Shown here: one piece after another, positions 1 through 64,000 of the stretch
Position numbering within the stretch: position 1 is the stretch's first letter
Layout of the letters: every line of letters starts with the position of its first letter
Assembly: GCA_041486695.1 (NCBI GenBank)
Contig: JBGPLZ010000002.1
Coordinates: 1,974-65,973, forward strand
Origin: Acidobacteriota bacterium
Lineage (GTDB): Bacteria > Acidobacteriota > Polarisedimenticolia > Gp22-AA2
Length of the DNA: 64,000 nucleotides
Direction: 5' to 3'
Program-made: the position numbers and the translations under genes
Notes under the pieces: model-generated
What the model saw: only the letters and a program-made list of their open reading frames with translations
Database searches by the model: none
Told to the model about the DNA's origin: nothing

Positions 1-1876
1 CTGGCACGGCGTCGGGGGCGGCGAGGCGGGGTTCACGGCTCCGGATCCTTCCGACCCGAACATCGTCTACGCCGGTGAATACTTCGGGATCGTCACCCGT
101 TACGACCAGCGGACCGGGACGACGCGCAACGTCTCGATCTACCCCGACAACATGTCCGGCCATGGCGCGCAGGACAACCGCGTCCGCTTCCAGTGGACCG
201 CGCCGATCCTGGTCTCGCCCCACGACCCGAAAGTGGTCTACCACGCCGGCAACATCCTGTTCCGCACGACCGATGGCGGCCAGAGCTGGACGGCCATCAG
301 CCCCGACCTGACCCGCAACGATCGTTCGAAGCAGAAGTGGTCGGGCGGGCCGATCACCGGCGACAACACCGGCGTCGAGTGGTACTGCACCATCTTCGCC
401 GTGGCCGAGTCGGTGCGGCAGAAGGGGCTCATCTGGGCGGGCACCGACGACGGCCTGGTGCATCTCACGCGCGATGCGGGGGAGCACTGGACGAACCTCA
501 CCTCGAACATCAAGGGGATCCCCGAGTGGGGCACCGTGAGCCTCATCGAGCCTTCGCCCTTCGACGCCGGCACGGCCTACGTCGTGGTGGATGCGCATCG
601 CCTGGACGACATGCGGCCGTACCTCTGGAAGACCAGCGACTACGGCAAGACATGGAAGAGCCTGGCGGCCGGCCTCCCCAAGGACGTGCCGCTGCACGCG
701 GTGCGCGAGGACCCGAAGCACCGCGGCCTGCTCTATCTCGGGACGGAGCGGGGAGTCTCGTTCTCGCATGACGACGGCGCGACCTGGCAGGTGCTCGGAC
801 TGAACCTCCCGACCGTCGCCGTGCATGATCTCGTCGTGAAGGATAACGACCTGGTGCTCGCCACCCACGGCCGCGGCCTCTGGATCCTCGACGACGTGAC
901 GCCGATCCGCGACGGGTCGAAGGAGATCGCGGATCGCCCCGTTCACCTTTTCCCGCCGCCGCCGGCGATTCGCTGGGAGTATTCCTCCTCGTTCGGCGAG
1001 GACGGCTTGAGCGAGAATCCGCCGGAGGGGGCGGTCATCCGCTACGCGCTGAAGAAAGCCGTGGAGGGCGAGATCACCATGGAGATCCTCGACGCCGGCG
1101 GGGCGGTGGTGCGGACCTTCACGAGCACGAAGGAGCCTGCCGAGTTCGACGAGGACGACGCCGACGCTCCGGCGAAGCCCCGCAAGAAGCCGGTCCTGTC
1201 GACGGAGGCGGGCCTCCAGCAGGTCGCCTGGAACCTGGCGTACGACAGCGCCACGAAAATCAACAAGGCGAGAGCCGAGGGGAACCCCGAGGCGGCGCCG
1301 AGGGCGCTTCCCGGGACCTACAGCGTGCGGCTCAAGGCGGCAGGGCAGACGCTGCAGGCGCCTCTCGAGGTGCGCCCCGACCCGCGCCTGTCGCTGTCGC
1401 CGGCCGATCTGGAGGCGCAGCTCCGCTTCGCCCGGCAGGTGCAGGATGCGGTGAGCCGGCTGGCGGGCCTCGTCGGGCAGATCCGCTCCGTGCGCGAGCA
1501 ACTCAAGGTGAAGGGCGAAGCGCTCGCAGGCAACGCGCGCGCCGCCGACTGGACGAAGGCCGCCGGGGCCCTGATGGCGAAATGCGATGCGCTCGAGGAA
1601 AAACTTCACAACCCCAAGGCCGAGGTGGAGTACGACGTTCTGGCCAAGGGTGCGCGGCTCTATTCCCGCCTGAACCCGATGCTCGTCTTCGCGACCCAAG
1701 GCAGCGGCGCGCCCACCCAGGGGATGCGCGAGGTCTTCGCGGAAGAGAAGAAGGAGCTCGACGGCCTCGAGGCGGAATGGAAGGGGCTGATCGGCGGGGA
1801 TCTCGCCGCTCTGGGACGTAAGTCCCGGGAGCTCGATCTCGCGGACCTCGTGGTGCCCTCCACGGCGGCCAAGTGA
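1..1876 (+). CDS. BNR/Asp-box repeat (sortilin/Vps10-like) glycoside-hydrolase-like protein, 5'-truncated at the window edge
   Basis: The frame of ORF 152..1876 stays open back to base 2, so the gene starts upstream of the window. Repeated Asp-box motifs of the S-x-D-x-G-x-T/S-W type are present: TTDGGQSW, TRDAGEHW, TSDYGKTW, SHDDGATW. GC3-rich codon usage. Confidence 0.7.
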   Translation, partial: WHGVGGGEAGFTAPDPSDPNIVYAGEYFGIVTRYDQRTGTTRNVSIYPDNMSGHGAQDNRVRFQWTAPILVSPHDPKVVYHAGNILFRTTDGGQSWTAISPDLTRNDRSKQKWSGGPITGDNTGVEWYCTIFAVAESVRQKGLIWAGTDDGLVHLTRDAGEHWTNLTSNIKGIPEWGTVSLIEPSPFDAGTAYVVVDAHRLDDMRPYLWKTSDYGKTWKSLAAGLPKDVPLHAVREDPKHRGLLYLGTERGVSFSHDDGATWQVLGLNLPTVAVHDLVVKDNDLVLATHGRGLWILDDVTPIRDGSKEIADRPVHLFPPPPAIRWEYSSSFGEDGLSENPPEGAVIRYALKKAVEGEITMEILDAGGAVVRTFTSTKEPAEFDEDDADAPAKPRKKPVLSTEAGLQQVAWNLAYDSATKINKARAEGNPEAAPRALPGTYSVRLKAAGQTLQAPLEVRPDPRLSLSPADLEAQLRFARQVQDAVSRLAGLVGQIRSVREQLKVKGEALAGNARAADWTKAAGALMAKCDALEEKLHNPKAEVEYDVLAKGARLYSRLNPMLVFATQGSGAPTQGMREVFAEEKKELDGLEAEWKGLIGGDLAALGRKSRELDLADLVVPSTAAK

Positions 1877-3606
1877 CCCAGGCTCGCAGGCTGCGGATCG
1901 CCGTCGCGCTGAGCCTGCCGGCTTTCGTCGCGGCCTGCGCGGGTGGCGGTCCTCCGGAAGCGTGGGTCGACCTGGTGATCCACAACGCCCGGGTCTACAC
2001 CGCCGACCCGGCGCTCCCCCGGGCCGAGGCGATCGCGGTCCGCGATGGCCGCATCCTCCGCGTCGGCACGGAGGCCGAAATCCTCCCCCTGGCCTCGCCG
2101 AAGACCCGGGTTCTCGATGCCGGCGGACGGTTGGTCCTCCCCGGGTTCATCGACAGTCACAATCACATCACCTTCGGCTCGGACCCGGACGTGCTGCAGC
2201 TCGGGGACGCCCGCGCTCCCCGGGATCTCTTCTCGAGTCTCCGCCAGTTCGCCGCCTCCCATCCCGATCTGAGGTGGATCGAAGGCGAAGGGTGGAACTA
2301 CTCCATCTTCCCCGGGGGGACGCTGCCGACCTGGCGCGACCTCGAGGGCCTCACGGGCGACCGCCCGGCCTTCCTCGTCTCCTATGATGTCCACACCGTC
2401 TGGCTGAACCGCGCCGGGCTCAAGAAACTCGGCATCCGTCGAGGAACCGCGCGCCTGCCCTTCGGCGAGGTCGACACCGACTCGCGCACCGGCGAGCCGA
2501 CCGGCATCCTGAGGTCGTTCGCGACCATGGGGCTGTCGACCGAGGGGGAGGCCGCCCTTAGGAGGATCCTCCCCTCCGCCTCGACCGAGCGCCGCTACGC
2601 GCGCCTGAAGCTGAATCTGCAGATCGCGTCGCGCTACGGGATCACGACCATCGTCGAGCCGCAGGCCTTCCTCGAGGATCTGCCGCTCTTCACCCGCGCC
2701 CGCCAGGAGGGTCTCCTCCGGCCCCGCCTGCAGCTCGCCCTGTTCCATCCGCGCGGCACGTCCGAGGCGGTACTCGCCCGCTTCGACGAGGCCCGGCGGC
2801 AGTGGAACGACGACCACCTCCGGGTCGCCGCGATCAAGCTCTATATCGACGACGTGGTGGAGCCCCACACCGCCGCCCTCCTGCAGCCTTACAGCGACGC
2901 GCCGACGCTCAAGGGGGAGACCCTCTACCGTCCCGAGGAGTTCAAGGCGGTCGCGGCCCGTCTCGACCGGATGAAGTTTCAGATGTTCATCCACGCCATC
3001 GGCGATCGGGGGATCCGGGTGGCGCTCGATGCGCTGCAGTTCGCCCGGGAGCAGAACGGCTCGCGCGACAGCCGGCACGAGCTGATCCACATCGAGTGCC
3101 TGTCCCCGGATGACCTCCCGCGCTTCAAGGCGCTGGGAGTGATCGCCTGCATGCAACCGCGGCACTGCGCCCCTGACATCACGGGGAAGTGGGCCATGAA
3201 CATCGGGCCCGAGCGCTCCCGTTACGCCTGGGCGTTTCGCAGCTTGAAGGACGCCGGCGCCACCCTTGCCTTCGCCAGCGACTGGAACGTCGCCGAGATG
3301 GATCCTCTCGTCGGGATCTACACGGCGCTCACCCGCCAGGGGCTCGATGGCCAGCCGCCGGGAGGCTGGATCCCCGAGCAGACGATTGACCTCGAGACCG
3401 CGCTGCGCGCCTATACGATTCAGGGGGCCTACGCCAACTTCGTGGAGGGGAACCGGGGGTCGGTCACGGCCGGAAAGTACGCCGATCTGATCGTGCTGTC
3501 GGACGACCTGTTCACGCTGCCCCCGGAGAAAATCAAGGACGCGCGGGTGCTCCTGACCCTGGTCGGCGGGGACGAGGTCTATCGTTCGCCCGGCGCGACG
3601 TTCTAG
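1873..3606 (+). CDS. Amidohydrolase-family (YtcJ-like, amidohydrolase 3) lipoprotein
   Basis: GTG start overlaps the upstream stop (GTGA). Signal peptide with lipobox (LPAFVAACAGG). Metal-binding HxH motif GFIDSHNHI. Length (577 aa) and C-terminal region are typical of the family. Confidence 0.8.
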   Translation: MTQARRLRIAVALSLPAFVAACAGGGPPEAWVDLVIHNARVYTADPALPRAEAIAVRDGRILRVGTEAEILPLASPKTRVLDAGGRLVLPGFIDSHNHITFGSDPDVLQLGDARAPRDLFSSLRQFAASHPDLRWIEGEGWNYSIFPGGTLPTWRDLEGLTGDRPAFLVSYDVHTVWLNRAGLKKLGIRRGTARLPFGEVDTDSRTGEPTGILRSFATMGLSTEGEAALRRILPSASTERRYARLKLNLQIASRYGITTIVEPQAFLEDLPLFTRARQEGLLRPRLQLALFHPRGTSEAVLARFDEARRQWNDDHLRVAAIKLYIDDVVEPHTAALLQPYSDAPTLKGETLYRPEEFKAVAARLDRMKFQMFIHAIGDRGIRVALDALQFAREQNGSRDSRHELIHIECLSPDDLPRFKALGVIACMQPRHCAPDITGKWAMNIGPERSRYAWAFRSLKDAGATLAFASDWNVAEMDPLVGIYTALTRQGLDGQPPGGWIPEQTIDLETALRAYTIQGAYANFVEGNRGSVTAGKYADLIVLSDDLFTLPPEKIKDARVLLTLVGGDEVYRSPGATF

Positions 3607-3630
3607 GCGTCCGGCTTACCGGGGCGGAAC

Positions 3631-5235
3631 GTGGGCGGACGATACGATGTCGTGATCGTGGGGGCGGGACACAACGGCCTCGTGGCCGCCGCCTATCTCG
3701 CAGGGGCGGGGCTTCGGACCCTGGTCCTCGAACGCCGGCCGCTCGTCGGCGGCGCCTGCGTCACCGAAGAACTGATCCCGGGTTATCGCTTTTCGACCGC
3801 CTCCTACGTCTGCTCGCTGCTCAGGCCCGAGATCATCGCCGATCTTGGTCTTCGCGAGCATGGCTTTGAGATGCTGCCCTGCCGGGCCTCGTTCACGGCC
3901 TTCCCGGACGGGCGCGCGCTTCTCCTCGGCCTCGACGCGGAGGAGGACGCGCGGCAGATCGCCCGCTTCTCTAATAAGGATGCGGAGGCCTACCCCCGCT
4001 TCAACGCCGCCCTGGCCCGCCTCGCCGATGTCATCCGGCCGACCCTCGCCATGACTCCGCCCGACCCTGCGGCGCCCGGCATGGGCGACCTGCTGCGGCT
4101 GCTGCGCCTGGGCAACCGATTCCGCCGGCTGCCGCGTCCCGATCAGACGCTCCTCATGAAGATGATGACGATGAGCTGCGCCGCGCTCCTGGACGAGTGG
4201 TTCGAGTCGAGCGAGCTCCGAGCCAGCCTGGGCCCCACCAGCACGATTGGAACCTACGGCAGCCCGAGGACCCCGGGGACCGCGTTCATCCTGCTGCATT
4301 ATTACCTCGGCGAGGCGAACGGCTCACCCGGCTCGTGGGGGTTCGTGCGGGGCGGCATGGGAGGGCTCGCCGAGGCGCTGGCCGCCGCGGCCCGCTCGCG
4401 CGGGACGGAGATCAGGGTCGGTGGAGCCGTCGAGCGGATCCTGGTGAAGGGCGGTTCGGCGCGCGGCGTCGTCCTCGAAGGCGGCGAGGAGATCGAGGGC
4501 CGCGTCATCGTTTCCAACGCCGACCCGAAGCGGACCTTCCTGCGCCTCGTCGACCGCGCCGATCTGCCCCCCGAGTTCGTACGCGGGATCGAGACGTTCC
4601 GCTGCGCCGGCAACTCGGCCAAGATCAACCTGGCCGTCTCGGAGCTCCCCGATTTCACCGCGCGGCCCGGAGACGGGCCCCATCTGCGCGGGTCGATCCA
4701 GATCTGCGGGGCGGACGAGAGTTACCTCGAGGCGGCCTTCGATGATTTCAAGGCCGGGCGCCCCTCGCGCAGGCCGTATCTGGAGGTCACGATCCCGTCC
4801 ACGGTCGACGATACGCTCGCTCCTCCCGGACATCACGTGATGTCGATCTCGATGAAGTTCGTGCCGTACCGTCCGGCCACGGGGGACTGGGAGTCGCGCC
4901 GGGAGGAGCTGGGAGATCTGGCGATCGACACGCTCGCCGCCTGCGCTTCGAACTTCCGTCGATCGATACTGTTCCGGCAGGTTCTGACGCCGCGCGATCT
5001 CGAGGCGAGGTTTGGCCTGACCGGCGGGAACATCGGCCATGGCGACATGGCGCTCGACCAACTCTTCGCCATGCGGCCGCTTCTGGGGTGGGCCCGTTAC
5101 CGCACGCCGATCGGCGGTCTCTATCTGTGCGGGGCGGGCACGCATCCCGGTGGAGGGGTGATGGGCGCCTGCGGCCGGAACGCGGCCCGCGAGATTCTCG
5201 TCGACCTGCGCCGCGGCCGGCTCGGGAATTTCTAG
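3631..5235 (+). CDS. Phytoene-desaturase-family NAD(P)/FAD-dependent oxidoreductase (CrtI-like)
   Basis: N-terminal Rossmann dinucleotide motif DVVIVGAGHNGLVAAAYLA. At 534 aa the length fits CrtI-like amine-oxidase-fold proteins. Confidence 0.75.
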   Translation: MGGRYDVVIVGAGHNGLVAAAYLAGAGLRTLVLERRPLVGGACVTEELIPGYRFSTASYVCSLLRPEIIADLGLREHGFEMLPCRASFTAFPDGRALLLGLDAEEDARQIARFSNKDAEAYPRFNAALARLADVIRPTLAMTPPDPAAPGMGDLLRLLRLGNRFRRLPRPDQTLLMKMMTMSCAALLDEWFESSELRASLGPTSTIGTYGSPRTPGTAFILLHYYLGEANGSPGSWGFVRGGMGGLAEALAAAARSRGTEIRVGGAVERILVKGGSARGVVLEGGEEIEGRVIVSNADPKRTFLRLVDRADLPPEFVRGIETFRCAGNSAKINLAVSELPDFTARPGDGPHLRGSIQICGADESYLEAAFDDFKAGRPSRRPYLEVTIPSTVDDTLAPPGHHVMSISMKFVPYRPATGDWESRREELGDLAIDTLAACASNFRRSILFRQVLTPRDLEARFGLTGGNIGHGDMALDQLFAMRPLLGWARYRTPIGGLYLCGAGTHPGGGVMGACGRNAAREILVDLRRGRLGNF

Positions 5236-5257
5236 ACCCGCGCCCCGATCAGCTCGG

Positions 5258-6229
5258 TCACGGTCGCGTCCGCCCCGCGGGCTTACCCCGCGCCGCGCGC
5301 AGGCAGAGGAATTCGAGGGCGATGGTCGCCCCGGCGAGGGCGGTGATCTCGCCGACGTCGTAGGCCGGCGCGACCTCGGTGACGTCGCCGCCGACGAAGT
5401 CCACGTCCAGCAGGCCGCGCACGATCTCCAGGGCGAGATGGGTCGGCAGCCCGCCGACCACCGGTGTGCCGGTGCCGGGCGCGGCGCTCGTGTCGAGACA
5501 GTCGATATCGAAGGTGAAATAGGCCTTGCTGGTCCCGACGATCGTCTTGATCTCGGAGATGATCGTCTCCGGTGGCGATTTGAGCACCTGCCGGGCGTCC
5601 AGGATCGTGAAGCCGCAGGTCTCGGGGTTGTGGGTGCGGATGCCGATCTGCACCGACCGGCGCGGGTCGACCAGTCCTTCCTGGACGGCGTGGAAGAACA
5701 TCGTCCCGTGGTCGATCCGGCCCGGCTCGTCACGCCAGGTGTCGGAGTGGGCGTCGAAATGTACCAGAGCGAGGGGGCCATGGACGCGGGCATGGGCGCG
5801 CAACAGCGGCAGCGAGATGAAGTGGTCGCCGCCGAGGCTCAGGAGGAAGACGCCGGCGTCGAGGATGGCCCTGGCGTGGGCTTCGATCGCCTCCGGGATC
5901 CGCTCGGGGCGCCCGGAGTCGAAATAGCAGTCGCCGTAGTCGATGACCGCGAGCCGATCGAACGGGTTGAAGGTCCACGGATACGGCTGGCCCCAGGCGA
6001 GCTGCGCCGAGGCCTTGCGGATCGCCGCCGGGCCGAAGCGCGCCCCGGGGCGGTTGCTGGTCGCGAGGTCGAGCGGCACACCGCAAACCGCGACGTCGAC
6101 GCCCGTCAGGTCGCGCGTATAGCGGCGCCGCATGAAGCTGAGCGCGCCCGAATAGGTCGGCTCCACCACGGTGCCGTAGGGGCCCGGCGCGGTGAAGGCG
6201 TGGTCGCCCGGAGTCTCGGACAAGCTCAT
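5258..6229 (-). CDS. Arginase-family ureohydrolase, most like agmatinase (possibly speB or a guanidino-acid hydrolase)
   Basis: Binuclear Mn-site motifs of the arginase/agmatinase family: GGDHFISLP, HFDAHSDTW, FDIDCLD. I placed the start at the internal ATG at 6229, which has a G-rich Shine-Dalgarno (GGGGGG) 6 nt upstream; the ORF track extends to 6298. Confidence 0.75.
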   Translation of the reverse strand: MSLSETPGDHAFTAPGPYGTVVEPTYSGALSFMRRRYTRDLTGVDVAVCGVPLDLATSNRPGARFGPAAIRKASAQLAWGQPYPWTFNPFDRLAVIDYGDCYFDSGRPERIPEAIEAHARAILDAGVFLLSLGGDHFISLPLLRAHARVHGPLALVHFDAHSDTWRDEPGRIDHGTMFFHAVQEGLVDPRRSVQIGIRTHNPETCGFTILDARQVLKSPPETIISEIKTIVGTSKAYFTFDIDCLDTSAAPGTGTPVVGGLPTHLALEIVRGLLDVDFVGGDVTEVAPAYDVGEITALAGATIALEFLCLRAARGKPAGRTRP

Positions 6230-6344
6230 CCCCCCGTTTCGACGAAATATACCATGCCGGTCCCCGCGCTCTGAAGGGCCTGGTGGAACGAAACGCATTG
6301 ACCGGATCCTTGCCGTCCCCCCGGCCGGCGCCTAGATTGAATGC

Positions 6345-6617
6345 ATGATCAATAAGAAGTCGGGTGGTGGTGTCGGTTTCGTCATCGTGGTCGTGGCGCT
6401 GGTGGTCGTCATGCTGCTCGCCGCCAAGGCTTGGAACGCGATGCTCCCGGCGGTTCAGGCGTTGAAGCCGGGCGTCCCGGGCAGCGTGCCGGACCACGGG
6501 CAGACTGAGGTGGGAGATGCGATTCGCTCCGGCACCCTCCCCAACCTCAAGCAGATGAACCAGAACACCGACCAGCATATCCAGCAGATGAAGGAAGGCT
6601 CCAAGGGGCAGGACTGA
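6345..6617 (+). CDS. Hypothetical small single-pass membrane protein
   Basis: 90-aa ORF with one strongly hydrophobic helix (GFVIVVVALVVVMLLAA) and GC3-biased codons. No recognisable family motif. Confidence 0.4.
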   Translation: MINKKSGGGVGFVIVVVALVVVMLLAAKAWNAMLPAVQALKPGVPGSVPDHGQTEVGDAIRSGTLPNLKQMNQNTDQHIQQMKEGSKGQD

Positions 6618-6683
6618 CGCTCTGCGGGTTTTTGTCAGGCCCGGAGAATCGGGATAAGCTCATCGTCCGGAGGTTCGAGCGAC

Positions 6684-8951
6684 ATGAGCGAAACCGATCG
6701 TCAGGACGCCGGTGGTGCCCCGCATAGAGCGTTTCTCATCCTGCTCGGCGCGATCCTGGTGGCCGGCATCGCCATCGGCCTCTACCTCACCCGCTTCCAT
6801 GAAATCGAGATGTACGGGGATCAGTCGGCGACCCTGAGCAACTGCCCCCGGACCGAGACCACCAACTGCGAGGTCGTCAACACCAGCGGCCCCTCCGAGA
6901 TCGCCGGAGTCCCGATCTCGGCGTTCGCCATCCCGACTTACCTAATGTTGCTCATCATGGTCGCGCGGGCCCGGCGCCGTCCGCGGCTGCTGGCGATCGT
7001 CCTCGCCATCGGGCTGCTGACGCTGCTCTACTCCGCCTATCTTCTTTATGTCTCCAAGATCGTCATCGGGTACCTCTGCGCCTGGTGCTTCCGCCTCTAC
7101 ATGATCAATGCCGGCATTCCGCTCCTCGCCGCTCTCGCGGCCCGGCGCAGCCCGGTTCGGATGCTGAAGGAGGCGTTCGAGGATCTCCGGCGGATGGTTC
7201 CCGAGGTGCGCCGCGCGTCTTTAATCTTCGGGTCTTTTCTGATCGCCACGGTGGCGATCGATCAGATCTACCGATCCGGCTTGACCCGGATCGCTCCGGG
7301 CTCCCGGTCTCTCGAGGCGCCGGCTCCCGGCACCGAGGGCGTCGTCGAACCGGAGGCCGGGGCCGTGGTCGAGCCGGGGAACGAGGCCGTCCCGGCGCAG
7401 GCCCCCGCGACCACCACCGCACCGACGAAACCGATCAAGCCAGCCACGCCGGTGGTGAAGACGAACCCGGCCGCGCCGGCCGGGCCACCGGTGCGGACCG
7501 GCGCCTTCGTCGTGCCGGGTCCGCTGAAACTGATCGAGGCGGGCCAGGGGCAGGTGCGGGAGTCGAGCTTCGATCTCAAGGGCCGGATCGGACGGGGAAG
7601 GCCGGTGGCGCTCCTGTTCTGGGCCCCCGGCTATCCACTTTCGGAGGAGGCGCTGGTCGCCATGACCCGATTCCTGGCGCAGCAGGCGCCGCAGTACGAG
7701 CTTTTCGCCGTCGCGGGGAAGCGGGATGATCAACGCCTCGAGATGATCTGGGAGGCCTTCTCGCTTCTGGAGGTTCCCCCCTCGCTGCCGCTTCTGATCG
7801 ACGAAGGGTTCGCCGTGTCGAAGCAGCTCGAGGTGACCGACGTGCCGGACCTCGTCCTGATCGACGACGCGGGGAATCTCGTCACCACCAAGGTCAAGGG
7901 GCTGAACCAGGTCGTGACGGCCGCGCCGGAGAACCTCGCTGCCGGTGAGCTGATCCGGCGGGTCGCGCGTGGCACGCCGGTGACCCCTCTCGCCGATCCG
8001 CCGCCGTACTATCCGGCGACCGGGCTGTACGGCCATTGCGCACCGGAGTTCTCCCTTCCGGACCTCTCCGGCGCGCGCGATGTCGCGTTCCACGATCGAA
8101 CGACGAACGGCAAGCCGACCCTGCTGATGTTCTGGTCGGCCACCTGCAAGCATTGCCAGAAGGAGATCCCGCAACTTCTGAATTACGTCCGGGCCCACCC
8201 CGGGGAGTTCAACGTCGTCTCGGTCGCTCTCATCAAGCCCGATCGCCCCGACGGCACATCACATCGCCGGATCACCGAGGCCTACGTCCGCAGCAACGGC
8301 ATTCCCTGGCCGGTCCTCGACGATTCGAGCGGCTTCGCGGCCGACCTGTACAAGGTCGTGTCGACCCCCACCACGTTCCTGCTGACGCCCGGAGGCGCGA
8401 TCGCCGGCGCGTGGTATCACCCGCACGAGGACATCGCCGCGGCGATCCGGGAAGCGATGTCCCGGCTGACGGCGATGCGCGCCGATTGCCTCCCGGCTCC
8501 TCCCGACCAGGTCTCCCAGGTGTCGTTCTCCACGCTCGACCCGGGCGGGCAGAAAGTGACGCTCGCGTCCCTCGCCGACCGTCCGGCGATCGTCCACTTC
8601 TGGGCGACCTGGTGCGTTCCGTGCCAGACGGAGCTCCCCGAGCTGCTGCGATTCCGTGACCGGTTCGAGAAGGAGGGGGGGCGGCTCGTTCTGGTCTCGG
8701 TCGAGGATGCGCCGGCCGGCTCGAAAATCCAGGAGTTCGGGTCGCGCTTCGACCCTCGGTTCTCGAGCCTCCGCGCTCCTCAGGGCGGTCTTGCCGACCG
8801 GCTGAACCTCGCCTATTCGGTTCCGCGCACCCTCCTCGTCGGCAAGGGCGGTCGGGTGCTGCGGACCTTCTACGGCGCCCAGAAGTGGGACGACTCCGTC
8901 TTCCGGGAGAACCTCAGGACGCTCCTCCAGCTGCCGCGCTCCACCGGCTGA
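6684..8951 (+). CDS. Vitamin K epoxide reductase (VKOR) domain fused to two TlpA/redoxin-like thioredoxin domains (disulfide-bond formation or periplasmic thiol-disulfide oxidoreductase)
   Basis: The N-terminal polytopic region carries the VKOR CXXC motif (YLCAWCFRLY). A Pro/Ala-rich linker follows. Two thioredoxin-fold redoxin active sites are present: WSATCKHCQKEIP and WATWCVPCQTELP. Confidence 0.7.
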   Translation: MSETDRQDAGGAPHRAFLILLGAILVAGIAIGLYLTRFHEIEMYGDQSATLSNCPRTETTNCEVVNTSGPSEIAGVPISAFAIPTYLMLLIMVARARRRPRLLAIVLAIGLLTLLYSAYLLYVSKIVIGYLCAWCFRLYMINAGIPLLAALAARRSPVRMLKEAFEDLRRMVPEVRRASLIFGSFLIATVAIDQIYRSGLTRIAPGSRSLEAPAPGTEGVVEPEAGAVVEPGNEAVPAQAPATTTAPTKPIKPATPVVKTNPAAPAGPPVRTGAFVVPGPLKLIEAGQGQVRESSFDLKGRIGRGRPVALLFWAPGYPLSEEALVAMTRFLAQQAPQYELFAVAGKRDDQRLEMIWEAFSLLEVPPSLPLLIDEGFAVSKQLEVTDVPDLVLIDDAGNLVTTKVKGLNQVVTAAPENLAAGELIRRVARGTPVTPLADPPPYYPATGLYGHCAPEFSLPDLSGARDVAFHDRTTNGKPTLLMFWSATCKHCQKEIPQLLNYVRAHPGEFNVVSVALIKPDRPDGTSHRRITEAYVRSNGIPWPVLDDSSGFAADLYKVVSTPTTFLLTPGGAIAGAWYHPHEDIAAAIREAMSRLTAMRADCLPAPPDQVSQVSFSTLDPGGQKVTLASLADRPAIVHFWATWCVPCQTELPELLRFRDRFEKEGGRLVLVSVEDAPAGSKIQEFGSRFDPRFSSLRAPQGGLADRLNLAYSVPRTLLVGKGGRVLRTFYGAQKWDDSVFRENLRTLLQLPRSTG

Positions 8952-9024
8952 CGCCGACAGTCGGCCGTCCGGTGTGCTATGATGCGCGGCGGTCAAGGGC
9001 GCTCGTTGCCCGCGGAGGCCGGCT

Positions 9025-9261
9025 TTGGCAAAAAACCCGGATGAATTCCAAGTCAACGAGCGCGTCCGCCACGAGATGTACGGCTTGGGAACGATCCTGG
9101 AGGTCGGCCCCCGGACGACGACCATCGAGTTCGATTCCCAGGGCCGCCGCAAGTTCGTGACCAGCATGCTGCGCCTCGAGCGCAGCACCGAGGCGGCCCC
9201 GGCCCCACCCCCCAGGAAGCCACGCGCCAAGAAGGCTCCCGCCAAAAAGGCCACGGCCTAG
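9025..9261 (+). CDS. Small DUF3553-like protein with a Lys/Ala/Pro-rich basic C-terminal tail
   Basis: TTG start in the track. The N-terminal ~45 aa (V.H..YG.GT.L.V......EFD..G..KF) resembles the small UvrD-C-like DUF3553 fold. The tail PRKPRAKKAPAKKATA is histone-H1-like. Confidence 0.4.
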   Translation: MAKNPDEFQVNERVRHEMYGLGTILEVGPRTTTIEFDSQGRRKFVTSMLRLERSTEAAPAPPPRKPRAKKAPAKKATA

Positions 9262-9314
9262 CCCGGTTAGAAATCCGGTCTGGTTCCAATGCCGGTTAGT
9301 TGAGGCCACGCTTC

Positions 9315-9390
9315 GCACGCATAAGGGCTTTTCCGTCAGCCTCGGGTTCGACATCGGGTGGGGGAACCGGGCGGGGGCCCCGGTTGCGGG
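9315..9390. repeat. Intergenic repeat copy A (short form) of a three-copy element
   Basis: GCACGCATAAGGGCTTTTCCGTCAGCCTCGGGTTCGACATCGGGTGGGGGAACCGGGCGGGGGCCCCGGTTGCGG. It shares the core ...CCGTCAGCCTCG(G/A)GT(T/G)CGACATCGGG(C/T)GGGGGA.CCGGG... with copies at ~19.5 kb and ~22.1 kb but lacks their ~33-bp internal insert. It contains an imperfect inverted repeat (AACCGGG..CCCGGTT). Confidence 0.6.
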
Positions 9391-9514
9391 TTCAGGTCCC
9401 AGCGGGCGACTTCCTGGTCGGCGGGCGGTTGGGGCGCGCAGCCCGTGATGAGCACCAGCCGGCGAGGGGCGATTGAATCCCCATACTTCCTCCAGTGTAT
9501 AGTTTGGCGCGATC

Positions 9515-10855
9515 ATGACCAATGCGCCTGTCACGTCCCGCCCCGCAGGGCCCACCGGCATCCGCTGGCGCATGCTGGCGCTGCTGTTCGCCTCGAGCTT
9601 CGTGGCCTACCTGCTGCGCACCAACATGTCCGTGGCCGGCGAGCAGATGATGGGCGATTTGGGGCTCACGCAAGTGCAGCTGGGCTTGGTGCTGGCGGCG
9701 TTTGCCTGGAGCTACGCGGCGTTTCAGTTTCCCGGCGGCATCTGGAACGAGCGGGTCGGAGGGCGCCGCGCCCTCACCATCATCGCGCTGCTCTGGGGCG
9801 CCTGCAATCTGCTCATCGGGCTGGTGCCCGGCCGCACTCTGGCAACACCTCTGATCATCATGAGTGCGCTCATCGCGCTGCGCGCGCTGATGGGCGCCGC
9901 GCAGGCGCCGCTCTTCCCGGTGACGGGCGCCGCGATGACCTGCGACTGGTTTCCGGTCTCGGGATGGGCGTTCCCCAACGGCTTGAGCAACGCCGGTCTC
10001 ACCCTGGGCGCGGCGGCAACCGGCCCGCTGATCGCCTGGCTCATGGTCAACTTCGGCTGGCGACAGTCGTTCGTGCTGACGGCGCCGCTGGCGTTCGTGC
10101 TGGCCGCGGTCTGGTGGTGGTACGTGCGCGACACGCCGGCGCAGCATCCGCACGTGAGTCACGCCGAGCTCGCGCTCATCGATCGCGATCGACCGGCGAT
10201 ATTCCTGGAGCCGACACCTCCTGGTATGTGGAAGCGCATGCTGAGCGATCCGCAGATTATCCTGCTCACGGCGAGCTACTTCTGCAGCAACTACGTCTTT
10301 TACTTCTTCTTCAACTGGCTGTTCATCTATCTGGTGGATAATCGCGGCTTCAAGGTTCTGGAGAGCGGCACCTACGCGGCGGCGCCGTGGGTCAGCGGCG
10401 CCATCGGCGCGCTGGTTGGCGGCATCGCCTGCGACCACATTTCCATGCGCCTGGGAAAGCGGCGCGGACATCGATGGGTGGCGATGGTCGGTCTCGGGCT
10501 CGGGGGCGTGCTGATCATGGCCGCCGCCGTGGCCACGGCGCCGCTCGTCGCCATCCTGCTGCTGTCGCTCTGTCTGGGGGCGCAGCAGATGACCGAGGCG
10601 GTGTTCTGGTCCGCGGCGATTTCGGTGTCCGGAAAGCATTCGTCGTCGGCATCCGGGGTGATGAACACCGGTGGGAATGTCGTCGGCGGGGTTGGCGCGT
10701 TGCTCGTGCCGTTGACGGTGCGCACGTGGGGATGGCCTGCGGCCCTGGCGACCGGCGCGGCCTTTGCCCTGGTGGGCGCACTGCTGTGGTGCTGGATTCG
10801 CGCCGACCGTGAATTCCCGCCCGCTCCCTCGCCCCTCTGGAGAGCGTCATCCTGA
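9515..10855 (+). CDS. MFS transporter (anion:cation symporter-like, e.g. hexuronate/glucarate type)
   Basis: 446 aa with ~12 predicted hydrophobic helices. The N-terminal region (LLFASSFVAYLLRTNMSVAG ... GGIWNERVGGRRAL) resembles the G-[RK]-x(3)-D-[RK]-x-G-[RK]-[RK] motif typical of MFS loop 2-3. Confidence 0.8.
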   Translation: MTNAPVTSRPAGPTGIRWRMLALLFASSFVAYLLRTNMSVAGEQMMGDLGLTQVQLGLVLAAFAWSYAAFQFPGGIWNERVGGRRALTIIALLWGACNLLIGLVPGRTLATPLIIMSALIALRALMGAAQAPLFPVTGAAMTCDWFPVSGWAFPNGLSNAGLTLGAAATGPLIAWLMVNFGWRQSFVLTAPLAFVLAAVWWWYVRDTPAQHPHVSHAELALIDRDRPAIFLEPTPPGMWKRMLSDPQIILLTASYFCSNYVFYFFFNWLFIYLVDNRGFKVLESGTYAAAPWVSGAIGALVGGIACDHISMRLGKRRGHRWVAMVGLGLGGVLIMAAAVATAPLVAILLLSLCLGAQQMTEAVFWSAAISVSGKHSSSASGVMNTGGNVVGGVGALLVPLTVRTWGWPAALATGAAFALVGALLWCWIRADREFPPAPSPLWRASS

Positions 10856-12024
10856 TGGAGAATCCTGTGGACCGGGCACGCCTGCGGATCGGCCGGCTGG
10901 AGCGGCTGCAAGCCACGATGCGCGCGCAGGGCCTCGAGGCCTGCCTGCTGTTCAATGAACCGAACGTCCGTTACGCGACCGGCGCCTCGGCGATGCCGAT
11001 CTGGAGCAACACGACGTTCGTCCGCTGCGCCCTGGTCCCCGCCGAGGGGCGGCCAATCCTCTTCGAGCACCCGAACTCGATGCACCTGTTCCGGGGCATC
11101 GAGGCCGAGGTGCGGCCGATGCACGCCTGGGAGTTCTACGACGACACGGCGGCGCACGCCGCGATCTTCGCCCGGCAGACAGTCGCCGCGCTGCGCGAGC
11201 TCGGCGTCTCCTCGAGCCGGCTCGCCGTCGACCGGCTGGGAACGCCCGGGTTCCTCGCCCTCCAGCGCGAAGGGATCGCGATCGTCGACTCGGCGCCGGT
11301 CACGACCGTGGCCCGCGAGATTAAGACCCCCGAGGAGGTCGCCCTGTTCGAGCTGAACGCCGCGATCCTGATGGAGATGCTGGCCAATCTCGAGCGCGCC
11401 ATCGCGCCCGGGGTCCGCGAGCGCGAGCTGCTGGCCATCCTGGCGGACACGCTGCTGCGGCACGGCGGCGAGCACCTCGCCACCAGCACCGTCTGCTCCG
11501 GCCCGAACACCAACCCGTGGCGCGCCGAGGCGACCGCGCGCGCCATCGAACCCGGCGACCTGGTCTACGTCGACACCGACACCATCGGCGTCGAGGGCTA
11601 CTTCTTCTGCGTGTCGCGCACCTTCCTGTGCGGCGATCGCCCTGCGACCCCCGCGCAACGCGACGCGTACCGCACCGCGCACGACTGGCTGCTCGGGTTG
11701 CGGGAGATGGTCCGGCCCGGCATCACCTGCCGCGAGCTCGCCGCCAAGGCGCCGCGACTTCCCCGCAGGTTCATGCCGCAGCGTTACGAGGTCATGATCC
11801 ACAGCGTCGGCCTTGAAGAGGAAAGCCCGAGCGTCGCCTACCCCGACGACCCGCAGCCGAACGGCGATCGCGTCCTGCAGGAGAACATGGCCCTCGTCGT
11901 GGAGCTCTACTGCGGCGAAGTCGGCGGCCGGGATGGCGTCAAGATCGGCGACCAGGTGCTGGTGACGTCCGAGGGCGTGAAGATGCTGGTGCCGTACCCC
12001 TACTGCGATACCCTGCTCCGATAA
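10855..12024 (+). CDS. M24-family metallopeptidase (Xaa-Pro aminopeptidase / creatinase-type)
   Basis: Start overlaps the upstream stop. A creatinase-like N-terminal domain is followed by a pita-bread fold region (YVDTDTIGVEGYFFCVSRTF ... HSVGLEEE). Confidence 0.7.
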   Translation: MENPVDRARLRIGRLERLQATMRAQGLEACLLFNEPNVRYATGASAMPIWSNTTFVRCALVPAEGRPILFEHPNSMHLFRGIEAEVRPMHAWEFYDDTAAHAAIFARQTVAALRELGVSSSRLAVDRLGTPGFLALQREGIAIVDSAPVTTVAREIKTPEEVALFELNAAILMEMLANLERAIAPGVRERELLAILADTLLRHGGEHLATSTVCSGPNTNPWRAEATARAIEPGDLVYVDTDTIGVEGYFFCVSRTFLCGDRPATPAQRDAYRTAHDWLLGLREMVRPGITCRELAAKAPRLPRRFMPQRYEVMIHSVGLEEESPSVAYPDDPQPNGDRVLQENMALVVELYCGEVGGRDGVKIGDQVLVTSEGVKMLVPYPYCDTLLR

Positions 12025-12050
12025 GCGTCCGCGGAGACGGCTCGGTAACG

Positions 12051-13322
12051 ATGAAAATCCTGGCGCTGAACTGCGGCTCCACCTCGGTCCGTTTTCGGCT
12101 CATCGAAACCGATCGAAGGCGCATGGCGCGGGACGCGGACCGGCACCTGGCTGGAGGGAAGCTCGAGGCGATCGGGGGCGACTCGTCGGTCGCGTTCCAG
12201 GTCGAAGGCCGTCCGGTTCCGCCGGCGAAGGTCCGCCTCCGCGACCACCGCGAGGCGATCGCGCTGATCCTGGACTGGCTGATCTCCGGGAGCCCAGCTG
12301 GAGGCCTGCTGCGCTCCCGCTCCGATCTTGACGCGGCCGGCCATCGCGTCGTGCACGGCGGCGCCGGCTTCAGCGATCCGGTGCGCATCGACCCCGCGGT
12401 GGTCGCGGCGATCGAAGCGTGCGCCGATCAGGCCCCGCTCCACAATCGCCCGACCCTTCTCGGCATCCGGGCCACGCTGCAACTCCTCGGCCCGGCGGTG
12501 CCTCAGGTCGCGGTGTTCGACACGGCGTTCCACCGCACCATGCCCGAGTCGTCCTATCTGTACGCTCTGCCTTACGAGATCTCCGCGAAGCATGGGATAA
12601 GACGCTACGGCTTCCACGGCACGTCACATCAGTACATCGCCCTGCGGTACCGGCGGCTCCGCCGGCTGCGGACCAGGGACGTGCGGATCATCTCCCTGCA
12701 TCTGGGCGGGGGAAGCTCAGCGTGCGCCATCCGGGAGGGCAAGTCGCTCGACACCTCGATGGGGTTCACGCCGCTCGAGGGTCTGGTCATGGCGACTCGC
12801 TGCGGCGATCTCGACCCGGCGATTCCCCTGTTCCTGGCGCGCCGCACCGGCGCCACGCCGGCCGAGATCGAGGCGATGCTGGTCAGCCGCTCCGGGCTCC
12901 TCGGCCTGTCCGGAACGAGCTCGGACATGCGGACCCTCCTCGAGCTGAAGCGGCACGATCCGCGCGCGCTCCTGGCGATCGAGATCTTCTGCAGGCGGGT
13001 CAGGAAATACATCGGCGCCTATTTCGCCGACATGGGAGGCGCCGACGCGATCGTCTTCACCGGGGGAATCGGAGAGAATGCGCCCGAGATCCGCCGACGG
13101 ACCTGTCGCGGCCTGGAAAGCCTGGGGTTGCGACTCGACCAGGGCCGGAACCGGCGGCTGGTCGCGGGCGCCGAGGGGGAAATCAGCCGCAGGGGCTCGA
13201 CCCTGAGGGCCTACGTGATCCCGACCGACGAGGAATTGATAATCGCGCGCCAGACGGCGCGCCTGCTCGACCGACCCCGACCGACCGGTCCGGGTCTGGC
13301 TGGAGGTTCACCATCGCCATGA
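12051..13322 (+). CDS. ackA: Acetate kinase (acetate/propionate kinase family)
   Basis: N-terminal signature MKILALNCGSTSVRFRL (compare canonical LVLNCGSSSIK). Length 423 aa. Sits directly upstream of phosphoketolase. Confidence 0.8.
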   Translation: MKILALNCGSTSVRFRLIETDRRRMARDADRHLAGGKLEAIGGDSSVAFQVEGRPVPPAKVRLRDHREAIALILDWLISGSPAGGLLRSRSDLDAAGHRVVHGGAGFSDPVRIDPAVVAAIEACADQAPLHNRPTLLGIRATLQLLGPAVPQVAVFDTAFHRTMPESSYLYALPYEISAKHGIRRYGFHGTSHQYIALRYRRLRRLRTRDVRIISLHLGGGSSACAIREGKSLDTSMGFTPLEGLVMATRCGDLDPAIPLFLARRTGATPAEIEAMLVSRSGLLGLSGTSSDMRTLLELKRHDPRALLAIEIFCRRVRKYIGAYFADMGGADAIVFTGGIGENAPEIRRRTCRGLESLGLRLDQGRNRRLVAGAEGEISRRGSTLRAYVIPTDEELIIARQTARLLDRPRPTGPGLAGGSPSP

Positions 13323-15676
13323 CACGCTCCGAGGCCGAAGCGATCGCCCTCTACCGCCGCGCCGTCAACTATCTGTCCGCCGCCCAGATCTATCTGAAGT
13401 CGAATCCGCTGCTTGAGGAGCCGCTGCGGCCCGAGCAGATCAAGGATCGCCTCCTCGGGCACTGGGGCACCGCGCCCGGCATCAACTTGATCTACGCCCA
13501 CCTCAACCGACTCATCCTGAAAACCGGCGCCAGCGTTCTACTCGTGACCGGCCCCGGCCACGGCGCGGCCGCGAATCTTGCGAACCTGTACCTCGAAGGG
13601 AGCCTGGGCGAGTTCTACCCTTCCATGACGCAGGATCGCGTTGGACTGCTGCGCTTCGTGCGGGCCTTCTCGTGGCCCGACGGCTTCCCGAGCCACCTCA
13701 GCCCCGCCCTGCCGGGCGTCATCCATGAGGGCGGCGAGCTGGGGTATGCGCTGGCGACCTCCTTCGGCGCCGCCCTCGACAACCCCGACCTGATCGTCGC
13801 CTGCATCGTCGGCGACGGCGAAGCCGAGACGGGGCCGACGGCGACCGCCTGGCACGGGACGAAGTTCCTCAATCCGGCGACCGATGGCGCGGTGCTCCCC
13901 TTCCTGCACCTGAACGGATTCAAGATCGCCTCGCCGACGCTGTTCGGGACGATGGATGACGGCGAGCTCGCCGCGCTCTTCTCGGGCTGCGGGTGGAACG
14001 TTCGCATCGTCGACTACGGCGAGGAGATCGACGGCGACCTGGCCTCTGCCGTGGAGAGCGCCCATGCCTCGATTCGCGCGCTGCAGGCGGAGGCGCGGGC
14101 CGGACGCTGCCCCAAGCGCCCGCGCTGGCCGCTGATCATCCTGCGCACGCCGAAGGGGATGAGCGGCCCGGTCGAGATCGATGGCAAGGCGATCGAGGGC
14201 TCGTTCCGCGCCCACCAGGTGCCGGCGAAAGATCTGAAGACCGACCCGCGGCATCTCGCGGTCGTGGAGCGGTGGCTACGCTCCTACCGCCCCGAGGAGC
14301 TGTTCGATCGGCAGGGCCGTCCGGTCGAAGCGATCCGCGCTCTCTGCCCGCGGGGAACGCAGCGGATGGCGATGAACCCGCACGCCAACGGAGGCCGCAT
14401 CCGGCGGCCTCTCGACCTCCCCGAGCTTCGGGATCACGCGGTCGACGTACCGGTGCGGGGCGCGCAGGCTTGCAGCAGCATGGAAGTGGCCGGCCGCTAT
14501 CTCGCGCAGGTGGTGGAGCGCAATCAGCGGACTCGGAATTTCCGCATCGTCTGCCCTGACGAGCTCGAATCGAACCGCCTCGGCGCCGTCCTCGACGTGA
14601 CGCTCCGCCAGTACCTCTGGCCCACCCCCGCGGTCGCCGAGAAGATCGGGCCCGACGGCCGCGTGCTCGAAGTCTTGAGCGAGCACAGCTGCCAGGGCTG
14701 GCTGCAGGGCTACCTCCTGACCGGACGGCACGGCCTCTTCCCCTGCTACGAGGCGTTCCTGCCGATCGTCGACGGCATGATGAACCAGTACGCCAAGTTC
14801 CTGAAGACATCCCTCGAGGTCCCGTGGCGGGCCCCCGTCTCTTCGCTGAACTATATCCTCACCTCCGAGGCCTGGAGACAGGACCACAATGGCTATTCTC
14901 ATCAGGGGCCCGGCTTCATCAACAACGTCCTGACGAAGAAGGGCCACACCTATCGCATTCTCCTGCCGCCCGACGCCAACTGCCTGCTGTCGACGCTTGA
15001 CACCTGTCTCCAATCGACGAACCACATCAACCTGATCATCGCCGGCAAGCAGCCGATGCCGCAGTGGCTGTCGATGGCGGAGGCGATCGAGCATTGCCGC
15101 GTCGGCGCCTCGGTCTGGCCGTGGGCCAGCACCAACGACGGCGAGGACCCGGAGCTGGTGCTGGCCGGATGCGGCGACACGCTGACCGTCGAGGTCCTGG
15201 CGGCGGCCCGGATCATCCGCACGGTGGCGCCCGAGTGGCGGGTGCGCGTGGTCAACGTTGTTGATCTGCAAATTCTGGGCGTCCCCGAGAAATACCCGCG
15301 CGGCCTGGAGGAAGAGCGCTTCCAGCGCCTCTTCCCGCTCGACGCACCCGTCCTCGTCAACTATCATGGCTACACTGCCGCCATCAAGCAGCTGGTCTGG
15401 GAACGGCCGGCAAACAGCCGGTTCGACATCAACGGATATCGCGAGGAGGGAACGACGACCACGCCGTTCGACATGCTGGTGCGCAACCGGACGAGCCGCT
15501 ACGACCTCGTCATCCAGGCGGCCCGCGTGATGGCGGCCCGGCACCACCAAGTGGCGGCCCGGGCCGAGGAGATGACTCGCCTCTGCGAAGCCAGGCTCGC
15601 CGCGCACCGCGACTTCATCCGCCTGCACGGGATCGACCTGCCCGAGATCGTCGACTGGACCTGGGCCGAACCGTAG
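13319..15676 (+). CDS. xfp: Xylulose-5-phosphate/fructose-6-phosphate phosphoketolase
   Basis: The ATG overlaps the ack stop (ATGA). Phosphoketolase signatures HEGGELGYAL and NPDLIVACIVGDGEAETG (thiamine-PP binding). 785 aa. The ORF-track frame runs in-frame upstream to 12419, but that extension overlaps ack and was rejected. Confidence 0.85.
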   Translation: MTRSEAEAIALYRRAVNYLSAAQIYLKSNPLLEEPLRPEQIKDRLLGHWGTAPGINLIYAHLNRLILKTGASVLLVTGPGHGAAANLANLYLEGSLGEFYPSMTQDRVGLLRFVRAFSWPDGFPSHLSPALPGVIHEGGELGYALATSFGAALDNPDLIVACIVGDGEAETGPTATAWHGTKFLNPATDGAVLPFLHLNGFKIASPTLFGTMDDGELAALFSGCGWNVRIVDYGEEIDGDLASAVESAHASIRALQAEARAGRCPKRPRWPLIILRTPKGMSGPVEIDGKAIEGSFRAHQVPAKDLKTDPRHLAVVERWLRSYRPEELFDRQGRPVEAIRALCPRGTQRMAMNPHANGGRIRRPLDLPELRDHAVDVPVRGAQACSSMEVAGRYLAQVVERNQRTRNFRIVCPDELESNRLGAVLDVTLRQYLWPTPAVAEKIGPDGRVLEVLSEHSCQGWLQGYLLTGRHGLFPCYEAFLPIVDGMMNQYAKFLKTSLEVPWRAPVSSLNYILTSEAWRQDHNGYSHQGPGFINNVLTKKGHTYRILLPPDANCLLSTLDTCLQSTNHINLIIAGKQPMPQWLSMAEAIEHCRVGASVWPWASTNDGEDPELVLAGCGDTLTVEVLAAARIIRTVAPEWRVRVVNVVDLQILGVPEKYPRGLEEERFQRLFPLDAPVLVNYHGYTAAIKQLVWERPANSRFDINGYREEGTTTTPFDMLVRNRTSRYDLVIQAARVMAARHHQVAARAEEMTRLCEARLAAHRDFIRLHGIDLPEIVDWTWAEP

Positions 15677-15760
15677 CCGAAGACCCGGTAGGTGCGGATC
15701 GGCGTTGAGGCTCGGCGGCAGGATCGCGATCCGGGCTCGCGGGTGCCCGTCTCGTGAGCT

Positions 15761-16051
15761 TCAGTGTTCCGTGTGCGACGTATGGGTCACCTCCGGCGAG
15801 GGGGACTCCTTCTCGAGCGACTTCACAAACGTCCCCCGCGCGGCCTCGGCGGCCCGGTCGTAGATCTCGCCCAGAGCGGATGGCATGCGTGACGCCTTCT
15901 CGCGGGCCTGCCGCAGGGCGGTTCCGAGCCGCTCGCGCGTCTCCTTGCCGGTGCGCGGAGCCGTGAGAAGCGCCGCCACCGCGCCGGTCGCGGCACCCGC
16001 CAGGAACGCCAGGAAAATCTGCACCCCTCGACCTTCTATGTTGTTACTCAT
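15761..16051 (-). CDS. YtxH-domain general-stress-like small membrane-associated protein
   Basis: Internal ATG start with a strong SD (GGAGGTG). Hydrophobic N-terminal helix (IFLAFLAGAATGAVAALLTAP), then a charged helical region (GKETRERLGTALRQAREKA) typical of YtxH/DUF883-like proteins. Confidence 0.5.
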   Translation of the reverse strand: MSNNIEGRGVQIFLAFLAGAATGAVAALLTAPRTGKETRERLGTALRQAREKASRMPSALGEIYDRAAEAARGTFVKSLEKESPSPEVTHTSHTEH

Positions 16052-16532
16052 GATGGTGTGCCACCTCCTTCGGTTGGAACTGGGCCAGGTCAGGCTGGAG
16101 GCTCCGCGGCCGATACGGCGCCGCTGCCTCCGGCTCTGCTCGGACGGACTCATTTCGATCTCCCGCTGCCCCGGCCGGGGGCGCAAAGATCGCGCGCACG
16201 GCCGCAACCATCGCCGGTCCTACGGCGCCGCCGAGGGTGGCGATCGGCCGGATCATGCCCTGGAGCCGCAGGGCCATCCGCCCGAGGTTGGCCGCCGCCT
16301 CGATGTGCGGCCGGAGACCCTCCAAATCCTGTTCGGCACGGGCGACGACCTGGTCGACACGGCCCGCGGCGTTGGTGACCTCGGCAAGCGCCCGTTCGAG
16401 GCGCTGGTCGGCGTTCGTAAGAATGGTTCGGGCGCTCCGCAACACCCTCTGGAGCTGGTAAAGAACCGGGAGCGCGGCGCCCACGAGGACCGCGATCAGG
16501 ACGACGATGGCGATCTGCGCTCCTTCCGTCAC
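16044..16532 (-). CDS. DUF948-like membrane/coiled-coil stress protein
   Basis: GTG start with a perfect SD (AAAGGAGGTG, 4-nt spacer). N-terminal TM helix (QIAIVVLIAVLVGAALPVLYQL) followed by a long helical region. Its stop overlaps the start of the downstream YtxH gene by 8 nt, suggesting translational coupling. Confidence 0.5.
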   Translation of the reverse strand: MTEGAQIAIVVLIAVLVGAALPVLYQLQRVLRSARTILTNADQRLERALAEVTNAAGRVDQVVARAEQDLEGLRPHIEAAANLGRMALRLQGMIRPIATLGGAVGPAMVAAVRAIFAPPAGAAGDRNESVRAEPEAAAPYRPRSLQPDLAQFQPKEVAHHHE

Positions 16533-16726
16533 GGGGCACCTCCTTTGGATGACCGGCCAGGCCACCCCCGGTCTCACGGGCAGCTCCCGGCAAACGGCCC
16601 CTGCCATTTATCTTTGCAAGAGCCCTGCCACGCGGGCGCTGCCTTGATGAGAGCGGCGCTTCGATGGCGAGGCGGCACTTCGCCGGCGAGGTGCAGATTC
16701 TACGTAGGGCGGCGGGAGGAGCGCCT

Positions 16727-18211
16727 CTACAGGCCGAACATTTGCCGGTTCTTGCGGAAGTGGTGGCCGTAGATGGCGAAGGTGACGGCCAGCGGGAAGA
16801 GATCGCGGCGGCGGAGCATCGTCCAGGAGAGCAGGCCCCAGTAGTGGAATCGTTCGCGGCCGATGACGCCGAGGCGCAGGCTGGCGTGGGTGAACGCCAT
16901 GACGTGCATGAAGCTCAGCGACTCGGCCGCCTTCCTCGGGCGATAGTCGCGCAGGAAAGTGCGGACCCGCCGGTAGTACGGGGCGGGGGCGTAGATGCCG
17001 CGCAGGATGCTCCGGTAGCCCTCGCGCACCGTGTCCATGCTCATGCGCGGGATCAGGTTCATCGTGCCGTCCACGTTGTTGCCGCTCGTCTGACCGAGCA
17101 GCCGGCCTTCGCGTTCCATCCGGGCGTGGAGCTTCGTGCCCGGGAGCGCATTCAGCAGTCCGACCATGGCGGTGACGATGCCGCTCTTCTGGATGAAATC
17201 CACCTGCCGCTGGAATGTCGTCGCCGTATCGCTGTCGAAGCCGACGATGAACCCCCCCTGAACCTGAAGCCCGGCGCGCTGCATCCGTTTCACGTCGGCG
17301 ACCAGGTCTCGGCCGCGGTTCTGGCGCTTGTTGCATTCCGCGAGACCTTCCTCGTCGGGCGTTTCGATGCCCACGAACACGGAGTCGAACCCCACCTCGA
17401 CCATCTGCCGCATCAATGTCTCGTCGTCGGCGAGGTTGATCGACGCTTCGGTGTAGAAGGTGATGCCGTGCTTGCCCCGCTGCCAGGCGATCAAGGCGGG
17501 CAGCAGCGCTGCCTGGAGATCCCGCTTGTTACCGATGAGATTGTCGTCCACGAAGAAGATCTGGCCGCGCCAGCCGAGCCCGTAGAGACGATCCAGCTCG
17601 GCGATGATCTGCGCCGGCGTCTTGGTGCGCGGGCGGTGTCCGAACATCGCAGTGACGTTGCAAAATTCGCAATCGAACGGGCAGCCGCGCGAATACTGGA
17701 TACTCATCGAGGCGTACTTGTTCAGATCGGCGAGCTCCCAGGACGGTGCGGGCGTCCGGTGAAGGTCGGGGAACTCCGCCGAGGCGTACAGTCGCCGCGC
17801 GCAGCCGCGATCGAGATCGCGCAGGAACGGGGCGAGCGTGACCTCGGCTTCGTTCAGGACGAAGTGGTCGACCTCGGGAAACTGCTCGTGCTCGGAGATG
17901 AACAGCGGCCCGCCCGCGACGATCCGCTTGCCCGCCGCCCGGCATCGCGCGATCAGCTGGCGCGCCGAGTCCCGCTGGGCGGCCGTGGCGCCGACGAGGA
18001 CGATGTCGGCCCACTTCAGATCGGCCCGGGTGAGTTTCCGCACGTTCGTGTCGACGAGCCGCAGCACCCAGTCCCCGGGCAGCATCGCGGCGACGGTCAG
18101 GAGCCCCAGCGGCGGCAGGGTCGCTCGCTTGTGGATGAACTTCAGCGCGTGCTTGAAGCTCCAGAACGTGTCCGGGAACTCGGGGTAAAGGAGCAGGGCC
18201 TTTGTCTTCAT
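16727..18211 (-). CDS. B12-binding domain-containing radical SAM protein (class-B radical SAM, DUF4070-type; HpnP/HpnR/BchE-like architecture)
   Basis: N-terminal cobalamin-binding-like domain (ADIVLVGATAAQR). Radical SAM cluster motif CPFDCEFCNV. Length 494 aa. Confidence 0.75.
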   Translation of the reverse strand: MKTKALLLYPEFPDTFWSFKHALKFIHKRATLPPLGLLTVAAMLPGDWVLRLVDTNVRKLTRADLKWADIVLVGATAAQRDSARQLIARCRAAGKRIVAGGPLFISEHEQFPEVDHFVLNEAEVTLAPFLRDLDRGCARRLYASAEFPDLHRTPAPSWELADLNKYASMSIQYSRGCPFDCEFCNVTAMFGHRPRTKTPAQIIAELDRLYGLGWRGQIFFVDDNLIGNKRDLQAALLPALIAWQRGKHGITFYTEASINLADDETLMRQMVEVGFDSVFVGIETPDEEGLAECNKRQNRGRDLVADVKRMQRAGLQVQGGFIVGFDSDTATTFQRQVDFIQKSGIVTAMVGLLNALPGTKLHARMEREGRLLGQTSGNNVDGTMNLIPRMSMDTVREGYRSILRGIYAPAPYYRRVRTFLRDYRPRKAAESLSFMHVMAFTHASLRLGVIGRERFHYWGLLSWTMLRRRDLFPLAVTFAIYGHHFRKNRQMFGL

Positions 18212-18483
18212 ATCAACAGGCTACGCCTCAGCGCGAGGAAATGGAAGCGGGCGCGCCAACCCTTCCGCACGGCGGGCCGGGGGGCACAGCCCGCCCGCCG
18301 CGCGGACCTTCCCGACCATACCTCGACTCGGAAGAGGCGCGCGGCCGGATGAAGATTCCGCCTGAGATTTAGACGAGCAGCACCGTGTCGCCGAGAAGGT
18401 CAAGGCGCGCGTCGAGGCCTCCGGGAAGTGGAAGCGCCCGATCACGACACTGATTCGCGGCATGGAGCGGCCGGCGCGCCTCC

Positions 18484-19305
18484 TCAGTGCAGCCCTCTGG
18501 GGAGGGTGACGGTGATCGCGGCGGAATTGTTCGAGTAGTCGGTCTCCTGGAAGAAATGTTCGGCGTTGACTTCGACCTCGAGGATGTAGTCACCCGCCGA
18601 CAGCCCGGTGACATCGATCCACTGGCCGTCGAACCACGCGGCGTAGAAATCGGCCTGGCAGACGCTCAGCCCCATGTCGTCGCAGGAGAAGTACCTGGGG
18701 CGATCCTTGCTGCCGGCGCAGACACCCTGCGTGTAGTGATAGACATCCACGACGCAGAACCCCTGCTTCCTGCCGGTGACGAGCTTCTTCGCCAGGTTCG
18801 GGTTGGCCACCAGGAGGTCGCGCGCGCATGAGGTCGGGTTCGTCTGGCGAAGGGCGAGCCATTGCGCGTAGTCCTTCGGAGTCCAGAGACGGTAATCGGA
18901 GTACTCCTTGAAGTGCGTGTGCCCGTGGCAGGTCACGAAGTCGAACCACTCGGGGTGATCCGTCGGCTTGCCGATGATCAAATCGCCCGGGCCGAGGTTA
19001 GGGGTAGCGGTGTCGAACCGTAGTAACCAGCGGTCGCCTGCGGTCACTTCCCCCTCGGCGACGGAGCAATCGGTCGAGGTCCAGGTCTCCTTGTTCAGTG
19101 CCAGGTTGGGGGGAATCTCCGAGCCGTCGACGATCAGGTCGGGACAGCCGTTCTTGTCGGAGCACGGGATGGCGGGCACGCAGGTCGTCTGGGTCTGAGC
19201 GGACGACGGGCGTGCAGCGGCGAAACCCCCGAACAGAACAAGCATCGAAACAAACACGACCCTGCAGAGAAGAGAGCGATCCAAGTCACACCTCCTGGGC
19301 GACAC
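18484..19305 (-). CDS. Secreted lysyl-oxidase-like (copper amine oxidase, LOX catalytic-domain family) protein
   Basis: His-rich copper-site-like segment FVTCHGHTHFKEY resembles the LOX WxWHxCHxHYH motif. Many conserved Cys, consistent with the LOX disulfide pattern. N-terminal signal-like region. The start is GTG at 19305; an alternative ATG lies at 19245 (MLVLFGG). Confidence 0.55.
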   Translation of the reverse strand: MSPRRCDLDRSLLCRVVFVSMLVLFGGFAAARPSSAQTQTTCVPAIPCSDKNGCPDLIVDGSEIPPNLALNKETWTSTDCSVAEGEVTAGDRWLLRFDTATPNLGPGDLIIGKPTDHPEWFDFVTCHGHTHFKEYSDYRLWTPKDYAQWLALRQTNPTSCARDLLVANPNLAKKLVTGRKQGFCVVDVYHYTQGVCAGSKDRPRYFSCDDMGLSVCQADFYAAWFDGQWIDVTGLSAGDYILEVEVNAEHFFQETDYSNNSAAITVTLPRGLH

Positions 19306-19520
19306 GCAATGGGTGTCAGTTGCGCCCGGACCCGTGTTCGACGGGACGATTCACTGCGCGCGGCGAGAGAGCTGAAAAAGATATACGGCCAAATGGCGCG
19401 CCGGTCAACGGCTTTCGCGCCGTTCCTCTCGGCGTTCGCCGTCGAAGGCTCGCGGGTCGGCAGCTTGCCGAAAGGCGGTCGCTGGCGCACCCGATTTCCA
19501 CCGGCGCGCCCACAGAGTAA

Positions 19521-19600
19521 GCGCATAGGAAGTTCAAGCTGAGATTTTAGGTCCGATAAGTTCTATTCCATCAGCCTCGGGTTCGACATCGGGCGGGAGA
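19521..19600. repeat. Intergenic repeat copy B (long form)
   Basis: GCGCATAGGAAGTTCAAGCTGAGATTTTAGGTCCGATAAGTTCTATTCCATCAGCCTCGGGTTCGACATCGGGCGGGAGA. It is about 93% identical to copy C over ~75 bp. It lies between the TonB-receptor stop and the lysyl-oxidase-like start. Confidence 0.65.
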
Positions 19601-19745
19601 GGCGCGCCCCGGCGTCAGCGCTCGTCACCGACTTCTCCCAGAGATCGGCAAACCGCTTCCGGCTCGACGAGAACGCGATGAGTCCGCAGCAGCAGGGTCG
19701 GGATCATGAGATAGGCGCCCTCGACGAGGTACCGTGCGGCCACGC

Positions 19746-22073
19746 TCAGTAATTCCACCGGATCCCCGTGCGTAAGCTCCGCGTCGGCGCTGGATAACTC
19801 ATGATGGTCGGCTCGAGAGAAGGCCCCGGCGAAATCGTCGTCCGGGGGGTGATGAAACCGCTCGTCGAGTACCTCCGATCCAGGAGGTTCGCCCCGGCCA
19901 CGAACAGTTCCAGCTGTCGCCACCGATATCCCATCTGTGCGTCGAGGGTCGCGTAGGACTCAATGGCATGCTCGTTGGTGTCGTCCATGAACTGGCGTCC
20001 CACCGCCCGGAACACCACGCTCCCGAGCCAGCCCTTGCCGACACCGAACCGGAGACCGAGGCTCCCCAGGTGACGGGGAACGAAGATGATCTGCTTTCCC
20101 GGGGCCTCACCGCTTTCGTGCGTCGCGTCCTGAAGCGTGTAGTTCAGGAACCCGTCCAGCCCCGGACGGAAGTGACCGGTGAGCGACAGTTCTGCACCCC
20201 GATGCTGACTCCGGCCGATGTTGTTGAACTGGAAAGCGACCGGATCGAACTCGATCTCGTTCCGGAGTCTCATAGAGTAGACGGAGACCTGGAGATCGGC
20301 GCGCTGAGCGAAAGCCTGCCGGATGCCGATCTCGTAGTCGGTGGACTTCTGGGGCTTCAGGTCGCTGTTGGACAGACTGGCGCCGAATGGACTCCGCTCG
20401 TCGAAGAGCTGCTCCAGGGTCGGTGCGCGGAAGCCTCCGCCCGCCTGGATGAACAGGTCGCCATCCGTGCGGTAGGACCACGTCATGCCGAGCTTCGGCG
20501 ATACGGCGTTGTTGTCCGAGGCGCGCCTTCCGCCCCCGGCGACCCGTTCCGTGAACTCGTCGTCGAAGCGGTCGTACCGGGCCCCGAGGGAGAAGCCGAG
20601 CGGTCCCACGTCGGAGATCTGGTCCTGGAAATAAAGCCCGTACACCCGGCGGGAGCCGCTCCCGTCGGCGACAACCGTCCCCGGGACGCCGTCGTTCACC
20701 GACTGGTAGCGGCTGTCGAGATGACCGGCGCTGGCCTCCGCCCCGGCAAGGAGTCGGTGCTTCGCACCGTTCCACTGCACGGGATGCTCGAACCGGCCCT
20801 GGAGCCCGGTGATCCGGCCCTCCAGGGCCTGTTTCTTCACGTCGAACAGCGGCACGAGAACCCCGCCGATCTGCATCTCCAGCGGCAGCGTCAGCACTTG
20901 GTCCGAGTCCTTGCGCCGGTGGAAAAGGTCGAGGAACCATCCGGTCCCTCCGTCCAGCTGATATTGATACTTAACGCCGAACAAGTTCCGGCGCTGATCC
21001 CATCCATCGAACGGGTAGCCGGCCTGGGCGCGGTCGGTCTCGAGCTGCTGCTGGGAGAGAGGTCCCGGGGTCTCGTTCTCCAGCCAGTGGTTGAGGGTCG
21101 ATACGGTGAGGCTCGAGCGGCGACCGAGTTCGACCCGAACACGTCCGGTCAAGGAGTCACTGGACCATGCGCTCCGCGCCCGGTACCCGTCCAGCTCGCG
21201 ATGAAAGCCAGAGACGGCGTAGGTCATCCTGGAGGAGCCACCGCGGTGATCGACGCCGACCTCCTGATCTCCGAAGGAGCCGCCAGCGGAGGAGAGGGAG
21301 GTGATCGAGCCGGCACGAAGAGGCTCCGTGAGCACGTTCACCACGCCTCCCAGGCTCATGTCGCCGTAAAGCGCCGAGCCGGGACCTCGCTGGACCTCCA
21401 CCTGCCAGATCTGATCGGTGGGCAGGAGGTTCCAGTCCACGAGGGCCGAGTCGATGTCGTTCACCGGCATCCCGTCCACGAGGACGAGCAGGTAGCTGGA
21501 GAATCCTCCTCCGGTGATCCCACGGGGGTCAAGCCCGAAATCGAGTGGGTTGCCCCACGCGGTGAAGCTGTTGAGGCCAGTCATCGTGGCCAGGGCATCG
21601 GCCAGGTTGGCCGTCGGGGTCGTCGACAGGTCCCGTCGATCCAAGACCGTGACGTTGCCCGGGACATCGGACAGCCGGGTCTCGGTGCGGGTCGCGGTCA
21701 CCACCACGTACTCCCTCAGGGTGAGTATGGCGGGACGCAGCTCGACCTCTGTCTGCGGGAGGGGGATCTCCGGGCCCGAGAGCTTCCGGGTCTCGTAGCC
21801 ATCCGCCCTCACCACGAGCACCTCTCCGGGTCGCGGGGCCCGCGGCAGACGGAAGCGGCCGTCGGCATCCGTGGTGGCGGCGACACCGCCTCCTTCGATT
21901 TCGACGCGGGCCCCGCCGATCGCGACGCCCGTGACTGCGTCCATCACTCGGCCCTCGATCCCCTCCTCCTGGGTCCAAGCAGGTGGCGCGCCCCCGAGCA
22001 GGTCCGACCCGGAGGCAGCCAGGAACAGGCCGCCCGTCAACAAGCGCGCACACAAGAATTTACCCATGCACAT
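19746..22073 (-). CDS. TonB-dependent receptor with an N-terminal carboxypeptidase-regulatory-like domain
   Basis: Signal peptide. CarbopepD_reg-like segment (GRVMDAVTGVAIGGARVEIEGGGVAATTDADGRFRL). Plug and beta-barrel with a C-terminal aromatic residue (...IRWNY). I placed the start at the ATG at 22073, which has a G-rich SD (AAGGGGGG) 7 nt upstream; the track ORF extends to the GTG at 22112. Confidence 0.8.
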   Translation of the reverse strand: MCMGKFLCARLLTGGLFLAASGSDLLGGAPPAWTQEEGIEGRVMDAVTGVAIGGARVEIEGGGVAATTDADGRFRLPRAPRPGEVLVVRADGYETRKLSGPEIPLPQTEVELRPAILTLREYVVVTATRTETRLSDVPGNVTVLDRRDLSTTPTANLADALATMTGLNSFTAWGNPLDFGLDPRGITGGGFSSYLLVLVDGMPVNDIDSALVDWNLLPTDQIWQVEVQRGPGSALYGDMSLGGVVNVLTEPLRAGSITSLSSAGGSFGDQEVGVDHRGGSSRMTYAVSGFHRELDGYRARSAWSSDSLTGRVRVELGRRSSLTVSTLNHWLENETPGPLSQQQLETDRAQAGYPFDGWDQRRNLFGVKYQYQLDGGTGWFLDLFHRRKDSDQVLTLPLEMQIGGVLVPLFDVKKQALEGRITGLQGRFEHPVQWNGAKHRLLAGAEASAGHLDSRYQSVNDGVPGTVVADGSGSRRVYGLYFQDQISDVGPLGFSLGARYDRFDDEFTERVAGGGRRASDNNAVSPKLGMTWSYRTDGDLFIQAGGGFRAPTLEQLFDERSPFGASLSNSDLKPQKSTDYEIGIRQAFAQRADLQVSVYSMRLRNEIEFDPVAFQFNNIGRSQHRGAELSLTGHFRPGLDGFLNYTLQDATHESGEAPGKQIIFVPRHLGSLGLRFGVGKGWLGSVVFRAVGRQFMDDTNEHAIESYATLDAQMGYRWRQLELFVAGANLLDRRYSTSGFITPRTTISPGPSLEPTIMSYPAPTRSLRTGIRWNY

Positions 22074-22128
22074 CAGCCTACCCCCCTTTCTTCCGCCGGC
22101 CCCTCGATCCACCCAGGGCTGACGCGCG

Positions 22129-22230
22129 GGCGCATAGGAAGTTCAAGCTGAGATTTTAGGTCCGATAAGGGCTATTCCGTCAGCCTCGAGTGCGACATCG
22201 GGCGGGGGACCGGGTTGCGGCCCGATGTAG
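22129..22230. repeat. Intergenic repeat copy C (long form) with an embedded stem-loop
   Basis: GCGCATAGGAAGTTCAAGCTGAGATTTTAGGTCCGATAAGGGCTATTCCGTCAGCCTCGAGTGCGACATCGGGCGGGGGACCGGGTTGCGGCCCGATG. The perfect inverted repeat CATCGGGC...GCCCGATG is a 8-9-bp stem around a 16-nt loop. It lies 56 nt upstream of the TonB-receptor start. Confidence 0.65.
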
Positions 22231-22305
22231 TACAGACCTGTGGGACCCGGATCAAAAAAATCGGGCACTTGGCCGCCATCCGACCCCTTAAACGCGCAAG
22301 TTCGG

Positions 22306-24597
22306 CTAATGGCTCGTCGGCGACTGCCCGGAGACGATCCAGAGCGCCGCGGGTAGCGCGGTCAGGCTCGCAACCATCGACAGCACGAAGGCGCTGGCGG
22401 CGACGATGCCGAACTGGCGCATCGGCGGCAGCCCCGACAGCGCCAGAGCCAGAAACCCGGCGGCGTTGATCAGCGTTGCGAACAGGATGCCGCGCCCGGC
22501 GATCTGCAAGGCGTGCCGGAGCGCCTGGGCGGTGTTGCCGCGGCCCCGCGCCTCCTGATAGTGATAGAAGAAATGGATCTGGTCGTTCTCGGAAGCTCCG
22601 AGGACGGTCGAGCCGATCAGGATCGTCGCCACGTTGAGCGGGATTCCGCACAGGCGCATCACCAGGAACATCACCAGGATCGCGAACACCGATGGGATCA
22701 TCGCCAGCAGGCGCGCCGCCCCGCTGCGGAAGACCAGGACGAAGGCGGTGAAGATGATCGCCACGGTGAGGGCGAAGCTCTCGGTCAAGGTCGGCACGAG
22801 ATACTCGGCGATCTTCGCCTGCAGCAACCCCTGGCCGACGATCTCCATCCGGCAGCGGCGAAGCGCCGGCACGCGGGCCGCCGCCTCGTCCCAGCGCTCG
22901 CGCAGGAACCGCCGCAGATCGGCGATCTCCGGGAAGGCGCCCCCGCGATGGATCACCGTGAGGCGGGCGTGCGCCAGCGTCCCCACGTCCACGTGGGCGC
23001 GGGCGGACGGCTCACTGAGCAGGATCTGCTCGAGCCGCGCCGCCAGAGCCGGCCAGGCCCCGGGCGCCTCGGGAAGGCGATCGCCCTCGCCCGCGAGGTA
23101 GCGCATGAAACGCAGGATCGTGGTGGGGCCCTGGACCGAGCCAACCCTGGGGTCGCGCTCGAGCAGTCCCGCGAATGTCTCGAGGCCGCGGAGCACCTCC
23201 GGGTCGAGCACCGCCCCCGCCGGCGTCTCCACGCTGACGTGTACGACGCTCAGCCCCGCGATGGCGCGCTCGAAGTGGCGCGTGTCCTTGTAGAGCGGCA
23301 GGTCCCGGTCGATGTAATCCAGCGTGTCGGTCAACAGGCTCATCGGCGCGAGTCGGCCGGGGACCCCCGTGAGCGCGACGAGGCCGGCGATCATAAGCAG
23401 GGCCGTGAGCGGCAGGATCACGAATCGAAAGCGGTACGAAAAGGATGGGAGCGCGTCGATCAGCCGGCGCAGGCTCGGCCCGGGGCCGTCCCGGGCGCCC
23501 CGCATCGGGGTCTTTAGTATGCGCTGGAGGGCCGGGAACAGGGTGAAGGTGACGACGAACGTCAACCCGAGCCCCGCCGCGACGCAGAGTCCCATCTCGC
23601 GGATCGGGCGGATCCCCGACACCGCGAGGGCGGCGAAGCCGGTGGCCGCCGCGAAGATCGACACAGCGGTGGCCACGAACTTGTTGGCCAGTGTGAACAG
23701 CTGATGCGCCTCGAAGGACGCCCCGTCGGGGTTCTCGGTGAAGCGCGACTGGATGTAGACGAGGGAGGCCGTGGCCGTGACCAGGATCGTGAGAGGGACG
23801 AGCGAGGAGACGATCGTGAAAGTGAAGCCCGCCGTAGACGCGAAGCCCACGGTGAGCGCGACGCAGACGGCGAGCGTCGCGAGGAAGGCGAGGAGAGTCC
23901 TGGCCGAGCGATAGAGCGCCAGATTGACCGCGATCACGAACAGAGCGAACAGGGGAAACGAGATCGCCGAAGCCCGGGCGGTCTCGCGCTCGAGATAGGC
24001 GTCGACGTACGGACCGCCGACGCGACGGATCGCCGTCAGGGGGGCCGGCGCCGCCTCGAAGGGAGCGAGCGCCAGGTCGATCGCCGCCAGGGTGTCGTTG
24101 CGGTCGTGAGAATTGTTCACCTGAAGCTCGAGGGCGATGCCGAGGAAGTCGGGGCCGACCAGGCCCTGCCGGCGGAGCAGATCGGTGCCGGAGGCGAAGC
24201 GGCGGAACGCCTCCGCCCGCGTTGCAGGGTCTCCTGCCTCCCGGCGCGCGCGGTCGAAGAGGGTCAGGGCCGTGAAGACCTGGAGCCGCGGCACCTTTCC
24301 CAGGCTCCGTTCGATGGCGGCGACTCGTTCGAGAACGGCGGGGGAGAACGGGTCGCTCACCTCGGCGAGCAGGATCGCCTGCGAACCCTCGGGGAACAGT
24401 TTCTGGAAGGCCCGCGTGTTCCGGGCGTCGGGGTCGCTCTCGACGATCAATCGGTCGATCGAGCTGTCGCTTTCGACCCGCAGCGCCAGGACGATCGCCA
24501 GCGGCAGCAGGAGCCCATACCCCGCGACGATCCACCATCGCCTCGCGAGGAGGGCGCGGAAGAACGCCTGCAGCCGGGGCGCCTCGGTACGGTCCAT
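22306..24597 (-). CDS. MMPL-family RND-superfamily membrane transporter (HpnN-like exporter)
   Basis: 763 aa. An N-terminal TM helix is followed by a periplasmic domain, then two blocks of ~5-6 TM helices, as in MMPL/HpnN proteins. Confidence 0.65.
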   Translation of the reverse strand: MDRTEAPRLQAFFRALLARRWWIVAGYGLLLPLAIVLALRVESDSSIDRLIVESDPDARNTRAFQKLFPEGSQAILLAEVSDPFSPAVLERVAAIERSLGKVPRLQVFTALTLFDRARREAGDPATRAEAFRRFASGTDLLRRQGLVGPDFLGIALELQVNNSHDRNDTLAAIDLALAPFEAAPAPLTAIRRVGGPYVDAYLERETARASAISFPLFALFVIAVNLALYRSARTLLAFLATLAVCVALTVGFASTAGFTFTIVSSLVPLTILVTATASLVYIQSRFTENPDGASFEAHQLFTLANKFVATAVSIFAAATGFAALAVSGIRPIREMGLCVAAGLGLTFVVTFTLFPALQRILKTPMRGARDGPGPSLRRLIDALPSFSYRFRFVILPLTALLMIAGLVALTGVPGRLAPMSLLTDTLDYIDRDLPLYKDTRHFERAIAGLSVVHVSVETPAGAVLDPEVLRGLETFAGLLERDPRVGSVQGPTTILRFMRYLAGEGDRLPEAPGAWPALAARLEQILLSEPSARAHVDVGTLAHARLTVIHRGGAFPEIADLRRFLRERWDEAAARVPALRRCRMEIVGQGLLQAKIAEYLVPTLTESFALTVAIIFTAFVLVFRSGAARLLAMIPSVFAILVMFLVMRLCGIPLNVATILIGSTVLGASENDQIHFFYHYQEARGRGNTAQALRHALQIAGRGILFATLINAAGFLALALSGLPPMRQFGIVAASAFVLSMVASLTALPAALWIVSGQSPTSH

Positions 24598-24706
24598 GAG
24601 GGCCCTAGATTACCGTAACTCGCACGAGAAGATGTCACGCCGCGGCCCGCGCGTCGGGATGACGCCGCGCCTTGCGCGTCCCGTCCGGTTCGGGCAAGAT
24701 GCGCCC

Positions 24707-25546
24707 ATGGACACCGACGTGCGTAGAGGCCCGGGCATCGGCATCCGCCTGCGCGCGGCCACATCCGAACAGCGGCCGATCGTCTTCCGCGAGGCGTACG
24801 AGTCCGCTCTGCGGGAGATCCTGGAGCGCAGCCCGCGCGATCCGCAGACCCTGCAGATGGGCACCAACGAGAAATTCGGCCGCTTCGTGCGCGGCACGAT
24901 CGGCCGCGGCAAGGAGGTGCTCGAGATCGGCTGCGGCTTCGGCGCCAACGCTCTTCAAGTAGCTTCGGCCGGCAACCGGGTGATCGGCATCGATGCGGCG
25001 CCGATCGCGGCAGAAGTCGCCAACGGCTTCGCGGCGGAGGTCGCCGGCAGTCGGGCGCCGGGACGGGGCGAGGCGCGCTTCGTCGCCATGGATGCGGCGC
25101 GGCTCGAGTTCCCCGATGCTGTTTTCGATGCCGCCTACAGCATCGACCTGCTCGAGCACCTGCATCCCGACGACGTTCCGTCCCATCTGCGCGAGGTCCA
25201 CAGGGTGCTCCGGCCACGCGGCATCTACATCATCAAGACCCCGAGCGAGCTGAGCGGACCGCACGGCGGCTCCGACCCGAACGACCCCGGCTGCGCCCAC
25301 CTGCGCGAATATTCGTACGGCTCGCTCCTGCCGCTTTTGCGTGACGCTGGGTTCCGCCGCCTCGCGGCGCCCTCCTTCAGCATGCGGATCGCCTCGCGGC
25401 TGCCGGGGCGATCCCGCCTGCCGGCCCGGATCAACCTGCTTCCGGAGGCGCTGGCGCGCCTGGCGGCGCCGCGCAGCCAGCTGCAAGTGAGGATCGCGCG
25501 CTCCCTCGGCGTCAAGCAGATCCTCGTGGTGGCGAAAAAGCGCTAG
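24707..25546 (+). CDS. Class I SAM-dependent methyltransferase
   Basis: SAM-binding motif I VLEIGCGFGANAL. Motif II/post-I region RFVAMDAARLEFPDAVFDAAYSIDLLEHL. Motif III LRPRGIYIIKTP. Start is the first in-frame ATG after the long spurious upstream extension of the ORF track. Confidence 0.7.
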   Translation: MDTDVRRGPGIGIRLRAATSEQRPIVFREAYESALREILERSPRDPQTLQMGTNEKFGRFVRGTIGRGKEVLEIGCGFGANALQVASAGNRVIGIDAAPIAAEVANGFAAEVAGSRAPGRGEARFVAMDAARLEFPDAVFDAAYSIDLLEHLHPDDVPSHLREVHRVLRPRGIYIIKTPSELSGPHGGSDPNDPGCAHLREYSYGSLLPLLRDAGFRRLAAPSFSMRIASRLPGRSRLPARINLLPEALARLAAPRSQLQVRIARSLGVKQILVVAKKR

Positions 25547-25557
25547 TCGGAGACAGA

Positions 25558-28269
25558 ATGGGACGGAACGGCCCGCCGGTGAACCTTCTGCCACATATCG
25601 ATCGTCTCCTCCGTTACGCCGGGCGCGACGCCTACCGCTGGAGGGACGGCGTCCGCTGGCGCTCCCGCACCTACGCCGAGCTGCACGCGCGCACTCTCGC
25701 CGCGGCCTCCCTCCTGGCGCGGTCGGGGCTGAAGCCCGGCGGCACCGTGCTCATCCAGGGGCCCGATCATCCCGACTGGGTCGAGGCGCTGCTCGGCACG
25801 CTGCGCGCCGGGGGCGTGGCGGTGCCGCTCGAGGCCGCGACCCCGCCGGAGCTCCGATCCAAGGTGGCGCGGCTGTCGGAGGCGCGCCTGCTCATCGCGC
25901 CGCCCGATCTGGAGCCGCCCGCCGGCTGCCGCCGGATCGACTTCGGAACGTGGGGGGAGACGGGCGCCGCGCCGCCGCGGGCCGAGATCGAGGCGGCTCC
26001 CGGCGATCGCGCCCTGGTGGTGTTCACTTCGGGCACGACGGGCGAGCCGAAGGGCGTGGTCCTGACCCACGATAATCTGGCTTCCGACTTCGCGCCGATC
26101 ATGCGTGGCTTCGACCGGCGCGAGGCGTTCATCCGGCCGCTCGGATCGTTGCCCATGATCTCGACCCTGCCGCTGTCGCACATGTTCGGCCAGGCCCTGA
26201 ACATCTTCCTCGGCCTGCACATGGGGGTGACGATCGTCCTCGTCCCGCCGCGGCCGCGGGAGATCCTGCAGGCGGCGCGGCGTCAGAAGGCCTGGGGGCT
26301 GTTCACCGTCCCCAGGGTGCTCGACCTTCTCATGGCGGAGGTCCGGCGGCTGCTCCGGGAACAGGGCGTCCTCGAGTCCCTCGAAAACCGGCAACGGCGA
26401 TTCGAGCGCTGGCCTTTCCCGCTCCAGGCGATCATCTTCTGGAGGGTGCAGCGCCTGCTCGGCTGGCGCTTCCGGTTCATCGTCTCGGGCGGCGCCGCGC
26501 TTCCGGAAGAGGTGCAGCAGTTCTGGCAGCGGCTCGGCACTCTGGTCACGCAGGGGTATGGCCTGACCGAAACCGCGCCGATCGTGACTCTCGCAAACCC
26601 GTTCGAGCGGCGGCTCGGCATCGTCGGCCGCGCGCTGGGCGGCCAGGAGGTGAAGCTCGGCCCGGACGGCGAGGTGCTGGTGCGCGGTCGGAACGTCACC
26701 CCTGGATACCTCGGCGCCGCGCAGCAGAGCGGGGACTGGCTGCACACCGGCGACGTGGGCGAGCTCGACGCGAAGGGGAGGCTGCGGATCCGCGGCCGCC
26801 TCAAGGATGTCATCGTCACGCCGGAAGGGGAGAACGTCCACCCGGCCGACGTCGAGGCTGCCTTTCAGGGGATCGCCGGAGTGCGCGAGGTCGCGGTCCT
26901 CGGGCTTCCCGGAGGCAACGGTGAGCGGGTGCACGCGGTTCTCCTCCTGGAGGGAGGGGCCGCGGCCGAGGAGGTCGTGCGCCGCGCCAACGAGAAGGTG
27001 CTGCCCCGGCAGCGCGTGCGCGACTTCACCGTCTGGCCCGGCCAGGACCTGCCGCGGACGCCGACCGGCAAAGTGCGCAAAGGGATCGTGCGCGATCGGA
27101 TTCTGGCGCTGCAGCAGGAGGCCGGCCCCGGAGCGCCGGCGCGCGCGGCCGAGGCGGGGAGCATGCGGCGCCTCCTGGCGCGCGTGGCGCGGGTGCGGCC
27201 CGACCGGCTGAAGGAGACGACCCTGCTCGTCGAGGGTCTCGGCATGGCGAGCCTCGACCTGGTCGAGCTGACCGTGGCGGTCGAGGAGGAGTTCGGCGTC
27301 AGCCTTCCCGAGGACCGCCTCGCCGACGCGACGGTCGGCGATTTGGAGCGGTTGGTGCGCGATCTGTCCTCGAGCGAGAGGGCCCCGGCGGCGAAGGCCG
27401 CGCCGGCTCCGGCCACGCCCGCCGCGGCCGCGGAGAGCGCGCCGCCGCCGGCCGCCGCCGGACCCGTGCCTGCCGTCGCCCCAATCGCGCCTGTCGATGA
27501 GCCCGGCCCGGCCCGCCCGACGGGGCGCGGCTCCCTGCGGATGCCGCGATGGGCGCAGCGGGTGCCGGTGAGGCTGCTCCGACGTTTGCTGGAGGAGATC
27601 CTCTATCGTCCCGTGGTGTTCCTCTACGGTCGGCCGGAGGTCGTCGGCCTCGAGCATCTCGGGACGATGCGGCCGCCCTTTCTCTTCGTCGCCAACCATC
27701 GCGGCTATTTCGACACCGGACTGTTCAAGGCGCTCCTCCCGCTGCCGCTGCGCGGCCGGATCGCGCCCGGGATGACGACGCGCTACCACCGCGTCTTCTT
27801 CGGGCAGACCGCGGGGAGCCTGGCGCGCTACGCCAAGGAATGGCTCCAGGTGCGGCTCGTCGAATTCCTGTTCGGCGCCTGGCCCCTTCCGGAGACCGCC
27901 GGGTTCCGTGACAGCCTCTCCTACGCCGGCGAGCTGGCGGACGCCGGGAATTCGCTGTTGATTTTCCCGGAGGGGCGGCACGTGCCGGAGGGGACGCTGC
28001 AGCCCTTCCGTCAGGGGATCGGAATCTTCGCGCGCGATCTGCGGGCGCCGGTGATCCCGGCCTACGTCGAAGGGACCGCCGAGGTCTTCCCCGACGACGC
28101 CTGGTGGGCCAGCTTCGGGAGGACGCGCCTGACGCTCGGGGCACCTCTCCTCATCGAGCCCTACGCCGACCCGGCCGAGGCGACGCGCCTCATCGAGGCC
28201 GCCGTGCGTGCGCTCGAGACCGCCTCGAGGCCACCCACCGGCCGGGGCGCACAGCGCGGCCGGGCATGA
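25558..28269 (+). CDS. Tri-domain fusion: AMP-dependent acyl-CoA/acyl-ACP synthetase, acyl-carrier-protein domain, and lysophospholipid (PlsC/LPLAT-type) acyltransferase
   Basis: AMP-binding motif I VVFTSGTTGEPKGVVLTHDN. ACP-like phosphopantetheine site region EGLGMASLDLVELTVAVEEEFG after a Pro/Ala linker. LPLAT HX4D motif FVANHRGYFD and FPEGRH motif. 903 aa. Confidence 0.75.
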   Translation: MGRNGPPVNLLPHIDRLLRYAGRDAYRWRDGVRWRSRTYAELHARTLAAASLLARSGLKPGGTVLIQGPDHPDWVEALLGTLRAGGVAVPLEAATPPELRSKVARLSEARLLIAPPDLEPPAGCRRIDFGTWGETGAAPPRAEIEAAPGDRALVVFTSGTTGEPKGVVLTHDNLASDFAPIMRGFDRREAFIRPLGSLPMISTLPLSHMFGQALNIFLGLHMGVTIVLVPPRPREILQAARRQKAWGLFTVPRVLDLLMAEVRRLLREQGVLESLENRQRRFERWPFPLQAIIFWRVQRLLGWRFRFIVSGGAALPEEVQQFWQRLGTLVTQGYGLTETAPIVTLANPFERRLGIVGRALGGQEVKLGPDGEVLVRGRNVTPGYLGAAQQSGDWLHTGDVGELDAKGRLRIRGRLKDVIVTPEGENVHPADVEAAFQGIAGVREVAVLGLPGGNGERVHAVLLLEGGAAAEEVVRRANEKVLPRQRVRDFTVWPGQDLPRTPTGKVRKGIVRDRILALQQEAGPGAPARAAEAGSMRRLLARVARVRPDRLKETTLLVEGLGMASLDLVELTVAVEEEFGVSLPEDRLADATVGDLERLVRDLSSSERAPAAKAAPAPATPAAAAESAPPPAAAGPVPAVAPIAPVDEPGPARPTGRGSLRMPRWAQRVPVRLLRRLLEEILYRPVVFLYGRPEVVGLEHLGTMRPPFLFVANHRGYFDTGLFKALLPLPLRGRIAPGMTTRYHRVFFGQTAGSLARYAKEWLQVRLVEFLFGAWPLPETAGFRDSLSYAGELADAGNSLLIFPEGRHVPEGTLQPFRQGIGIFARDLRAPVIPAYVEGTAEVFPDDAWWASFGRTRLTLGAPLLIEPYADPAEATRLIEAAVRALETASRPPTGRGAQRGRA

Positions 28270-29009
28270 GCGGGCGCTGGGGCGCGGGCGCGCCGCAGCC
28301 CGACGTCGTCCGGTTCCTGCAGGGGCCGCAGAAGCGCGGCTTCGAGCTGGCTCGGGCGCTGCGCATCTTCTGGGAGCTGATGCGCGGCTTCCGGGCGCTG
28401 CACTTCGTCGGCCCGTGCGTCACCGTCTTCGGCTCGGCCCGCTTTCAGGAGGATCATCCTCACTACGCGCTCGCCCGCGAGGTCGGGGCCCGCCTGGCCG
28501 GGGCGGGGTTCACCGTCATGACCGGCGGCGGCCCGGGCATCATGGAGGCCGCCAACCGCGGCGCCCGCGAGGCCGGCGGCCGCTCCATCGGCTGCAACAT
28601 CGAGCTGCCGCTGGAGCAGCAGCCCAACCCGTACCTCGACCGCTTCATCACCTTCCGCCACTTCTTCGTGCGCAAGGTGATGCTGGTGAAGTACTCCTAC
28701 GCCTTCATCGCCCTGCCCGGAGGGTTCGGCACGCTCGACGAGATCTTCGAGACCGCCACGCTGATCCAGACCGGGAAGATCAAAGAGTTCCCGCTCGTCC
28801 TGATCGGCCGCGACTTCTGGCGCCCGCTCCTCGAGTTCATGCGCGATCGTCTGGCCGCCGAGGGGACGATCGATCCGGTCGATCTCGACCGGTTTTTCGT
28901 GACTGATTCGGCCGAGCAGGCGGTCGCGGAGGTCACCCGCGTCGCGGTCGGCGCCTTCGGCCTGACCTATGGCCCGCGGGTGCGGCGGCGCTGGCTGCTG
29001 GGGGAGTGA
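28266..29009 (+). CDS. LOG-family protein (cytokinin riboside 5'-monophosphate phosphoribohydrolase / TIGR00730 Rossmann-fold nucleotide-binding)
   Basis: LOG signatures GGGPGIMEA and PGGFGTLDE. The ATG overlaps the stop of the upstream acyl-ligase gene (ATGA). Confidence 0.8.
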   Translation: MSGRWGAGAPQPDVVRFLQGPQKRGFELARALRIFWELMRGFRALHFVGPCVTVFGSARFQEDHPHYALAREVGARLAGAGFTVMTGGGPGIMEAANRGAREAGGRSIGCNIELPLEQQPNPYLDRFITFRHFFVRKVMLVKYSYAFIALPGGFGTLDEIFETATLIQTGKIKEFPLVLIGRDFWRPLLEFMRDRLAAEGTIDPVDLDRFFVTDSAEQAVAEVTRVAVGAFGLTYGPRVRRRWLLGE

Positions 29010-29280
29010 GGCCGCCGGACTCCGGTGGCGGCGTTGCGAATATTGCGTGGCGGTTTCCATCGTTCGGCAATTCTTGCGCCCGATGCATGATTTGCAGGAT
29101 GATAAGAGAGTTTCCGCCCGCTGCTTCGAGACAATTCGACCGCCTGCCAGAGAGGCTAATTGGGCCATAAATGCAGGGAAACGCCGTCCTCCGGTCGGCT
29201 GGAGTCGCCGAGGCCATCATTTTGGCGTGCGGTTTGCTCAGGGGGCAGTCGGGTCCACCTCCGGAGAAGGAGCGAGGAAT

Positions 29281-32200
29281 ATGAATCCAAGAAAATCAGG
29301 CCGCCTTCCCGTGAACTCCCGTTTCATGGCTGCGCTTGCCCTTGTCCTTCCCCTGTTGCTGGATTGGAGCACTGCCCGCGCGGCGGTCCAGTATCTGGGC
29401 AATGGCGCCCTGCAGAACGCCAATGGTGGCTGGGACCTGCCGGCGCAGGGCACCTGCCCGGCGGATCCCTCCAAGGTGACCCGTCCTGATTGTCTCGCGC
29501 TCAGGCTCAACATCGTGCAGGCGAGCTGCGTCGCTCCCAACCTCTCATGGACCACGGGCGGCGTCTGCAACGACCTGGTGAACACCACCCAGGGGGCCTG
29601 CCAAGCCGCGCCCGATCGCCTGTGGAACAGTGCTACCGGCGTCTGCGCGATCGTCATGAAGGACGACGACCGGAACAACGTCACCTGCGCGCTGCACGGC
29701 GGCACCTTCGTCGCGACGGGAACCTGCATCGGCGTCTGGATCATGCCCGCCCGTACCGCTTACACGCCCAACCTCCTCACCAGCAACAGCCCCGGAGATC
29801 AGTGTCTTCGGTGTCACAACGCCGAGACCCAGTACAACGGCACGCGGGTCCGGGACGTGGAGAACTTTCTGTACAGCGGGCACATGAACATGGCCAGGAA
29901 GGTGAAGGTCGGCATGCCATGGGGCGGTCCTCCTTTCAGCTGCAGCAGCGTTCTGTTCACCGACGAGCAGACGTGCGAGGAGAATGGCGCCCAGTGGAAC
30001 CCGACGGTCTATCCGTCCGACGATACCGGCAACACCTTCGACTGGATCAACGGCCGGATCAACGCCAGCGGTGGCCCGTACGATCTGGCCTGGATCTACG
30101 GTGACTGGCTGAGCCCGCTGCCGAGGGCGATCTACCGAGCTCCTGCCAGCTCGTCGCAGGTCTGCAGCGACCCGCGGTACTCCAACTCGACCTGCGTCGC
30201 GAACGGCGGGATCCTGATCAACAACGCCGGCGCCTCATATTCCTGCGCGCGGTGCCACACGACGGGCTGGACCAGCGATGCCACGATCAACACCGCGACG
30301 AACATCGATGGGAAGGACCCGGAGCTGTCGTTCCCCGGAATCACCTGGGACAGAAGCTCCAATGCCGGCTTCGGTGTGGTCAATCTTTCGGGCGGCGTGG
30401 CCAACGACCCCAACAAATATGCCTCCTGGGACCAGTACGGCATCGTGTGCACGAGGTGCCACAGCTCCGCGATCGACACGACCACCGGGACCGGCTCGCC
30501 GGCGCAGTACAGCGCGCCGGCCGGCATGTCGTCCCATCACAGCACCCTCACCGCCTCGGACGTCAGCAGCGGCGCCGGCTACTGCAGCGATTCACGCTTC
30601 ACCGCGCAGGCCCAGTGCGACGCCGCAGGCGCGGCTTGGTTGACGGCGTGCAGCATCGCCGGCGCGTGCAGCGCTCCGGCGTACACGACCTCCGGAAGCT
30701 GCCTGGCCAACGGCGGGAGTTGGACGAAGTACGACACCGCCGTGGCCTGCACGACGGCCGGCGGGACCTTCTATACCTCCTCCTGCAACCTCGCCGGTGT
30801 CTGCAATACTCTCAACCCCGCGCACTCGACCCAGGCGCTCTGCGAGGCGGCGGGCGGGCAGTGGGCCGCGGCCTCGGACATCGTCCGTTGCCTCGACATC
30901 CATGAGTACGGCAAGGAGAACGGCGTCGCGGCCTACACGGCCGCCGTCTGGACCGGTTCCAAAACGAACCGGGGCCCGATCATCACCCGCCTGTGCATGG
31001 ACTGCCACCGGCAGGAAACCTCCGGCATGCCCTACGCCAACGCCAGCGCCACCGCGGGGACCCTGGACACGGTCAACCCCGGTCTCTACCTCAAGGTCGG
31101 GCCGGCGCACAACACGGTCTCGTTCGTCAGCCATCCGCACGGCAACATGTTCCTGAACAGCCCGCACGGGAAATTCACCGGCACCTTCAATCAGATCGCG
31201 ACCGGGAAGTTCTCTTATGCCATGACCGGCGACTACAAGAGCTTCTTCCAGACCGATGGGGAGGCGGCCAACACCGGGAACGGCTGCACGGGATGTCATG
31301 ATGTCCACGAGAGCACGGTCCCCAAGACCAGCCCGTTCCCCGCCATTCGCGAAGAGTGCACGGAGTGCCACGCGAAGAACCTGAACGTGATCATGCATCC
31401 CCATGGCACCGGGACGCCGCTCGAGAACCTGGCGACCGATCCCGTCGAGTCCTGCGAAACGTGTCACATGCCCGGCGGACTGCACCTGTTCCGGGTCAAG
31501 GCGGATGCGGCCTACTCCACCTTCCCCAGCGGCGCTCTGACCGGCACGGTGAATGCCAACACCTCGCCGGACGGCACGTTCACCAACGCGGTCTGGGTCG
31601 ATATGGACCACTCGTGCGGCCAGTGCCACGGCGGCGGGACGGTGCAGGCCTCGACCACGGGCGGCATCCCGAACGGCAGCAAGGTGCTCACCGTCGCCGC
31701 CACGACCGGGTTCGCGGCCGGCGAACGGATTTCCGTCGCCGACGCCGGCAGCCTGAGCTATGACGACGTTGGTTCCGTCGTGAGTGGCGATTTCGAGACC
31801 TACATCGTCTCGGTGGTTCCGCCCGGCACTCTCAATCTGGCGGGCGCCGCGTCCGCCACCGTCAGCGGCAAAAGCGTTCTCCAGAACCCCACCAAGAACG
31901 GCGCGGGCTACATGACCAGGACGCAGCTGGCGAGCCTTGCGAAGGGCATCCACAACGACAAGCCGTACGTATCGTTCGGCGCCAAGCTGGGCAGCCCCAA
32001 CACGCTCACGGTCATGGTGGATGCGTCGGCCTCGACCTGCAGCGGCAGCAGCGCCAACTGCGACGCGTATGATTGGGACTGGAGCGACGGTTCGGCACAT
32101 GGTTCGGGCGTGACGGCGTCCCATACCTATGCAAGCGCGGGCGCAAAATCGATCACCCTGACCGTGGAGCAGTACGGGGTGAACGGGAATTCCCTCACCA

Positions 32201-32748
32201 GGACCGTCACGGTCTACGCTCCCGATGGCCCACCCGTTATCGGCAGCACCTGCACGTGGGATCCGAACACCTGGACCATGGCCCTGGCCGATACCTCGAC
32301 GGACACCGATGGCACGGGCGTGAAGCAGGTGACCGTCAACTGGGGCGATTACAGCCTACTCGCCAGTGACACGACGGCGCCTTTTGGGCCGTTCTCGCAT
32401 GCCTATCTCAATGTGGGCAGCTACGCGATCATCCACAAGGCGATCGACACCATAGGACAGCAGTCCACCGAGACGGCATGCACGGCGGCGCCGGCGTACT
32501 TTGCGATCGGCGGCACGGTGTTCGCGAGCGGTGGCATCACACCCGTGTCCTCGGCGGCCGTGACTCTGAGCAAGGGCGGCTCGGTCGTCAAGACGGTCTA
32601 TACCCTGGCCAACGGCACGTTCGCGGCTGGATTCCTGAAGCCGGGCACCTACACGCTCACGATCACCAAAGTCGGGTACACGTTCCCAGCGGTCGCGCCG
32701 ATCACCGTCGGACCGAGCAGTGCCGGAAACAACGTTTCGGCCATGTAG
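29281..32748 (+). CDS. Large secreted multiheme c-type cytochrome (8 CXXCH) with Cys-pair repeats, two PKD-like domains and a C-terminal CarbopepD_reg-like domain
   Basis: SD GGAGCGAGGAAT before the ATG. Signal peptide. Eight CXXCH sites: CLRCH, CARCH, CTRCH, CMDCH, CTGCH, CTECH, CETCH, CGQCH. Repeated C-x-A-x-GG-x-W/F...C modules. PKD-like segments (DWDWSDGSAHGSGVTASHTYASAGAKSITLTV; VNWGDYSLLASD...SHAY). C-terminal beta-sandwich-like region (GTYTLTITKVGYTF). 1155 aa. Confidence 0.75.
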   Translation: MNPRKSGRLPVNSRFMAALALVLPLLLDWSTARAAVQYLGNGALQNANGGWDLPAQGTCPADPSKVTRPDCLALRLNIVQASCVAPNLSWTTGGVCNDLVNTTQGACQAAPDRLWNSATGVCAIVMKDDDRNNVTCALHGGTFVATGTCIGVWIMPARTAYTPNLLTSNSPGDQCLRCHNAETQYNGTRVRDVENFLYSGHMNMARKVKVGMPWGGPPFSCSSVLFTDEQTCEENGAQWNPTVYPSDDTGNTFDWINGRINASGGPYDLAWIYGDWLSPLPRAIYRAPASSSQVCSDPRYSNSTCVANGGILINNAGASYSCARCHTTGWTSDATINTATNIDGKDPELSFPGITWDRSSNAGFGVVNLSGGVANDPNKYASWDQYGIVCTRCHSSAIDTTTGTGSPAQYSAPAGMSSHHSTLTASDVSSGAGYCSDSRFTAQAQCDAAGAAWLTACSIAGACSAPAYTTSGSCLANGGSWTKYDTAVACTTAGGTFYTSSCNLAGVCNTLNPAHSTQALCEAAGGQWAAASDIVRCLDIHEYGKENGVAAYTAAVWTGSKTNRGPIITRLCMDCHRQETSGMPYANASATAGTLDTVNPGLYLKVGPAHNTVSFVSHPHGNMFLNSPHGKFTGTFNQIATGKFSYAMTGDYKSFFQTDGEAANTGNGCTGCHDVHESTVPKTSPFPAIREECTECHAKNLNVIMHPHGTGTPLENLATDPVESCETCHMPGGLHLFRVKADAAYSTFPSGALTGTVNANTSPDGTFTNAVWVDMDHSCGQCHGGGTVQASTTGGIPNGSKVLTVAATTGFAAGERISVADAGSLSYDDVGSVVSGDFETYIVSVVPPGTLNLAGAASATVSGKSVLQNPTKNGAGYMTRTQLASLAKGIHNDKPYVSFGAKLGSPNTLTVMVDASASTCSGSSANCDAYDWDWSDGSAHGSGVTASHTYASAGAKSITLTVEQYGVNGNSLTRTVTVYAPDGPPVIGSTCTWDPNTWTMALADTSTDTDGTGVKQVTVNWGDYSLLASDTTAPFGPFSHAYLNVGSYAIIHKAIDTIGQQSTETACTAAPAYFAIGGTVFASGGITPVSSAAVTLSKGGSVVKTVYTLANGTFAAGFLKPGTYTLTITKVGYTFPAVAPITVGPSSAGNNVSAM

Positions 32749-32781
32749 GCGATGCGACACCAGGACATCATTGGAGGGACA

Positions 32782-33615
32782 ATGAACAGACTCGTGCGGG
32801 CTGGGCTGGTTGTGGCTGTCGGAGCATGCCTCGCGTCCTACGTCATGGCCTACACCGGCTCGTATACGCCGGGAGCGGGCCTCAACGACACGGTCCATGA
32901 TCTCGGAACGGCCAAGAACGGGATGAACTATGTGGCGATCCCGGCGGACCCTCAGCAGAGGACCTGCATCTTCTGCCACGCCCCGCACAACACCTACAAG
33001 CTGAGTCCGGCCAATGGCGGCCCCGGCGCGCCCGTCGGCGGCGGCCCGCAGGCTCCAGACGCCTTCGATTACCTGCCCCTGTGGAACCATGAGCTGACCG
33101 GCAACTATGCCTCCTACACCATGTACCAGAACGGACCGGGCGCGCCTCAGATCGGCGCGAAGGCCTCCCAGGCGATTCAGAGCGGCATGGTCCCGGGCAG
33201 CGTCTCCCTGCTCTGCCTCAGCTGTCACGACGGAAGCGTGGCCGTGAACTCGTACGGCAACGCCTCGCAGCTCACTGCGTCGCAGAGCAGCGGCGGCGGC
33301 ACGATCGGCGCCGCGTACCTGATCGGCAAGGACAACTATCTGGGGAACCACCATCCGATCGGCTTCAGCTACGACGCGGCGCAGTCGGTGGACCCCGAGA
33401 TCCGCGACGCCAATGTCGCCCAGCTGGGAGGCGCCGGGGCGGTGCGGGATCACCTGTACGGTGCGTCCAGCTCGATGATGGAGTGCGCGACGTGCCATTC
33501 GGTTCACAACAAGAGCAACACCGGTGAGACCCTCCTCTGGAGGAGCGATACGGCCAGCCGGCTCTGCCTGACCTGCCATGACAAGGGCACCGATCCGGGC
33601 GTGGTGACTCCGTAG
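32782..33615 (+). CDS. Tetraheme c-type cytochrome, doubled-CXXCH family
   Basis: SD GGAGGG 4 nt before the ATG. Signal peptide. CIFCHAPHN, CLSCHDGS, CATCHSVHN, CLTCHDKG. The N-terminus is homologous to the N-terminus of the cytochrome at 38710..40569. Confidence 0.7.
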   Translation: MNRLVRAGLVVAVGACLASYVMAYTGSYTPGAGLNDTVHDLGTAKNGMNYVAIPADPQQRTCIFCHAPHNTYKLSPANGGPGAPVGGGPQAPDAFDYLPLWNHELTGNYASYTMYQNGPGAPQIGAKASQAIQSGMVPGSVSLLCLSCHDGSVAVNSYGNASQLTASQSSGGGTIGAAYLIGKDNYLGNHHPIGFSYDAAQSVDPEIRDANVAQLGGAGAVRDHLYGASSSMMECATCHSVHNKSNTGETLLWRSDTASRLCLTCHDKGTDPGVVTP

Positions 33616-33830
33616 TTCGAGAACTGAGTGAACCCGGCGAGAAGGGAATGGCCTCCATCCCCTTCTCGCCTTTTGCGGCCATCCCTTCCTCCACCCTCCG
33701 CGCCATCGCGAGATGGTACAATTCCGCTTCTTGCGATCCTCCGCGCTGGCCGGGACTTTTGAGACGCAACTCCGGCCGCCCGGGCCATCCCACCTTCGAT
33801 CCATGGCTGAAACATGTGGCGGGCGGAATC

Positions 33831-35027
33831 ATGAGACTTCGCGAGGTGGAGGTGGCTGGAGCGCCGCAGATCGGGGAAAGACGAACGAGGCGAACGGGCG
33901 CCTTCGGAGCGATCGTCCCCGCGGTCCTGGCGCTCCTGGCGGCGGCCTGCGCCACGCCCCAGGTCAAGAAGGCGGCCTCCGTCTACTTCCCGCCCTCGCC
34001 GGAGCTCCCCCGTATCCAGTACCTGACATCATTCACCGGTCTGAAAGACGTCGAGGAACAGTCTGCGTTCGACAAGTTCGTCGTGGGCGAGAAACAGGAT
34101 GTGAAGCTGGACAAGCCCTATGGCGTCGCCATCTACGATGGGAAGATCTATGTCTGCGACACCAACGCCACGGTCATCGTTTTCGATCTGAAGGGCAGGA
34201 CCTTTGGCACGCTGAAGGGGGCGGCGGGCCCCGGACAGCTCCTCGGGCCCGTCAACATCAGCATCGAGCGGGATGGCACCAAGTACGTGGCCGACCCCGT
34301 TCGCGGCCAGGTCGTCGCCTTCGACCGGGATGACGGGTACCTCAAAGCCTATGGCGAGCCTGGAGCATGGAGACCGGTTGATGCCGTGCCGTTCCACGAC
34401 CGGCTCTATGTTGCCGACCCCTCGACCGGCCTGGTCAAGGTGTTTGACATCGCCAGCGGCGAGCTCCTCAAGGCGATAGGGGACAAGGGGGAACCCTCCG
34501 AGCGGCTCGACCGGCCCACCAACCTGGCCTTCGACTTCGAAGGGTACCTCTACGTGACCGATGTGGGGCGATTTCAGGTCGTCAAGTTCGACCGGGATGG
34601 TCATTTCAAGGCGACATTCGGAAGGCCCGGCGACAACCTTGGACACTTTGCCCGGCCCAAGGGCATCGCGCTTGATCGTGAAGGTCGTCTCTACGCGGTC
34701 GACGCGTCTTTCAACAATGTCCAGGTCTTCAGCGAGGGAGCGCGGCTGCTGATGTTCTTCGGAGGAGCGGGGGATCAGCCTGGAAGCTTCCTGCTGCCCG
34801 CCAAGGTCGTGATCGACTACGACAACCTGAAGTACTTCCAGAAATACGTCCAGCCCGATTTCGAGATTCAGTATCTGGTCCTGGTGACGAGTCAGTTCGG
34901 ACCCCGACTGGTGAATGTCCTGGCCTATGGGCGGCAGAAGGGGGCCAGGTACCCAAGCGATGAAGAGATCTTGAAGCTGATGGAACAGAAGCGGCAGAAG
35001 GAAATGGAGAAAACACCGAAGGAGTGA
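33831..35027 (+). CDS. NHL-repeat six-bladed beta-propeller (lipo)protein
   Basis: Signal peptide with a lipobox-like LLAAAC. Repeated NHL-type blades (YGVAIYDGKIYVCDT, YVADPVRGQVVAFD, LYVADPSTGLVKVFD, LYVTDVGRFQVVKFD, LYAVDASFNNVQVF). Confidence 0.65.
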   Translation: MRLREVEVAGAPQIGERRTRRTGAFGAIVPAVLALLAAACATPQVKKAASVYFPPSPELPRIQYLTSFTGLKDVEEQSAFDKFVVGEKQDVKLDKPYGVAIYDGKIYVCDTNATVIVFDLKGRTFGTLKGAAGPGQLLGPVNISIERDGTKYVADPVRGQVVAFDRDDGYLKAYGEPGAWRPVDAVPFHDRLYVADPSTGLVKVFDIASGELLKAIGDKGEPSERLDRPTNLAFDFEGYLYVTDVGRFQVVKFDRDGHFKATFGRPGDNLGHFARPKGIALDREGRLYAVDASFNNVQVFSEGARLLMFFGGAGDQPGSFLLPAKVVIDYDNLKYFQKYVQPDFEIQYLVLVTSQFGPRLVNVLAYGRQKGARYPSDEEILKLMEQKRQKEMEKTPKE

Positions 35028-35064
35028 TCCGAAAGATGCCCCGGAGTCTGCCCCTCGAGATCCC

Positions 35065-35601
35065 ATGAGAACCCGGACGGTGGCGATGTTGGTGTGCGTG
35101 GTGGCCGCGCTGACGGCCGGCTGTAACGCCACGACGCGCCACAAGGTTCTCGCGGCGCTGTTCGACGGCGTTCCACCACTCAGAGAGACCGTCCGGTCCG
35201 AGACGAACCAGGGCGCCGAAGGCACGGGGGCCGTGGGGCCGCGGCCGGCGACGCTCTACGAGCATGGACCCTACGCGGCGCGCTTGTGCAGCGCCTGTCA
35301 CGACGCGGCGGCCACCAATGCCCTCGTCGCGCCGAAAGAGACGCTGTGCTTACGCTGCCACGACCTGGGGCTGGTCAAGAGATACGTGCATGGTCCTCTC
35401 GCCTCGGGAGGCTGCCTCGTCTGCCACGATCCGCACAGCTCCCAGTATCAACACCTTCTGGTATCGGAATCCGCCGGCTTCTGCCTGCACTGCCACGACC
35501 GGCAGGACGTGGCGAGAATCGAAGCACACGGCGGCTCGGCGGACAGCTGCACGTCCTGCCATGATGCCCATATGTCGGACAGAAGGTACTTGTTGAAGTG
35601 A
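35065..35601 (+). CDS. Pentaheme c-type cytochrome (c7/c3-like), probable periplasmic lipoprotein
   Basis: Signal peptide and lipobox-like LTAGC. CSACHD, CLRCHD, CLVCHDPHSSQYQHLL, CLHCHD, CTSCHDAHMSD. Confidence 0.7.
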   Translation: MRTRTVAMLVCVVAALTAGCNATTRHKVLAALFDGVPPLRETVRSETNQGAEGTGAVGPRPATLYEHGPYAARLCSACHDAAATNALVAPKETLCLRCHDLGLVKRYVHGPLASGGCLVCHDPHSSQYQHLLVSESAGFCLHCHDRQDVARIEAHGGSADSCTSCHDAHMSDRRYLLK

Positions 35602-35611
35602 AGGCGGGACT

Positions 35612-37639
35612 TTGCGTATCAAGAATGGTCTCATCCTGATGGCAGTGATCGGCGTCGTGAGCGACGTCGCAGTCGCCGGGGGATCCGACTTCTTGCCCAG
35701 GCCGACGAGGAACGGGGCGTTCGTCGACCTGTTCACCTCCTACGAGCGCGACGACAATCCCGGCAGCGTACGGTCGTTCGGCTGGCACGACACCTTCTTC
35801 AAGGAAAAGCTGACCTTCTTTTCGAACGGATACTTTTATCATCCGCGGTTTCTCCAGTACCAGGTGTCCGTGGCCGGGGCCCTGAAGCAGGAGAGGTTCG
35901 AAGCCTCCTATCTCAACCCCCAGGACTGGCGGCATGGAGAGGGCGTGGAGTATGACGGCCGGTTGTTCTTCCTTCCCGAACACCCCTACAATCTCGAGCT
36001 CTACGCGCTTCGGTACGAGCCCCTCTTCAAGACTCAGGCCGCGACGGAGCACGACAGCCTTCAATCGGGATGGGGAGCGTTGTTCCAGTACCGACAAAGG
36101 CCGTGGTTCTCGCACGCGAAATTGAGCGACAGCACCACCCGATCGGGGATCCTGACCTCGAATGTCAGGAGGCTCGGTCTCGACGGCGAGTACGTCACTC
36201 GATTAGGGACCGCAGGCCAGTTCTCCCTGAATGCCTCCGTGAACCCCACGCACTTCTCGAACTCCCAGGGACTCGACGGGCGCTCGACGGAATTCCTGTT
36301 CGGAAACCTTATAAACCTGAAGCGCGTCCGGCTGAACTCGAGCCTCACCCGGAACACGTCGGACCAGGACAATGGTCTCAGCGGGCGGTTTGAGAACGAT
36401 CAGTTCACCTGGTACGAGCTTCTGAGCCTTTACTTCCCGTTGAACTTCCGCAGCGATCTTTCCTTTCGCCGGCAGGAGAATGAGAGCACGATCCCGGACA
36501 CCCTCACTTCGATCGATCGCACCTTGTCCGATACGAGTGAGCAGGTCCAGCTCGACATCGTGCACCGGTTGTTCCGGAGCCTCGACACCACCTACAGGTT
36601 CCTGGACATTTCGCGTGATTCCTCCGGCGGGGAATCGACCTTCCGGTCGAATTCACTCTTCGTCAACTACACCAAGATGATCCCGGACGGACGAGTCCTC
36701 GCGGGCGTGAACCTGGGAAGGAGCCGAAGCGACAATAAGGGCCGGGCGGATGTCGTGGATGAGCCCCATCCCGGAACCGCGGTGCCGGGAGTGTTCACCC
36801 TGGCGCAGCAGAATGCCGATCCGCGCAGCGTCGCCGTGTTCATCAAGTCGCCGCTGTCGCCATTTCAGGCGATTCTCCTGGTCGAAGGCCCGCACTACGT
36901 GGTGACGCCGGTGCTGAACACCCTGCAGATCACCATGCTGGACCTGCCACCGCAGTTCACCGTGCCGGGAACCTATGACTTGTTCGTCGATTACTCGCTG
37001 TCGACGGGCGAGTTCGGGCTGGGGACGGACAACGTCGGCTGCAACCTGAGCGTCGAGCTGCTGAATACCATGTTGACCCCGTACTACAGTTATGCGGCGA
37101 TCCGTTCGACGGTCGAGTCCGGGTCGTTTCCCGGGACTCCTCTTGATTCGACGACGCACACGGTCGGTCTGCGGTTTCACCAGGGACCGCTGCGGGCGAC
37201 CGGGGAATACCAGAACCTCGATTGGGACATCAGCCCTTATCAGGCCTGGAGAAGCGAGGTCCAGTACATCAGCTCGCTGAATCCGAGGACCAGGGTCTAC
37301 CTGAGCGGAGCCTACGTCAACAAGTACTACTCCCACGGCACCTCGGTGGCCTTCAGCGAGCCGTACACCGATGAGAACGCCACCGCCTTCGGAAGCATCC
37401 AGAGGCAGTTCGCTCCGCGCAGTCTGGTTCTGTCCGGGGGAGGGTCGTTCACGCGCCTGCGAGGCCGGGTGGACGGCAATGCGTACACGCTGAACGGCTC
37501 GCTGAGCTGGAAGATCGGCCGGTTGAGTCTGGCGGCCGGCGCGAGCGCGTACAAATCCGATACGCGCGGATTCAATGCCTTCTCGAGCGACCGTTTCCAC
37601 GAATACTATTACGTCTCTCTTCGGAGGGAGTTCTTTTGA
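35612..37639 (+). CDS. Outer-membrane beta-barrel (porin-like) protein, candidate porin partner of the adjacent cytochromes
   Basis: TTG start in the track with a plausible signal peptide (RIKNGLILMAVIGVVSDVAVA-GG). Alternating amphipathic beta-strand pattern throughout. C-terminal ...YYYVSLRREFF with a terminal Phe, typical of OM beta-barrels. The 675-aa size is comparable to MtrB/MtoB-class porins. Confidence 0.5.
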   Translation: MRIKNGLILMAVIGVVSDVAVAGGSDFLPRPTRNGAFVDLFTSYERDDNPGSVRSFGWHDTFFKEKLTFFSNGYFYHPRFLQYQVSVAGALKQERFEASYLNPQDWRHGEGVEYDGRLFFLPEHPYNLELYALRYEPLFKTQAATEHDSLQSGWGALFQYRQRPWFSHAKLSDSTTRSGILTSNVRRLGLDGEYVTRLGTAGQFSLNASVNPTHFSNSQGLDGRSTEFLFGNLINLKRVRLNSSLTRNTSDQDNGLSGRFENDQFTWYELLSLYFPLNFRSDLSFRRQENESTIPDTLTSIDRTLSDTSEQVQLDIVHRLFRSLDTTYRFLDISRDSSGGESTFRSNSLFVNYTKMIPDGRVLAGVNLGRSRSDNKGRADVVDEPHPGTAVPGVFTLAQQNADPRSVAVFIKSPLSPFQAILLVEGPHYVVTPVLNTLQITMLDLPPQFTVPGTYDLFVDYSLSTGEFGLGTDNVGCNLSVELLNTMLTPYYSYAAIRSTVESGSFPGTPLDSTTHTVGLRFHQGPLRATGEYQNLDWDISPYQAWRSEVQYISSLNPRTRVYLSGAYVNKYYSHGTSVAFSEPYTDENATAFGSIQRQFAPRSLVLSGGGSFTRLRGRVDGNAYTLNGSLSWKIGRLSLAAGASAYKSDTRGFNAFSSDRFHEYYYVSLRREFF

Positions 37640-37658
37640 TGCGCGCGCCAGGATCGCC

Positions 37659-38729
37659 ATGATGAGGACACGGCTCGAAAAAATATCCGCCAGAGGGTGG
37701 ATGGCGGCGTCGGGTGCGCTCCTCGGCCTCCTCTCGGGATGCGTGTCGGCCTGGACGCTGCGTACGGCGCAGCCGGGAGTTTCCCTGCAGTGGCCCTATC
37801 AACCGAATGCGGCCAAGATCACTTACGTCGAGTCCTTGACGGGCTTCTCGGAGCACCGGCGATCGGCCGCCGTCTTGAAGACCTTCGTCTATGGCAAGGA
37901 CAAAGAGGACGTGAACGGATTCATCCTGCCCGTAGCGGTCGCCACCGGACCCGATGGACGGATCGCAGTCGCAGACATGGGCCGGCGGTGCGTCCATCTG
38001 TTCGTGCCGGCCGGACAGACCTATCTGCGCCTCGACGGGTCCAAGAAGGAAAAGATCGGCTCGCCCGTGGGAGTGATCTTCGACGACGAAGACCGTCTCT
38101 ATGTCGCGGATTCGGCAGGCAAGGTGTTCGCGTTCGCCGGAGATGGTCGCCATCTTTTCACCCTGGAGAAGACTGAGGCCGGCCCGTTGCAGCGGCCGAC
38201 CGGCCTCGCCTACAGCCCCGTCACGAAGCTCGTGTATGTCGTCGACACCCTTGCCAACCGCGTGCATGCTATGAACACGAGGGGGGACGTCGTTTTCTCG
38301 TTCGGCGAGCGCGGGACGGGCGGCGGCGGGTTCAACTTCCCCACCCATATCTTCTGGTCGTCGGGGAAGCTGTACGTCGCCGATTCGCTCAATTTCAGGA
38401 TCAGCATCTTCGACGAGACGGGAAAGCCTCTGAGCGTCTTCGGCCGGCACGGCGACGGGTCGGGGGACCTGGCGCTGCCCAAAGGGATCGCCGTCGACAA
38501 GGACGGCATCATCTACGTCGCGGACAGCATGTTCGACAACGTTCAGTTGTTCGATGATCGCGGCGAGTTCCTCCTGACCCTCGGCAGGAGAGGGGTGGAC
38601 TTCGGCGAGATGTGGTTGCCCTCGGGCATTCATATCAGCGACAAGGACGAGCTCTATGTCTGTGACACCTACAACCGGCGCGTGCAGGTCTTTCACATCA
38701 CGGAGCGGTATGGACATGGCGGGTCCTGA
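37659..38729 (+). CDS. NHL-repeat beta-propeller lipoprotein (paralog of 33831..35027)
   Basis: SD AGGA 5 nt before the ATG. Canonical lipobox LLSGC. NHL blades (IAVADMGRRCVHLF, LYVADSAGKVFAF, VYVVDTLANRVHAM, LYVADSLNFRISIFD, IYVADSMFDNVQLFD, LYVCDTYNRRVQVF). Confidence 0.7.
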   Translation: MMRTRLEKISARGWMAASGALLGLLSGCVSAWTLRTAQPGVSLQWPYQPNAAKITYVESLTGFSEHRRSAAVLKTFVYGKDKEDVNGFILPVAVATGPDGRIAVADMGRRCVHLFVPAGQTYLRLDGSKKEKIGSPVGVIFDDEDRLYVADSAGKVFAFAGDGRHLFTLEKTEAGPLQRPTGLAYSPVTKLVYVVDTLANRVHAMNTRGDVVFSFGERGTGGGGFNFPTHIFWSSGKLYVADSLNFRISIFDETGKPLSVFGRHGDGSGDLALPKGIAVDKDGIIYVADSMFDNVQLFDDRGEFLLTLGRRGVDFGEMWLPSGIHISDKDELYVCDTYNRRVQVFHITERYGHGGS

Positions 38730-40569
38730 GTCCACGACAGCTCGTCGTCTGGTCGCGAGGCTTGTTCTAGGCCTGGCGTGCTCCTGCCTCGGAGCGGGAC
38801 TCCCGGCCCAGACGACCTCGGACATGGTGAACACGAAGCACAATCTGTCGGTCTCGGGCACGGGCTCGATCCGGGCCCTGACGGAGACGCGGATCTGCAT
38901 CTTCTGCCACACGCCGCACAACGCTGCGCCCCTGTCGCCGTTGTGGAACAAGGATCTCGGACCCGAGGTTTACATCGTCTACGCCAGTCCCACGCTGAAG
39001 GCCGGTCCGCTCCCGCAGCCCACGGGCCCGACGAAACTGTGCCTCAGTTGTCACGATGGCACGATCGCCATGGGCGGCGTCCTGAACCCGGCCGCGGGCA
39101 TCACGATGGCCGGCAGTGACCGGTTCGCCCCGGGCAGCCTCTCCGATTTCGGTCTCGATCTGTCCGGGCACCATCCCGTGTCGTTTCCGTATTCCAGCGC
39201 TCTTCCGAACGCGGAGCTGGCGCCGGTGCCTCCGCCCGATCTCGTGTTCGGAGGCGCCGACGAAGTGCACTGCATCACCTGCCACGATCCGCACAATGAT
39301 CAGTACGGACGATTCCTGGTCAAGGACAATCACTACTCGGCGCTATGCACCACCTGTCACCAGATGACCGGGTGGGTCGGCTCGGCCCATGCGACCTCGA
39401 CCGCGTCGATGGTGGGCATCCTCCCGAGGCCTCCCAAGACCTGGCCCACCTACAGCCAGCTGAACGAATGGGGATGTGAAGCGTGCCACACGCCCCACTT
39501 CGCCCCGACCGCGGAACAGCTGCTCAATTTCACCGCGGCGCCGCCGTCCCCGTTCTCGTGCACCACGGCCGGGTGCCACACATCCGATCCGGCCCCGGTG
39601 CACACCCCGGCCACTCCGGGCCCCTCGGGATCGGGCGTCTCCATGGTCTCCGGGAGGGCCGACATCGCGCACCAGATCGGCAAATATTCGGCGCACCGGG
39701 AGAATCCCGGCGGGATGCCGACGGCGTTTCGGAGCGCGGCAGGAGCCTACCGTTCGGGGCGGCTCGGCGTGGGTTGCGCCGACTGTCACAATCCGCATCT
39801 GGTCAATGACGTGAGGACCGAGGCACCCCATGCCTCAGGCATGCTCAAGGGCGTGAGCGGAGTCGACCGGAATGGCGGGAGGGTGGCCTCGGTCACCTAT
39901 GAATACGAGGTGTGCTTCAAGTGCCACGGCGATGACAGCCCGGATCTCGACTACGTGCCTCGCGTGCTCACCGTCACGAACACGCGCCTGGCCTTCGACC
40001 CGTCCAATCCTTCCTATCACCCGGTGGTCGCCATGGGAAGGACCCTGAATGTGCCGAGCATCCCGTCGCAGTTCGAGCCGACGATGAGCGCGTCGCAGCA
40101 GATCTATTGCACCGCCTGTCACGCCGACGATGAGGGCGGGTCGCGAGGACCGCATGGGTCCTCGTTCGCCCCGATTCTGAAGCAACGCTATGAGACGACG
40201 GACAATACGGCGGAAAGCTACGACAACTACGCCCTGTGCTACCGGTGCCACGACCGGGCCAGCATTCTCAGCGACGCAAGTTTCGGGAAGAAGATGATCC
40301 GGACCACGCCCTCCGGGGGCGGGCACAGCGGACATCTCGCGGCGGGCGCGCCGTGCTCGGCATGTCACGACCCGCACGGTGTGTACGAGGGCGGTGCGGC
40401 GGTCCCGTCGGGGACCGGTTCCCACACCCACCTGATCAACTTCGACAGCCGGATCGTCCTGCCGCTGCCGGGGAAGCAGCTCCCGGTCTTCCAGGATGCC
40501 GGTCTGTTCTCAGGCAACTGCACTCTCGTGTGCCACGGTGTGACCCACGACGCAACGTCCTACCCCTGA
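38710..40569 (+). CDS. Multiheme c-type cytochrome (10 CXXCH plus 2 variant CX3-4CH sites), doubled-CXXCH N-terminus
   Basis: Start overlaps the end of the upstream NHL gene. Signal peptide. CIFCH, CLSCH, CITCH, CTTCH, CEACH, CADCH, CFKCH, CTACH, CYRCH, CSACH, plus CTTAGCH and CTLVCH. Confidence 0.75.
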   Translation: MDMAGPESTTARRLVARLVLGLACSCLGAGLPAQTTSDMVNTKHNLSVSGTGSIRALTETRICIFCHTPHNAAPLSPLWNKDLGPEVYIVYASPTLKAGPLPQPTGPTKLCLSCHDGTIAMGGVLNPAAGITMAGSDRFAPGSLSDFGLDLSGHHPVSFPYSSALPNAELAPVPPPDLVFGGADEVHCITCHDPHNDQYGRFLVKDNHYSALCTTCHQMTGWVGSAHATSTASMVGILPRPPKTWPTYSQLNEWGCEACHTPHFAPTAEQLLNFTAAPPSPFSCTTAGCHTSDPAPVHTPATPGPSGSGVSMVSGRADIAHQIGKYSAHRENPGGMPTAFRSAAGAYRSGRLGVGCADCHNPHLVNDVRTEAPHASGMLKGVSGVDRNGGRVASVTYEYEVCFKCHGDDSPDLDYVPRVLTVTNTRLAFDPSNPSYHPVVAMGRTLNVPSIPSQFEPTMSASQQIYCTACHADDEGGSRGPHGSSFAPILKQRYETTDNTAESYDNYALCYRCHDRASILSDASFGKKMIRTTPSGGGHSGHLAAGAPCSACHDPHGVYEGGAAVPSGTGSHTHLINFDSRIVLPLPGKQLPVFQDAGLFSGNCTLVCHGVTHDATSYP

Positions 40570-40627
40570 TCCCCCTCCCAGGCTTGGGAACGGAAGTCGC
40601 CGTGGCGGGACCGGGAGAGGGCCGCCG

Positions 40628-41983
40628 TCAATGGGGTTTGACGGCGGGTTTCGGCGCGCCGGGCTTGCGGCCCTGGCTCTGCCGATCGTAGTTCTGCGGC
40701 CGGTGACAACCCGGCGTACACCCGCCTCCCGTATCGGTCTTGACGAACTTGATCGGGAGTTTCCATTTCCCGAATGACACGCTCTCCGCGACGAGCTTGG
40801 GGGCACTGCTGCCGTGAAGCTCGTGGCACAACGTGCAGCTGCGGCCTTTCTGTCTGTTGTTGACGTGCAGAAAGTGGAGGTTCCTCTCGCCGTCCCGGAA
40901 GCCGGTCGCGAACGAGGTGTCCGGGTACTGGACCATGTCGCGCTTATGACAGCTGAAACATAGCGCGAACTCCGTACCGGTGTACGGCACGTAGGCGGTC
41001 GTGGGGAATTCCTTGACGAGCAGCTTCGGGTACTGGCTGCCGTGCGGGTCGTGACAGGGAGTGCACCTCCCCTCGCTGATCGGGCGATGAAGCGTGGTCA
41101 TGGCATTGGTGATGACGGACGTGTGACAACCGAGACAGAGGACTCTTTCCTGCTTCAGCAGCAGCTTCGCGTTGTCGCTGGCATGTGGCGAATGGCACGC
41201 GATGCAGGCCTTGTCGTCCTGGACCGCGGCGTGGACGACGCTCGCCTTCTGGAGTTTGTCTGCGATCGCGTCGTGGCATTGGAAGCACAGCCGGGCCCCT
41301 TCGTCGGACAGCAGCTTGGGGTGCGCGGTGCCGTGCGGATTGTGGCAGGAGGTGCAGCCTCCGGCCAGAGCCGGGTGCACGTTCTTCTTCTTCACCGCGG
41401 CCTGGACATCGAGATGGCACCCGAAGCACAGCTCGTCGCCCGGTTTCACCAGCAGAGACTTGACGTCGGACTCGTGCGGGGTGTGGCACGCGGTGCAGTC
41501 TCCCGCCGCGACCGGGCCGTGAGGGTACTTTGAGCTCCCCTGCCCGGCGTGACAGGACTCGCAGAGATCCTTCATCGGCTGCACCAGCAGCTTGGGCTGA
41601 TCCGAGGCGTGCGGGTCGTGGCACGTGGTGCACATCCCTTCCTTGGCGGGGGGATGGACGTGACTCTTCTTCCCGAACGCGTCGTGGCAGGTGGTGCAGA
41701 GCTGCGGGGGCTCCTGAAGGAGCTTGAAGGTCTTGACGCCCTTCCTGGGGTGCGGCGTCGCGGTGGATTCATGACAGCTGTCGCAGGATTCCACCGGCGG
41801 GTGCACCGTCTTGCCGCGCACGAGCGTCGCGTGACACTGGGCAGCCACGCACCCGTTCTGCGCCACGGCGTCGGGCCCGGGAAGAAACAGGCTGCTCATC
41901 ACGAGGGTGGCGATCCGAAGACCGAAACGGAACCGCCGTCGATCGGCCGACCGGGAGTTGTCTCTCATCGTCGCAGGGTTCAC
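40628..41983 (-). CDS. Multiheme c-type cytochrome (13 CXXCH plus 2 variant sites), c7-like repeat polymer
   Basis: Signal peptide. Repeated units C-x-x-C-H-x-P-H-x-S/T-x(3)-K-L-L, for example CTTCHDPHASDQPKLL, CTACHTPHESDVKSLL, CIACHSPHASDNAKLL, CTPCHDPHGSQYPKLL. Variants CVAAQCH and CTPGCH. Convergent with the upstream cytochrome, 58-bp gap. Confidence 0.75.
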   Translation of the reverse strand: MNPATMRDNSRSADRRRFRFGLRIATLVMSSLFLPGPDAVAQNGCVAAQCHATLVRGKTVHPPVESCDSCHESTATPHPRKGVKTFKLLQEPPQLCTTCHDAFGKKSHVHPPAKEGMCTTCHDPHASDQPKLLVQPMKDLCESCHAGQGSSKYPHGPVAAGDCTACHTPHESDVKSLLVKPGDELCFGCHLDVQAAVKKKNVHPALAGGCTSCHNPHGTAHPKLLSDEGARLCFQCHDAIADKLQKASVVHAAVQDDKACIACHSPHASDNAKLLLKQERVLCLGCHTSVITNAMTTLHRPISEGRCTPCHDPHGSQYPKLLVKEFPTTAYVPYTGTEFALCFSCHKRDMVQYPDTSFATGFRDGERNLHFLHVNNRQKGRSCTLCHELHGSSAPKLVAESVSFGKWKLPIKFVKTDTGGGCTPGCHRPQNYDRQSQGRKPGAPKPAVKPH

Positions 41984-42188
41984 CGACCCCCGCAGGTTCC
42001 TCGCGACCTGGGGTCCTGACGAAGTTTATCCTGATGCGGGTCTCGACGATAGTCCGTTCCTGTCGATCGGACGTCGGAGATCATGTCGCACAGAGCATCG
42101 ATCCACCGCGACGAAGCCACCGAGTGTCGGTTGCTCTATCATGGGGCCGCATCGCGGTTCGTCGGAATGGGGAGCGCTTCACAGCGTC

Positions 42189-43778
42189 ATGATGGTCGAG
42201 CAATCGCAGGATGCCGGCAGCAGGCCCGCGGGCGGGAGGCTTCGCGGCCTCCTGGGATCGCCGCGCTCGTACTGGCTCACGCGCTTCGTGATCCTCCGGC
42301 TGCTCGGTCTCGTCTACTTCGTCGCCTTCCTGTCGCTGGCGCAGCAAGTGCTGCCGCTCATCGGACGCGACGGTTTGCTGCCGGCCCACCTGTTCCTCGA
42401 TCGCGTCGCGGCGCACTTCGGGTCGCGCCTCGGCGGCTTCGAGCAGATCCCGAGCCTCTTCTGGCTCGGGCTTCCGGATCGCTGGCTCGCCGGCCTCGCC
42501 TGGGCCGGCGCGGGCTTGTCACTCCTCGTGCTCCTCGGGTTCGCCAACGCGCTCCTCATGCTGCTGCTCTGGGCGCTCTACTTCTCCTTCGTCCAGATCG
42601 GTCAGGACTGGTACGGCTACGGCTGGGAGATCCAGCTGCTCGAGACCGGCTTTCTCGCCATCTTTCTCTGCCCGCTGCTCGATGGCCGGCCCTTCCCGCG
42701 CCGAGCGCCGCCGGCCGCGGTCGTCTGGCTGTTTCGCTGGCTCATCGTCCGGATCATGCTGGGAGCGGGGCTCATCAAGCTGCGGGGCGATTCCTGCTGG
42801 CGCGATTTGACCTGTCTCGATTTCCACTACGAGACGCAGCCGATCCCGAATCCTTTGAGCCGGACCCTCCACTTCATGCCGCGCTGGTTCGGGAAGCTCG
42901 GGGTGCTCACCAACCACCTGAGCGAGCTGGTCGCGCCCTGGTTCGCCTTCGGACCACGCGCGGCCCGGCACGTCGCCGGCCTCCTGATGCTGTCATTCCA
43001 GGTCGTCCTGATCGCCAGCGGCAACCTGTCGTTCCTGAACTGGCTGACGATCGTGCCGATCCTCGCCTGCTTCGACGATTCGCTGCTGCGCCGCGTGCTT
43101 CCAAGGCGGCTGGTCGCGGCGGCTGACCGCGCCGCCGGGCGGGCCCGGCCGTCCCGCGCGCAGAATGTCGCCGTCATGGCGCTGGTCGCGGTCGTGATGG
43201 TGCTCAGCATTGATCCGGCGATGAACCTGTTGTCGCGCCACCAGGCGATGAACACCTCGTTCAACCGTCTCGCTCTCGTGAACACCTATGGCGCTTTCGG
43301 CAGCGTCGGGCGGGAGCGGCCGCAGATCATTTTCGAGGGGACCGACGACCCGACGCCGACGGAGCAAAGCGTCTGGAAGCCGTATGACTACAAGTGCCAG
43401 CCCTCCGATCCAAACCGGAGGCCGTGCGTCATCTCGCCCTACCACTATCGTCTCGACTGGCAGATCTGGTTCGCCGCGATGTCGAGCCCCACGCGCTACC
43501 CCTGGACGCTGCACCTCGTCTGGAAGCTGCTGCACAACGATCCGGGCGCCCTGGGGCTCCTGGCCGGCAATCCGTTCCCCGACGCGCCGCCGCGATTCGT
43601 GCGGGCGCAGCTCTACCGCTACGAGTTCGCGCCGCCCGGCGATCCGCGCGGCGCCTGGTGGCGGCGGACGCTGGTCGGAAGCTGGCTCCCGCCGCTGTCA
43701 GCCGACGATCCGCGGCTGCGGCGCTGGCTCGCCGCCTATGGCTGGCTCACCTCCGACCCGGACCTCAGGCCTCTTTGA
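42189..43778 (+). CDS. Lipase maturation factor (LMF1/DUF1222)-family polytopic membrane protein
   Basis: Multiple TM helices. Conserved LMF-like segments (WLTRFVILRLLGLVYFVAFLSL; QDWYGYGWEIQLLETGFLAIFLCP; FHYETQPIPN). The start is uncertain: ATG at 42189/42192 or 42141. Confidence 0.55.
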   Translation: MMVEQSQDAGSRPAGGRLRGLLGSPRSYWLTRFVILRLLGLVYFVAFLSLAQQVLPLIGRDGLLPAHLFLDRVAAHFGSRLGGFEQIPSLFWLGLPDRWLAGLAWAGAGLSLLVLLGFANALLMLLLWALYFSFVQIGQDWYGYGWEIQLLETGFLAIFLCPLLDGRPFPRRAPPAAVVWLFRWLIVRIMLGAGLIKLRGDSCWRDLTCLDFHYETQPIPNPLSRTLHFMPRWFGKLGVLTNHLSELVAPWFAFGPRAARHVAGLLMLSFQVVLIASGNLSFLNWLTIVPILACFDDSLLRRVLPRRLVAAADRAAGRARPSRAQNVAVMALVAVVMVLSIDPAMNLLSRHQAMNTSFNRLALVNTYGAFGSVGRERPQIIFEGTDDPTPTEQSVWKPYDYKCQPSDPNRRPCVISPYHYRLDWQIWFAAMSSPTRYPWTLHLVWKLLHNDPGALGLLAGNPFPDAPPRFVRAQLYRYEFAPPGDPRGAWWRRTLVGSWLPPLSADDPRLRRWLAAYGWLTSDPDLRPL

Positions 43779-44424
43779 TCGTGGTCGGTTCCTTTGGAGC
43801 GGCGGCGCGGTACGAGGGGCGCGCCTTGATCCGCCCGATCCAGGCAGCCAGGCCCGGGTATTTGGGGTCGGGCAGGATGCCCAGGAGCTGCAGCGAACCG
43901 GCGATCGGGGCCGCGAGGGCGGCGTCGGCGAGGGAGAAGAGGTCGCCTCCGAACCAGGTCTTGCCCTGGATCTCCTTCTCCAGGCGAGCCAGATGCTCGT
44001 GCACCTTGAGGCGCGATTCCTCGAGCTGCTTGTGGTCTACCTTGTCGGCCTTCTTGCGGGTCAGAAAGGGCGGCGTGTACTCGAACTGCGACATCGTCAT
44101 GCTGCGGATCGCCGGACCGAAATACTGGTCGGCGGTGTCCTCGAGCAGCCGGATCCGCGCCCGCTCGTAGGGATCGCGCGGCAGCATCGGCGGCTCGGGG
44201 TAGGCGTCCTCGAGGTACTCGTTGATCACGGTCGATTCGTACAGGGTCCGGCCGTCGTCGAACTCCAGGACCGGCGTCAGGCGGAACGGATTCAGGCGGG
44301 CGAAGGCCGGGCTCTCGTTCTTGTTCTCCGGGACGATCGTTTCGTAGGGGACTTTCTTCTCGGCCAGGGCGATGCGGACCTTCCAGCCGTAGGGTGAACG
44401 TTCGAAGTTGTGCAACTTCAGCAT
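43765..44424 (-). CDS. Glutathione S-transferase family protein
   Basis: N-terminal thioredoxin-like GST domain (MLKLHNFERSPYGWKVRIALAEKKVPYE). C-terminal helical GST_C region. Its 3' end overlaps the convergent LMF gene end by 14 nt. Confidence 0.8.
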   Translation of the reverse strand: MLKLHNFERSPYGWKVRIALAEKKVPYETIVPENKNESPAFARLNPFRLTPVLEFDDGRTLYESTVINEYLEDAYPEPPMLPRDPYERARIRLLEDTADQYFGPAIRSMTMSQFEYTPPFLTRKKADKVDHKQLEESRLKVHEHLARLEKEIQGKTWFGGDLFSLADAALAAPIAGSLQLLGILPDPKYPGLAAWIGRIKARPSYRAAAPKEPTTIKEA

Positions 44425-44478
44425 GGGGAATACCTCCGAGGCATCGTACCCTTGGTCGGCCGGGGCGTCAAACCAAAC

Positions 44479-45717
44479 CTAATGGTGCATGCCGGCATGC
44501 CCCGCCCCTCCATGCGCGCCGAAGCGGACTCTGAGGAACACCTGAAGCGAGACCGGGCCGCCGCCGTAGGTCGGGGTGAGCGCCTGGTCGAAGCGGTAGA
44601 CGGTCACCCCGGCCCCGGCGCCGCACTCAGTTTCCTGAAGACGCGGCAGGTCGCGGACATAGCCGATCGTTCCGGCCTGCACCGTGGTCCGGGCGGGTGG
44701 GACGTTGGCCGGCCTCTGCGTCTTGTTCACCAGCTCGTACCGGTCGCGGTCGACGCTCTCGATCCGGCCGTAGAGGAAGTTGCGTTCGCGGAATTTCCAG
44801 GTTGCCTCGAGGCCGTTTCCCCATTCAATTTGATCTCCGGGGAGCAGGTTGCGGCCGAGGATCAGGGAGGCCGCGAGGAACCCCCCGGTCGTCGTCTTCA
44901 TATATTCGATCGAGCCAGTCTGCCGGGTCTGATCGCCTTCCTCGATCGCCTCAGGGTCCTTCCGCCGGGCGGCGGAGAGCTGCATCGTCAGGCCCCCGCC
45001 CGGCCGTACGGTCAGCCGGCCGGCATAGGAATCGATCGACCCTTGCTCGAGATCCCAGCGGTTCTCGTCCGGCTCCCGTCCGTGGAAGGCCGAGCCCTCG
45101 AGGGTCGCCTTGAAGGCCCGGATCCCGACGGTGACGACGTCGGCCGAGATGTGGGTCGAGTCCTGATTGTGGTGCGCCAGCGGCGCCGTCGGGTTCTCGG
45201 AAGCCGATGACCGGTGCGGGTAGGCGGTCGGGCCGACGGCCGGCTCGCCCCGCGGCGCGGCGTACAGCAGGAGGCCGGTATGCTTCGAGAGGCTGCGCTC
45301 CCAGCGGGCCGCGAGCTCGACGAAGAGATCGTGGGGATGCTGCCGATCGACCAGCAGCTTCCCGCCGTAGGTCTCGCCGCGCTGGAACAGCTCTCCGGAG
45401 CCCTCGGGTGGAACCGTCGCCGGCTCGATGGTGAAGGTGCCGAGGAAGCTCAGCGTTCCGCCCCGCAGGGGGCGCGAGGCTCCGGTCATGAAATGGTTGG
45501 CCGACTCGAAGCCGCGCGAGGAGAGTCGCCCGCCCTGACGGTTCGTGGTGAGAAAGGCGTAACCGTGGAAGAATTTCGACCAGCGTTCGCCTTGGGCGCT
45601 GGCGGCGGCTCCCGGCGCTTCTCCGGCCGCGCTCGTCGCGGCCGGCGCCTCATCGGCGCGCGCCGGGGCCGCCAGTTGGGCGATCGTCGCCAGGAGTACA
45701 ATGCCGTGGCGCATCAT
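44479..45717 (-). CDS. Secreted hypothetical protein, possibly an outer-membrane beta-barrel, with a His-rich C-terminal tail
   Basis: Signal peptide (MMRHGIVLLATIAQLAAPARA-DE). Alternating hydrophobic pattern. C-terminus ...LQVFLRVRFGAHGGAGHAGMHH. No family motif recognised. Confidence 0.4.
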   Translation of the reverse strand: MMRHGIVLLATIAQLAAPARADEAPAATSAAGEAPGAAASAQGERWSKFFHGYAFLTTNRQGGRLSSRGFESANHFMTGASRPLRGGTLSFLGTFTIEPATVPPEGSGELFQRGETYGGKLLVDRQHPHDLFVELAARWERSLSKHTGLLLYAAPRGEPAVGPTAYPHRSSASENPTAPLAHHNQDSTHISADVVTVGIRAFKATLEGSAFHGREPDENRWDLEQGSIDSYAGRLTVRPGGGLTMQLSAARRKDPEAIEEGDQTRQTGSIEYMKTTTGGFLAASLILGRNLLPGDQIEWGNGLEATWKFRERNFLYGRIESVDRDRYELVNKTQRPANVPPARTTVQAGTIGYVRDLPRLQETECGAGAGVTVYRFDQALTPTYGGGPVSLQVFLRVRFGAHGGAGHAGMHH

Positions 45718-45755
45718 TCGAGCGGCGCGAGGCCGGGGTCGCGCGAGGGAGCACC

Positions 45756-46706
45756 ATGCAGATGAGGGTCGAGGTGGAGGCCGCGGAGCGGCGTATCCGG
45801 GAGCATGTCCGCGAGACTCCCGTCGAGGAGTCGCTCGCCCTCGGACGCGCCGGCTCCGGCCCGGCGCACCTCAAGCTGGAGAATCTGCAGGCGACGGGCT
45901 CCTTCAAGCTGCGGGGTGCGATGAACCGGCTTTTGTCGCTGACGCCGGAGGAGCGCGCGCGCGGCATCGTGACCGCGTCGTCCGGCAATCACGGGGCCGC
46001 GATGGCGCGCGGCCTCAAGGTGCTGGGCGCGCCCGGCATCATCTTCGTTCCCGAGAACGCCTCGCCCGCCAAGGTCGCGAACATCCGGGCTTATGGCACC
46101 GAGGTCCGGATGCACGGGCTCGACAGCGGCCTGACCGAAGTCTTCGCGCGCCGCTTCGCGGGCGAGCGGGGCGTGCCGTACATCTCCCCCTACAACGATC
46201 CGATCGTCGTCGCCGGCCAGGGAACGGTCGGCGCGGAGCTCCACCGGCAGCTCGCCTCGATCGAGACGCTGTACGTCGCGCTCGGGGGCGGCGGTTTGAT
46301 CGCCGGCATCGCCGGCTTCCTGAAGGAGAGCGGGCGCCGGGTCGACGTGGTCGCCTGCTCGCCGGAGAACTCGGCGGTGATGCACCACTCGCTGGCGGCC
46401 GGCCGGATCCTGACCATGGAGTCGAAGCCGACGCTCTCCGACGGCACGGCGGGAGCGGTCGACGAGGACACCATCACCTTCGATCTCTGCCGCCGCTACG
46501 TGGATCGCGCCCTGCTCGTGACCGAGGATGAGATCCGGGAGGCGATGCGGCTGGTGATCGATCATCATCACACTCTCATCGAAGGCGCGGCGGGGGTGGC
46601 GGTCGCCGCCTACCTCAAGGATCGCGATCGAGCGGCCGGCCGCGGCGCCGTGATCGTCCTGTGCGGCGCCAACATCGCACGCGAGCGGCTCAAAGAGGTG
46701 CTCTGA
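45756..46706 (+). CDS. Threonine/serine dehydratase (PLP-dependent, fold type II; catabolic-type threonine ammonia-lyase)
   Basis: PLP-lysine motif GSFKLRGA. Glycine-rich loop region. At 316 aa there is no C-terminal ACT regulatory domain. Confidence 0.8.
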   Translation: MQMRVEVEAAERRIREHVRETPVEESLALGRAGSGPAHLKLENLQATGSFKLRGAMNRLLSLTPEERARGIVTASSGNHGAAMARGLKVLGAPGIIFVPENASPAKVANIRAYGTEVRMHGLDSGLTEVFARRFAGERGVPYISPYNDPIVVAGQGTVGAELHRQLASIETLYVALGGGGLIAGIAGFLKESGRRVDVVACSPENSAVMHHSLAAGRILTMESKPTLSDGTAGAVDEDTITFDLCRRYVDRALLVTEDEIREAMRLVIDHHHTLIEGAAGVAVAAYLKDRDRAAGRGAVIVLCGANIARERLKEVL

Positions 46707-46766
46707 CGACCGCCCGGCGCTGCCCCGTGCAAAGGCCGCCATTCTAGCGTATCCTAATCGGCGCCG

Positions 46767-47711
46767 ATGCCTGAAACGCCCCGCTCCGGCCCCGAATTGT
46801 CCCTCGTCGTGCCGGTCTACAACGAGGCAGACAACCTCCGTCCACTCCATCAGCGGATCGCCGCCGCCCTGGCGCCGCCTGGCCGGACCTGGGAGTTGAT
46901 CCTGGTCGACGATGGCAGCCGCGACGGCTCGCTGCGGCTGCTCGAGGCGCTCCAGAAGGAGGACCCGGAGCATGTCCGCGTCGTTGAGCTGCTGCGCAAC
47001 TTCGGACAGCACGCGGCGGTCTTCGCCGGCCTCTCCCGGGCGCGGGGCGAGGTGGTGGTGACGCTCGACGCCGATCTGCAGAATCCCCCCGAGGAGATCC
47101 AGGTCCTGCTGCGGAAGATCGACGAGGGATACGACGTCGTCGGCGGGTACCGCCGGGAGCGGGAAGACTCCTGGTTCCGCAAGACCGCCTCGCGCATCGT
47201 CAACAGGCTCACGGCTCGGGCGACCGGCGTCAGGATGCGCGACTACGGCTGCATGCTGCGCGCCTATCGCCGGCCGATCGTCGACGCGATGGTCGCGACC
47301 ACCGAGATCGCCACCTTCATCCCGGCTCTGGCCAACGCCTTCGCGCGCGACGTCGCCGAGGTCGAGGTGGCGCACGCGCCGCGCCTCAAGGGAGCCTCCA
47401 AGTATTCGCTCTGGCGCCTGCTGCGGCTCAACTTCGATCTGATGACCGGTTTTTCCAACCTGCCGCTGCAGTTCATCTCCTGGACGGGAGCGATCCTGGC
47501 GGTCGCCGGCTTCTCGTTCGGCCTGTTCCTGTTCATTCGCCGGTTGATCGTGGGGCCGGAGGTCGGAGGGGTCTTCACGCTGTTCGCGATCCTGTTCGCC
47601 TTCCTCGGCGTGCAGCTCTTCTGCCTCGGCCTGATGGGAGAGTACGTCGGCCGGATCTATTCCGAGGTCCGTCATCGCCCGCGCTACCTCATCCGCCGGG
47701 TGCTCGGATGA
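46767..47711 (+). CDS. arnC: Undecaprenyl-phosphate 4-deoxy-4-formamido-L-arabinose transferase (GT2)
   Basis: GT2 motifs LSLVVPVYNE and DADLQNPPEEI (the ArnC-characteristic DADLQ(H/N)PP). Two C-terminal TM helices. Confidence 0.8.
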   Translation: MPETPRSGPELSLVVPVYNEADNLRPLHQRIAAALAPPGRTWELILVDDGSRDGSLRLLEALQKEDPEHVRVVELLRNFGQHAAVFAGLSRARGEVVVTLDADLQNPPEEIQVLLRKIDEGYDVVGGYRREREDSWFRKTASRIVNRLTARATGVRMRDYGCMLRAYRRPIVDAMVATTEIATFIPALANAFARDVAEVEVAHAPRLKGASKYSLWRLLRLNFDLMTGFSNLPLQFISWTGAILAVAGFSFGLFLFIRRLIVGPEVGGVFTLFAILFAFLGVQLFCLGLMGEYVGRIYSEVRHRPRYLIRRVLG

Positions 47712-48655
47712 AGACGGGGGGACCCCGGGCCGTCGTCTGCGGCTACGGCGAGATCGCCACCATCGGGCTGCAGTGTCTCCAGGAAGCCGGCTACGACACG
47801 GTGCTCTTGGTCACCCACCAGGATTCCCCGGGCGAGACGATCTGGTGGGAGTCGCCGGCGGCTTGGGCGCGGGCGAACGCAGTGCCGGTGGTGACGCCGG
47901 AGGACGTCAATCGTCCCGAGGAGATCGAGCGGATCCGGTCGCTCAAGCCGGACTTCCTGTTCTCCCTCTATTACCGTTCGATGATCGGTTGGGAGCTTCT
48001 GGCCGCGCCGCGGCGCGGCGCCCTGAACCTGCACGGGTCGCTCCTGCCGCGCTATCGGGGACGGGCGCCGATCAACTGGGTCCTGGTGAATGGAGAGACC
48101 GAAACCGGGGTGACGCTGCACTATATGGATGAGAAGCCGGACCACGGCGATATCGTCCTGCAGCGCCCGGTGCCGATCGATCCGCGCGACACCGGCGAGA
48201 CCTTGTTCCGGAAAATCACCGCGCAGGCCCGGCTGCTGCTGCGGGACGCGCTGCCGTTGCTGGCGGCGGGCACGGCGCCGCGCCAGCCTCAGGATCATGC
48301 GCTGGCGTCGTATTTCGGCCGGCGCCGGCCGGAGGACGGCCGAATCGACTGGTCCTGGCCGGCGACGAAGGTCTACAATCTCATCCGCGCCGTCACCCGG
48401 CCCTTCCCGGGGGCCTTCACGATGCTCGGGGGCCGCAGGCTGTTCGTCTGGTGGGGCGTTCCGGACGAGCGCCGGGCGGACGAAGCGGGCGCCGCGGCCG
48501 GCGTCGTCCTCGCTCCGCGACCGGAGGGCGTCGCGATCGCGGCCGGGACCGGCGCGATCGTCGTCACCAAGGCGCAGCTCGAAGGGCAAGGCGAAATCAC
48601 CGATGTGACGGGGCTCGGAGCGGTTCTTCATAAAGGCTCCCGGCTGCCGTCCTGA
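47708..48655 (+). CDS. UDP-4-amino-4-deoxy-L-arabinose formyltransferase (stand-alone ArnA N-terminal-domain homolog)
   Basis: Start overlaps the arnC stop (ATGA). Formyltransferase motif NLHGSLLPRYRGRAPINW. This is the Fmt-like N- and C-subdomain only. Confidence 0.75.
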   Translation: MKTGGPRAVVCGYGEIATIGLQCLQEAGYDTVLLVTHQDSPGETIWWESPAAWARANAVPVVTPEDVNRPEEIERIRSLKPDFLFSLYYRSMIGWELLAAPRRGALNLHGSLLPRYRGRAPINWVLVNGETETGVTLHYMDEKPDHGDIVLQRPVPIDPRDTGETLFRKITAQARLLLRDALPLLAAGTAPRQPQDHALASYFGRRRPEDGRIDWSWPATKVYNLIRAVTRPFPGAFTMLGGRRLFVWWGVPDERRADEAGAAAGVVLAPRPEGVAIAAGTGAIVVTKAQLEGQGEITDVTGLGAVLHKGSRLPS

Positions 48656-48691
48656 ACGAATTGCGGCGCAGCGTCGCCGGCGGAGAGAACG

Positions 48692-49654
48692 ATGAAGATT
48701 CTGGTGACGGGCGGCGCGGGGTTCCTGGGGTCGCACCTGTGCGAAACGCTCCTCGATCGCGGGCACGAGGTCTGGGCGATCGATGCCAAGGGCGAATCGA
48801 AGATCCTGCACCTCCTGAACCGCGACCACTTCCACTTCGTGCGCGAGACGATCTTCAACGAGGCGATGCTCGAGGACCTGGTGCGGCGCGCCGAGTTGAT
48901 CTTCCACCTGGCGGGCGTCGTCGGCGTCGAGCATTACGTCGGCGACCCGTACGCCGTCCTGAACGTCAACATCAACGGCACGCAGAAGGTCCTGCAGGTG
49001 GCGCACAAGTACGACCGCAAGGTGGTGTTCGCGTCGACGTCGGAAGTCTACGGGCGCAACACCAAGGTCCCCTTCGAGGAGGACGACGACCGCGTCCTCG
49101 GCTCGACGCGGGTCGACCGCTGGTGCTACTCGACCTCGAAGGCGGCGGCCGAGCACTTCTGCTTCGCCTACGGAAAGATCGGCCTGCCGTTCGTGATCCT
49201 GCGCTACTTCAACGTCTACGGCCCGCGCCTCGACAAGGTCGACGTCGGCCGCGTGCTCACCATCTTCATGGGGCAGATCCTGAAAAACAAGCCGCTCACC
49301 GTCATCGGCGACGGCTCGCAGACCCGCTGCTTCACCTACGTCTCGGATGCCATCGAGGGGACGATCGCCGCCGGCCTGCGGCCCCAGGCGGTCGGCAACA
49401 TCTTCAACATCGGCACCGACACCGAGATCTCGATCCGCACCCTGGCCGAGACGATGCTCGAGATCGCCGGCAAGCCGAAGTCGATGATCGAGTACGTGCC
49501 GCAGGAGAAGATCTACGGAACGTCGTACGAAGACATCCCGCGGCGCGTGCCCAACGCCACCCGGATGCACAAGATCCTCGAGGTGACCCCCAGGGTCGGC
49601 CTGCGCGAAGGGCTCGAGCGGACCATGAGCTGGTTCGTGAAGGAGGCGCAGTAG
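48692..49654 (+). CDS. NAD-dependent UDP-glucuronate decarboxylase / epimerase-dehydratase (stand-alone ArnA C-terminal-domain homolog)
   Basis: Rossmann motif ILVTGGAGFLGSHL. Catalytic STSEVYG and YSTSKAAAE (S...YxxxK). Confidence 0.75.
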   Translation: MKILVTGGAGFLGSHLCETLLDRGHEVWAIDAKGESKILHLLNRDHFHFVRETIFNEAMLEDLVRRAELIFHLAGVVGVEHYVGDPYAVLNVNINGTQKVLQVAHKYDRKVVFASTSEVYGRNTKVPFEEDDDRVLGSTRVDRWCYSTSKAAAEHFCFAYGKIGLPFVILRYFNVYGPRLDKVDVGRVLTIFMGQILKNKPLTVIGDGSQTRCFTYVSDAIEGTIAAGLRPQAVGNIFNIGTDTEISIRTLAETMLEIAGKPKSMIEYVPQEKIYGTSYEDIPRRVPNATRMHKILEVTPRVGLREGLERTMSWFVKEAQ

Positions 49655-49655
49655 C

Positions 49656-50609
49656 GTGCCGGAGCTCCCCGCGCCGGCGCCCGCCGGCGGGGAGGCGCCG
49701 GCACGGCGCATCTCGATCCGGGTCGACGTCGACACCCACACCGGCCTGCGCGACGGCGTCCCCGCCCTCCTCGATCTCTTCCGCCGCCTAGGAGTGCGCG
49801 CCTCGTTCTTCGTGACCATGGGGCCCGACAACTCGGGCCGCGCCATCCGCCGCCTGTTCACCCGCAAGGGGTTCGCGCGCAAGATGGCGCGCACCAACGC
49901 CCTCAAGATCTATGGACTGCGCACGGTGCTGTCGGGGACGCTCCTGCCGTCGCGCCCGGTCGGCCACGGTTTCCCCAATCTCCTGAAAGCCATCGAATCC
50001 GATGGGCACGAGTGCGGCATCCATGGCTGGGATCATGTCTTCTGGCACGACCGTCTCGAGCGGCTGGACGAGGCAGCGATCGCGCTCGAGCTTCGGCGCG
50101 CCGCGGAGGCGTTCCGCGCCGCCACGGGACACGACCCCGCGGGGACCGTCGCCCCCGCCTGGCGCGCCACACCCGCCAGCCTCGAGGTGCAGGATCGGAT
50201 GCCGTTCCGCTATGCCAGCGACTCGCGCGGCCACGGTCCCTTCCGGGTCGCCCGCCCGGACGGCACGGCCTACCGGCTCATCCAGATCCCGACCACGCTG
50301 CCGACCTTCGACGAGATGCTCGGCGCCCCCGGCATGACCGAGGCGCGCATCATCGAGACCCTGACCGCCGGCCTCGAGCCGGCCGGCCTCAATGTTTTCG
50401 CCATCCATACCGAGGTCGAGGGGCGGCATGCCGCGCCGCTCTTCGAGACGGTTCTGCGCTGCCGGCTCGAGGATGGCTGGCGCTTCGAGACGGTCGCCGC
50501 GGCCGCGGAGCGCGCCGCCGCCGACCCCTCGACTCCGCTCTGCCGGCTCGTTCCGGGCGAGCTCCCCGGCCGCGCGGGGTGGATGTCGCTGCAAGAGATC
50601 ACGACCTGA
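49656..50609 (+). CDS. arnD: 4-deoxy-4-formamido-L-arabinose-phosphoundecaprenol deformylase (NodB-type polysaccharide deacetylase)
   Basis: The GTG start abuts the upstream stop. NodB-like motifs VDVDTHTG and HECGIHGWDH. Confidence 0.75.
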   Translation: MPELPAPAPAGGEAPARRISIRVDVDTHTGLRDGVPALLDLFRRLGVRASFFVTMGPDNSGRAIRRLFTRKGFARKMARTNALKIYGLRTVLSGTLLPSRPVGHGFPNLLKAIESDGHECGIHGWDHVFWHDRLERLDEAAIALELRRAAEAFRAATGHDPAGTVAPAWRATPASLEVQDRMPFRYASDSRGHGPFRVARPDGTAYRLIQIPTTLPTFDEMLGAPGMTEARIIETLTAGLEPAGLNVFAIHTEVEGRHAAPLFETVLRCRLEDGWRFETVAAAAERAAADPSTPLCRLVPGELPGRAGWMSLQEITT

Positions 50610-50648
50610 AGATGACTCACCTGGCTGATTCGCAAGAATCAACGTAGA

Positions 50649-51728
50649 GTGTGGCAAGATTCGACGATCACCTCACCGCGAGTCGGAGACCTGACTGTGG
50701 CACATCGACAGTGGCTGCTCGTCGCGATGACTTTGCTTGGTCTCCCCTCCTGGCGACGGAGGACGACGTCACCGCCGCCTCGTCATGATGGCGCCGGGCC
50801 AGACGAAGCAGTTCTGATGGGACGATCGTTGACCGCGTCCGTGCGTGGAGGGGTTGGGGTCGATCGGTCCTCCACCGGGCACATCCTAGGCGCTCACCGG
50901 CGCCCGGCTCTCCTCGCCGCTCTGCTGACCGCTCTCGCCGCGGCGCTCTGCGGAGACCCCCCGGGGGCCTCTCCGTCCGCACCCCTGCCTTTCATCGGGC
51001 AATGGGTCTGGACGCCACAGGATGCGGCGATCTTCCTCCAAAGCCGCATTGAACTCCCCGACATCGAGCCTGCCGTCTGGGTGAGCACGCTGTCGTTTTC
51101 GAACGGAGATCTGCTCCAGAGGCTTGCCCTCTCCCCGGCTCTCGAGCCCGGGGCTCGCGTGGCGATCGTCATACGTTTCGACAGGAGCGTCGATGGAATC
51201 TGGTCGCCGATGGACGACGCGGGCGTGGCGGCTTCGATCGACGCGCGTCTCCGGAAGCTCATGGATCCGGTCTTAAGGACCGGGGTCGATGTGACCGAAG
51301 TGCAGCTCGATTACGATTGTCCGGTGCGGCTCCTGCGACGCTGGGCGTCCGTGGTCGGGATCCTGTCGGGCGGGGCCTTGGCGGGTCGGACTCTTTGGAT
51401 CACCAGCCTGGTCGATCATGTCCGGCAACCGGACTACGGCGACCTGTTCAGGGGTCGCGTCGCCGGCCACATCCTTCAGGTCTTCGACACCGGAGACCAG
51501 GTTCTCTCTGACTCTCCGGCCCGCGTCGGGCTCCTCGCCGACCAGCAGCGGATGCCGTTCCGGCTCGGTCTCGGTGCGTTTGAGCGGCGGCTCCCCGGAG
51601 GCCGGAGGACGGATCACAGGGCATGGTTTGACGCCGTGCGGCCGATGGCGCGCAGCCCCTGGTTCCGAGGCGTCTGGGTGTTTCCCGCCGGCCAGCCGTG
51701 GGTCCCTCTGGTGAGGGCATCGCTGTGA
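50649..51728 (+). CDS. Hypothetical protein (possibly exported; start uncertain)
   Basis: Long ORF with GC3 bias. Internal signal-like segment RRPALLAALLTALAAALCG. No family motif recognised. Confidence 0.35.
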   Translation: MWQDSTITSPRVGDLTVAHRQWLLVAMTLLGLPSWRRRTTSPPPRHDGAGPDEAVLMGRSLTASVRGGVGVDRSSTGHILGAHRRPALLAALLTALAAALCGDPPGASPSAPLPFIGQWVWTPQDAAIFLQSRIELPDIEPAVWVSTLSFSNGDLLQRLALSPALEPGARVAIVIRFDRSVDGIWSPMDDAGVAASIDARLRKLMDPVLRTGVDVTEVQLDYDCPVRLLRRWASVVGILSGGALAGRTLWITSLVDHVRQPDYGDLFRGRVAGHILQVFDTGDQVLSDSPARVGLLADQQRMPFRLGLGAFERRLPGGRRTDHRAWFDAVRPMARSPWFRGVWVFPAGQPWVPLVRASL

Positions 51729-53719
51729 GGCGGCGCGCGCGGGCGTTTCTCCTTCTGGCTCTGATGTCACGCGCTGCGCCCTGCTTCCCTTGCGGAGGAG
51801 GGGAGTTCTACCCGATCGATGCGGCTCTCTACTCGACCGAAACCCTCTTTTCGCGGATTATCGCGCCGGAGAGCGTGCTGGGCGGTCCGCAGATTCCAAA
51901 GGAGCTCTGGTTCCTCTACCCCTTCAAGCTGACGAAGCCGGACGAGATCGCGGAGCTCTGGAGAGAATGCTACGAGGGCGGGGCAAGCTCTCCGGCCGTC
52001 GATGGCCCCGACCGGCTGAACAGCATGATGAATATCCTCCGTGACCGGGCCCCCATCGCCGCCGTCGGCGAGGCCCGGGCGATCGTCGATCACGTGCTCG
52101 ACATGCCGGTCGGGCAGGCCAACGTGAACCAGGAGGAGGTGCGGCGCGCGGTCGAGCTGGTCGAGCTGCAGCCGTACCTCAAGGGGGTCGACCGCGACCT
52201 GGTCACCAGGTTTTTCAGCAGGGATGAGGCGATCGAATCGTCGGCCGCTCTCCCACCGGAGCTGAAGGAGGCGCTCGAGATCCGCCGCATGGCCAGAGCC
52301 GACATGGGGGAGTACGCGAAACAGCATCCGGCGAGCCCGCGGATCGCCTCGCTCCGGTTCGTCGCCGTGCAGGAAGCGATGCATCACGACATCCCCGACG
52401 GCTGGCAATTCGAGATCGCCCGGGCGATGACACCGGACGACTGGAAGAGGCTGGAGGCGCTCCACGATTCCTGGCTCGCCGACTTTCCCGATCACCCGCT
52501 CGCCGATCTGGTCCGCTTGTCGAAGGTCCGGATCTACTGGTACCAGGGCGACGCCCGCGCCTGGAGCACTCTCTTCGATCTCTATCCCCGCCACCTGCCC
52601 CGATTGCTCGCGGAGATGCGCTACTTGAAGGGGGGGATTCTGCCCCGCGAATTCCTGAATCACCCACACGTCGACCCGCTGCTCCAGACGGCCCTTCTTC
52701 TCGACGCCGGGGCCGATCAGAGCATGTGGTCGAGCCTCTGGAAGCTCTCGGAGGCGCGGGCGACGGAGCCCTGGGCGATCAATCTCCAGGAAAGGCTCCT
52801 CAAGGTCGCGGGCGACCGAGTCGCCTCCTGGAAGTCGCTCCCGCAGGGGTTTCCGGAGAAGCCGTCCAATCCGACCAGGCTCTGGGGGCGTCTCCGACTC
52901 GTCGCACTCTACAAGGCGGGGCGCCTGGACAAGTTCGAGGAGCAGGACAGGACTCTCGGCGCCGACGCGGATCTCGCCGCCTTCCGGGCGCGGATCCTGC
53001 TGATGCACGGCGAGCCGCTGCGGGCGGCGCAGGTCGAGAAACTGGATCCGCTGGCGCGCAGTTACCTCGTGCGCGTGATGCTGGACGAGAAATCCCTCGT
53101 CGCCGCGGCACAGACTCCCGACGCGGCGCTCCGCGCGGAGGCGACCCTGACAAGGGCGGTGCGCCGGGCCGCGCAGGGTGACTGGAAGGGGGGCGCCGAC
53201 CTTTTGCGCGACACCGACCCGGAAAAGGCGGCCCTCTGGACCGAAGTGGCGGGAAAGGCGGCCGATCGCAGCTCCCGCGGACGGTTGGCGTGGGCGCGCT
53301 TCCTCCGGGACAACGACGGGAAACTGCTGTTCGGCGTGGACAAAGTCTGGGACCGGTCGGTCTGCGGCAGGGCCCGCGTCCTGGCGCTGCCCGAAGATCC
53401 ACGGAATAACGTGACACTTTATGAGCGATACAACAGCCCCGATCTCCCCTGGACGAAGGAGGAGGAGATCACCGCGATCCGCCGCCACCTCGACGGCTCC
53501 TCGGAGACGTTCCTGGCCCTCCAGGCTTATGCCGCCTGGCTGAGCAGCGTCAACCTGAAAGACAGAGACGTCGGGGAGGCGCTCAAGGAAGCCGACACTG
53601 TCTACAACCGATTGATCAACTGGCCTTACGTCACCGAGTCCTGCTTCAACGACGCTCTCAAGGGCAGCGACGCCGCGGCGACGCTACGTCGGGTGGGGCG
53701 GCAGATTCGCGGGTCGTGA
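51725..53719 (+). CDS. Hypothetical secreted all-helical protein (~664 aa)
   Basis: GTG start overlaps the upstream stop (GTGA). Signal peptide (RRRARAFLLLALMSRAAPCFPCGGG). Predicted alpha-helical repeats throughout. No recognisable catalytic motif. Confidence 0.4.
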   Translation: MRRRARAFLLLALMSRAAPCFPCGGGEFYPIDAALYSTETLFSRIIAPESVLGGPQIPKELWFLYPFKLTKPDEIAELWRECYEGGASSPAVDGPDRLNSMMNILRDRAPIAAVGEARAIVDHVLDMPVGQANVNQEEVRRAVELVELQPYLKGVDRDLVTRFFSRDEAIESSAALPPELKEALEIRRMARADMGEYAKQHPASPRIASLRFVAVQEAMHHDIPDGWQFEIARAMTPDDWKRLEALHDSWLADFPDHPLADLVRLSKVRIYWYQGDARAWSTLFDLYPRHLPRLLAEMRYLKGGILPREFLNHPHVDPLLQTALLLDAGADQSMWSSLWKLSEARATEPWAINLQERLLKVAGDRVASWKSLPQGFPEKPSNPTRLWGRLRLVALYKAGRLDKFEEQDRTLGADADLAAFRARILLMHGEPLRAAQVEKLDPLARSYLVRVMLDEKSLVAAAQTPDAALRAEATLTRAVRRAAQGDWKGGADLLRDTDPEKAALWTEVAGKAADRSSRGRLAWARFLRDNDGKLLFGVDKVWDRSVCGRARVLALPEDPRNNVTLYERYNSPDLPWTKEEEITAIRRHLDGSSETFLALQAYAAWLSSVNLKDRDVGEALKEADTVYNRLINWPYVTESCFNDALKGSDAAATLRRVGRQIRGS

Positions 53720-53735
53720 CAGGCCCACGCGGACA

Positions 53736-55475
53736 CTACAGCGTCGGCGAGTCGTCCCCCAGCATGGCGCGGCGGACCTGCTTGAGCGGCGGGTAGCCCA
53801 TCGCCAGCAGGCGGTCGTGGAACTCCATCAGGGTGAAGCGGTCGCCGCGCGCCTTCTTGTAGTCGTCGCGCAGCTTGAGGATCTGCAGCTTGCCGAGCGT
53901 GTAGTAAAGATAGGTCGGGTCAGAGGTGCCGCGCTTCGTCTCCATAAGGGCGATCGACCGGGTCTGGTGCCCCTCCTTGACGAAGAAGTCGACCCCCTGG
54001 TCGAAGGTCATCTTTCCGGTGTGCATTTCGATGCCGACGATGTAGCGGGCATTCCGCAGTAACGCATCCTGGATCTGACCCAGGCGGAGCTTCGGGTCGC
54101 CGTCGCCGTAACCTTCGTCGAGCATCATCTGCTCGCAGTAGTGCGCCCAACCTTCCGCGTTCGAGTTCGAGCCGAACAGCTTGCGCACCTTTGAAGGAGC
54201 CTTCTGCACCCAGAGGAACTGGGTGTAGTGGCCCGGGTAGGCCTCGTGGATCGCGGTGCTGAGGATGGTGCCGCGGTTGAAGGCGGCCATGTGCTCCTCG
54301 ACTCTTTCGGGGCTCCAGGTCGGCTCCGGCAGGGTGACGTTGAAGTAGGCCTCCCTGGCGACGTTCTCGTAGGCCCCCGGTGTGTCCATCGAGGCGGTGG
54401 TGAGAGCGCGCTCGAACGGGGGAGTCTCCTGCAGGATCGGCGGCACCTGCGAGGGCAGGGTCACGATCTTCTTCGCGGCGATGAAATCGCGCAGGCCACC
54501 AAGCGTGTCGCGGAAGGCGTCGAGGAGCTTGTCGGGGGCCGGGTGATCGCGCTGCAGCTCGGCCAGGATCGCCTGCGGTGTCCGCTTCGGATCGATCATC
54601 GCGGCGGTCTGCTTCAGACGCTCCTGGTTCCGGTGCAGGTCCGCGTAGCCGACCGTCAGCAGCTTGTCGAGCGGCAGATCGACCATCTCCTCGTACTGGA
54701 GCTTTTTCACGAAGCTGTCGCGGCCAATTCGGAAATCACCCTTCGAGCGTGGCAGGATCTTCTCCTGCAGGAACGTCTGGTAGTCGGTGAGGGCGGCGAT
54801 CACCTCGGCGTTGCTCCTGGCGAAGTCGGCGCGCAGCTCGGGGTCGGTGACCGCCTCGAACGCCTTCGGGACGTCGTTCTGGAAAAACCCGATGGTCCCG
54901 GGGAGCTGCTCCAGGGCGACCTCGGTATAGATCTTCGGAGGGTTGTCCAGATTGACCCGCGCCACCTCGAACAGGCGCGACACCCGGCGCTCGCGGGCGA
55001 TGACCGAGCGCAGGCGGTCGGCCGGCGGAGCGAAGTTGCGGCTCATGATCACGAAGACGCCGCCGGCCGCCGTCGAGGCATACAGGTCGGGGTTGCGCTG
55101 CCACATCCGCACCGTCTCGAGCTCGAGCAGGGCGGCCTTGATCGTCCCGAGCACCAGCTCGCGGTCGGCGGCCTCCTCCGGGCCGAGCGGCTTCGGGTCG
55201 AGCTTTTCAAAACGGGCCCGGAATGAATTGAGGCAGGTGACCTGGGCGGTGACGGCGAAGCGGGAAAAGTCCTCGAGGCTGGTGTCGTACTGATGGAACC
55301 CCGCGGCGGTCGCCGACGTTGGATGGTGGGGGAACCAGCAGTCATCGAAGAACTGATCGACGAGTTTGTCAAAGTTGTCACCGGCCGGCGGATTTTCACC
55401 GGCCGGCGGGCGGGGGGCGGCGCTCATGAGGGCCGCCCCCAGGATGATCGCAGCGATCGGTGCCACATGGCGCAT
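53736..55475 (-). CDS. DUF885-family secreted protein (putative metallopeptidase-like, HExxGH)
   Basis: ATG with SD GGAGGAA. Signal peptide (MRHVAPIAAIILGAALMSAAP). Motif HEAYPGHYTQF, characteristic of DUF885. Confidence 0.7.
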   Translation of the reverse strand: MRHVAPIAAIILGAALMSAAPRPPAGENPPAGDNFDKLVDQFFDDCWFPHHPTSATAAGFHQYDTSLEDFSRFAVTAQVTCLNSFRARFEKLDPKPLGPEEAADRELVLGTIKAALLELETVRMWQRNPDLYASTAAGGVFVIMSRNFAPPADRLRSVIARERRVSRLFEVARVNLDNPPKIYTEVALEQLPGTIGFFQNDVPKAFEAVTDPELRADFARSNAEVIAALTDYQTFLQEKILPRSKGDFRIGRDSFVKKLQYEEMVDLPLDKLLTVGYADLHRNQERLKQTAAMIDPKRTPQAILAELQRDHPAPDKLLDAFRDTLGGLRDFIAAKKIVTLPSQVPPILQETPPFERALTTASMDTPGAYENVAREAYFNVTLPEPTWSPERVEEHMAAFNRGTILSTAIHEAYPGHYTQFLWVQKAPSKVRKLFGSNSNAEGWAHYCEQMMLDEGYGDGDPKLRLGQIQDALLRNARYIVGIEMHTGKMTFDQGVDFFVKEGHQTRSIALMETKRGTSDPTYLYYTLGKLQILKLRDDYKKARGDRFTLMEFHDRLLAMGYPPLKQVRRAMLGDDSPTL

Positions 55476-55717
55476 GGTTCCTCCGGATGGTCGGGCCTCC
55501 GGGTCGCGGGATGACCCGCGACCCGGAAGCGTTAGAATAGCGCGTTTCAGACGGCCGGGAAAGGACGTCCGAGGCATCAGCCTCGAGGAGGTTTCGCGCC
55601 GATGTCACGCCTTGCCTCTCTCTCCGCCGTCGTTCTACTCGTCGTGGCCCTCGGAAGTTCCCCCGTTTCACCGGCCGCGGCGACGCCTTCCCCTATTACT
55701 TCCGGATGGCCGGCCTT

Positions 55718-55749
<32 letters not shown>

Positions 55750-55939
55750 TCTGGTCGGCATCAGCCACAATCTGCCGCTGGTCGATGGCGGGGTTGTTAC
55801 GTCCTCGAGCAGCTGAAGACCACGCCGCCCGTCCGACCCAAACGGCCCGGGTACAAAGTGCGCTAGGAGCTTCTTCGATCGACGATTCCAAGGCGTGGTA
55901 TTATCCGCGACCTCTAAACCCCCTTACGAGGATGAACCG

Positions 55940-58900
55940 ATGACACGCTCCCTCCCTGCGCGGCGCTGCGGCGCCCTCCTGGCGATCACGATCGGCACCT
56001 GTTTCCCCGGCGCCGCCGGCGGTTTGCGCGCCGAACCGGCCGCCCGCCTGCGCGCCGAGCCGGCGGCAGACGCCGCGGTCGCCGATTCTTCCGAGGCCGG
56101 CAAGAAAGGGAAGCCGGCGAAGCTCGACGTCAACGCCGTGCCGGAGGAGGCCCGCCAGGTGCAGTTCACCACCAGCGAGGGAACCTGGATGTCGATCGAC
56201 GTCGCCCCTGACGGCAAGACGATCCTCTTCGATCTGCTCGGGGATATTTACCGCCTGCCGATCGAGGGCGGGGCGGCGACGCGGGTGACCTCGGGACCGG
56301 CGTACGACTATGCGCCGCGCTATTCTCCCGACGGCCGGACGATCGTCTTCTGCAGCGATCGTGGCGGCAACATGAACCTCTGGCTGATGGCCGTCGACGG
56401 CAGCGGTCCGCGCGCCTTGACCGACGAGACGAACGCCGTTTTCTCGTCGCCGTCCTGGACTCCCGACGGCCTCTACATTCTGGCCCGCAAGGAGGACACC
56501 TCGAAGGCGGGGATTCCGCCGGTCGAGACCTGGATGTTCCACCGCGACGGCGGCGGCGGCATCAAGGTCATCGGGAAGGCCAAGCTGCACAACTCGTCCG
56601 GTCCCGTGGCGAGCCGCGACGGGCGCTACATCTATCTCTCCGGCCGGCAGCGCCCCTTCTCCTACCTGCCGCAGATGCAGGACGGGCTCTGGAACCTGTT
56701 CCGCTACGACCGCAAGACGGGCGATCTCCTCAAGTTGACCGCCCCGCCGGCGGGCGGGCTGCGCCCGACGCTTTCGCCCGACGGACGGCGCCTGATCTAC
56801 GAGCGCCGCGACGATGCGGAGACGATCCTGGTGCAGCGCGACCTGCCGAGCGGCGGCGAAACCGTCCTGGCGCGCGGTCTGTCGCGCGACGAGCAGGAGG
56901 GGTTCGCCCAGATGGATCTCGCGCCGGGGGCCGCCTTCACGCCGGACGGCAAGGCGTTTCTCTACTGGAGCGGCGGCGCGATCCATCGTCTCGATCTCGA
57001 CGCCCGGAAGGATGACACGGTGCCGTTTCGCGCCGACGTCTCCCTGGCGCTGCGGCCGCTGCTGCGCACCGACACGAAGGTCGGCGAGCCGGTCTTGACG
57101 GTGCGCATCCTGCGCTGGCCGACGCTGTCGCCGGACGGGACGCTTCTGGCCTTCGATGCCCTGGGCTCGATCTGGCTCTGCGATCTGAAAGACGGCAAGG
57201 CAGGGGTGCCGCGCCGGCTGACGCGCCGCGCCGAGCGCGAATATGCGCCGGAGTTCTCGCCCGACGGCAAATCTCTCGTCTACGTCACCTGGTCGGACCG
57301 CGACCTCGGCCACGTCGTCAAGGCGCGCCTCGGCGGCAAGGGCCCGGCCGAGCCGGTCCGCCTCACCCGCAGCGCGGGGCATTACATCAATCCCACCTGG
57401 TCTCCCAAGGGGGATCGGATCGCCGTCATCGTCGGCTCGGGGGCCGAGCTGCGGGGTCAGCAGCCCGAGTTCGAGGCGTATTACGAGATCCGCTGGCTGC
57501 CGTCCGAGCCGGGACCGGGGGGCGCCGACCCTCGCCCGATCGTGACGGTGCTGCCGGGCGAGACGATCCGTTACCACCCGACGGTCGCCTGGAGCCCCGA
57601 TGGCGAGCGGGTCTTCTTCGTCGAGAAGACGCCGGCGACGGGCGACGGCGGAGAAGAGGGGGATGACACGCCGAAAGTCGATCTCGTCTCTGTCCGTCTC
57701 GACGGGACCGACAAGCAGCACCACCTGCGCTTCGTGCAGGTCGAGGACGCGGTCCTTTTGCCGGACGGAGCCTGGGTCGCCTACGTCCGCGCCGACGACG
57801 TCTACGTCACGGCGATGCCCCGGGCCGGATCCGAGCCGGTCGAGATCGGTGGTGAGAAGAGTCCCGTGCCGGTTTACCGGCTGAGTATCGAAGGCGGGGG
57901 GTTCATCGGCTGGGCCTCGGGCGGACGGACGATCGTCTGGGGCATGGCGAACACCATCTACCGCCAGAGTCTCGACAAGGTCCGCGAAGCGGCCGCGAAG
58001 AAATCGGCGACCGACGCCAAAGAATCCGCGGCCAAAGGGGGCGCGGCCAAGGAAGAAGCGGCGAAACAGCCGGAGATGCCGAAGCCCGAGGCGATCCCGG
58101 TCTCGCTCGTGGTGCCGCGCCCGCGGCCGACCGGCTCGGTCGTGCTCAGGAACGCGCGCGCCATCACCATGAAGGGGGACGAGGTCCTGGATCGCGCCGA
58201 CATCGTGGTCAACGGCGACCGGATCGCCGCGATCGGCCCCTCCGGCAAGGTCGCCCTTCCCGCGGGGGCACCCGCCTTCGATCTCAACGGGAAGACGGTC
58301 ATCCCCGGGCTCGTCGACGTGCACGCCCACCTGCATTACTCCGCCATGGAGATCTTTCCGGAGACCAAGTGGGAGTACATCACCAACCTCGCCTATGGGG
58401 TCACCACGACCCATGACCCGTCGGCCCACAGCCTCGACGTCTTCGCGCAGGGAGAGATGGTCGAGGCGGGGTTGATGACCGGGCCGCGCATCTACAGCAG
58501 CGGCGACGTCCTCTACGGCGGGGTGCCGGCCTCCGTCTATGCGAAGGTCGACAGCCTCGAGGATGCCCAGCACGTCGTCCGTCGAATGAAAGCGTACGGC
58601 GCTCACTGGCTGAAGATCTACCAGCAGCCGCGGCGCGACCAGCGCCTGTGGTTCCTGGAGGCGGCGCGGCAGGAAGGGATCGGCGCCACGATGGAAGGGG
58701 CCGGCGAGCTGCATACAGACTTGACCAATATCTTCGACGGCTTCACCGGCCTGGAGCACTCGCTTCCGGTCCGTCTCTACAACGATGTCATCACCACCGT
58801 CGCCCGCTCCGGCACCGCCTACACCCCGACCCTCATCGTGTCGTACGGTGGACCGGCGGCGGAGATTTACTGGTATCAGCACGCCAACCCGCACGACGAC

Positions 58901-59368
58901 GCCCGGCTGCGCCGCTTCACGCCGCACGAGATGCTCGACGGGCTCGGCCGGCGCCGCCCCTGGTACCCCGAGGACGAGTTCCACTTCCCGACGGTCGCCG
59001 CGGGGGCGGCGGAGATCGCCCGGGCCGGCGGGCGCGTCTGCCTCGGCGCGCACGGCCAGCTCCAGGGGCTCGGGGCTCACTGGGAGATGTGGTCGTTCAC
59101 CGTCGGCAAAGGGATGACCCCGATGGAGGCGCTGCGGACCGCCACCTGGAGCGGCGCCGAGGCGCTCGGCTTCGGGAAGGATCTCGGCTCGCTTGAGACC
59201 GGGAAGCTGGCCGACCTCGTCGTGATCGACGGCGACCCGCTCAAGGATATCCACGACAGCGCGAAGGTCGCCTACACCATGAAGAACGGCATCCTCTACG
59301 ACGCCGCGACGATGGACGAGGTCTGGCCGGAGAAGCGGCCGCTGCCGCCGTTCTTCTGGAAGAAATAG
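55940..59368 (+). CDS. TolB-like (PD40/WD40-like beta-propeller) and amidohydrolase fusion protein, secreted
   Basis: SD GAGGA 7 nt before the ATG. Signal peptide. Repeated PD40 blades (SPDGRTIVF, WTPDG, SPDGRRLIY, SPDGTLLAF, SPDGKSLVY, WSPKGDRIAV, WSPDGERVFF). C-terminal metal-dependent amidohydrolase (PGLVDVHAHLHYS ... VVIDGDPL). Confidence 0.75.
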   Translation: MTRSLPARRCGALLAITIGTCFPGAAGGLRAEPAARLRAEPAADAAVADSSEAGKKGKPAKLDVNAVPEEARQVQFTTSEGTWMSIDVAPDGKTILFDLLGDIYRLPIEGGAATRVTSGPAYDYAPRYSPDGRTIVFCSDRGGNMNLWLMAVDGSGPRALTDETNAVFSSPSWTPDGLYILARKEDTSKAGIPPVETWMFHRDGGGGIKVIGKAKLHNSSGPVASRDGRYIYLSGRQRPFSYLPQMQDGLWNLFRYDRKTGDLLKLTAPPAGGLRPTLSPDGRRLIYERRDDAETILVQRDLPSGGETVLARGLSRDEQEGFAQMDLAPGAAFTPDGKAFLYWSGGAIHRLDLDARKDDTVPFRADVSLALRPLLRTDTKVGEPVLTVRILRWPTLSPDGTLLAFDALGSIWLCDLKDGKAGVPRRLTRRAEREYAPEFSPDGKSLVYVTWSDRDLGHVVKARLGGKGPAEPVRLTRSAGHYINPTWSPKGDRIAVIVGSGAELRGQQPEFEAYYEIRWLPSEPGPGGADPRPIVTVLPGETIRYHPTVAWSPDGERVFFVEKTPATGDGGEEGDDTPKVDLVSVRLDGTDKQHHLRFVQVEDAVLLPDGAWVAYVRADDVYVTAMPRAGSEPVEIGGEKSPVPVYRLSIEGGGFIGWASGGRTIVWGMANTIYRQSLDKVREAAAKKSATDAKESAAKGGAAKEEAAKQPEMPKPEAIPVSLVVPRPRPTGSVVLRNARAITMKGDEVLDRADIVVNGDRIAAIGPSGKVALPAGAPAFDLNGKTVIPGLVDVHAHLHYSAMEIFPETKWEYITNLAYGVTTTHDPSAHSLDVFAQGEMVEAGLMTGPRIYSSGDVLYGGVPASVYAKVDSLEDAQHVVRRMKAYGAHWLKIYQQPRRDQRLWFLEAARQEGIGATMEGAGELHTDLTNIFDGFTGLEHSLPVRLYNDVITTVARSGTAYTPTLIVSYGGPAAEIYWYQHANPHDDARLRRFTPHEMLDGLGRRRPWYPEDEFHFPTVAAGAAEIARAGGRVCLGAHGQLQGLGAHWEMWSFTVGKGMTPMEALRTATWSGAEALGFGKDLGSLETGKLADLVVIDGDPLKDIHDSAKVAYTMKNGILYDAATMDEVWPEKRPLPPFFWKK

Positions 59369-59377
59369 CCGCCGCGG

Positions 59378-60151
59378 CTACTTCGGCGGCAGCTTCGGGG
59401 CGATGATGATCTGCCCGCCGTCGACCACCAGCGTCGTGCCGGTCAGGAAGTCGCAGGCGCCCGAGGCGAGAAAGACGATCGCCGTGGCGATCTCCGACGG
59501 CTCGGCTGCGCGCGGCAGGACCCCGACCCCTTCGAGCGGCACGCCGCGCGGCGGCAGGTCGATCATGCCCATGTCGGTGTAGACCCAGCCGGGCGCGACG
59601 GCGTTGACCCGGATCCCCCATGGGGCGAAATCGATCGCCATCGAGCGTGTCAGACCGCCGATCCCCGCTTTGGCGGCGTTGTAATGGCCGCCGCCCGGAT
59701 CGCACTCGTACGCCGAGGTCGAGGCGAGCGTGACGATCCGCCCCGGGGTCTTGGCCGCCCGCATGGCGCGCGCCGCCTCGCGGCCGCACAGGAAGGTGCC
59801 GCGCATATGGACGGCGATCATCCGATCCCAGTCGGCGACCGACATCTCGGCGAGGTTGACGTAGGCTGAGGCGATGCCGGCGTTCGCCACCATGACGTCG
59901 AGCCGGCCGAACCGGCGCTGCGTCTCGGCCACCAGGCGCACGACGTCCACCTCGATCGACACATCGCACGGGGTGCCGGCCACCGTCCCCAGGGACCCGA
60001 GCTCCTTCACCGCCGCCTGGACCGACTCCGGCCGCAGCGACGACACCATCACGGAAGCCCCCTCTTTCAGAAGCGCGGCCACCGCGGCCCGGCCGATACC
60101 GCGCGCTCCGCCCGTCACGATCGCAACTTTCCCCTTGAGTCCCAGATCCAT
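59378..60151 (-). CDS. SDR-family oxidoreductase (3-oxoacyl-ACP reductase-like)
   Basis: Rossmann motif AIVTGGARGIGRA. NAG motif MVANAG. Catalytic YNAAKAG (YxxxK). Confidence 0.8.
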   Translation of the reverse strand: MDLGLKGKVAIVTGGARGIGRAAVAALLKEGASVMVSSLRPESVQAAVKELGSLGTVAGTPCDVSIEVDVVRLVAETQRRFGRLDVMVANAGIASAYVNLAEMSVADWDRMIAVHMRGTFLCGREAARAMRAAKTPGRIVTLASTSAYECDPGGGHYNAAKAGIGGLTRSMAIDFAPWGIRVNAVAPGWVYTDMGMIDLPPRGVPLEGVGVLPRAAEPSEIATAIVFLASGACDFLTGTTLVVDGGQIIIAPKLPPK

Positions 60152-60206
60152 AGGAAGCCTCCTCCGTTCGAGCGGTGAGGGAACAAGGTAGCACGAACGG
60201 CGGCTT

Positions 60207-61451
60207 CTAGGCCGCGGCGGCGATCCGACGTTTGATCTCCGCCGCCAGCCACTCCGCCTCGCGCTTGTCGCGGATGTACCGGCCGGCGGAATATGAAGTG
60301 TCGAAGCGATCGAGCAGAGTGAGCGTGTAGTAAGGGGTGCCGTTGCGGTCGCCCGACTGCATGCCGATCGTCAGCCGGATGTCCTTGAGATCGGCGCAGC
60401 GGAATACCCTGACCGGTCCGACTCCCAGGAAGCCCCGCGTCAGCCGCGCCTCTCCCGCTTCGATCACCAGGCGCGTCGTGCCGAGGGTGACATCGAGGGC
60501 GAAATAGATCAGCAGCAGCTCGAAGCCGCCGAAGACGATCGGGAAGAGAAGGGGAGCATGCATCCGTATCAGGAACACGACGGCGCAGCTCCAGAGGGCC
60601 AGAAAGGCGAAGAGACCGATCGAGGCGCTGGGGTTGCGCAACGGGCGGAGGAAGAACTCCACGCCGCCGCCGGAGCTCGGGCCGACGCGGATGCCGCGGT
60701 CGCGCTCCGGGCGAAACGGCTCCTCCGTCGCTTCGTACTCGCGCATCGGATCGTCGTCGGGCGACGCCGCGACGGGAGCCGGGGTGACGCCGGCACCGAA
60801 CACCGGCACCTCGAACTCGGCGCGGTAGTCGAGGCCCGGGATGGCAGCGTCGGCGTCCAGCACCCAGAGGATCCGGTCATCCGGATCGCCGAGGGTCGTC
60901 TCGAGCGCCTCGGCCGGGATGGCGAACGAGACGGGGATCTCCGTGCGCCCCGGATCGTCGGCCGGCAGGGCGCGCTCCATGGTTCGCTCTTCTCTCCAGA
61001 GGATCGCCTCGTGCGTCGTGCGGTTCTTGCCGCTGCCGGAGGTGGTGTGCCGCGCGCAGGTCAGGCGCAGGCGGTAACCCCCCGCGGGCCGCGGCATGAA
61101 GCGGGCGCGGATCGCTCCGAGCAGGCGTCCGCCCGGGACGATCGGGGTGGTGCGCAGCACCAGCGTCGAGACTCCGAACTTCCGCCAGAGGAGAGTGCGA
61201 CGGATCGCGGCTGCCAAGAGCAGCAGGCCGGCCGCCGGGAAGGCGAGACCGATCGCCGCCGCGCGATGGCCGCGCTCGAGCTCCCGCCGCAAGAGATATA
61301 GGATCGGCGACGAGATCAAGATCCAGACCAGCGCGACGATCCAGGCTCCAACGACGATCCACCCGCGGCCGCTCGATTCGGCCCGCCCCTGCGCCCAATC
61401 GTCCCGCGAGCGCCACGGTTGGCCCTGACTCGAAGTCGCGGTTCGCTCCAT
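60207..61451 (-). CDS. Hypothetical polytopic membrane protein (DUF3592-like C-terminal region)
   Basis: I placed the start at an internal ATG with SD GGGAG; the track's upstream extension is Arg/Gly/Pro-rich and was rejected. TM helices (IVVGAWIVALVWILISSPILYLL; AAAIGLAFPAAGLLLLAAAI; IGLFAFLALWSCAVVFLI; LLFPIVFGGFELLLIYFAL). Confidence 0.45.
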   Translation of the reverse strand: MERTATSSQGQPWRSRDDWAQGRAESSGRGWIVVGAWIVALVWILISSPILYLLRRELERGHRAAAIGLAFPAAGLLLLAAAIRRTLLWRKFGVSTLVLRTTPIVPGGRLLGAIRARFMPRPAGGYRLRLTCARHTTSGSGKNRTTHEAILWREERTMERALPADDPGRTEIPVSFAIPAEALETTLGDPDDRILWVLDADAAIPGLDYRAEFEVPVFGAGVTPAPVAASPDDDPMREYEATEEPFRPERDRGIRVGPSSGGGVEFFLRPLRNPSASIGLFAFLALWSCAVVFLIRMHAPLLFPIVFGGFELLLIYFALDVTLGTTRLVIEAGEARLTRGFLGVGPVRVFRCADLKDIRLTIGMQSGDRNGTPYYTLTLLDRFDTSYSAGRYIRDKREAEWLAAEIKRRIAAAA

Positions 61452-61552
61452 GCCGCTCCCCGGGATGGCGGTCGCCGAGGGTGGGGAGAACCCCACGCAC
61501 GGCGGCGCGGTACCAGGGAAACTTAGGTCGCGAGGCCCCAAGAGGCGAGGTT

Positions 61553-62926
61553 CTAGGTCGCGAGACCCAGCGAGGAAAGAATTTCTGCCGCCGCCCGCCG
61601 GCCGCTCATATAGGCCCCATGGACGGTCTGATAGTGGGGCGCCGCCTGCGTCGCCTCGCCGGCGAAGTAGAGAGTGTTCTGGAGCGGGGTCGCGAGCGCG
61701 GCACGTTGCGCGCCGCCACCCGGCTTGGTGTAGGAATAAGAACCGCGCGCGTATGGGTCGCGGATCCAGTCGCGCAAGACCGAGAACTGAACCCGCCGGC
61801 GGGCGCCGGAGGTCGGGAAGGCCGCCTCGACCCAGCCGAGGGCCCGCGCGGTGCCCTCCTTCTCGCCGAGGTCGCTCAATTCCTGGGCGGCGCGCCCGGT
61901 GACCCATCCCTCCAGGGCCGGCATTCCCTTCCCGCCGGGGTGGGGATCGTAGAAGGAGACCCGGCCCTGATGCGACACCCAGCCCCGCAATCCCTCGGGA
62001 CCGCGCCAGAACCAGTCGTCGAACAGGAAATGAACCACGACGACCCGGCCCATCTCCAGCCCGGCGAGGGCGTGCCGCTTCGAGGCCGGCAGCGCCGGGT
62101 CGAAGACCGGCCGGCCGCTCTTGAGGATGCCAACCGGCAGAGTGACCAGGGCGCGGCGGGCCTGCAACCGCTCCTCATGCCCCTGCCGCGAGCAGATGAC
62201 GCGTACCTTCCCCGGGCGCCACTCGATCATCGTCACCGGAGACGAGAGGTGAATCCGCCCCACGAGCGTCTCCGCCAGCTTGCCGGCGAGCGACGAGTAG
62301 CCGCCCACCACCTGATAGTTCTGGTCGAGGTAAGCGTCCCAGGCGGCCGAGTCCTCCATCGCCGCCTGCAGGCTCACTTCGTCCGGCTCGGCCGACCAGG
62401 AGAAGGCGTTCTCGTTCACGCTCGGAAGGTCGTCCTCGGAAAATGCCAGCGGCCGGAGGAATGTCTGGTAGTCGACGTCCGGGCCGCGGTAGGCGTGATA
62501 CGCCTCATCGAGCCGGCGGCGAATCTCTTCCTCGTGCTCGGGGGAGGGAGTGCGGAAGCCGCCCTGGGGAGTGCGCCGCGCGCGCGACCAGCCCGCCAGG
62601 GGCCGGGTCTCGATGCCGAACTCCTTGATCAATTCCCAGGTGGGCGCGCGTGAGCCGTGCACCATCTGCGCTCCGACCTCGAGCCCGTGGGGCGCCTCAC
62701 CGTAGCGCGTCTCCATCCGGCCGCCGACCCGGTCGCGCGCCTCGAGGACCGCGACGTCGAGACCCGCGCGCAGCAGATCGCGCGCCGCCGACATTCCGGA
62801 CATCCCCGCTCCCAGGACCAGGACATCGTAGGGTGGACGGGCGTGGAAGGCGCAGCCGTGCAGCGCGGCCCCGGCCGAAGCAAGGGCGGTCGCCTTCACG
62901 AAGCCGCGACGGCTGATGCGGTTCAT
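61553..62926 (-). CDS. Flavin-containing amine oxidase (monoamine/polyamine oxidase family), TAT-exported
   Basis: Twin-arginine signal (SRRGFVKATALASAGAAL). FAD motif DVLVLGAGMSGMSAARDL. C-terminal FAD-binding segment LYFAGEAT. Confidence 0.75.
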   Translation of the reverse strand: MNRISRRGFVKATALASAGAALHGCAFHARPPYDVLVLGAGMSGMSAARDLLRAGLDVAVLEARDRVGGRMETRYGEAPHGLEVGAQMVHGSRAPTWELIKEFGIETRPLAGWSRARRTPQGGFRTPSPEHEEEIRRRLDEAYHAYRGPDVDYQTFLRPLAFSEDDLPSVNENAFSWSAEPDEVSLQAAMEDSAAWDAYLDQNYQVVGGYSSLAGKLAETLVGRIHLSSPVTMIEWRPGKVRVICSRQGHEERLQARRALVTLPVGILKSGRPVFDPALPASKRHALAGLEMGRVVVVHFLFDDWFWRGPEGLRGWVSHQGRVSFYDPHPGGKGMPALEGWVTGRAAQELSDLGEKEGTARALGWVEAAFPTSGARRRVQFSVLRDWIRDPYARGSYSYTKPGGGAQRAALATPLQNTLYFAGEATQAAPHYQTVHGAYMSGRRAAAEILSSLGLAT

Positions 62927-63060
62927 GGATGCGCGGCGCCGATCCGGGGCAGGCGATCCTCCGTTTTCACCCGCATGACCTCGATCATTCGCGTAGAATT
63001 GCGCCGGCGCTCCGGGGTACTTACGTTTAAGATGTGCGCCGACCTTCGGGGGAGCCTACC

Positions 63061-64000
63061 ATGAAGCGACGCCCTGCAGTATCGATCATCCCGGCCGTCC
63101 CGCTCGCGGTTCTCGTCGCGGCCGCCGGGCTCGTGTCGGTAGCCGTGGCGCGCCCGGGGGCCCCGGGTCGAGCAGTGCGCAACCCGATCTGGGGCGTCGA
63201 GGTGCGGGTGCCGGGGTTCGAGCCGGTCGATCATCCTCTCAAGGATCAGGTGAACTTCGTCCTGGCCGGCCGCGGCGGTTCGGGGGCCTGCCGGATGAAT
63301 CTCAGCCTGTTCGTCGCCCCGATCAAGGAAGGGGGCGCGCCGGAGGAGTGCCGGCGCGGCGACATCGGCGATCCCGATGCGATCGCGCTGCGTCAGGACG
63401 CCGACCTGCTGGATCAGGAGGCCGGGGCCGTCGCCTGGTCGCTCTTCGATCAGGTCTTCGAGAGCCGGAGCGGGGCCCGCACCGTCTACCATCAGCTCTA
63501 TGGTTACAGGACGCGCGGTGATCTCTGCTTCCAGCTTCACCTGTCGAGCGGCGACGCCTGCCGGGAGTTCCCGAAGCGAGCCAAGGCGGTGCTCGGCTCG
63601 CTGCGTCTGGAGCACGACCCCGGGGCGACCCTGGAGACCGCCGAGCTGGCGCGGCGGGGCGGCGGCGATCCGCGCGACTGGCGGCTGCACCTGAGGGTCG
63701 CCGACACTTATCTGCATGACGAGGCCCGGCCCGGTCCGGCGCGCGCCCGGCGCTTCTACGAGTCGGCGCTGCGACTGGGAGCGACGCGTCTTCTGCCGAC
63801 GGATCGCTTCACAATCGAGACGGGGATCGGGCTTGCATGGCTGCAGGAGGAGAATGGCCGGGCGGCGATCCCGCCCCTGAAGCGAGCCCTGCAGGCGGCG
63901 CAGCGCGCGGGTGGCCGGGTGTCGCAGGACTCGGTGCGCGACGCGGTCTACGCCCTCGCCTCGGCCCAGGCCCTCGCCGGGGATGTCGAGGCATCGTGCG
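63061..64000 (+). CDS. Hypothetical secreted protein, 3'-truncated at the window edge
   Basis: SD GGGGGAG 7 nt before the ATG. Signal peptide (MKRRPAVSIIPAVPLAVLVAAAGLVSVAVA). Strong GC3 bias. No stop within the window, so it is absent from the ORF track. Confidence 0.45.
   Translation, partial: MKRRPAVSIIPAVPLAVLVAAAGLVSVAVARPGAPGRAVRNPIWGVEVRVPGFEPVDHPLKDQVNFVLAGRGGSGACRMNLSLFVAPIKEGGAPEECRRGDIGDPDAIALRQDADLLDQEAGAVAWSLFDQVFESRSGARTVYHQLYGYRTRGDLCFQLHLSSGDACREFPKRAKAVLGSLRLEHDPGATLETAELARRGGGDPRDWRLHLRVADTYLHDEARPGPARARRFYESALRLGATRLLPTDRFTIETGIGLAWLQEENGRAAIPPLKRALQAAQRAGGRVSQDSVRDAVYALASAQALAGDVEASC

Follow-up and report, generated by a model that had tools for sequence, protein, structure and literature searches.

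Multihaem cytochromes of the MtrC/OmcA/UndA type from Shewanella are located at the outer surface, consist of haem domains joined to beta-rich ones and have a porin-cytochrome conduit as partner. They are lipoproteins with 10-11 haems, and the MtrC-type proteins have a conserved disulfide. The minimal gene cluster described for the OmcE system encodes, besides OmcE itself, a large beta-barrel, a pair of beta-propeller lipoproteins and two multihaem cytochromes (bioRxiv 10.1101/2025.10.22.684050). The same study reported OmcE homologues from five phyla, Acidobacteriota not among them, and raised the question of the filament tip, for which the Desulfuromonadia operons provided no candidate. OmcZ of Geobacter sulfurreducens is an octahaem nanowire precursor with C-terminal tandem Ig-like domains (PMC9473688). 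In Acidobacteriota, the EET1 system consists of a porin, an NHL propeller "scaffold" and a 13-haem OmcE-like cytochrome, and its hosts are Terriglobales and UBA7540 (bioRxiv 10.64898/2026.05.27.727921). The Uet system of Tenderiales and Gallionella includes the tetrahaem extracellular UetA, the beta-barrel UetC, the NHL proteins UetH and UetI and, as a larger multihaem cytochrome outside the cell, UetJ (bioRxiv 10.1101/2022.05.06.490989; PMC10734462).

We analysed a stretch of 64,000 nucleotides from an Acidobacteriota bacterium, which is referred to as the window; all coordinates are positions within it, and residue numbers refer to the gene A protein unless another gene is named. Genes B to G of the window reproduce the published minimal OmcE set, with gene E as the putative barrel. 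In contrast to the OmcE clusters described for G. sulfurreducens and Desulfuromonas soudanensis, which include no A-like protein, gene A is located directly upstream of this set. The Geobacter and Desulfuromonas clusters function without such a protein (bioRxiv 10.1101/2025.10.22.684050). The genes of the locus are:

29281..32748, + strand: gene A, 1155-aa octahaem cytochrome (ORF translation)
32752..33615, + strand: gene B, tetrahaem OmcE homologue of 287 aa, starting 3 nt past gene A (PDB 7tfs, 9yuq)
33648..35027, + strand: gene C, NHL beta-propeller with lipobox LAAAC (Pfam NHL, DUF5128)
35065..35601, + strand: gene D, 178-aa pentahaem lipoprotein, LTAGC (haem motifs and lipobox)
35612..37639, + strand: gene E, 675-aa putative outer-membrane beta-barrel (C-terminal aromatic signature ...YYYVSLRREFF; position)
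37575..38729, + strand: gene F, second NHL beta-propeller lipoprotein, LLSGC (NHL repeats and lipobox)
38656..40569, + strand: gene G, 637-aa cytochrome with 10 CXXCH and 2 CX3-4CH (motifs; PDB 7tfs)
40628..41983, - strand: gene H, DmsE/MtrA-like periplasmic multihaem cytochrome with 13 CXXCH + 2 (NCBIfam, paired_CXXCH)

Gene B matched the G. sulfurreducens OmcE filament over its full length (PDB 7tfs, E = 1.8e-14) and also PDB 9yuq (E = 2.9e-15), and its family profile matched OmcE with E = 2.2e-27. Beyond the His of the four CXXCH motifs, H49, H79, H200/201 and H252 of gene B were invariant in 25 homologues. By these comparisons gene B is a candidate nanowire subunit. Genes A and B are apparently translationally coupled. 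The true start of gene C is probably downstream of 33648, and that of gene F probably near 37659. Gene E was syntenic in about 25 loci and had no Pfam, NCBIfam or PDB match; its place equals that of the "large beta-barrel" in OmcE clusters, which suggests that it encodes an outer-membrane barrel. The N-terminal 200 aa of gene G are OmcE-like (7tfs, E = 5.4e-23, residues 36-236). Gene H, which was syntenic in many loci, reached 162 bits with NCBIfam decahem_SO, under the curated cut-off of 192.2, and showed seven paired_CXXCH stretches. The three-gene core of EET1 resembles genes E-F-G when likened by composition alone; its text and supplements do not mention a PKD, carboxypeptidase-like or octahaem component (bioRxiv 10.64898/2026.05.27.727921).

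We compared the 39 species-level loci that harbor a near-full-length homologue of gene A. In 22 of the 39, gene B came directly after gene A, and C to G came next as far as the contig permitted. When at least 8 kb of flank was present on each side (19 loci), both B and E were found in 14. The metagenome-assembled genomes with the A-cluster were labelled Acidobacteriota, Binatia or "Deltaproteobacteria", and the Nitrospirota loci contained the cluster in other arrangements. In the remaining 5 of the 19 long-flank loci (Holophagales/Thermoanaerobaculia clade) an A homologue was present and B to G were absent within 10 kb. The adjacent cluster is therefore not strictly needed by A.

The features of gene A are:

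29267..29272, + strand: Shine-Dalgarno-like AAGGAG, 8 nt 5' of the ATG at 29281 (direct sequence reading)
29281..29382, + strand: Sec (type I) signal peptide, residues 1-34, cut after ARA (sequence inspection)
29383..29775, + strand: haem-free N-terminal domain rich in Cys, residues 35-165, with about 4 divergent Cys modules (alignment, AF2)
29803..29817, + strand: haem motif 1, CLRCH, residues 175-179 (invariant in 77/77)
29938..30003, + strand: Cys-loop repeat unit, residues 220-241, C221-x10-C232-EENGAQW (repeat-HMM domain, i-Evalue 7e-4)
30160..30213, + strand: Cys-loop repeat unit, residues 294-311, C295-x9-C305-VANGGI (repeat-HMM domain)
30244..30258, + strand: haem motif 2, CARCH, residues 322-326 (motif and homologue alignment)
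30448..30462, + strand: haem motif 3, CTRCH, residues 390-394 (motif and homologue alignment)
30577..30891, + strand: tandem Cys-loop repeat array, residues 433-537, 10 Cys (repeat-HMM domains 433-455, 461-482, 512-529)
30994..31629, + strand: haem-dense core, motifs 4-8, CMDCH 572, CTGCH 669, CTECH 693, CETCH 725, CGQCH 779 (motifs and homologue alignment)
31648..31890, + strand: first beta-sandwich, residues ~790-870, outside Pfam (AF2 secondary structure, pLDDT >90)
31954..32214, + strand: PKD domain, residues 892-978 (Pfam PKD_4, E = 5e-9)
32233..32490, + strand: second PKD-like beta-sandwich, residues ~985-1070 (AF2 strands)
32506..32721, + strand: CarboxypepD_reg (transthyretin-like) C-terminal domain, residues 1076-1147 (Pfam, E = 3e-8)

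The AAGGAG sequence 8 nt before 29281 supports this ATG as the start of gene A over another one further upstream, at 28969, and the start Met co-aligned with the start Met in 96% of the homologues. An earlier note on this DNA had described the product as a 1155-aa octahaem cytochrome, and this was borne out: the ORF on the + strand contains eight CXXCH motifs (residues 175, 322, 390, 572, 669, 693, 725 and 779), and exactly eight were found in all 77 homologues of the alignment to which our conservation figures refer. We found at least 147 homologues, every one from uncultured bacteria; among the 120 matches listed, identity to gene A was 42-86% over the full length. In the more distant homologues from Nitrospirota the N-terminal haem-free domain was missing, and their matches begin near residue 174.

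Seven invariant and two near-invariant His outside the motifs (201, 419, 610, 618, 629, 676, 706, 735 and 891) and two invariant non-motif Met were present. H610, H618, H629, H676, H706 and H735 are conserved candidates for distal ligands in the core. Judged from the alignment, the conserved non-motif His would be enough for bis-His ligation of all eight haems. Since only 3 haems fall within the first 560 residues, a continuous eight-haem wire in gene A is an assumption.

For the N-terminal 750 aa, comparison with Pfam, NCBIfam and solved structures gave no match, in agreement with the earlier note, which had not recognised a described family. Within the core, Pfam Cytochrome_C7 and Paired_CXXCH_1 matched residues 656-729. 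BLASTP gave nothing significant between gene A and OmcE, and hhalign aligned just a 36-column paired-CXXCH stretch (probability 64%). We rejected membership in the OmcE family, as sequence or profile homology beyond this stretch was not found. The combination of haem domains with beta-rich domains is shared with MtrC/OmcA/UndA. Membership in this group was rejected as well, because Pfam Mtrc-MtrF_II-IV scored 19.8 bits, under the cut-off of 30, and a lipobox was not found; Foldseek also gave no MtrC/OmcA/UndA match. By these searches, gene A is a member of a so far undescribed family, and its haem domain is without counterpart among solved structures or described families.

Of the 42 Cys in gene A, 26 are outside the haem motifs, and the majority of these were at least 90% conserved in the 77 homologues. 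The earlier note had reported repeated Cys-pair modules and had set their conservation in homologues as a test beforehand, which the modules passed. The two other outcomes that the note had named as refuting, alignment of the region to a known domain family and lack of a signal peptide, were likewise not seen. The modules are genuine and not chance matches: the note's pattern, C.{2,4}G.[WF].{2,10}C, occurred 4 times in gene A versus 0.16 expected in shuffles, and a repeat HMM built from unrelated proteins only scored gene A with 55.9 bits, with 500 shuffles giving no more than 8.7; five copies were clear. The register had to be corrected to C-x10-C-x3-GG-x-W, which is the unit common to gene A and other proteins and is often followed by a third Cys; this additional Cys after the W is typical of the gene A family. 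The placement of the modules between the first three haem sites held for haems 1-2 (two units, 220-241 and 294-311). None was found between haems 2 and 3, about four precede haem 1 (59-149) and 3-4 are located between haems 3 and 4 (433-537).

In the N-terminal domain (AF2 pLDDT 82-93), Cys 59, 71, 83, 96, 107, 122, 136 and 149 were conserved to 99-100%. C221 and C232 showed joint gain and loss among homologues (phi = 1.0), and C295 and C305 were both present in 39 of 77 homologues and both absent in the remainder. The copy number in the central array varied, with 8-18 Cys per homologue and an even count in 76 of 77; AF2 predicted a recurring helix-GG-strand pattern for this region (pLDDT 89-95). 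A DsbA-like gene was found upstream of stand-alone gene A homologues in 8 loci, and a VKOR-thioredoxin fusion is encoded within the window. The non-haem Cys of gene A would thus be expected to form disulfides, about 13 in number.

Pfam has no model for the C-x10-C-x3-GG-x-W repeat. Among 8148 ORFs of related loci the repeat HMM matched almost exclusively the gene A family. The search for repeat-bearing proteins that the earlier note had proposed also retrieved a T7-like phage tail-fibre-like protein (PHROG tail, E = 3e-20) and a prepilin-type (pilin-like) protein. Both carriers, from which the repeat HMM was built, are fibre-type proteins that act extracellularly.

The PKD domains and the CarbopepD_reg-like C-terminus proposed earlier were confirmed by scores above the curated Pfam cut-offs (PKD_4 36.5 versus 27 bits; PKD 26.0 versus 23.5; CarboxypepD_reg 34.4 versus 32.3). 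PDB matches of the PKD domain included collagenase PKD domains, and the match of the gene A family profile to ColH spans two consecutive PKD domains. With Foldseek, the C-terminal domains matched adhesins with tandem Ig-like domains, among them SdrD, SiiE and GhpA, so that the modelled tandem beta-sandwiches resemble those of adhesins. PKD and CarboxypepD_reg tandem beta-sandwiches and a tail-fibre/pilin repeat are typical traits of surface proteins.

Because its gene directly precedes a nanowire-building gene set, A is probably an extra outer part of an extracellular electron-transfer system. We assign a probability of roughly 0.55 to the reading that it is an electron-transfer and adhesion component outside the cell, a lineage-spanning addition to the OmcE-type nanowire/porin gene cluster. 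The sequence features, their conservation, the operon and the homology of gene B to OmcE were observed directly, and disulfide formation, the extracellular location of A, its partners and the direction of electron flow are what we infer; the hints of such a location, which the earlier note had also suggested (the tail-fibre/pilin repeat, the adhesin-like C-terminus and the position heading an OmcE-type cluster) are indirect. A would be exported and its haems attached, and then about 13 disulfides would be formed in the small C-x10-C-x3-GG-x-W loops. These loops would stiffen a large haem domain (~750 aa) with a chain of eight haems, probably all bis-His. A would be displayed beyond the outer membrane alongside the OmcE-like gene B subunit, and the gene E barrel and the two NHL propeller lipoproteins may supply assembly or anchoring machinery. 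Through the haem chain, the OmcE-like filament or conduit would exchange electrons with a solid or polymeric redox partner outside the cell. The four C-terminal beta-sandwiches (one unassigned, two PKD-type, one CarboxypepD_reg) would grip this partner or the cell surface. Compared by description, UetJ would fill the same role of an extra large outer cytochrome. Unlike A, UetJ is an undecahaem protein without other domains, and the Uet cluster adds trihaem c7 proteins, a cupredoxin and a PPIase and has electron uptake as its proposed direction.

It is unlikely that A never leaves the periplasm and serves there as electron carrier or store between inner-membrane quinol oxidation and the barrel-embedded conduit. 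The type I signal peptide, which the earlier note had wanted checked, is present by inspection (basic n-region, AALALVLPLLL core, cleavage site between ARA and A). It lacks a lipobox, and AxA-type signal peptides without lipobox were found throughout the 77 homologues. We found no recognisable sorting tag, outer-membrane translocation signal or secretion route in gene A, and a Sec signal peptide as the only export signal is consistent with a periplasmic protein. A disulfide-rich protein can also be periplasmic, since disulfides are made in this compartment. Large periplasmic multihaem proteins are known, for example the predicted periplasmic PCC3 subunit (PMC10734462). However, gene H already provides a haem-dense DmsE/MtrA-like candidate for the periplasm, the haem density of A is low (8 haems in ~1120 mature residues), and the surface-protein traits of its sandwiches and repeat argue for another location.

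As a sub-case of extracellular electron transfer and adhesion, A may form the end of OmcE-type nanowires in Acidobacteriota and allied uncultured lineages, a piece that has been missing so far; we consider this decidedly unlikely. It would then be an octahaem "tip adhesin", cap or base adaptor that connects the filament, electrically as well as physically, to minerals or organic matter and is built on an uncatalogued disulfide-loop repeat common to phage tail fibres and pilins. One end of A would dock on the terminal OmcE-like subunit, e.g., by a spare conserved His to an open haem, and the adhesin-like C-terminus would touch the mineral. The gap of 3 nt to the OmcE homologue and the conserved A-B order are in line with this, as is the surplus of conserved His and Met for eight haems (H201, M204, H419, H420, H610, H618, H629, H676, H706, M730, H735 and H891). 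Other pili as a rule carry Ig-like domains in their tip adhesins. The vacancy for a tip candidate in Desulfuromonadia operons (bioRxiv 10.1101/2025.10.22.684050) also fits. However, a structural basis for docking is not evident, because A has no OmcE-like domain. Certain A homologues have no OmcE gene nearby, and gene G, with its OmcE-like N-terminal domain and extra haems, is a more natural candidate for a cap or initiator.

A pro-protein like OmcZ, from which the C-terminal sandwiches are cleaved so that the octahaem part self-polymerises into its own nanowire, is very improbable. The gross architecture equals that of OmcZ (PMC9473688), as signal peptide, eight haems and tandem C-terminal Ig-like domains are shared, and the likeness is one of architecture only. 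OmcZ chains were absent from the PDB matches of the A sequence or family profile at E ≤ 10. The haem domain of A (~750 aa) has about 3 times the size of that of OmcZ (~260 aa, 258 in the filament model), and A differs further by its 13 putative disulfides. A gene for the OzpA protease is not adjacent to A, and none of the about 45 window ORFs scanned matched peptidase_S8 (subtilisin/OzpA-like). The invariant H891, just upstream of the PKD domain and past the first beta-sandwich, speaks against a clean loss of the C-terminus.

A secreted or periplasmic octahaem enzyme for a soluble substrate, comparable to octahaem tetrathionate, nitrite or sulfite reductases or hydroxylamine oxidoreductase, would share the number of haems and could use the large non-haem domains to shape a substrate pocket, but is equally improbable: neither sequence nor Foldseek revealed likeness to the solved enzymes (OTR, ONR, MccA, HAO), all motifs are standard CXXCH with CXXCK or an extended motif absent, the conserved His are numerous enough for six-coordinate haems throughout, and the genes of the operon form an electron conduit or nanowire cluster rather than a catalytic unit.

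The operon context, which was overlooked in the first reading of this DNA, is the most informative fact about gene A. If A is an outer component added to an OmcE-type system, it would be part of the apparatus with which these bacteria deliver electrons to extracellular solids or take them up from there.

By sequence, the product of gene A starts with a Sec signal peptide of the usual form (MNPRKSGRLPVNSRF-MAALALVLPLLL-DWSTARA/A), the export signal on which the surface assignment in the earlier note depended. The ORF (29281-32748, forward strand, 1155 aa) has a ribosome-binding site, AAGGAG, 8 nt 5' of the ATG at 29281, and its first Met aligned with that of 96% of the homologues. An upstream ATG (28969) lacked both a ribosome-binding site and a signal peptide. 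Because of the AAGGAG site, the signal peptide and the alignment of the homologues to the Met at 29281, we concluded that this is the true start, and not 28969. A sigma-54-type -24/-12 element (TGGCGT-N5-TTGCT, 29223-29238, forward strand) was present 44 nt 5' of the ATG; such a pattern would be expected only about 0.006 times in 510 nt. This element was not found upstream of 34 A homologues and, therefore, we make no regulatory claim for A.

Eight CXXCH motifs were counted in the translated ORF (residues 175, 322, 390, 572, 669, 693, 725, 779), as expected for the octaheme protein proposed before, and CX3-4CH or CXXCK variants were absent from the A sequence. Outside the haem motifs lie 26 of the 42 Cys. 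Pfam models above their cut-offs were Cytochrome_C7 and Paired_CXXCH_1 (656-729) in the haem part, and PKD_4 (892-978), PKD and CarboxypepD_reg (1076-1147) in the C-terminus, where PKD and CarbopepD_reg-like domains had been suspected. Residues 35-560 had no Pfam match, and no NCBIfam model scored above its cut-off. On these features the earlier description was right. Membership in the MtrC family was rejected, with 19.8 bits for Mtrc-MtrF_II-IV against a cut-off of 30 and no lipobox.

A search of 5.8 billion proteins returned at least 147 homologues of A. The best 120 were 42-86% identical, mostly near full length, and almost none of them had a functional name. All 77 aligned homologues had exactly eight CXXCH motifs, and most of the non-haem Cys were conserved at ≥90%, so the Cys-pair modules of the earlier note are kept in the family. 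Seven His outside the motifs (201, 419, 629, 676, 706, 735, 891) were invariant, as were M204 and M730, and His 610 and 618 were ≥96% conserved. By number, the conserved His would suffice to give each of the eight haems bis-His ligation. With the N-terminal 526 residues of A as query, 1.84 billion cluster representatives gave no more than 124 proteins at E ≤ 1e-3. Scanning one genome for each of 185,579 species gave 76 loci, all in metagenome-assembled genomes and none in a cultured organism. They were labeled mainly Thermoanaerobaculia, Acidobacteriota and Holophagales, with some Binatia and 'Deltaproteobacteria', while more distant relatives came from Nitrospirota. At five Nitrospirota loci (L048, L051, L055, L057, L072) the alignment of these distant homologues began at about residue 174 or beyond; therefore, the haem-free N-terminal domain with its Cys modules seems to have been added in the Acidobacteriota-type proteins alone. 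Some of these loci had an OmcE-like cluster in a different arrangement. Among the A homologues, P0153 had additional Cys modules as insertions in its CarboxypepD_reg region at the C-terminus, and P0184 had repeated 'GDNDGVCETGETC' elements in its N-terminal part.

The modules described earlier as Cys pairs around a GG-x-W/F core were recovered in A as four strict copies, with 0.16 expected by shuffling. An exhaustive search found four unrelated proteins sharing only this Cys-loop element with A (P0203, P0221, P0229, P0230). The N-terminus of P0203 is of the T7 tail-fibre type (PHROG 'tail protein', E = 3e-20). A prepilin N-methylation motif was seen in P0221, and one member of its cluster, from Methylococcaceae, bears the annotation prepilin-type protein. 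The third Cys after the W, which the earlier note had seen, is usual in the cytochrome family; it is not part of the unit in the outside proteins, which reads C-[ST]-x-P-x-[YF]-T-T-x-x-x-C-x-x-x-G-G-x-W, with exactly two Cys and a period of ~24 residues. An HMM built from the outside repeats alone scored 55.9 bits on A, compared to a maximum of 8.7 in 500 shuffles, with clear copies at residues 220-241, 294-311, 433-455, 461-482 and 512-529. Over 8148 ORFs, it matched the A-family ORF at almost all related loci, with hardly any other hits. The haem-free N-terminal domain (59-149) is made of a further four or so divergent units. Pfam has no model covering the repeat. In the 5.8-billion-protein index, whose word index is ill-suited to this repeat, a two-unit profile found no match and the pilin repeat array found three short matches.

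C221/C232 and C295/C305 were each gained or lost jointly across the homologues (phi = 1.0). The central region, which varies in copy number, had an even number of Cys (8, 10, 12, 14, 16 or 18) in 76 of the 77 homologues; only one had an odd count. This bears on the disulfide plausibility raised earlier. Joint presence and even counts suggest that the Cys are paired, and we infer that they form disulfides. In the AlphaFold2 model each unit has a short helix centered on the second Cys, followed by the GG and a W-bearing strand (pLDDT 89-95 across the tandem array).

The pLDDT of the full-length model was 84.9. Foldseek returned only tandem Ig-like adhesins or fibres for it (e.g., SdrD, GhpA, SiiE, fibronectin), with matches running through the C-terminal ~365 residues. 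Since the C-terminus dominated this search, residues 35-795 were modeled apart (pLDDT 84.7, pTM 0.85). For this haem region, neither the PDB nor BFVD gave a Foldseek match at E < 1. Compared to solved multihaem cytochromes, the family profile hit none except a marginal paired-CXXCH stretch of NrfB. Together with the lack of a Pfam match for residues 35-560, this supported the earlier view that A is not of a described family.

The gene context was the key finding: A opens a compact cluster of genes on one strand and is followed by:

B, 32752-33615, same strand as A: 4-haem cytochrome of 287 aa, 3 nt after A
C, 33648-35027, same strand as A: NHL propeller with lipobox
D, 35065-35601, same strand as A: 5-haem lipoprotein
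E, 35612-37639, same strand as A: 675 aa, C-terminal ...YYYVSLRREFF as in an outer-membrane barrel, no domain match
F, 37575-38729, same strand as A: NHL propeller lipoprotein
G, 38656-40569, forward strand: cytochrome with 10+2 haem motifs
H, 40628-41983, opposite strand: DmsE/MtrA-like cytochrome with 13+2 motifs

B was a full-length homologue of OmcE, the nanowire subunit of G. sulfurreducens (PDB 7tfs, E = 1.8e-14), and of the 16-chain entry 9yuq (E = 2.9e-15). A profile from 25 B homologues matched OmcE with E = 2.2e-27, and four extra haem-ligating His were invariant among them. Residues 36-236 of G are also OmcE-like and matched 7tfs (E = 5.4e-23) better than stand-alone B did. The remaining ~400 aa of this fusion-like cytochrome have 6-8 more haem motifs, and G itself could initiate or cap a filament. 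A published analysis took OmcE homologues as nanowire-competent by the barrel and propeller genes near them, and listed OmcE homologues in five phyla, Acidobacteriota not among them (bioRxiv 10.1101/2025.10.22.684050). With E as the putative barrel, genes B-G would fit this published description exactly. The GC content was down to 0.615 in 34001-38000 (genes C-F), compared to about 0.67-0.70 in the flanks; this and the presence of the cluster in several phyla are compatible with lateral acquisition.

An OmcE-like gene lay directly 3' of A in 22 of the 39 loci with a near-full-length homologue, with C-G next where the contig was long enough. Both B and E were present in 14 of the 19 loci with ≥8 kb on both sides. 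A 3.8-Mb Thermoanaerobaculia chromosome showed the same arrangement (A homologue 47% identical), with cytochrome-maturation genes (ResB, CcsA-like) and a sigma-54 activator upstream. The correlation of similarity scores of A with those of B, E and G, a co-evolution test over 17 loci, was not significant. The five long-flank loci without the cluster belong to a Holophagales/Thermoanaerobaculia clade, in which the stand-alone proteins end near residue 1060 and lack the CarboxypepD_reg domain. Eight loci of this clade with a stand-alone homologue had an upstream gene for a DsbA-like thioredoxin lipoprotein:

L018, 8758-9819, same strand as the A homologue: DsbA-like lipoprotein gene, with equivalents in L010, L014, L015, L016, L020, L022 and L030

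Around the cluster, the window has ordinary metabolic genes. A bacterial homologue of LMF1, the eukaryotic lipase maturation factor (41907-43778, forward strand; LMF1 + LMF1_C, E = 5e-62), adjoins the cluster and was not syntenic in other loci. A VKOR-thioredoxin/AhpC-TSA fusion of 755 aa (6684-8951, forward strand) is of the disulfide-forming type that replaces DsbB. A lysyl-oxidase-like gene (18484-19305, reverse strand; Pfam Lysyl_oxidase, E = 6e-20) has a domain uncommon in bacteria. The phosphoketolase (XFP) ORF (12419-15676, forward strand) has about 300 extra N-terminal residues as called; these probably reflect an ORF called too long and not a genuine extension.

The reading with most support takes A to be an exported octahaem protein for electron transfer, made rigid by disulfides and serving an OmcE-type nanowire/porin system as an accessory outside the outer membrane, where its four beta-sandwich domains would provide attachment. 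Its cytochrome features, export signal, conservation, repeat identity and operon, and the OmcE homology of its neighbors, are observations; statements on function draw on sequence, context and predicted structures of uncultured organisms. A more specific role as tip, cap or adaptor is attractive, although A has no OmcE-like domain. The extracellular location is inferred, and a periplasmic carrier is a rival reading. A precursor cleaved like OmcZ was rejected: A is not homologous to OmcZ, none of the roughly 45 window ORFs scanned encodes a subtilisin or OzpA-like protease, and the invariant H891 lies past the first beta-sandwich. An octahaem enzyme was also rejected, as A was similar to none and all of its haems appear six-coordinate. 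As an accessory electron-transfer protein, A may interact with B, G or E, and the electrons may leave the cell (Fe/Mn/humic reduction) or enter it, the direction put forward for Uet.

A similar set of parts makes up the Uet cluster of Tenderiales and Gallionella (bioRxiv 10.1101/2022.05.06.490989; PMC10734462). EET1 of peat Terriglobia has a porin, an NHL protein and a 13-haem OmcE-like cytochrome as its core, but a PKD-bearing octahaem protein is not mentioned in that 2026 preprint (bioRxiv 10.64898/2026.05.27.727921). Outer multihaem cytochromes in porin/nanowire clusters are already known as a kind of system, and OmcE-like clusters in Acidobacteriota were recently noted in a preprint. New are the A family with its ~750-aa haem domain without domain or structure match, its recurrent position in front of an OmcE homologue, and the uncatalogued Cys-loop repeat, common to three kinds of fibre-type protein: cytochrome, phage tail fibre and pilin-like protein.

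OmcE-type machinery is extended to Acidobacteriota (Thermoanaerobaculia), Binatia and other lineages without cultured electroactive members. The finding bears on how a cytochrome nanowire starts, ends, is anchored and is linked to an external redox partner; the authors of the latest OmcE structure state that no tip candidate was visible in the operons they examined (bioRxiv 10.1101/2025.10.22.684050). Conserved, apparently co-translated, equipped with adhesin-type domains and located directly 5' of an OmcE homologue in dozens of uncultured bacteria from soil, sediment and groundwater, A is a concrete candidate to test.
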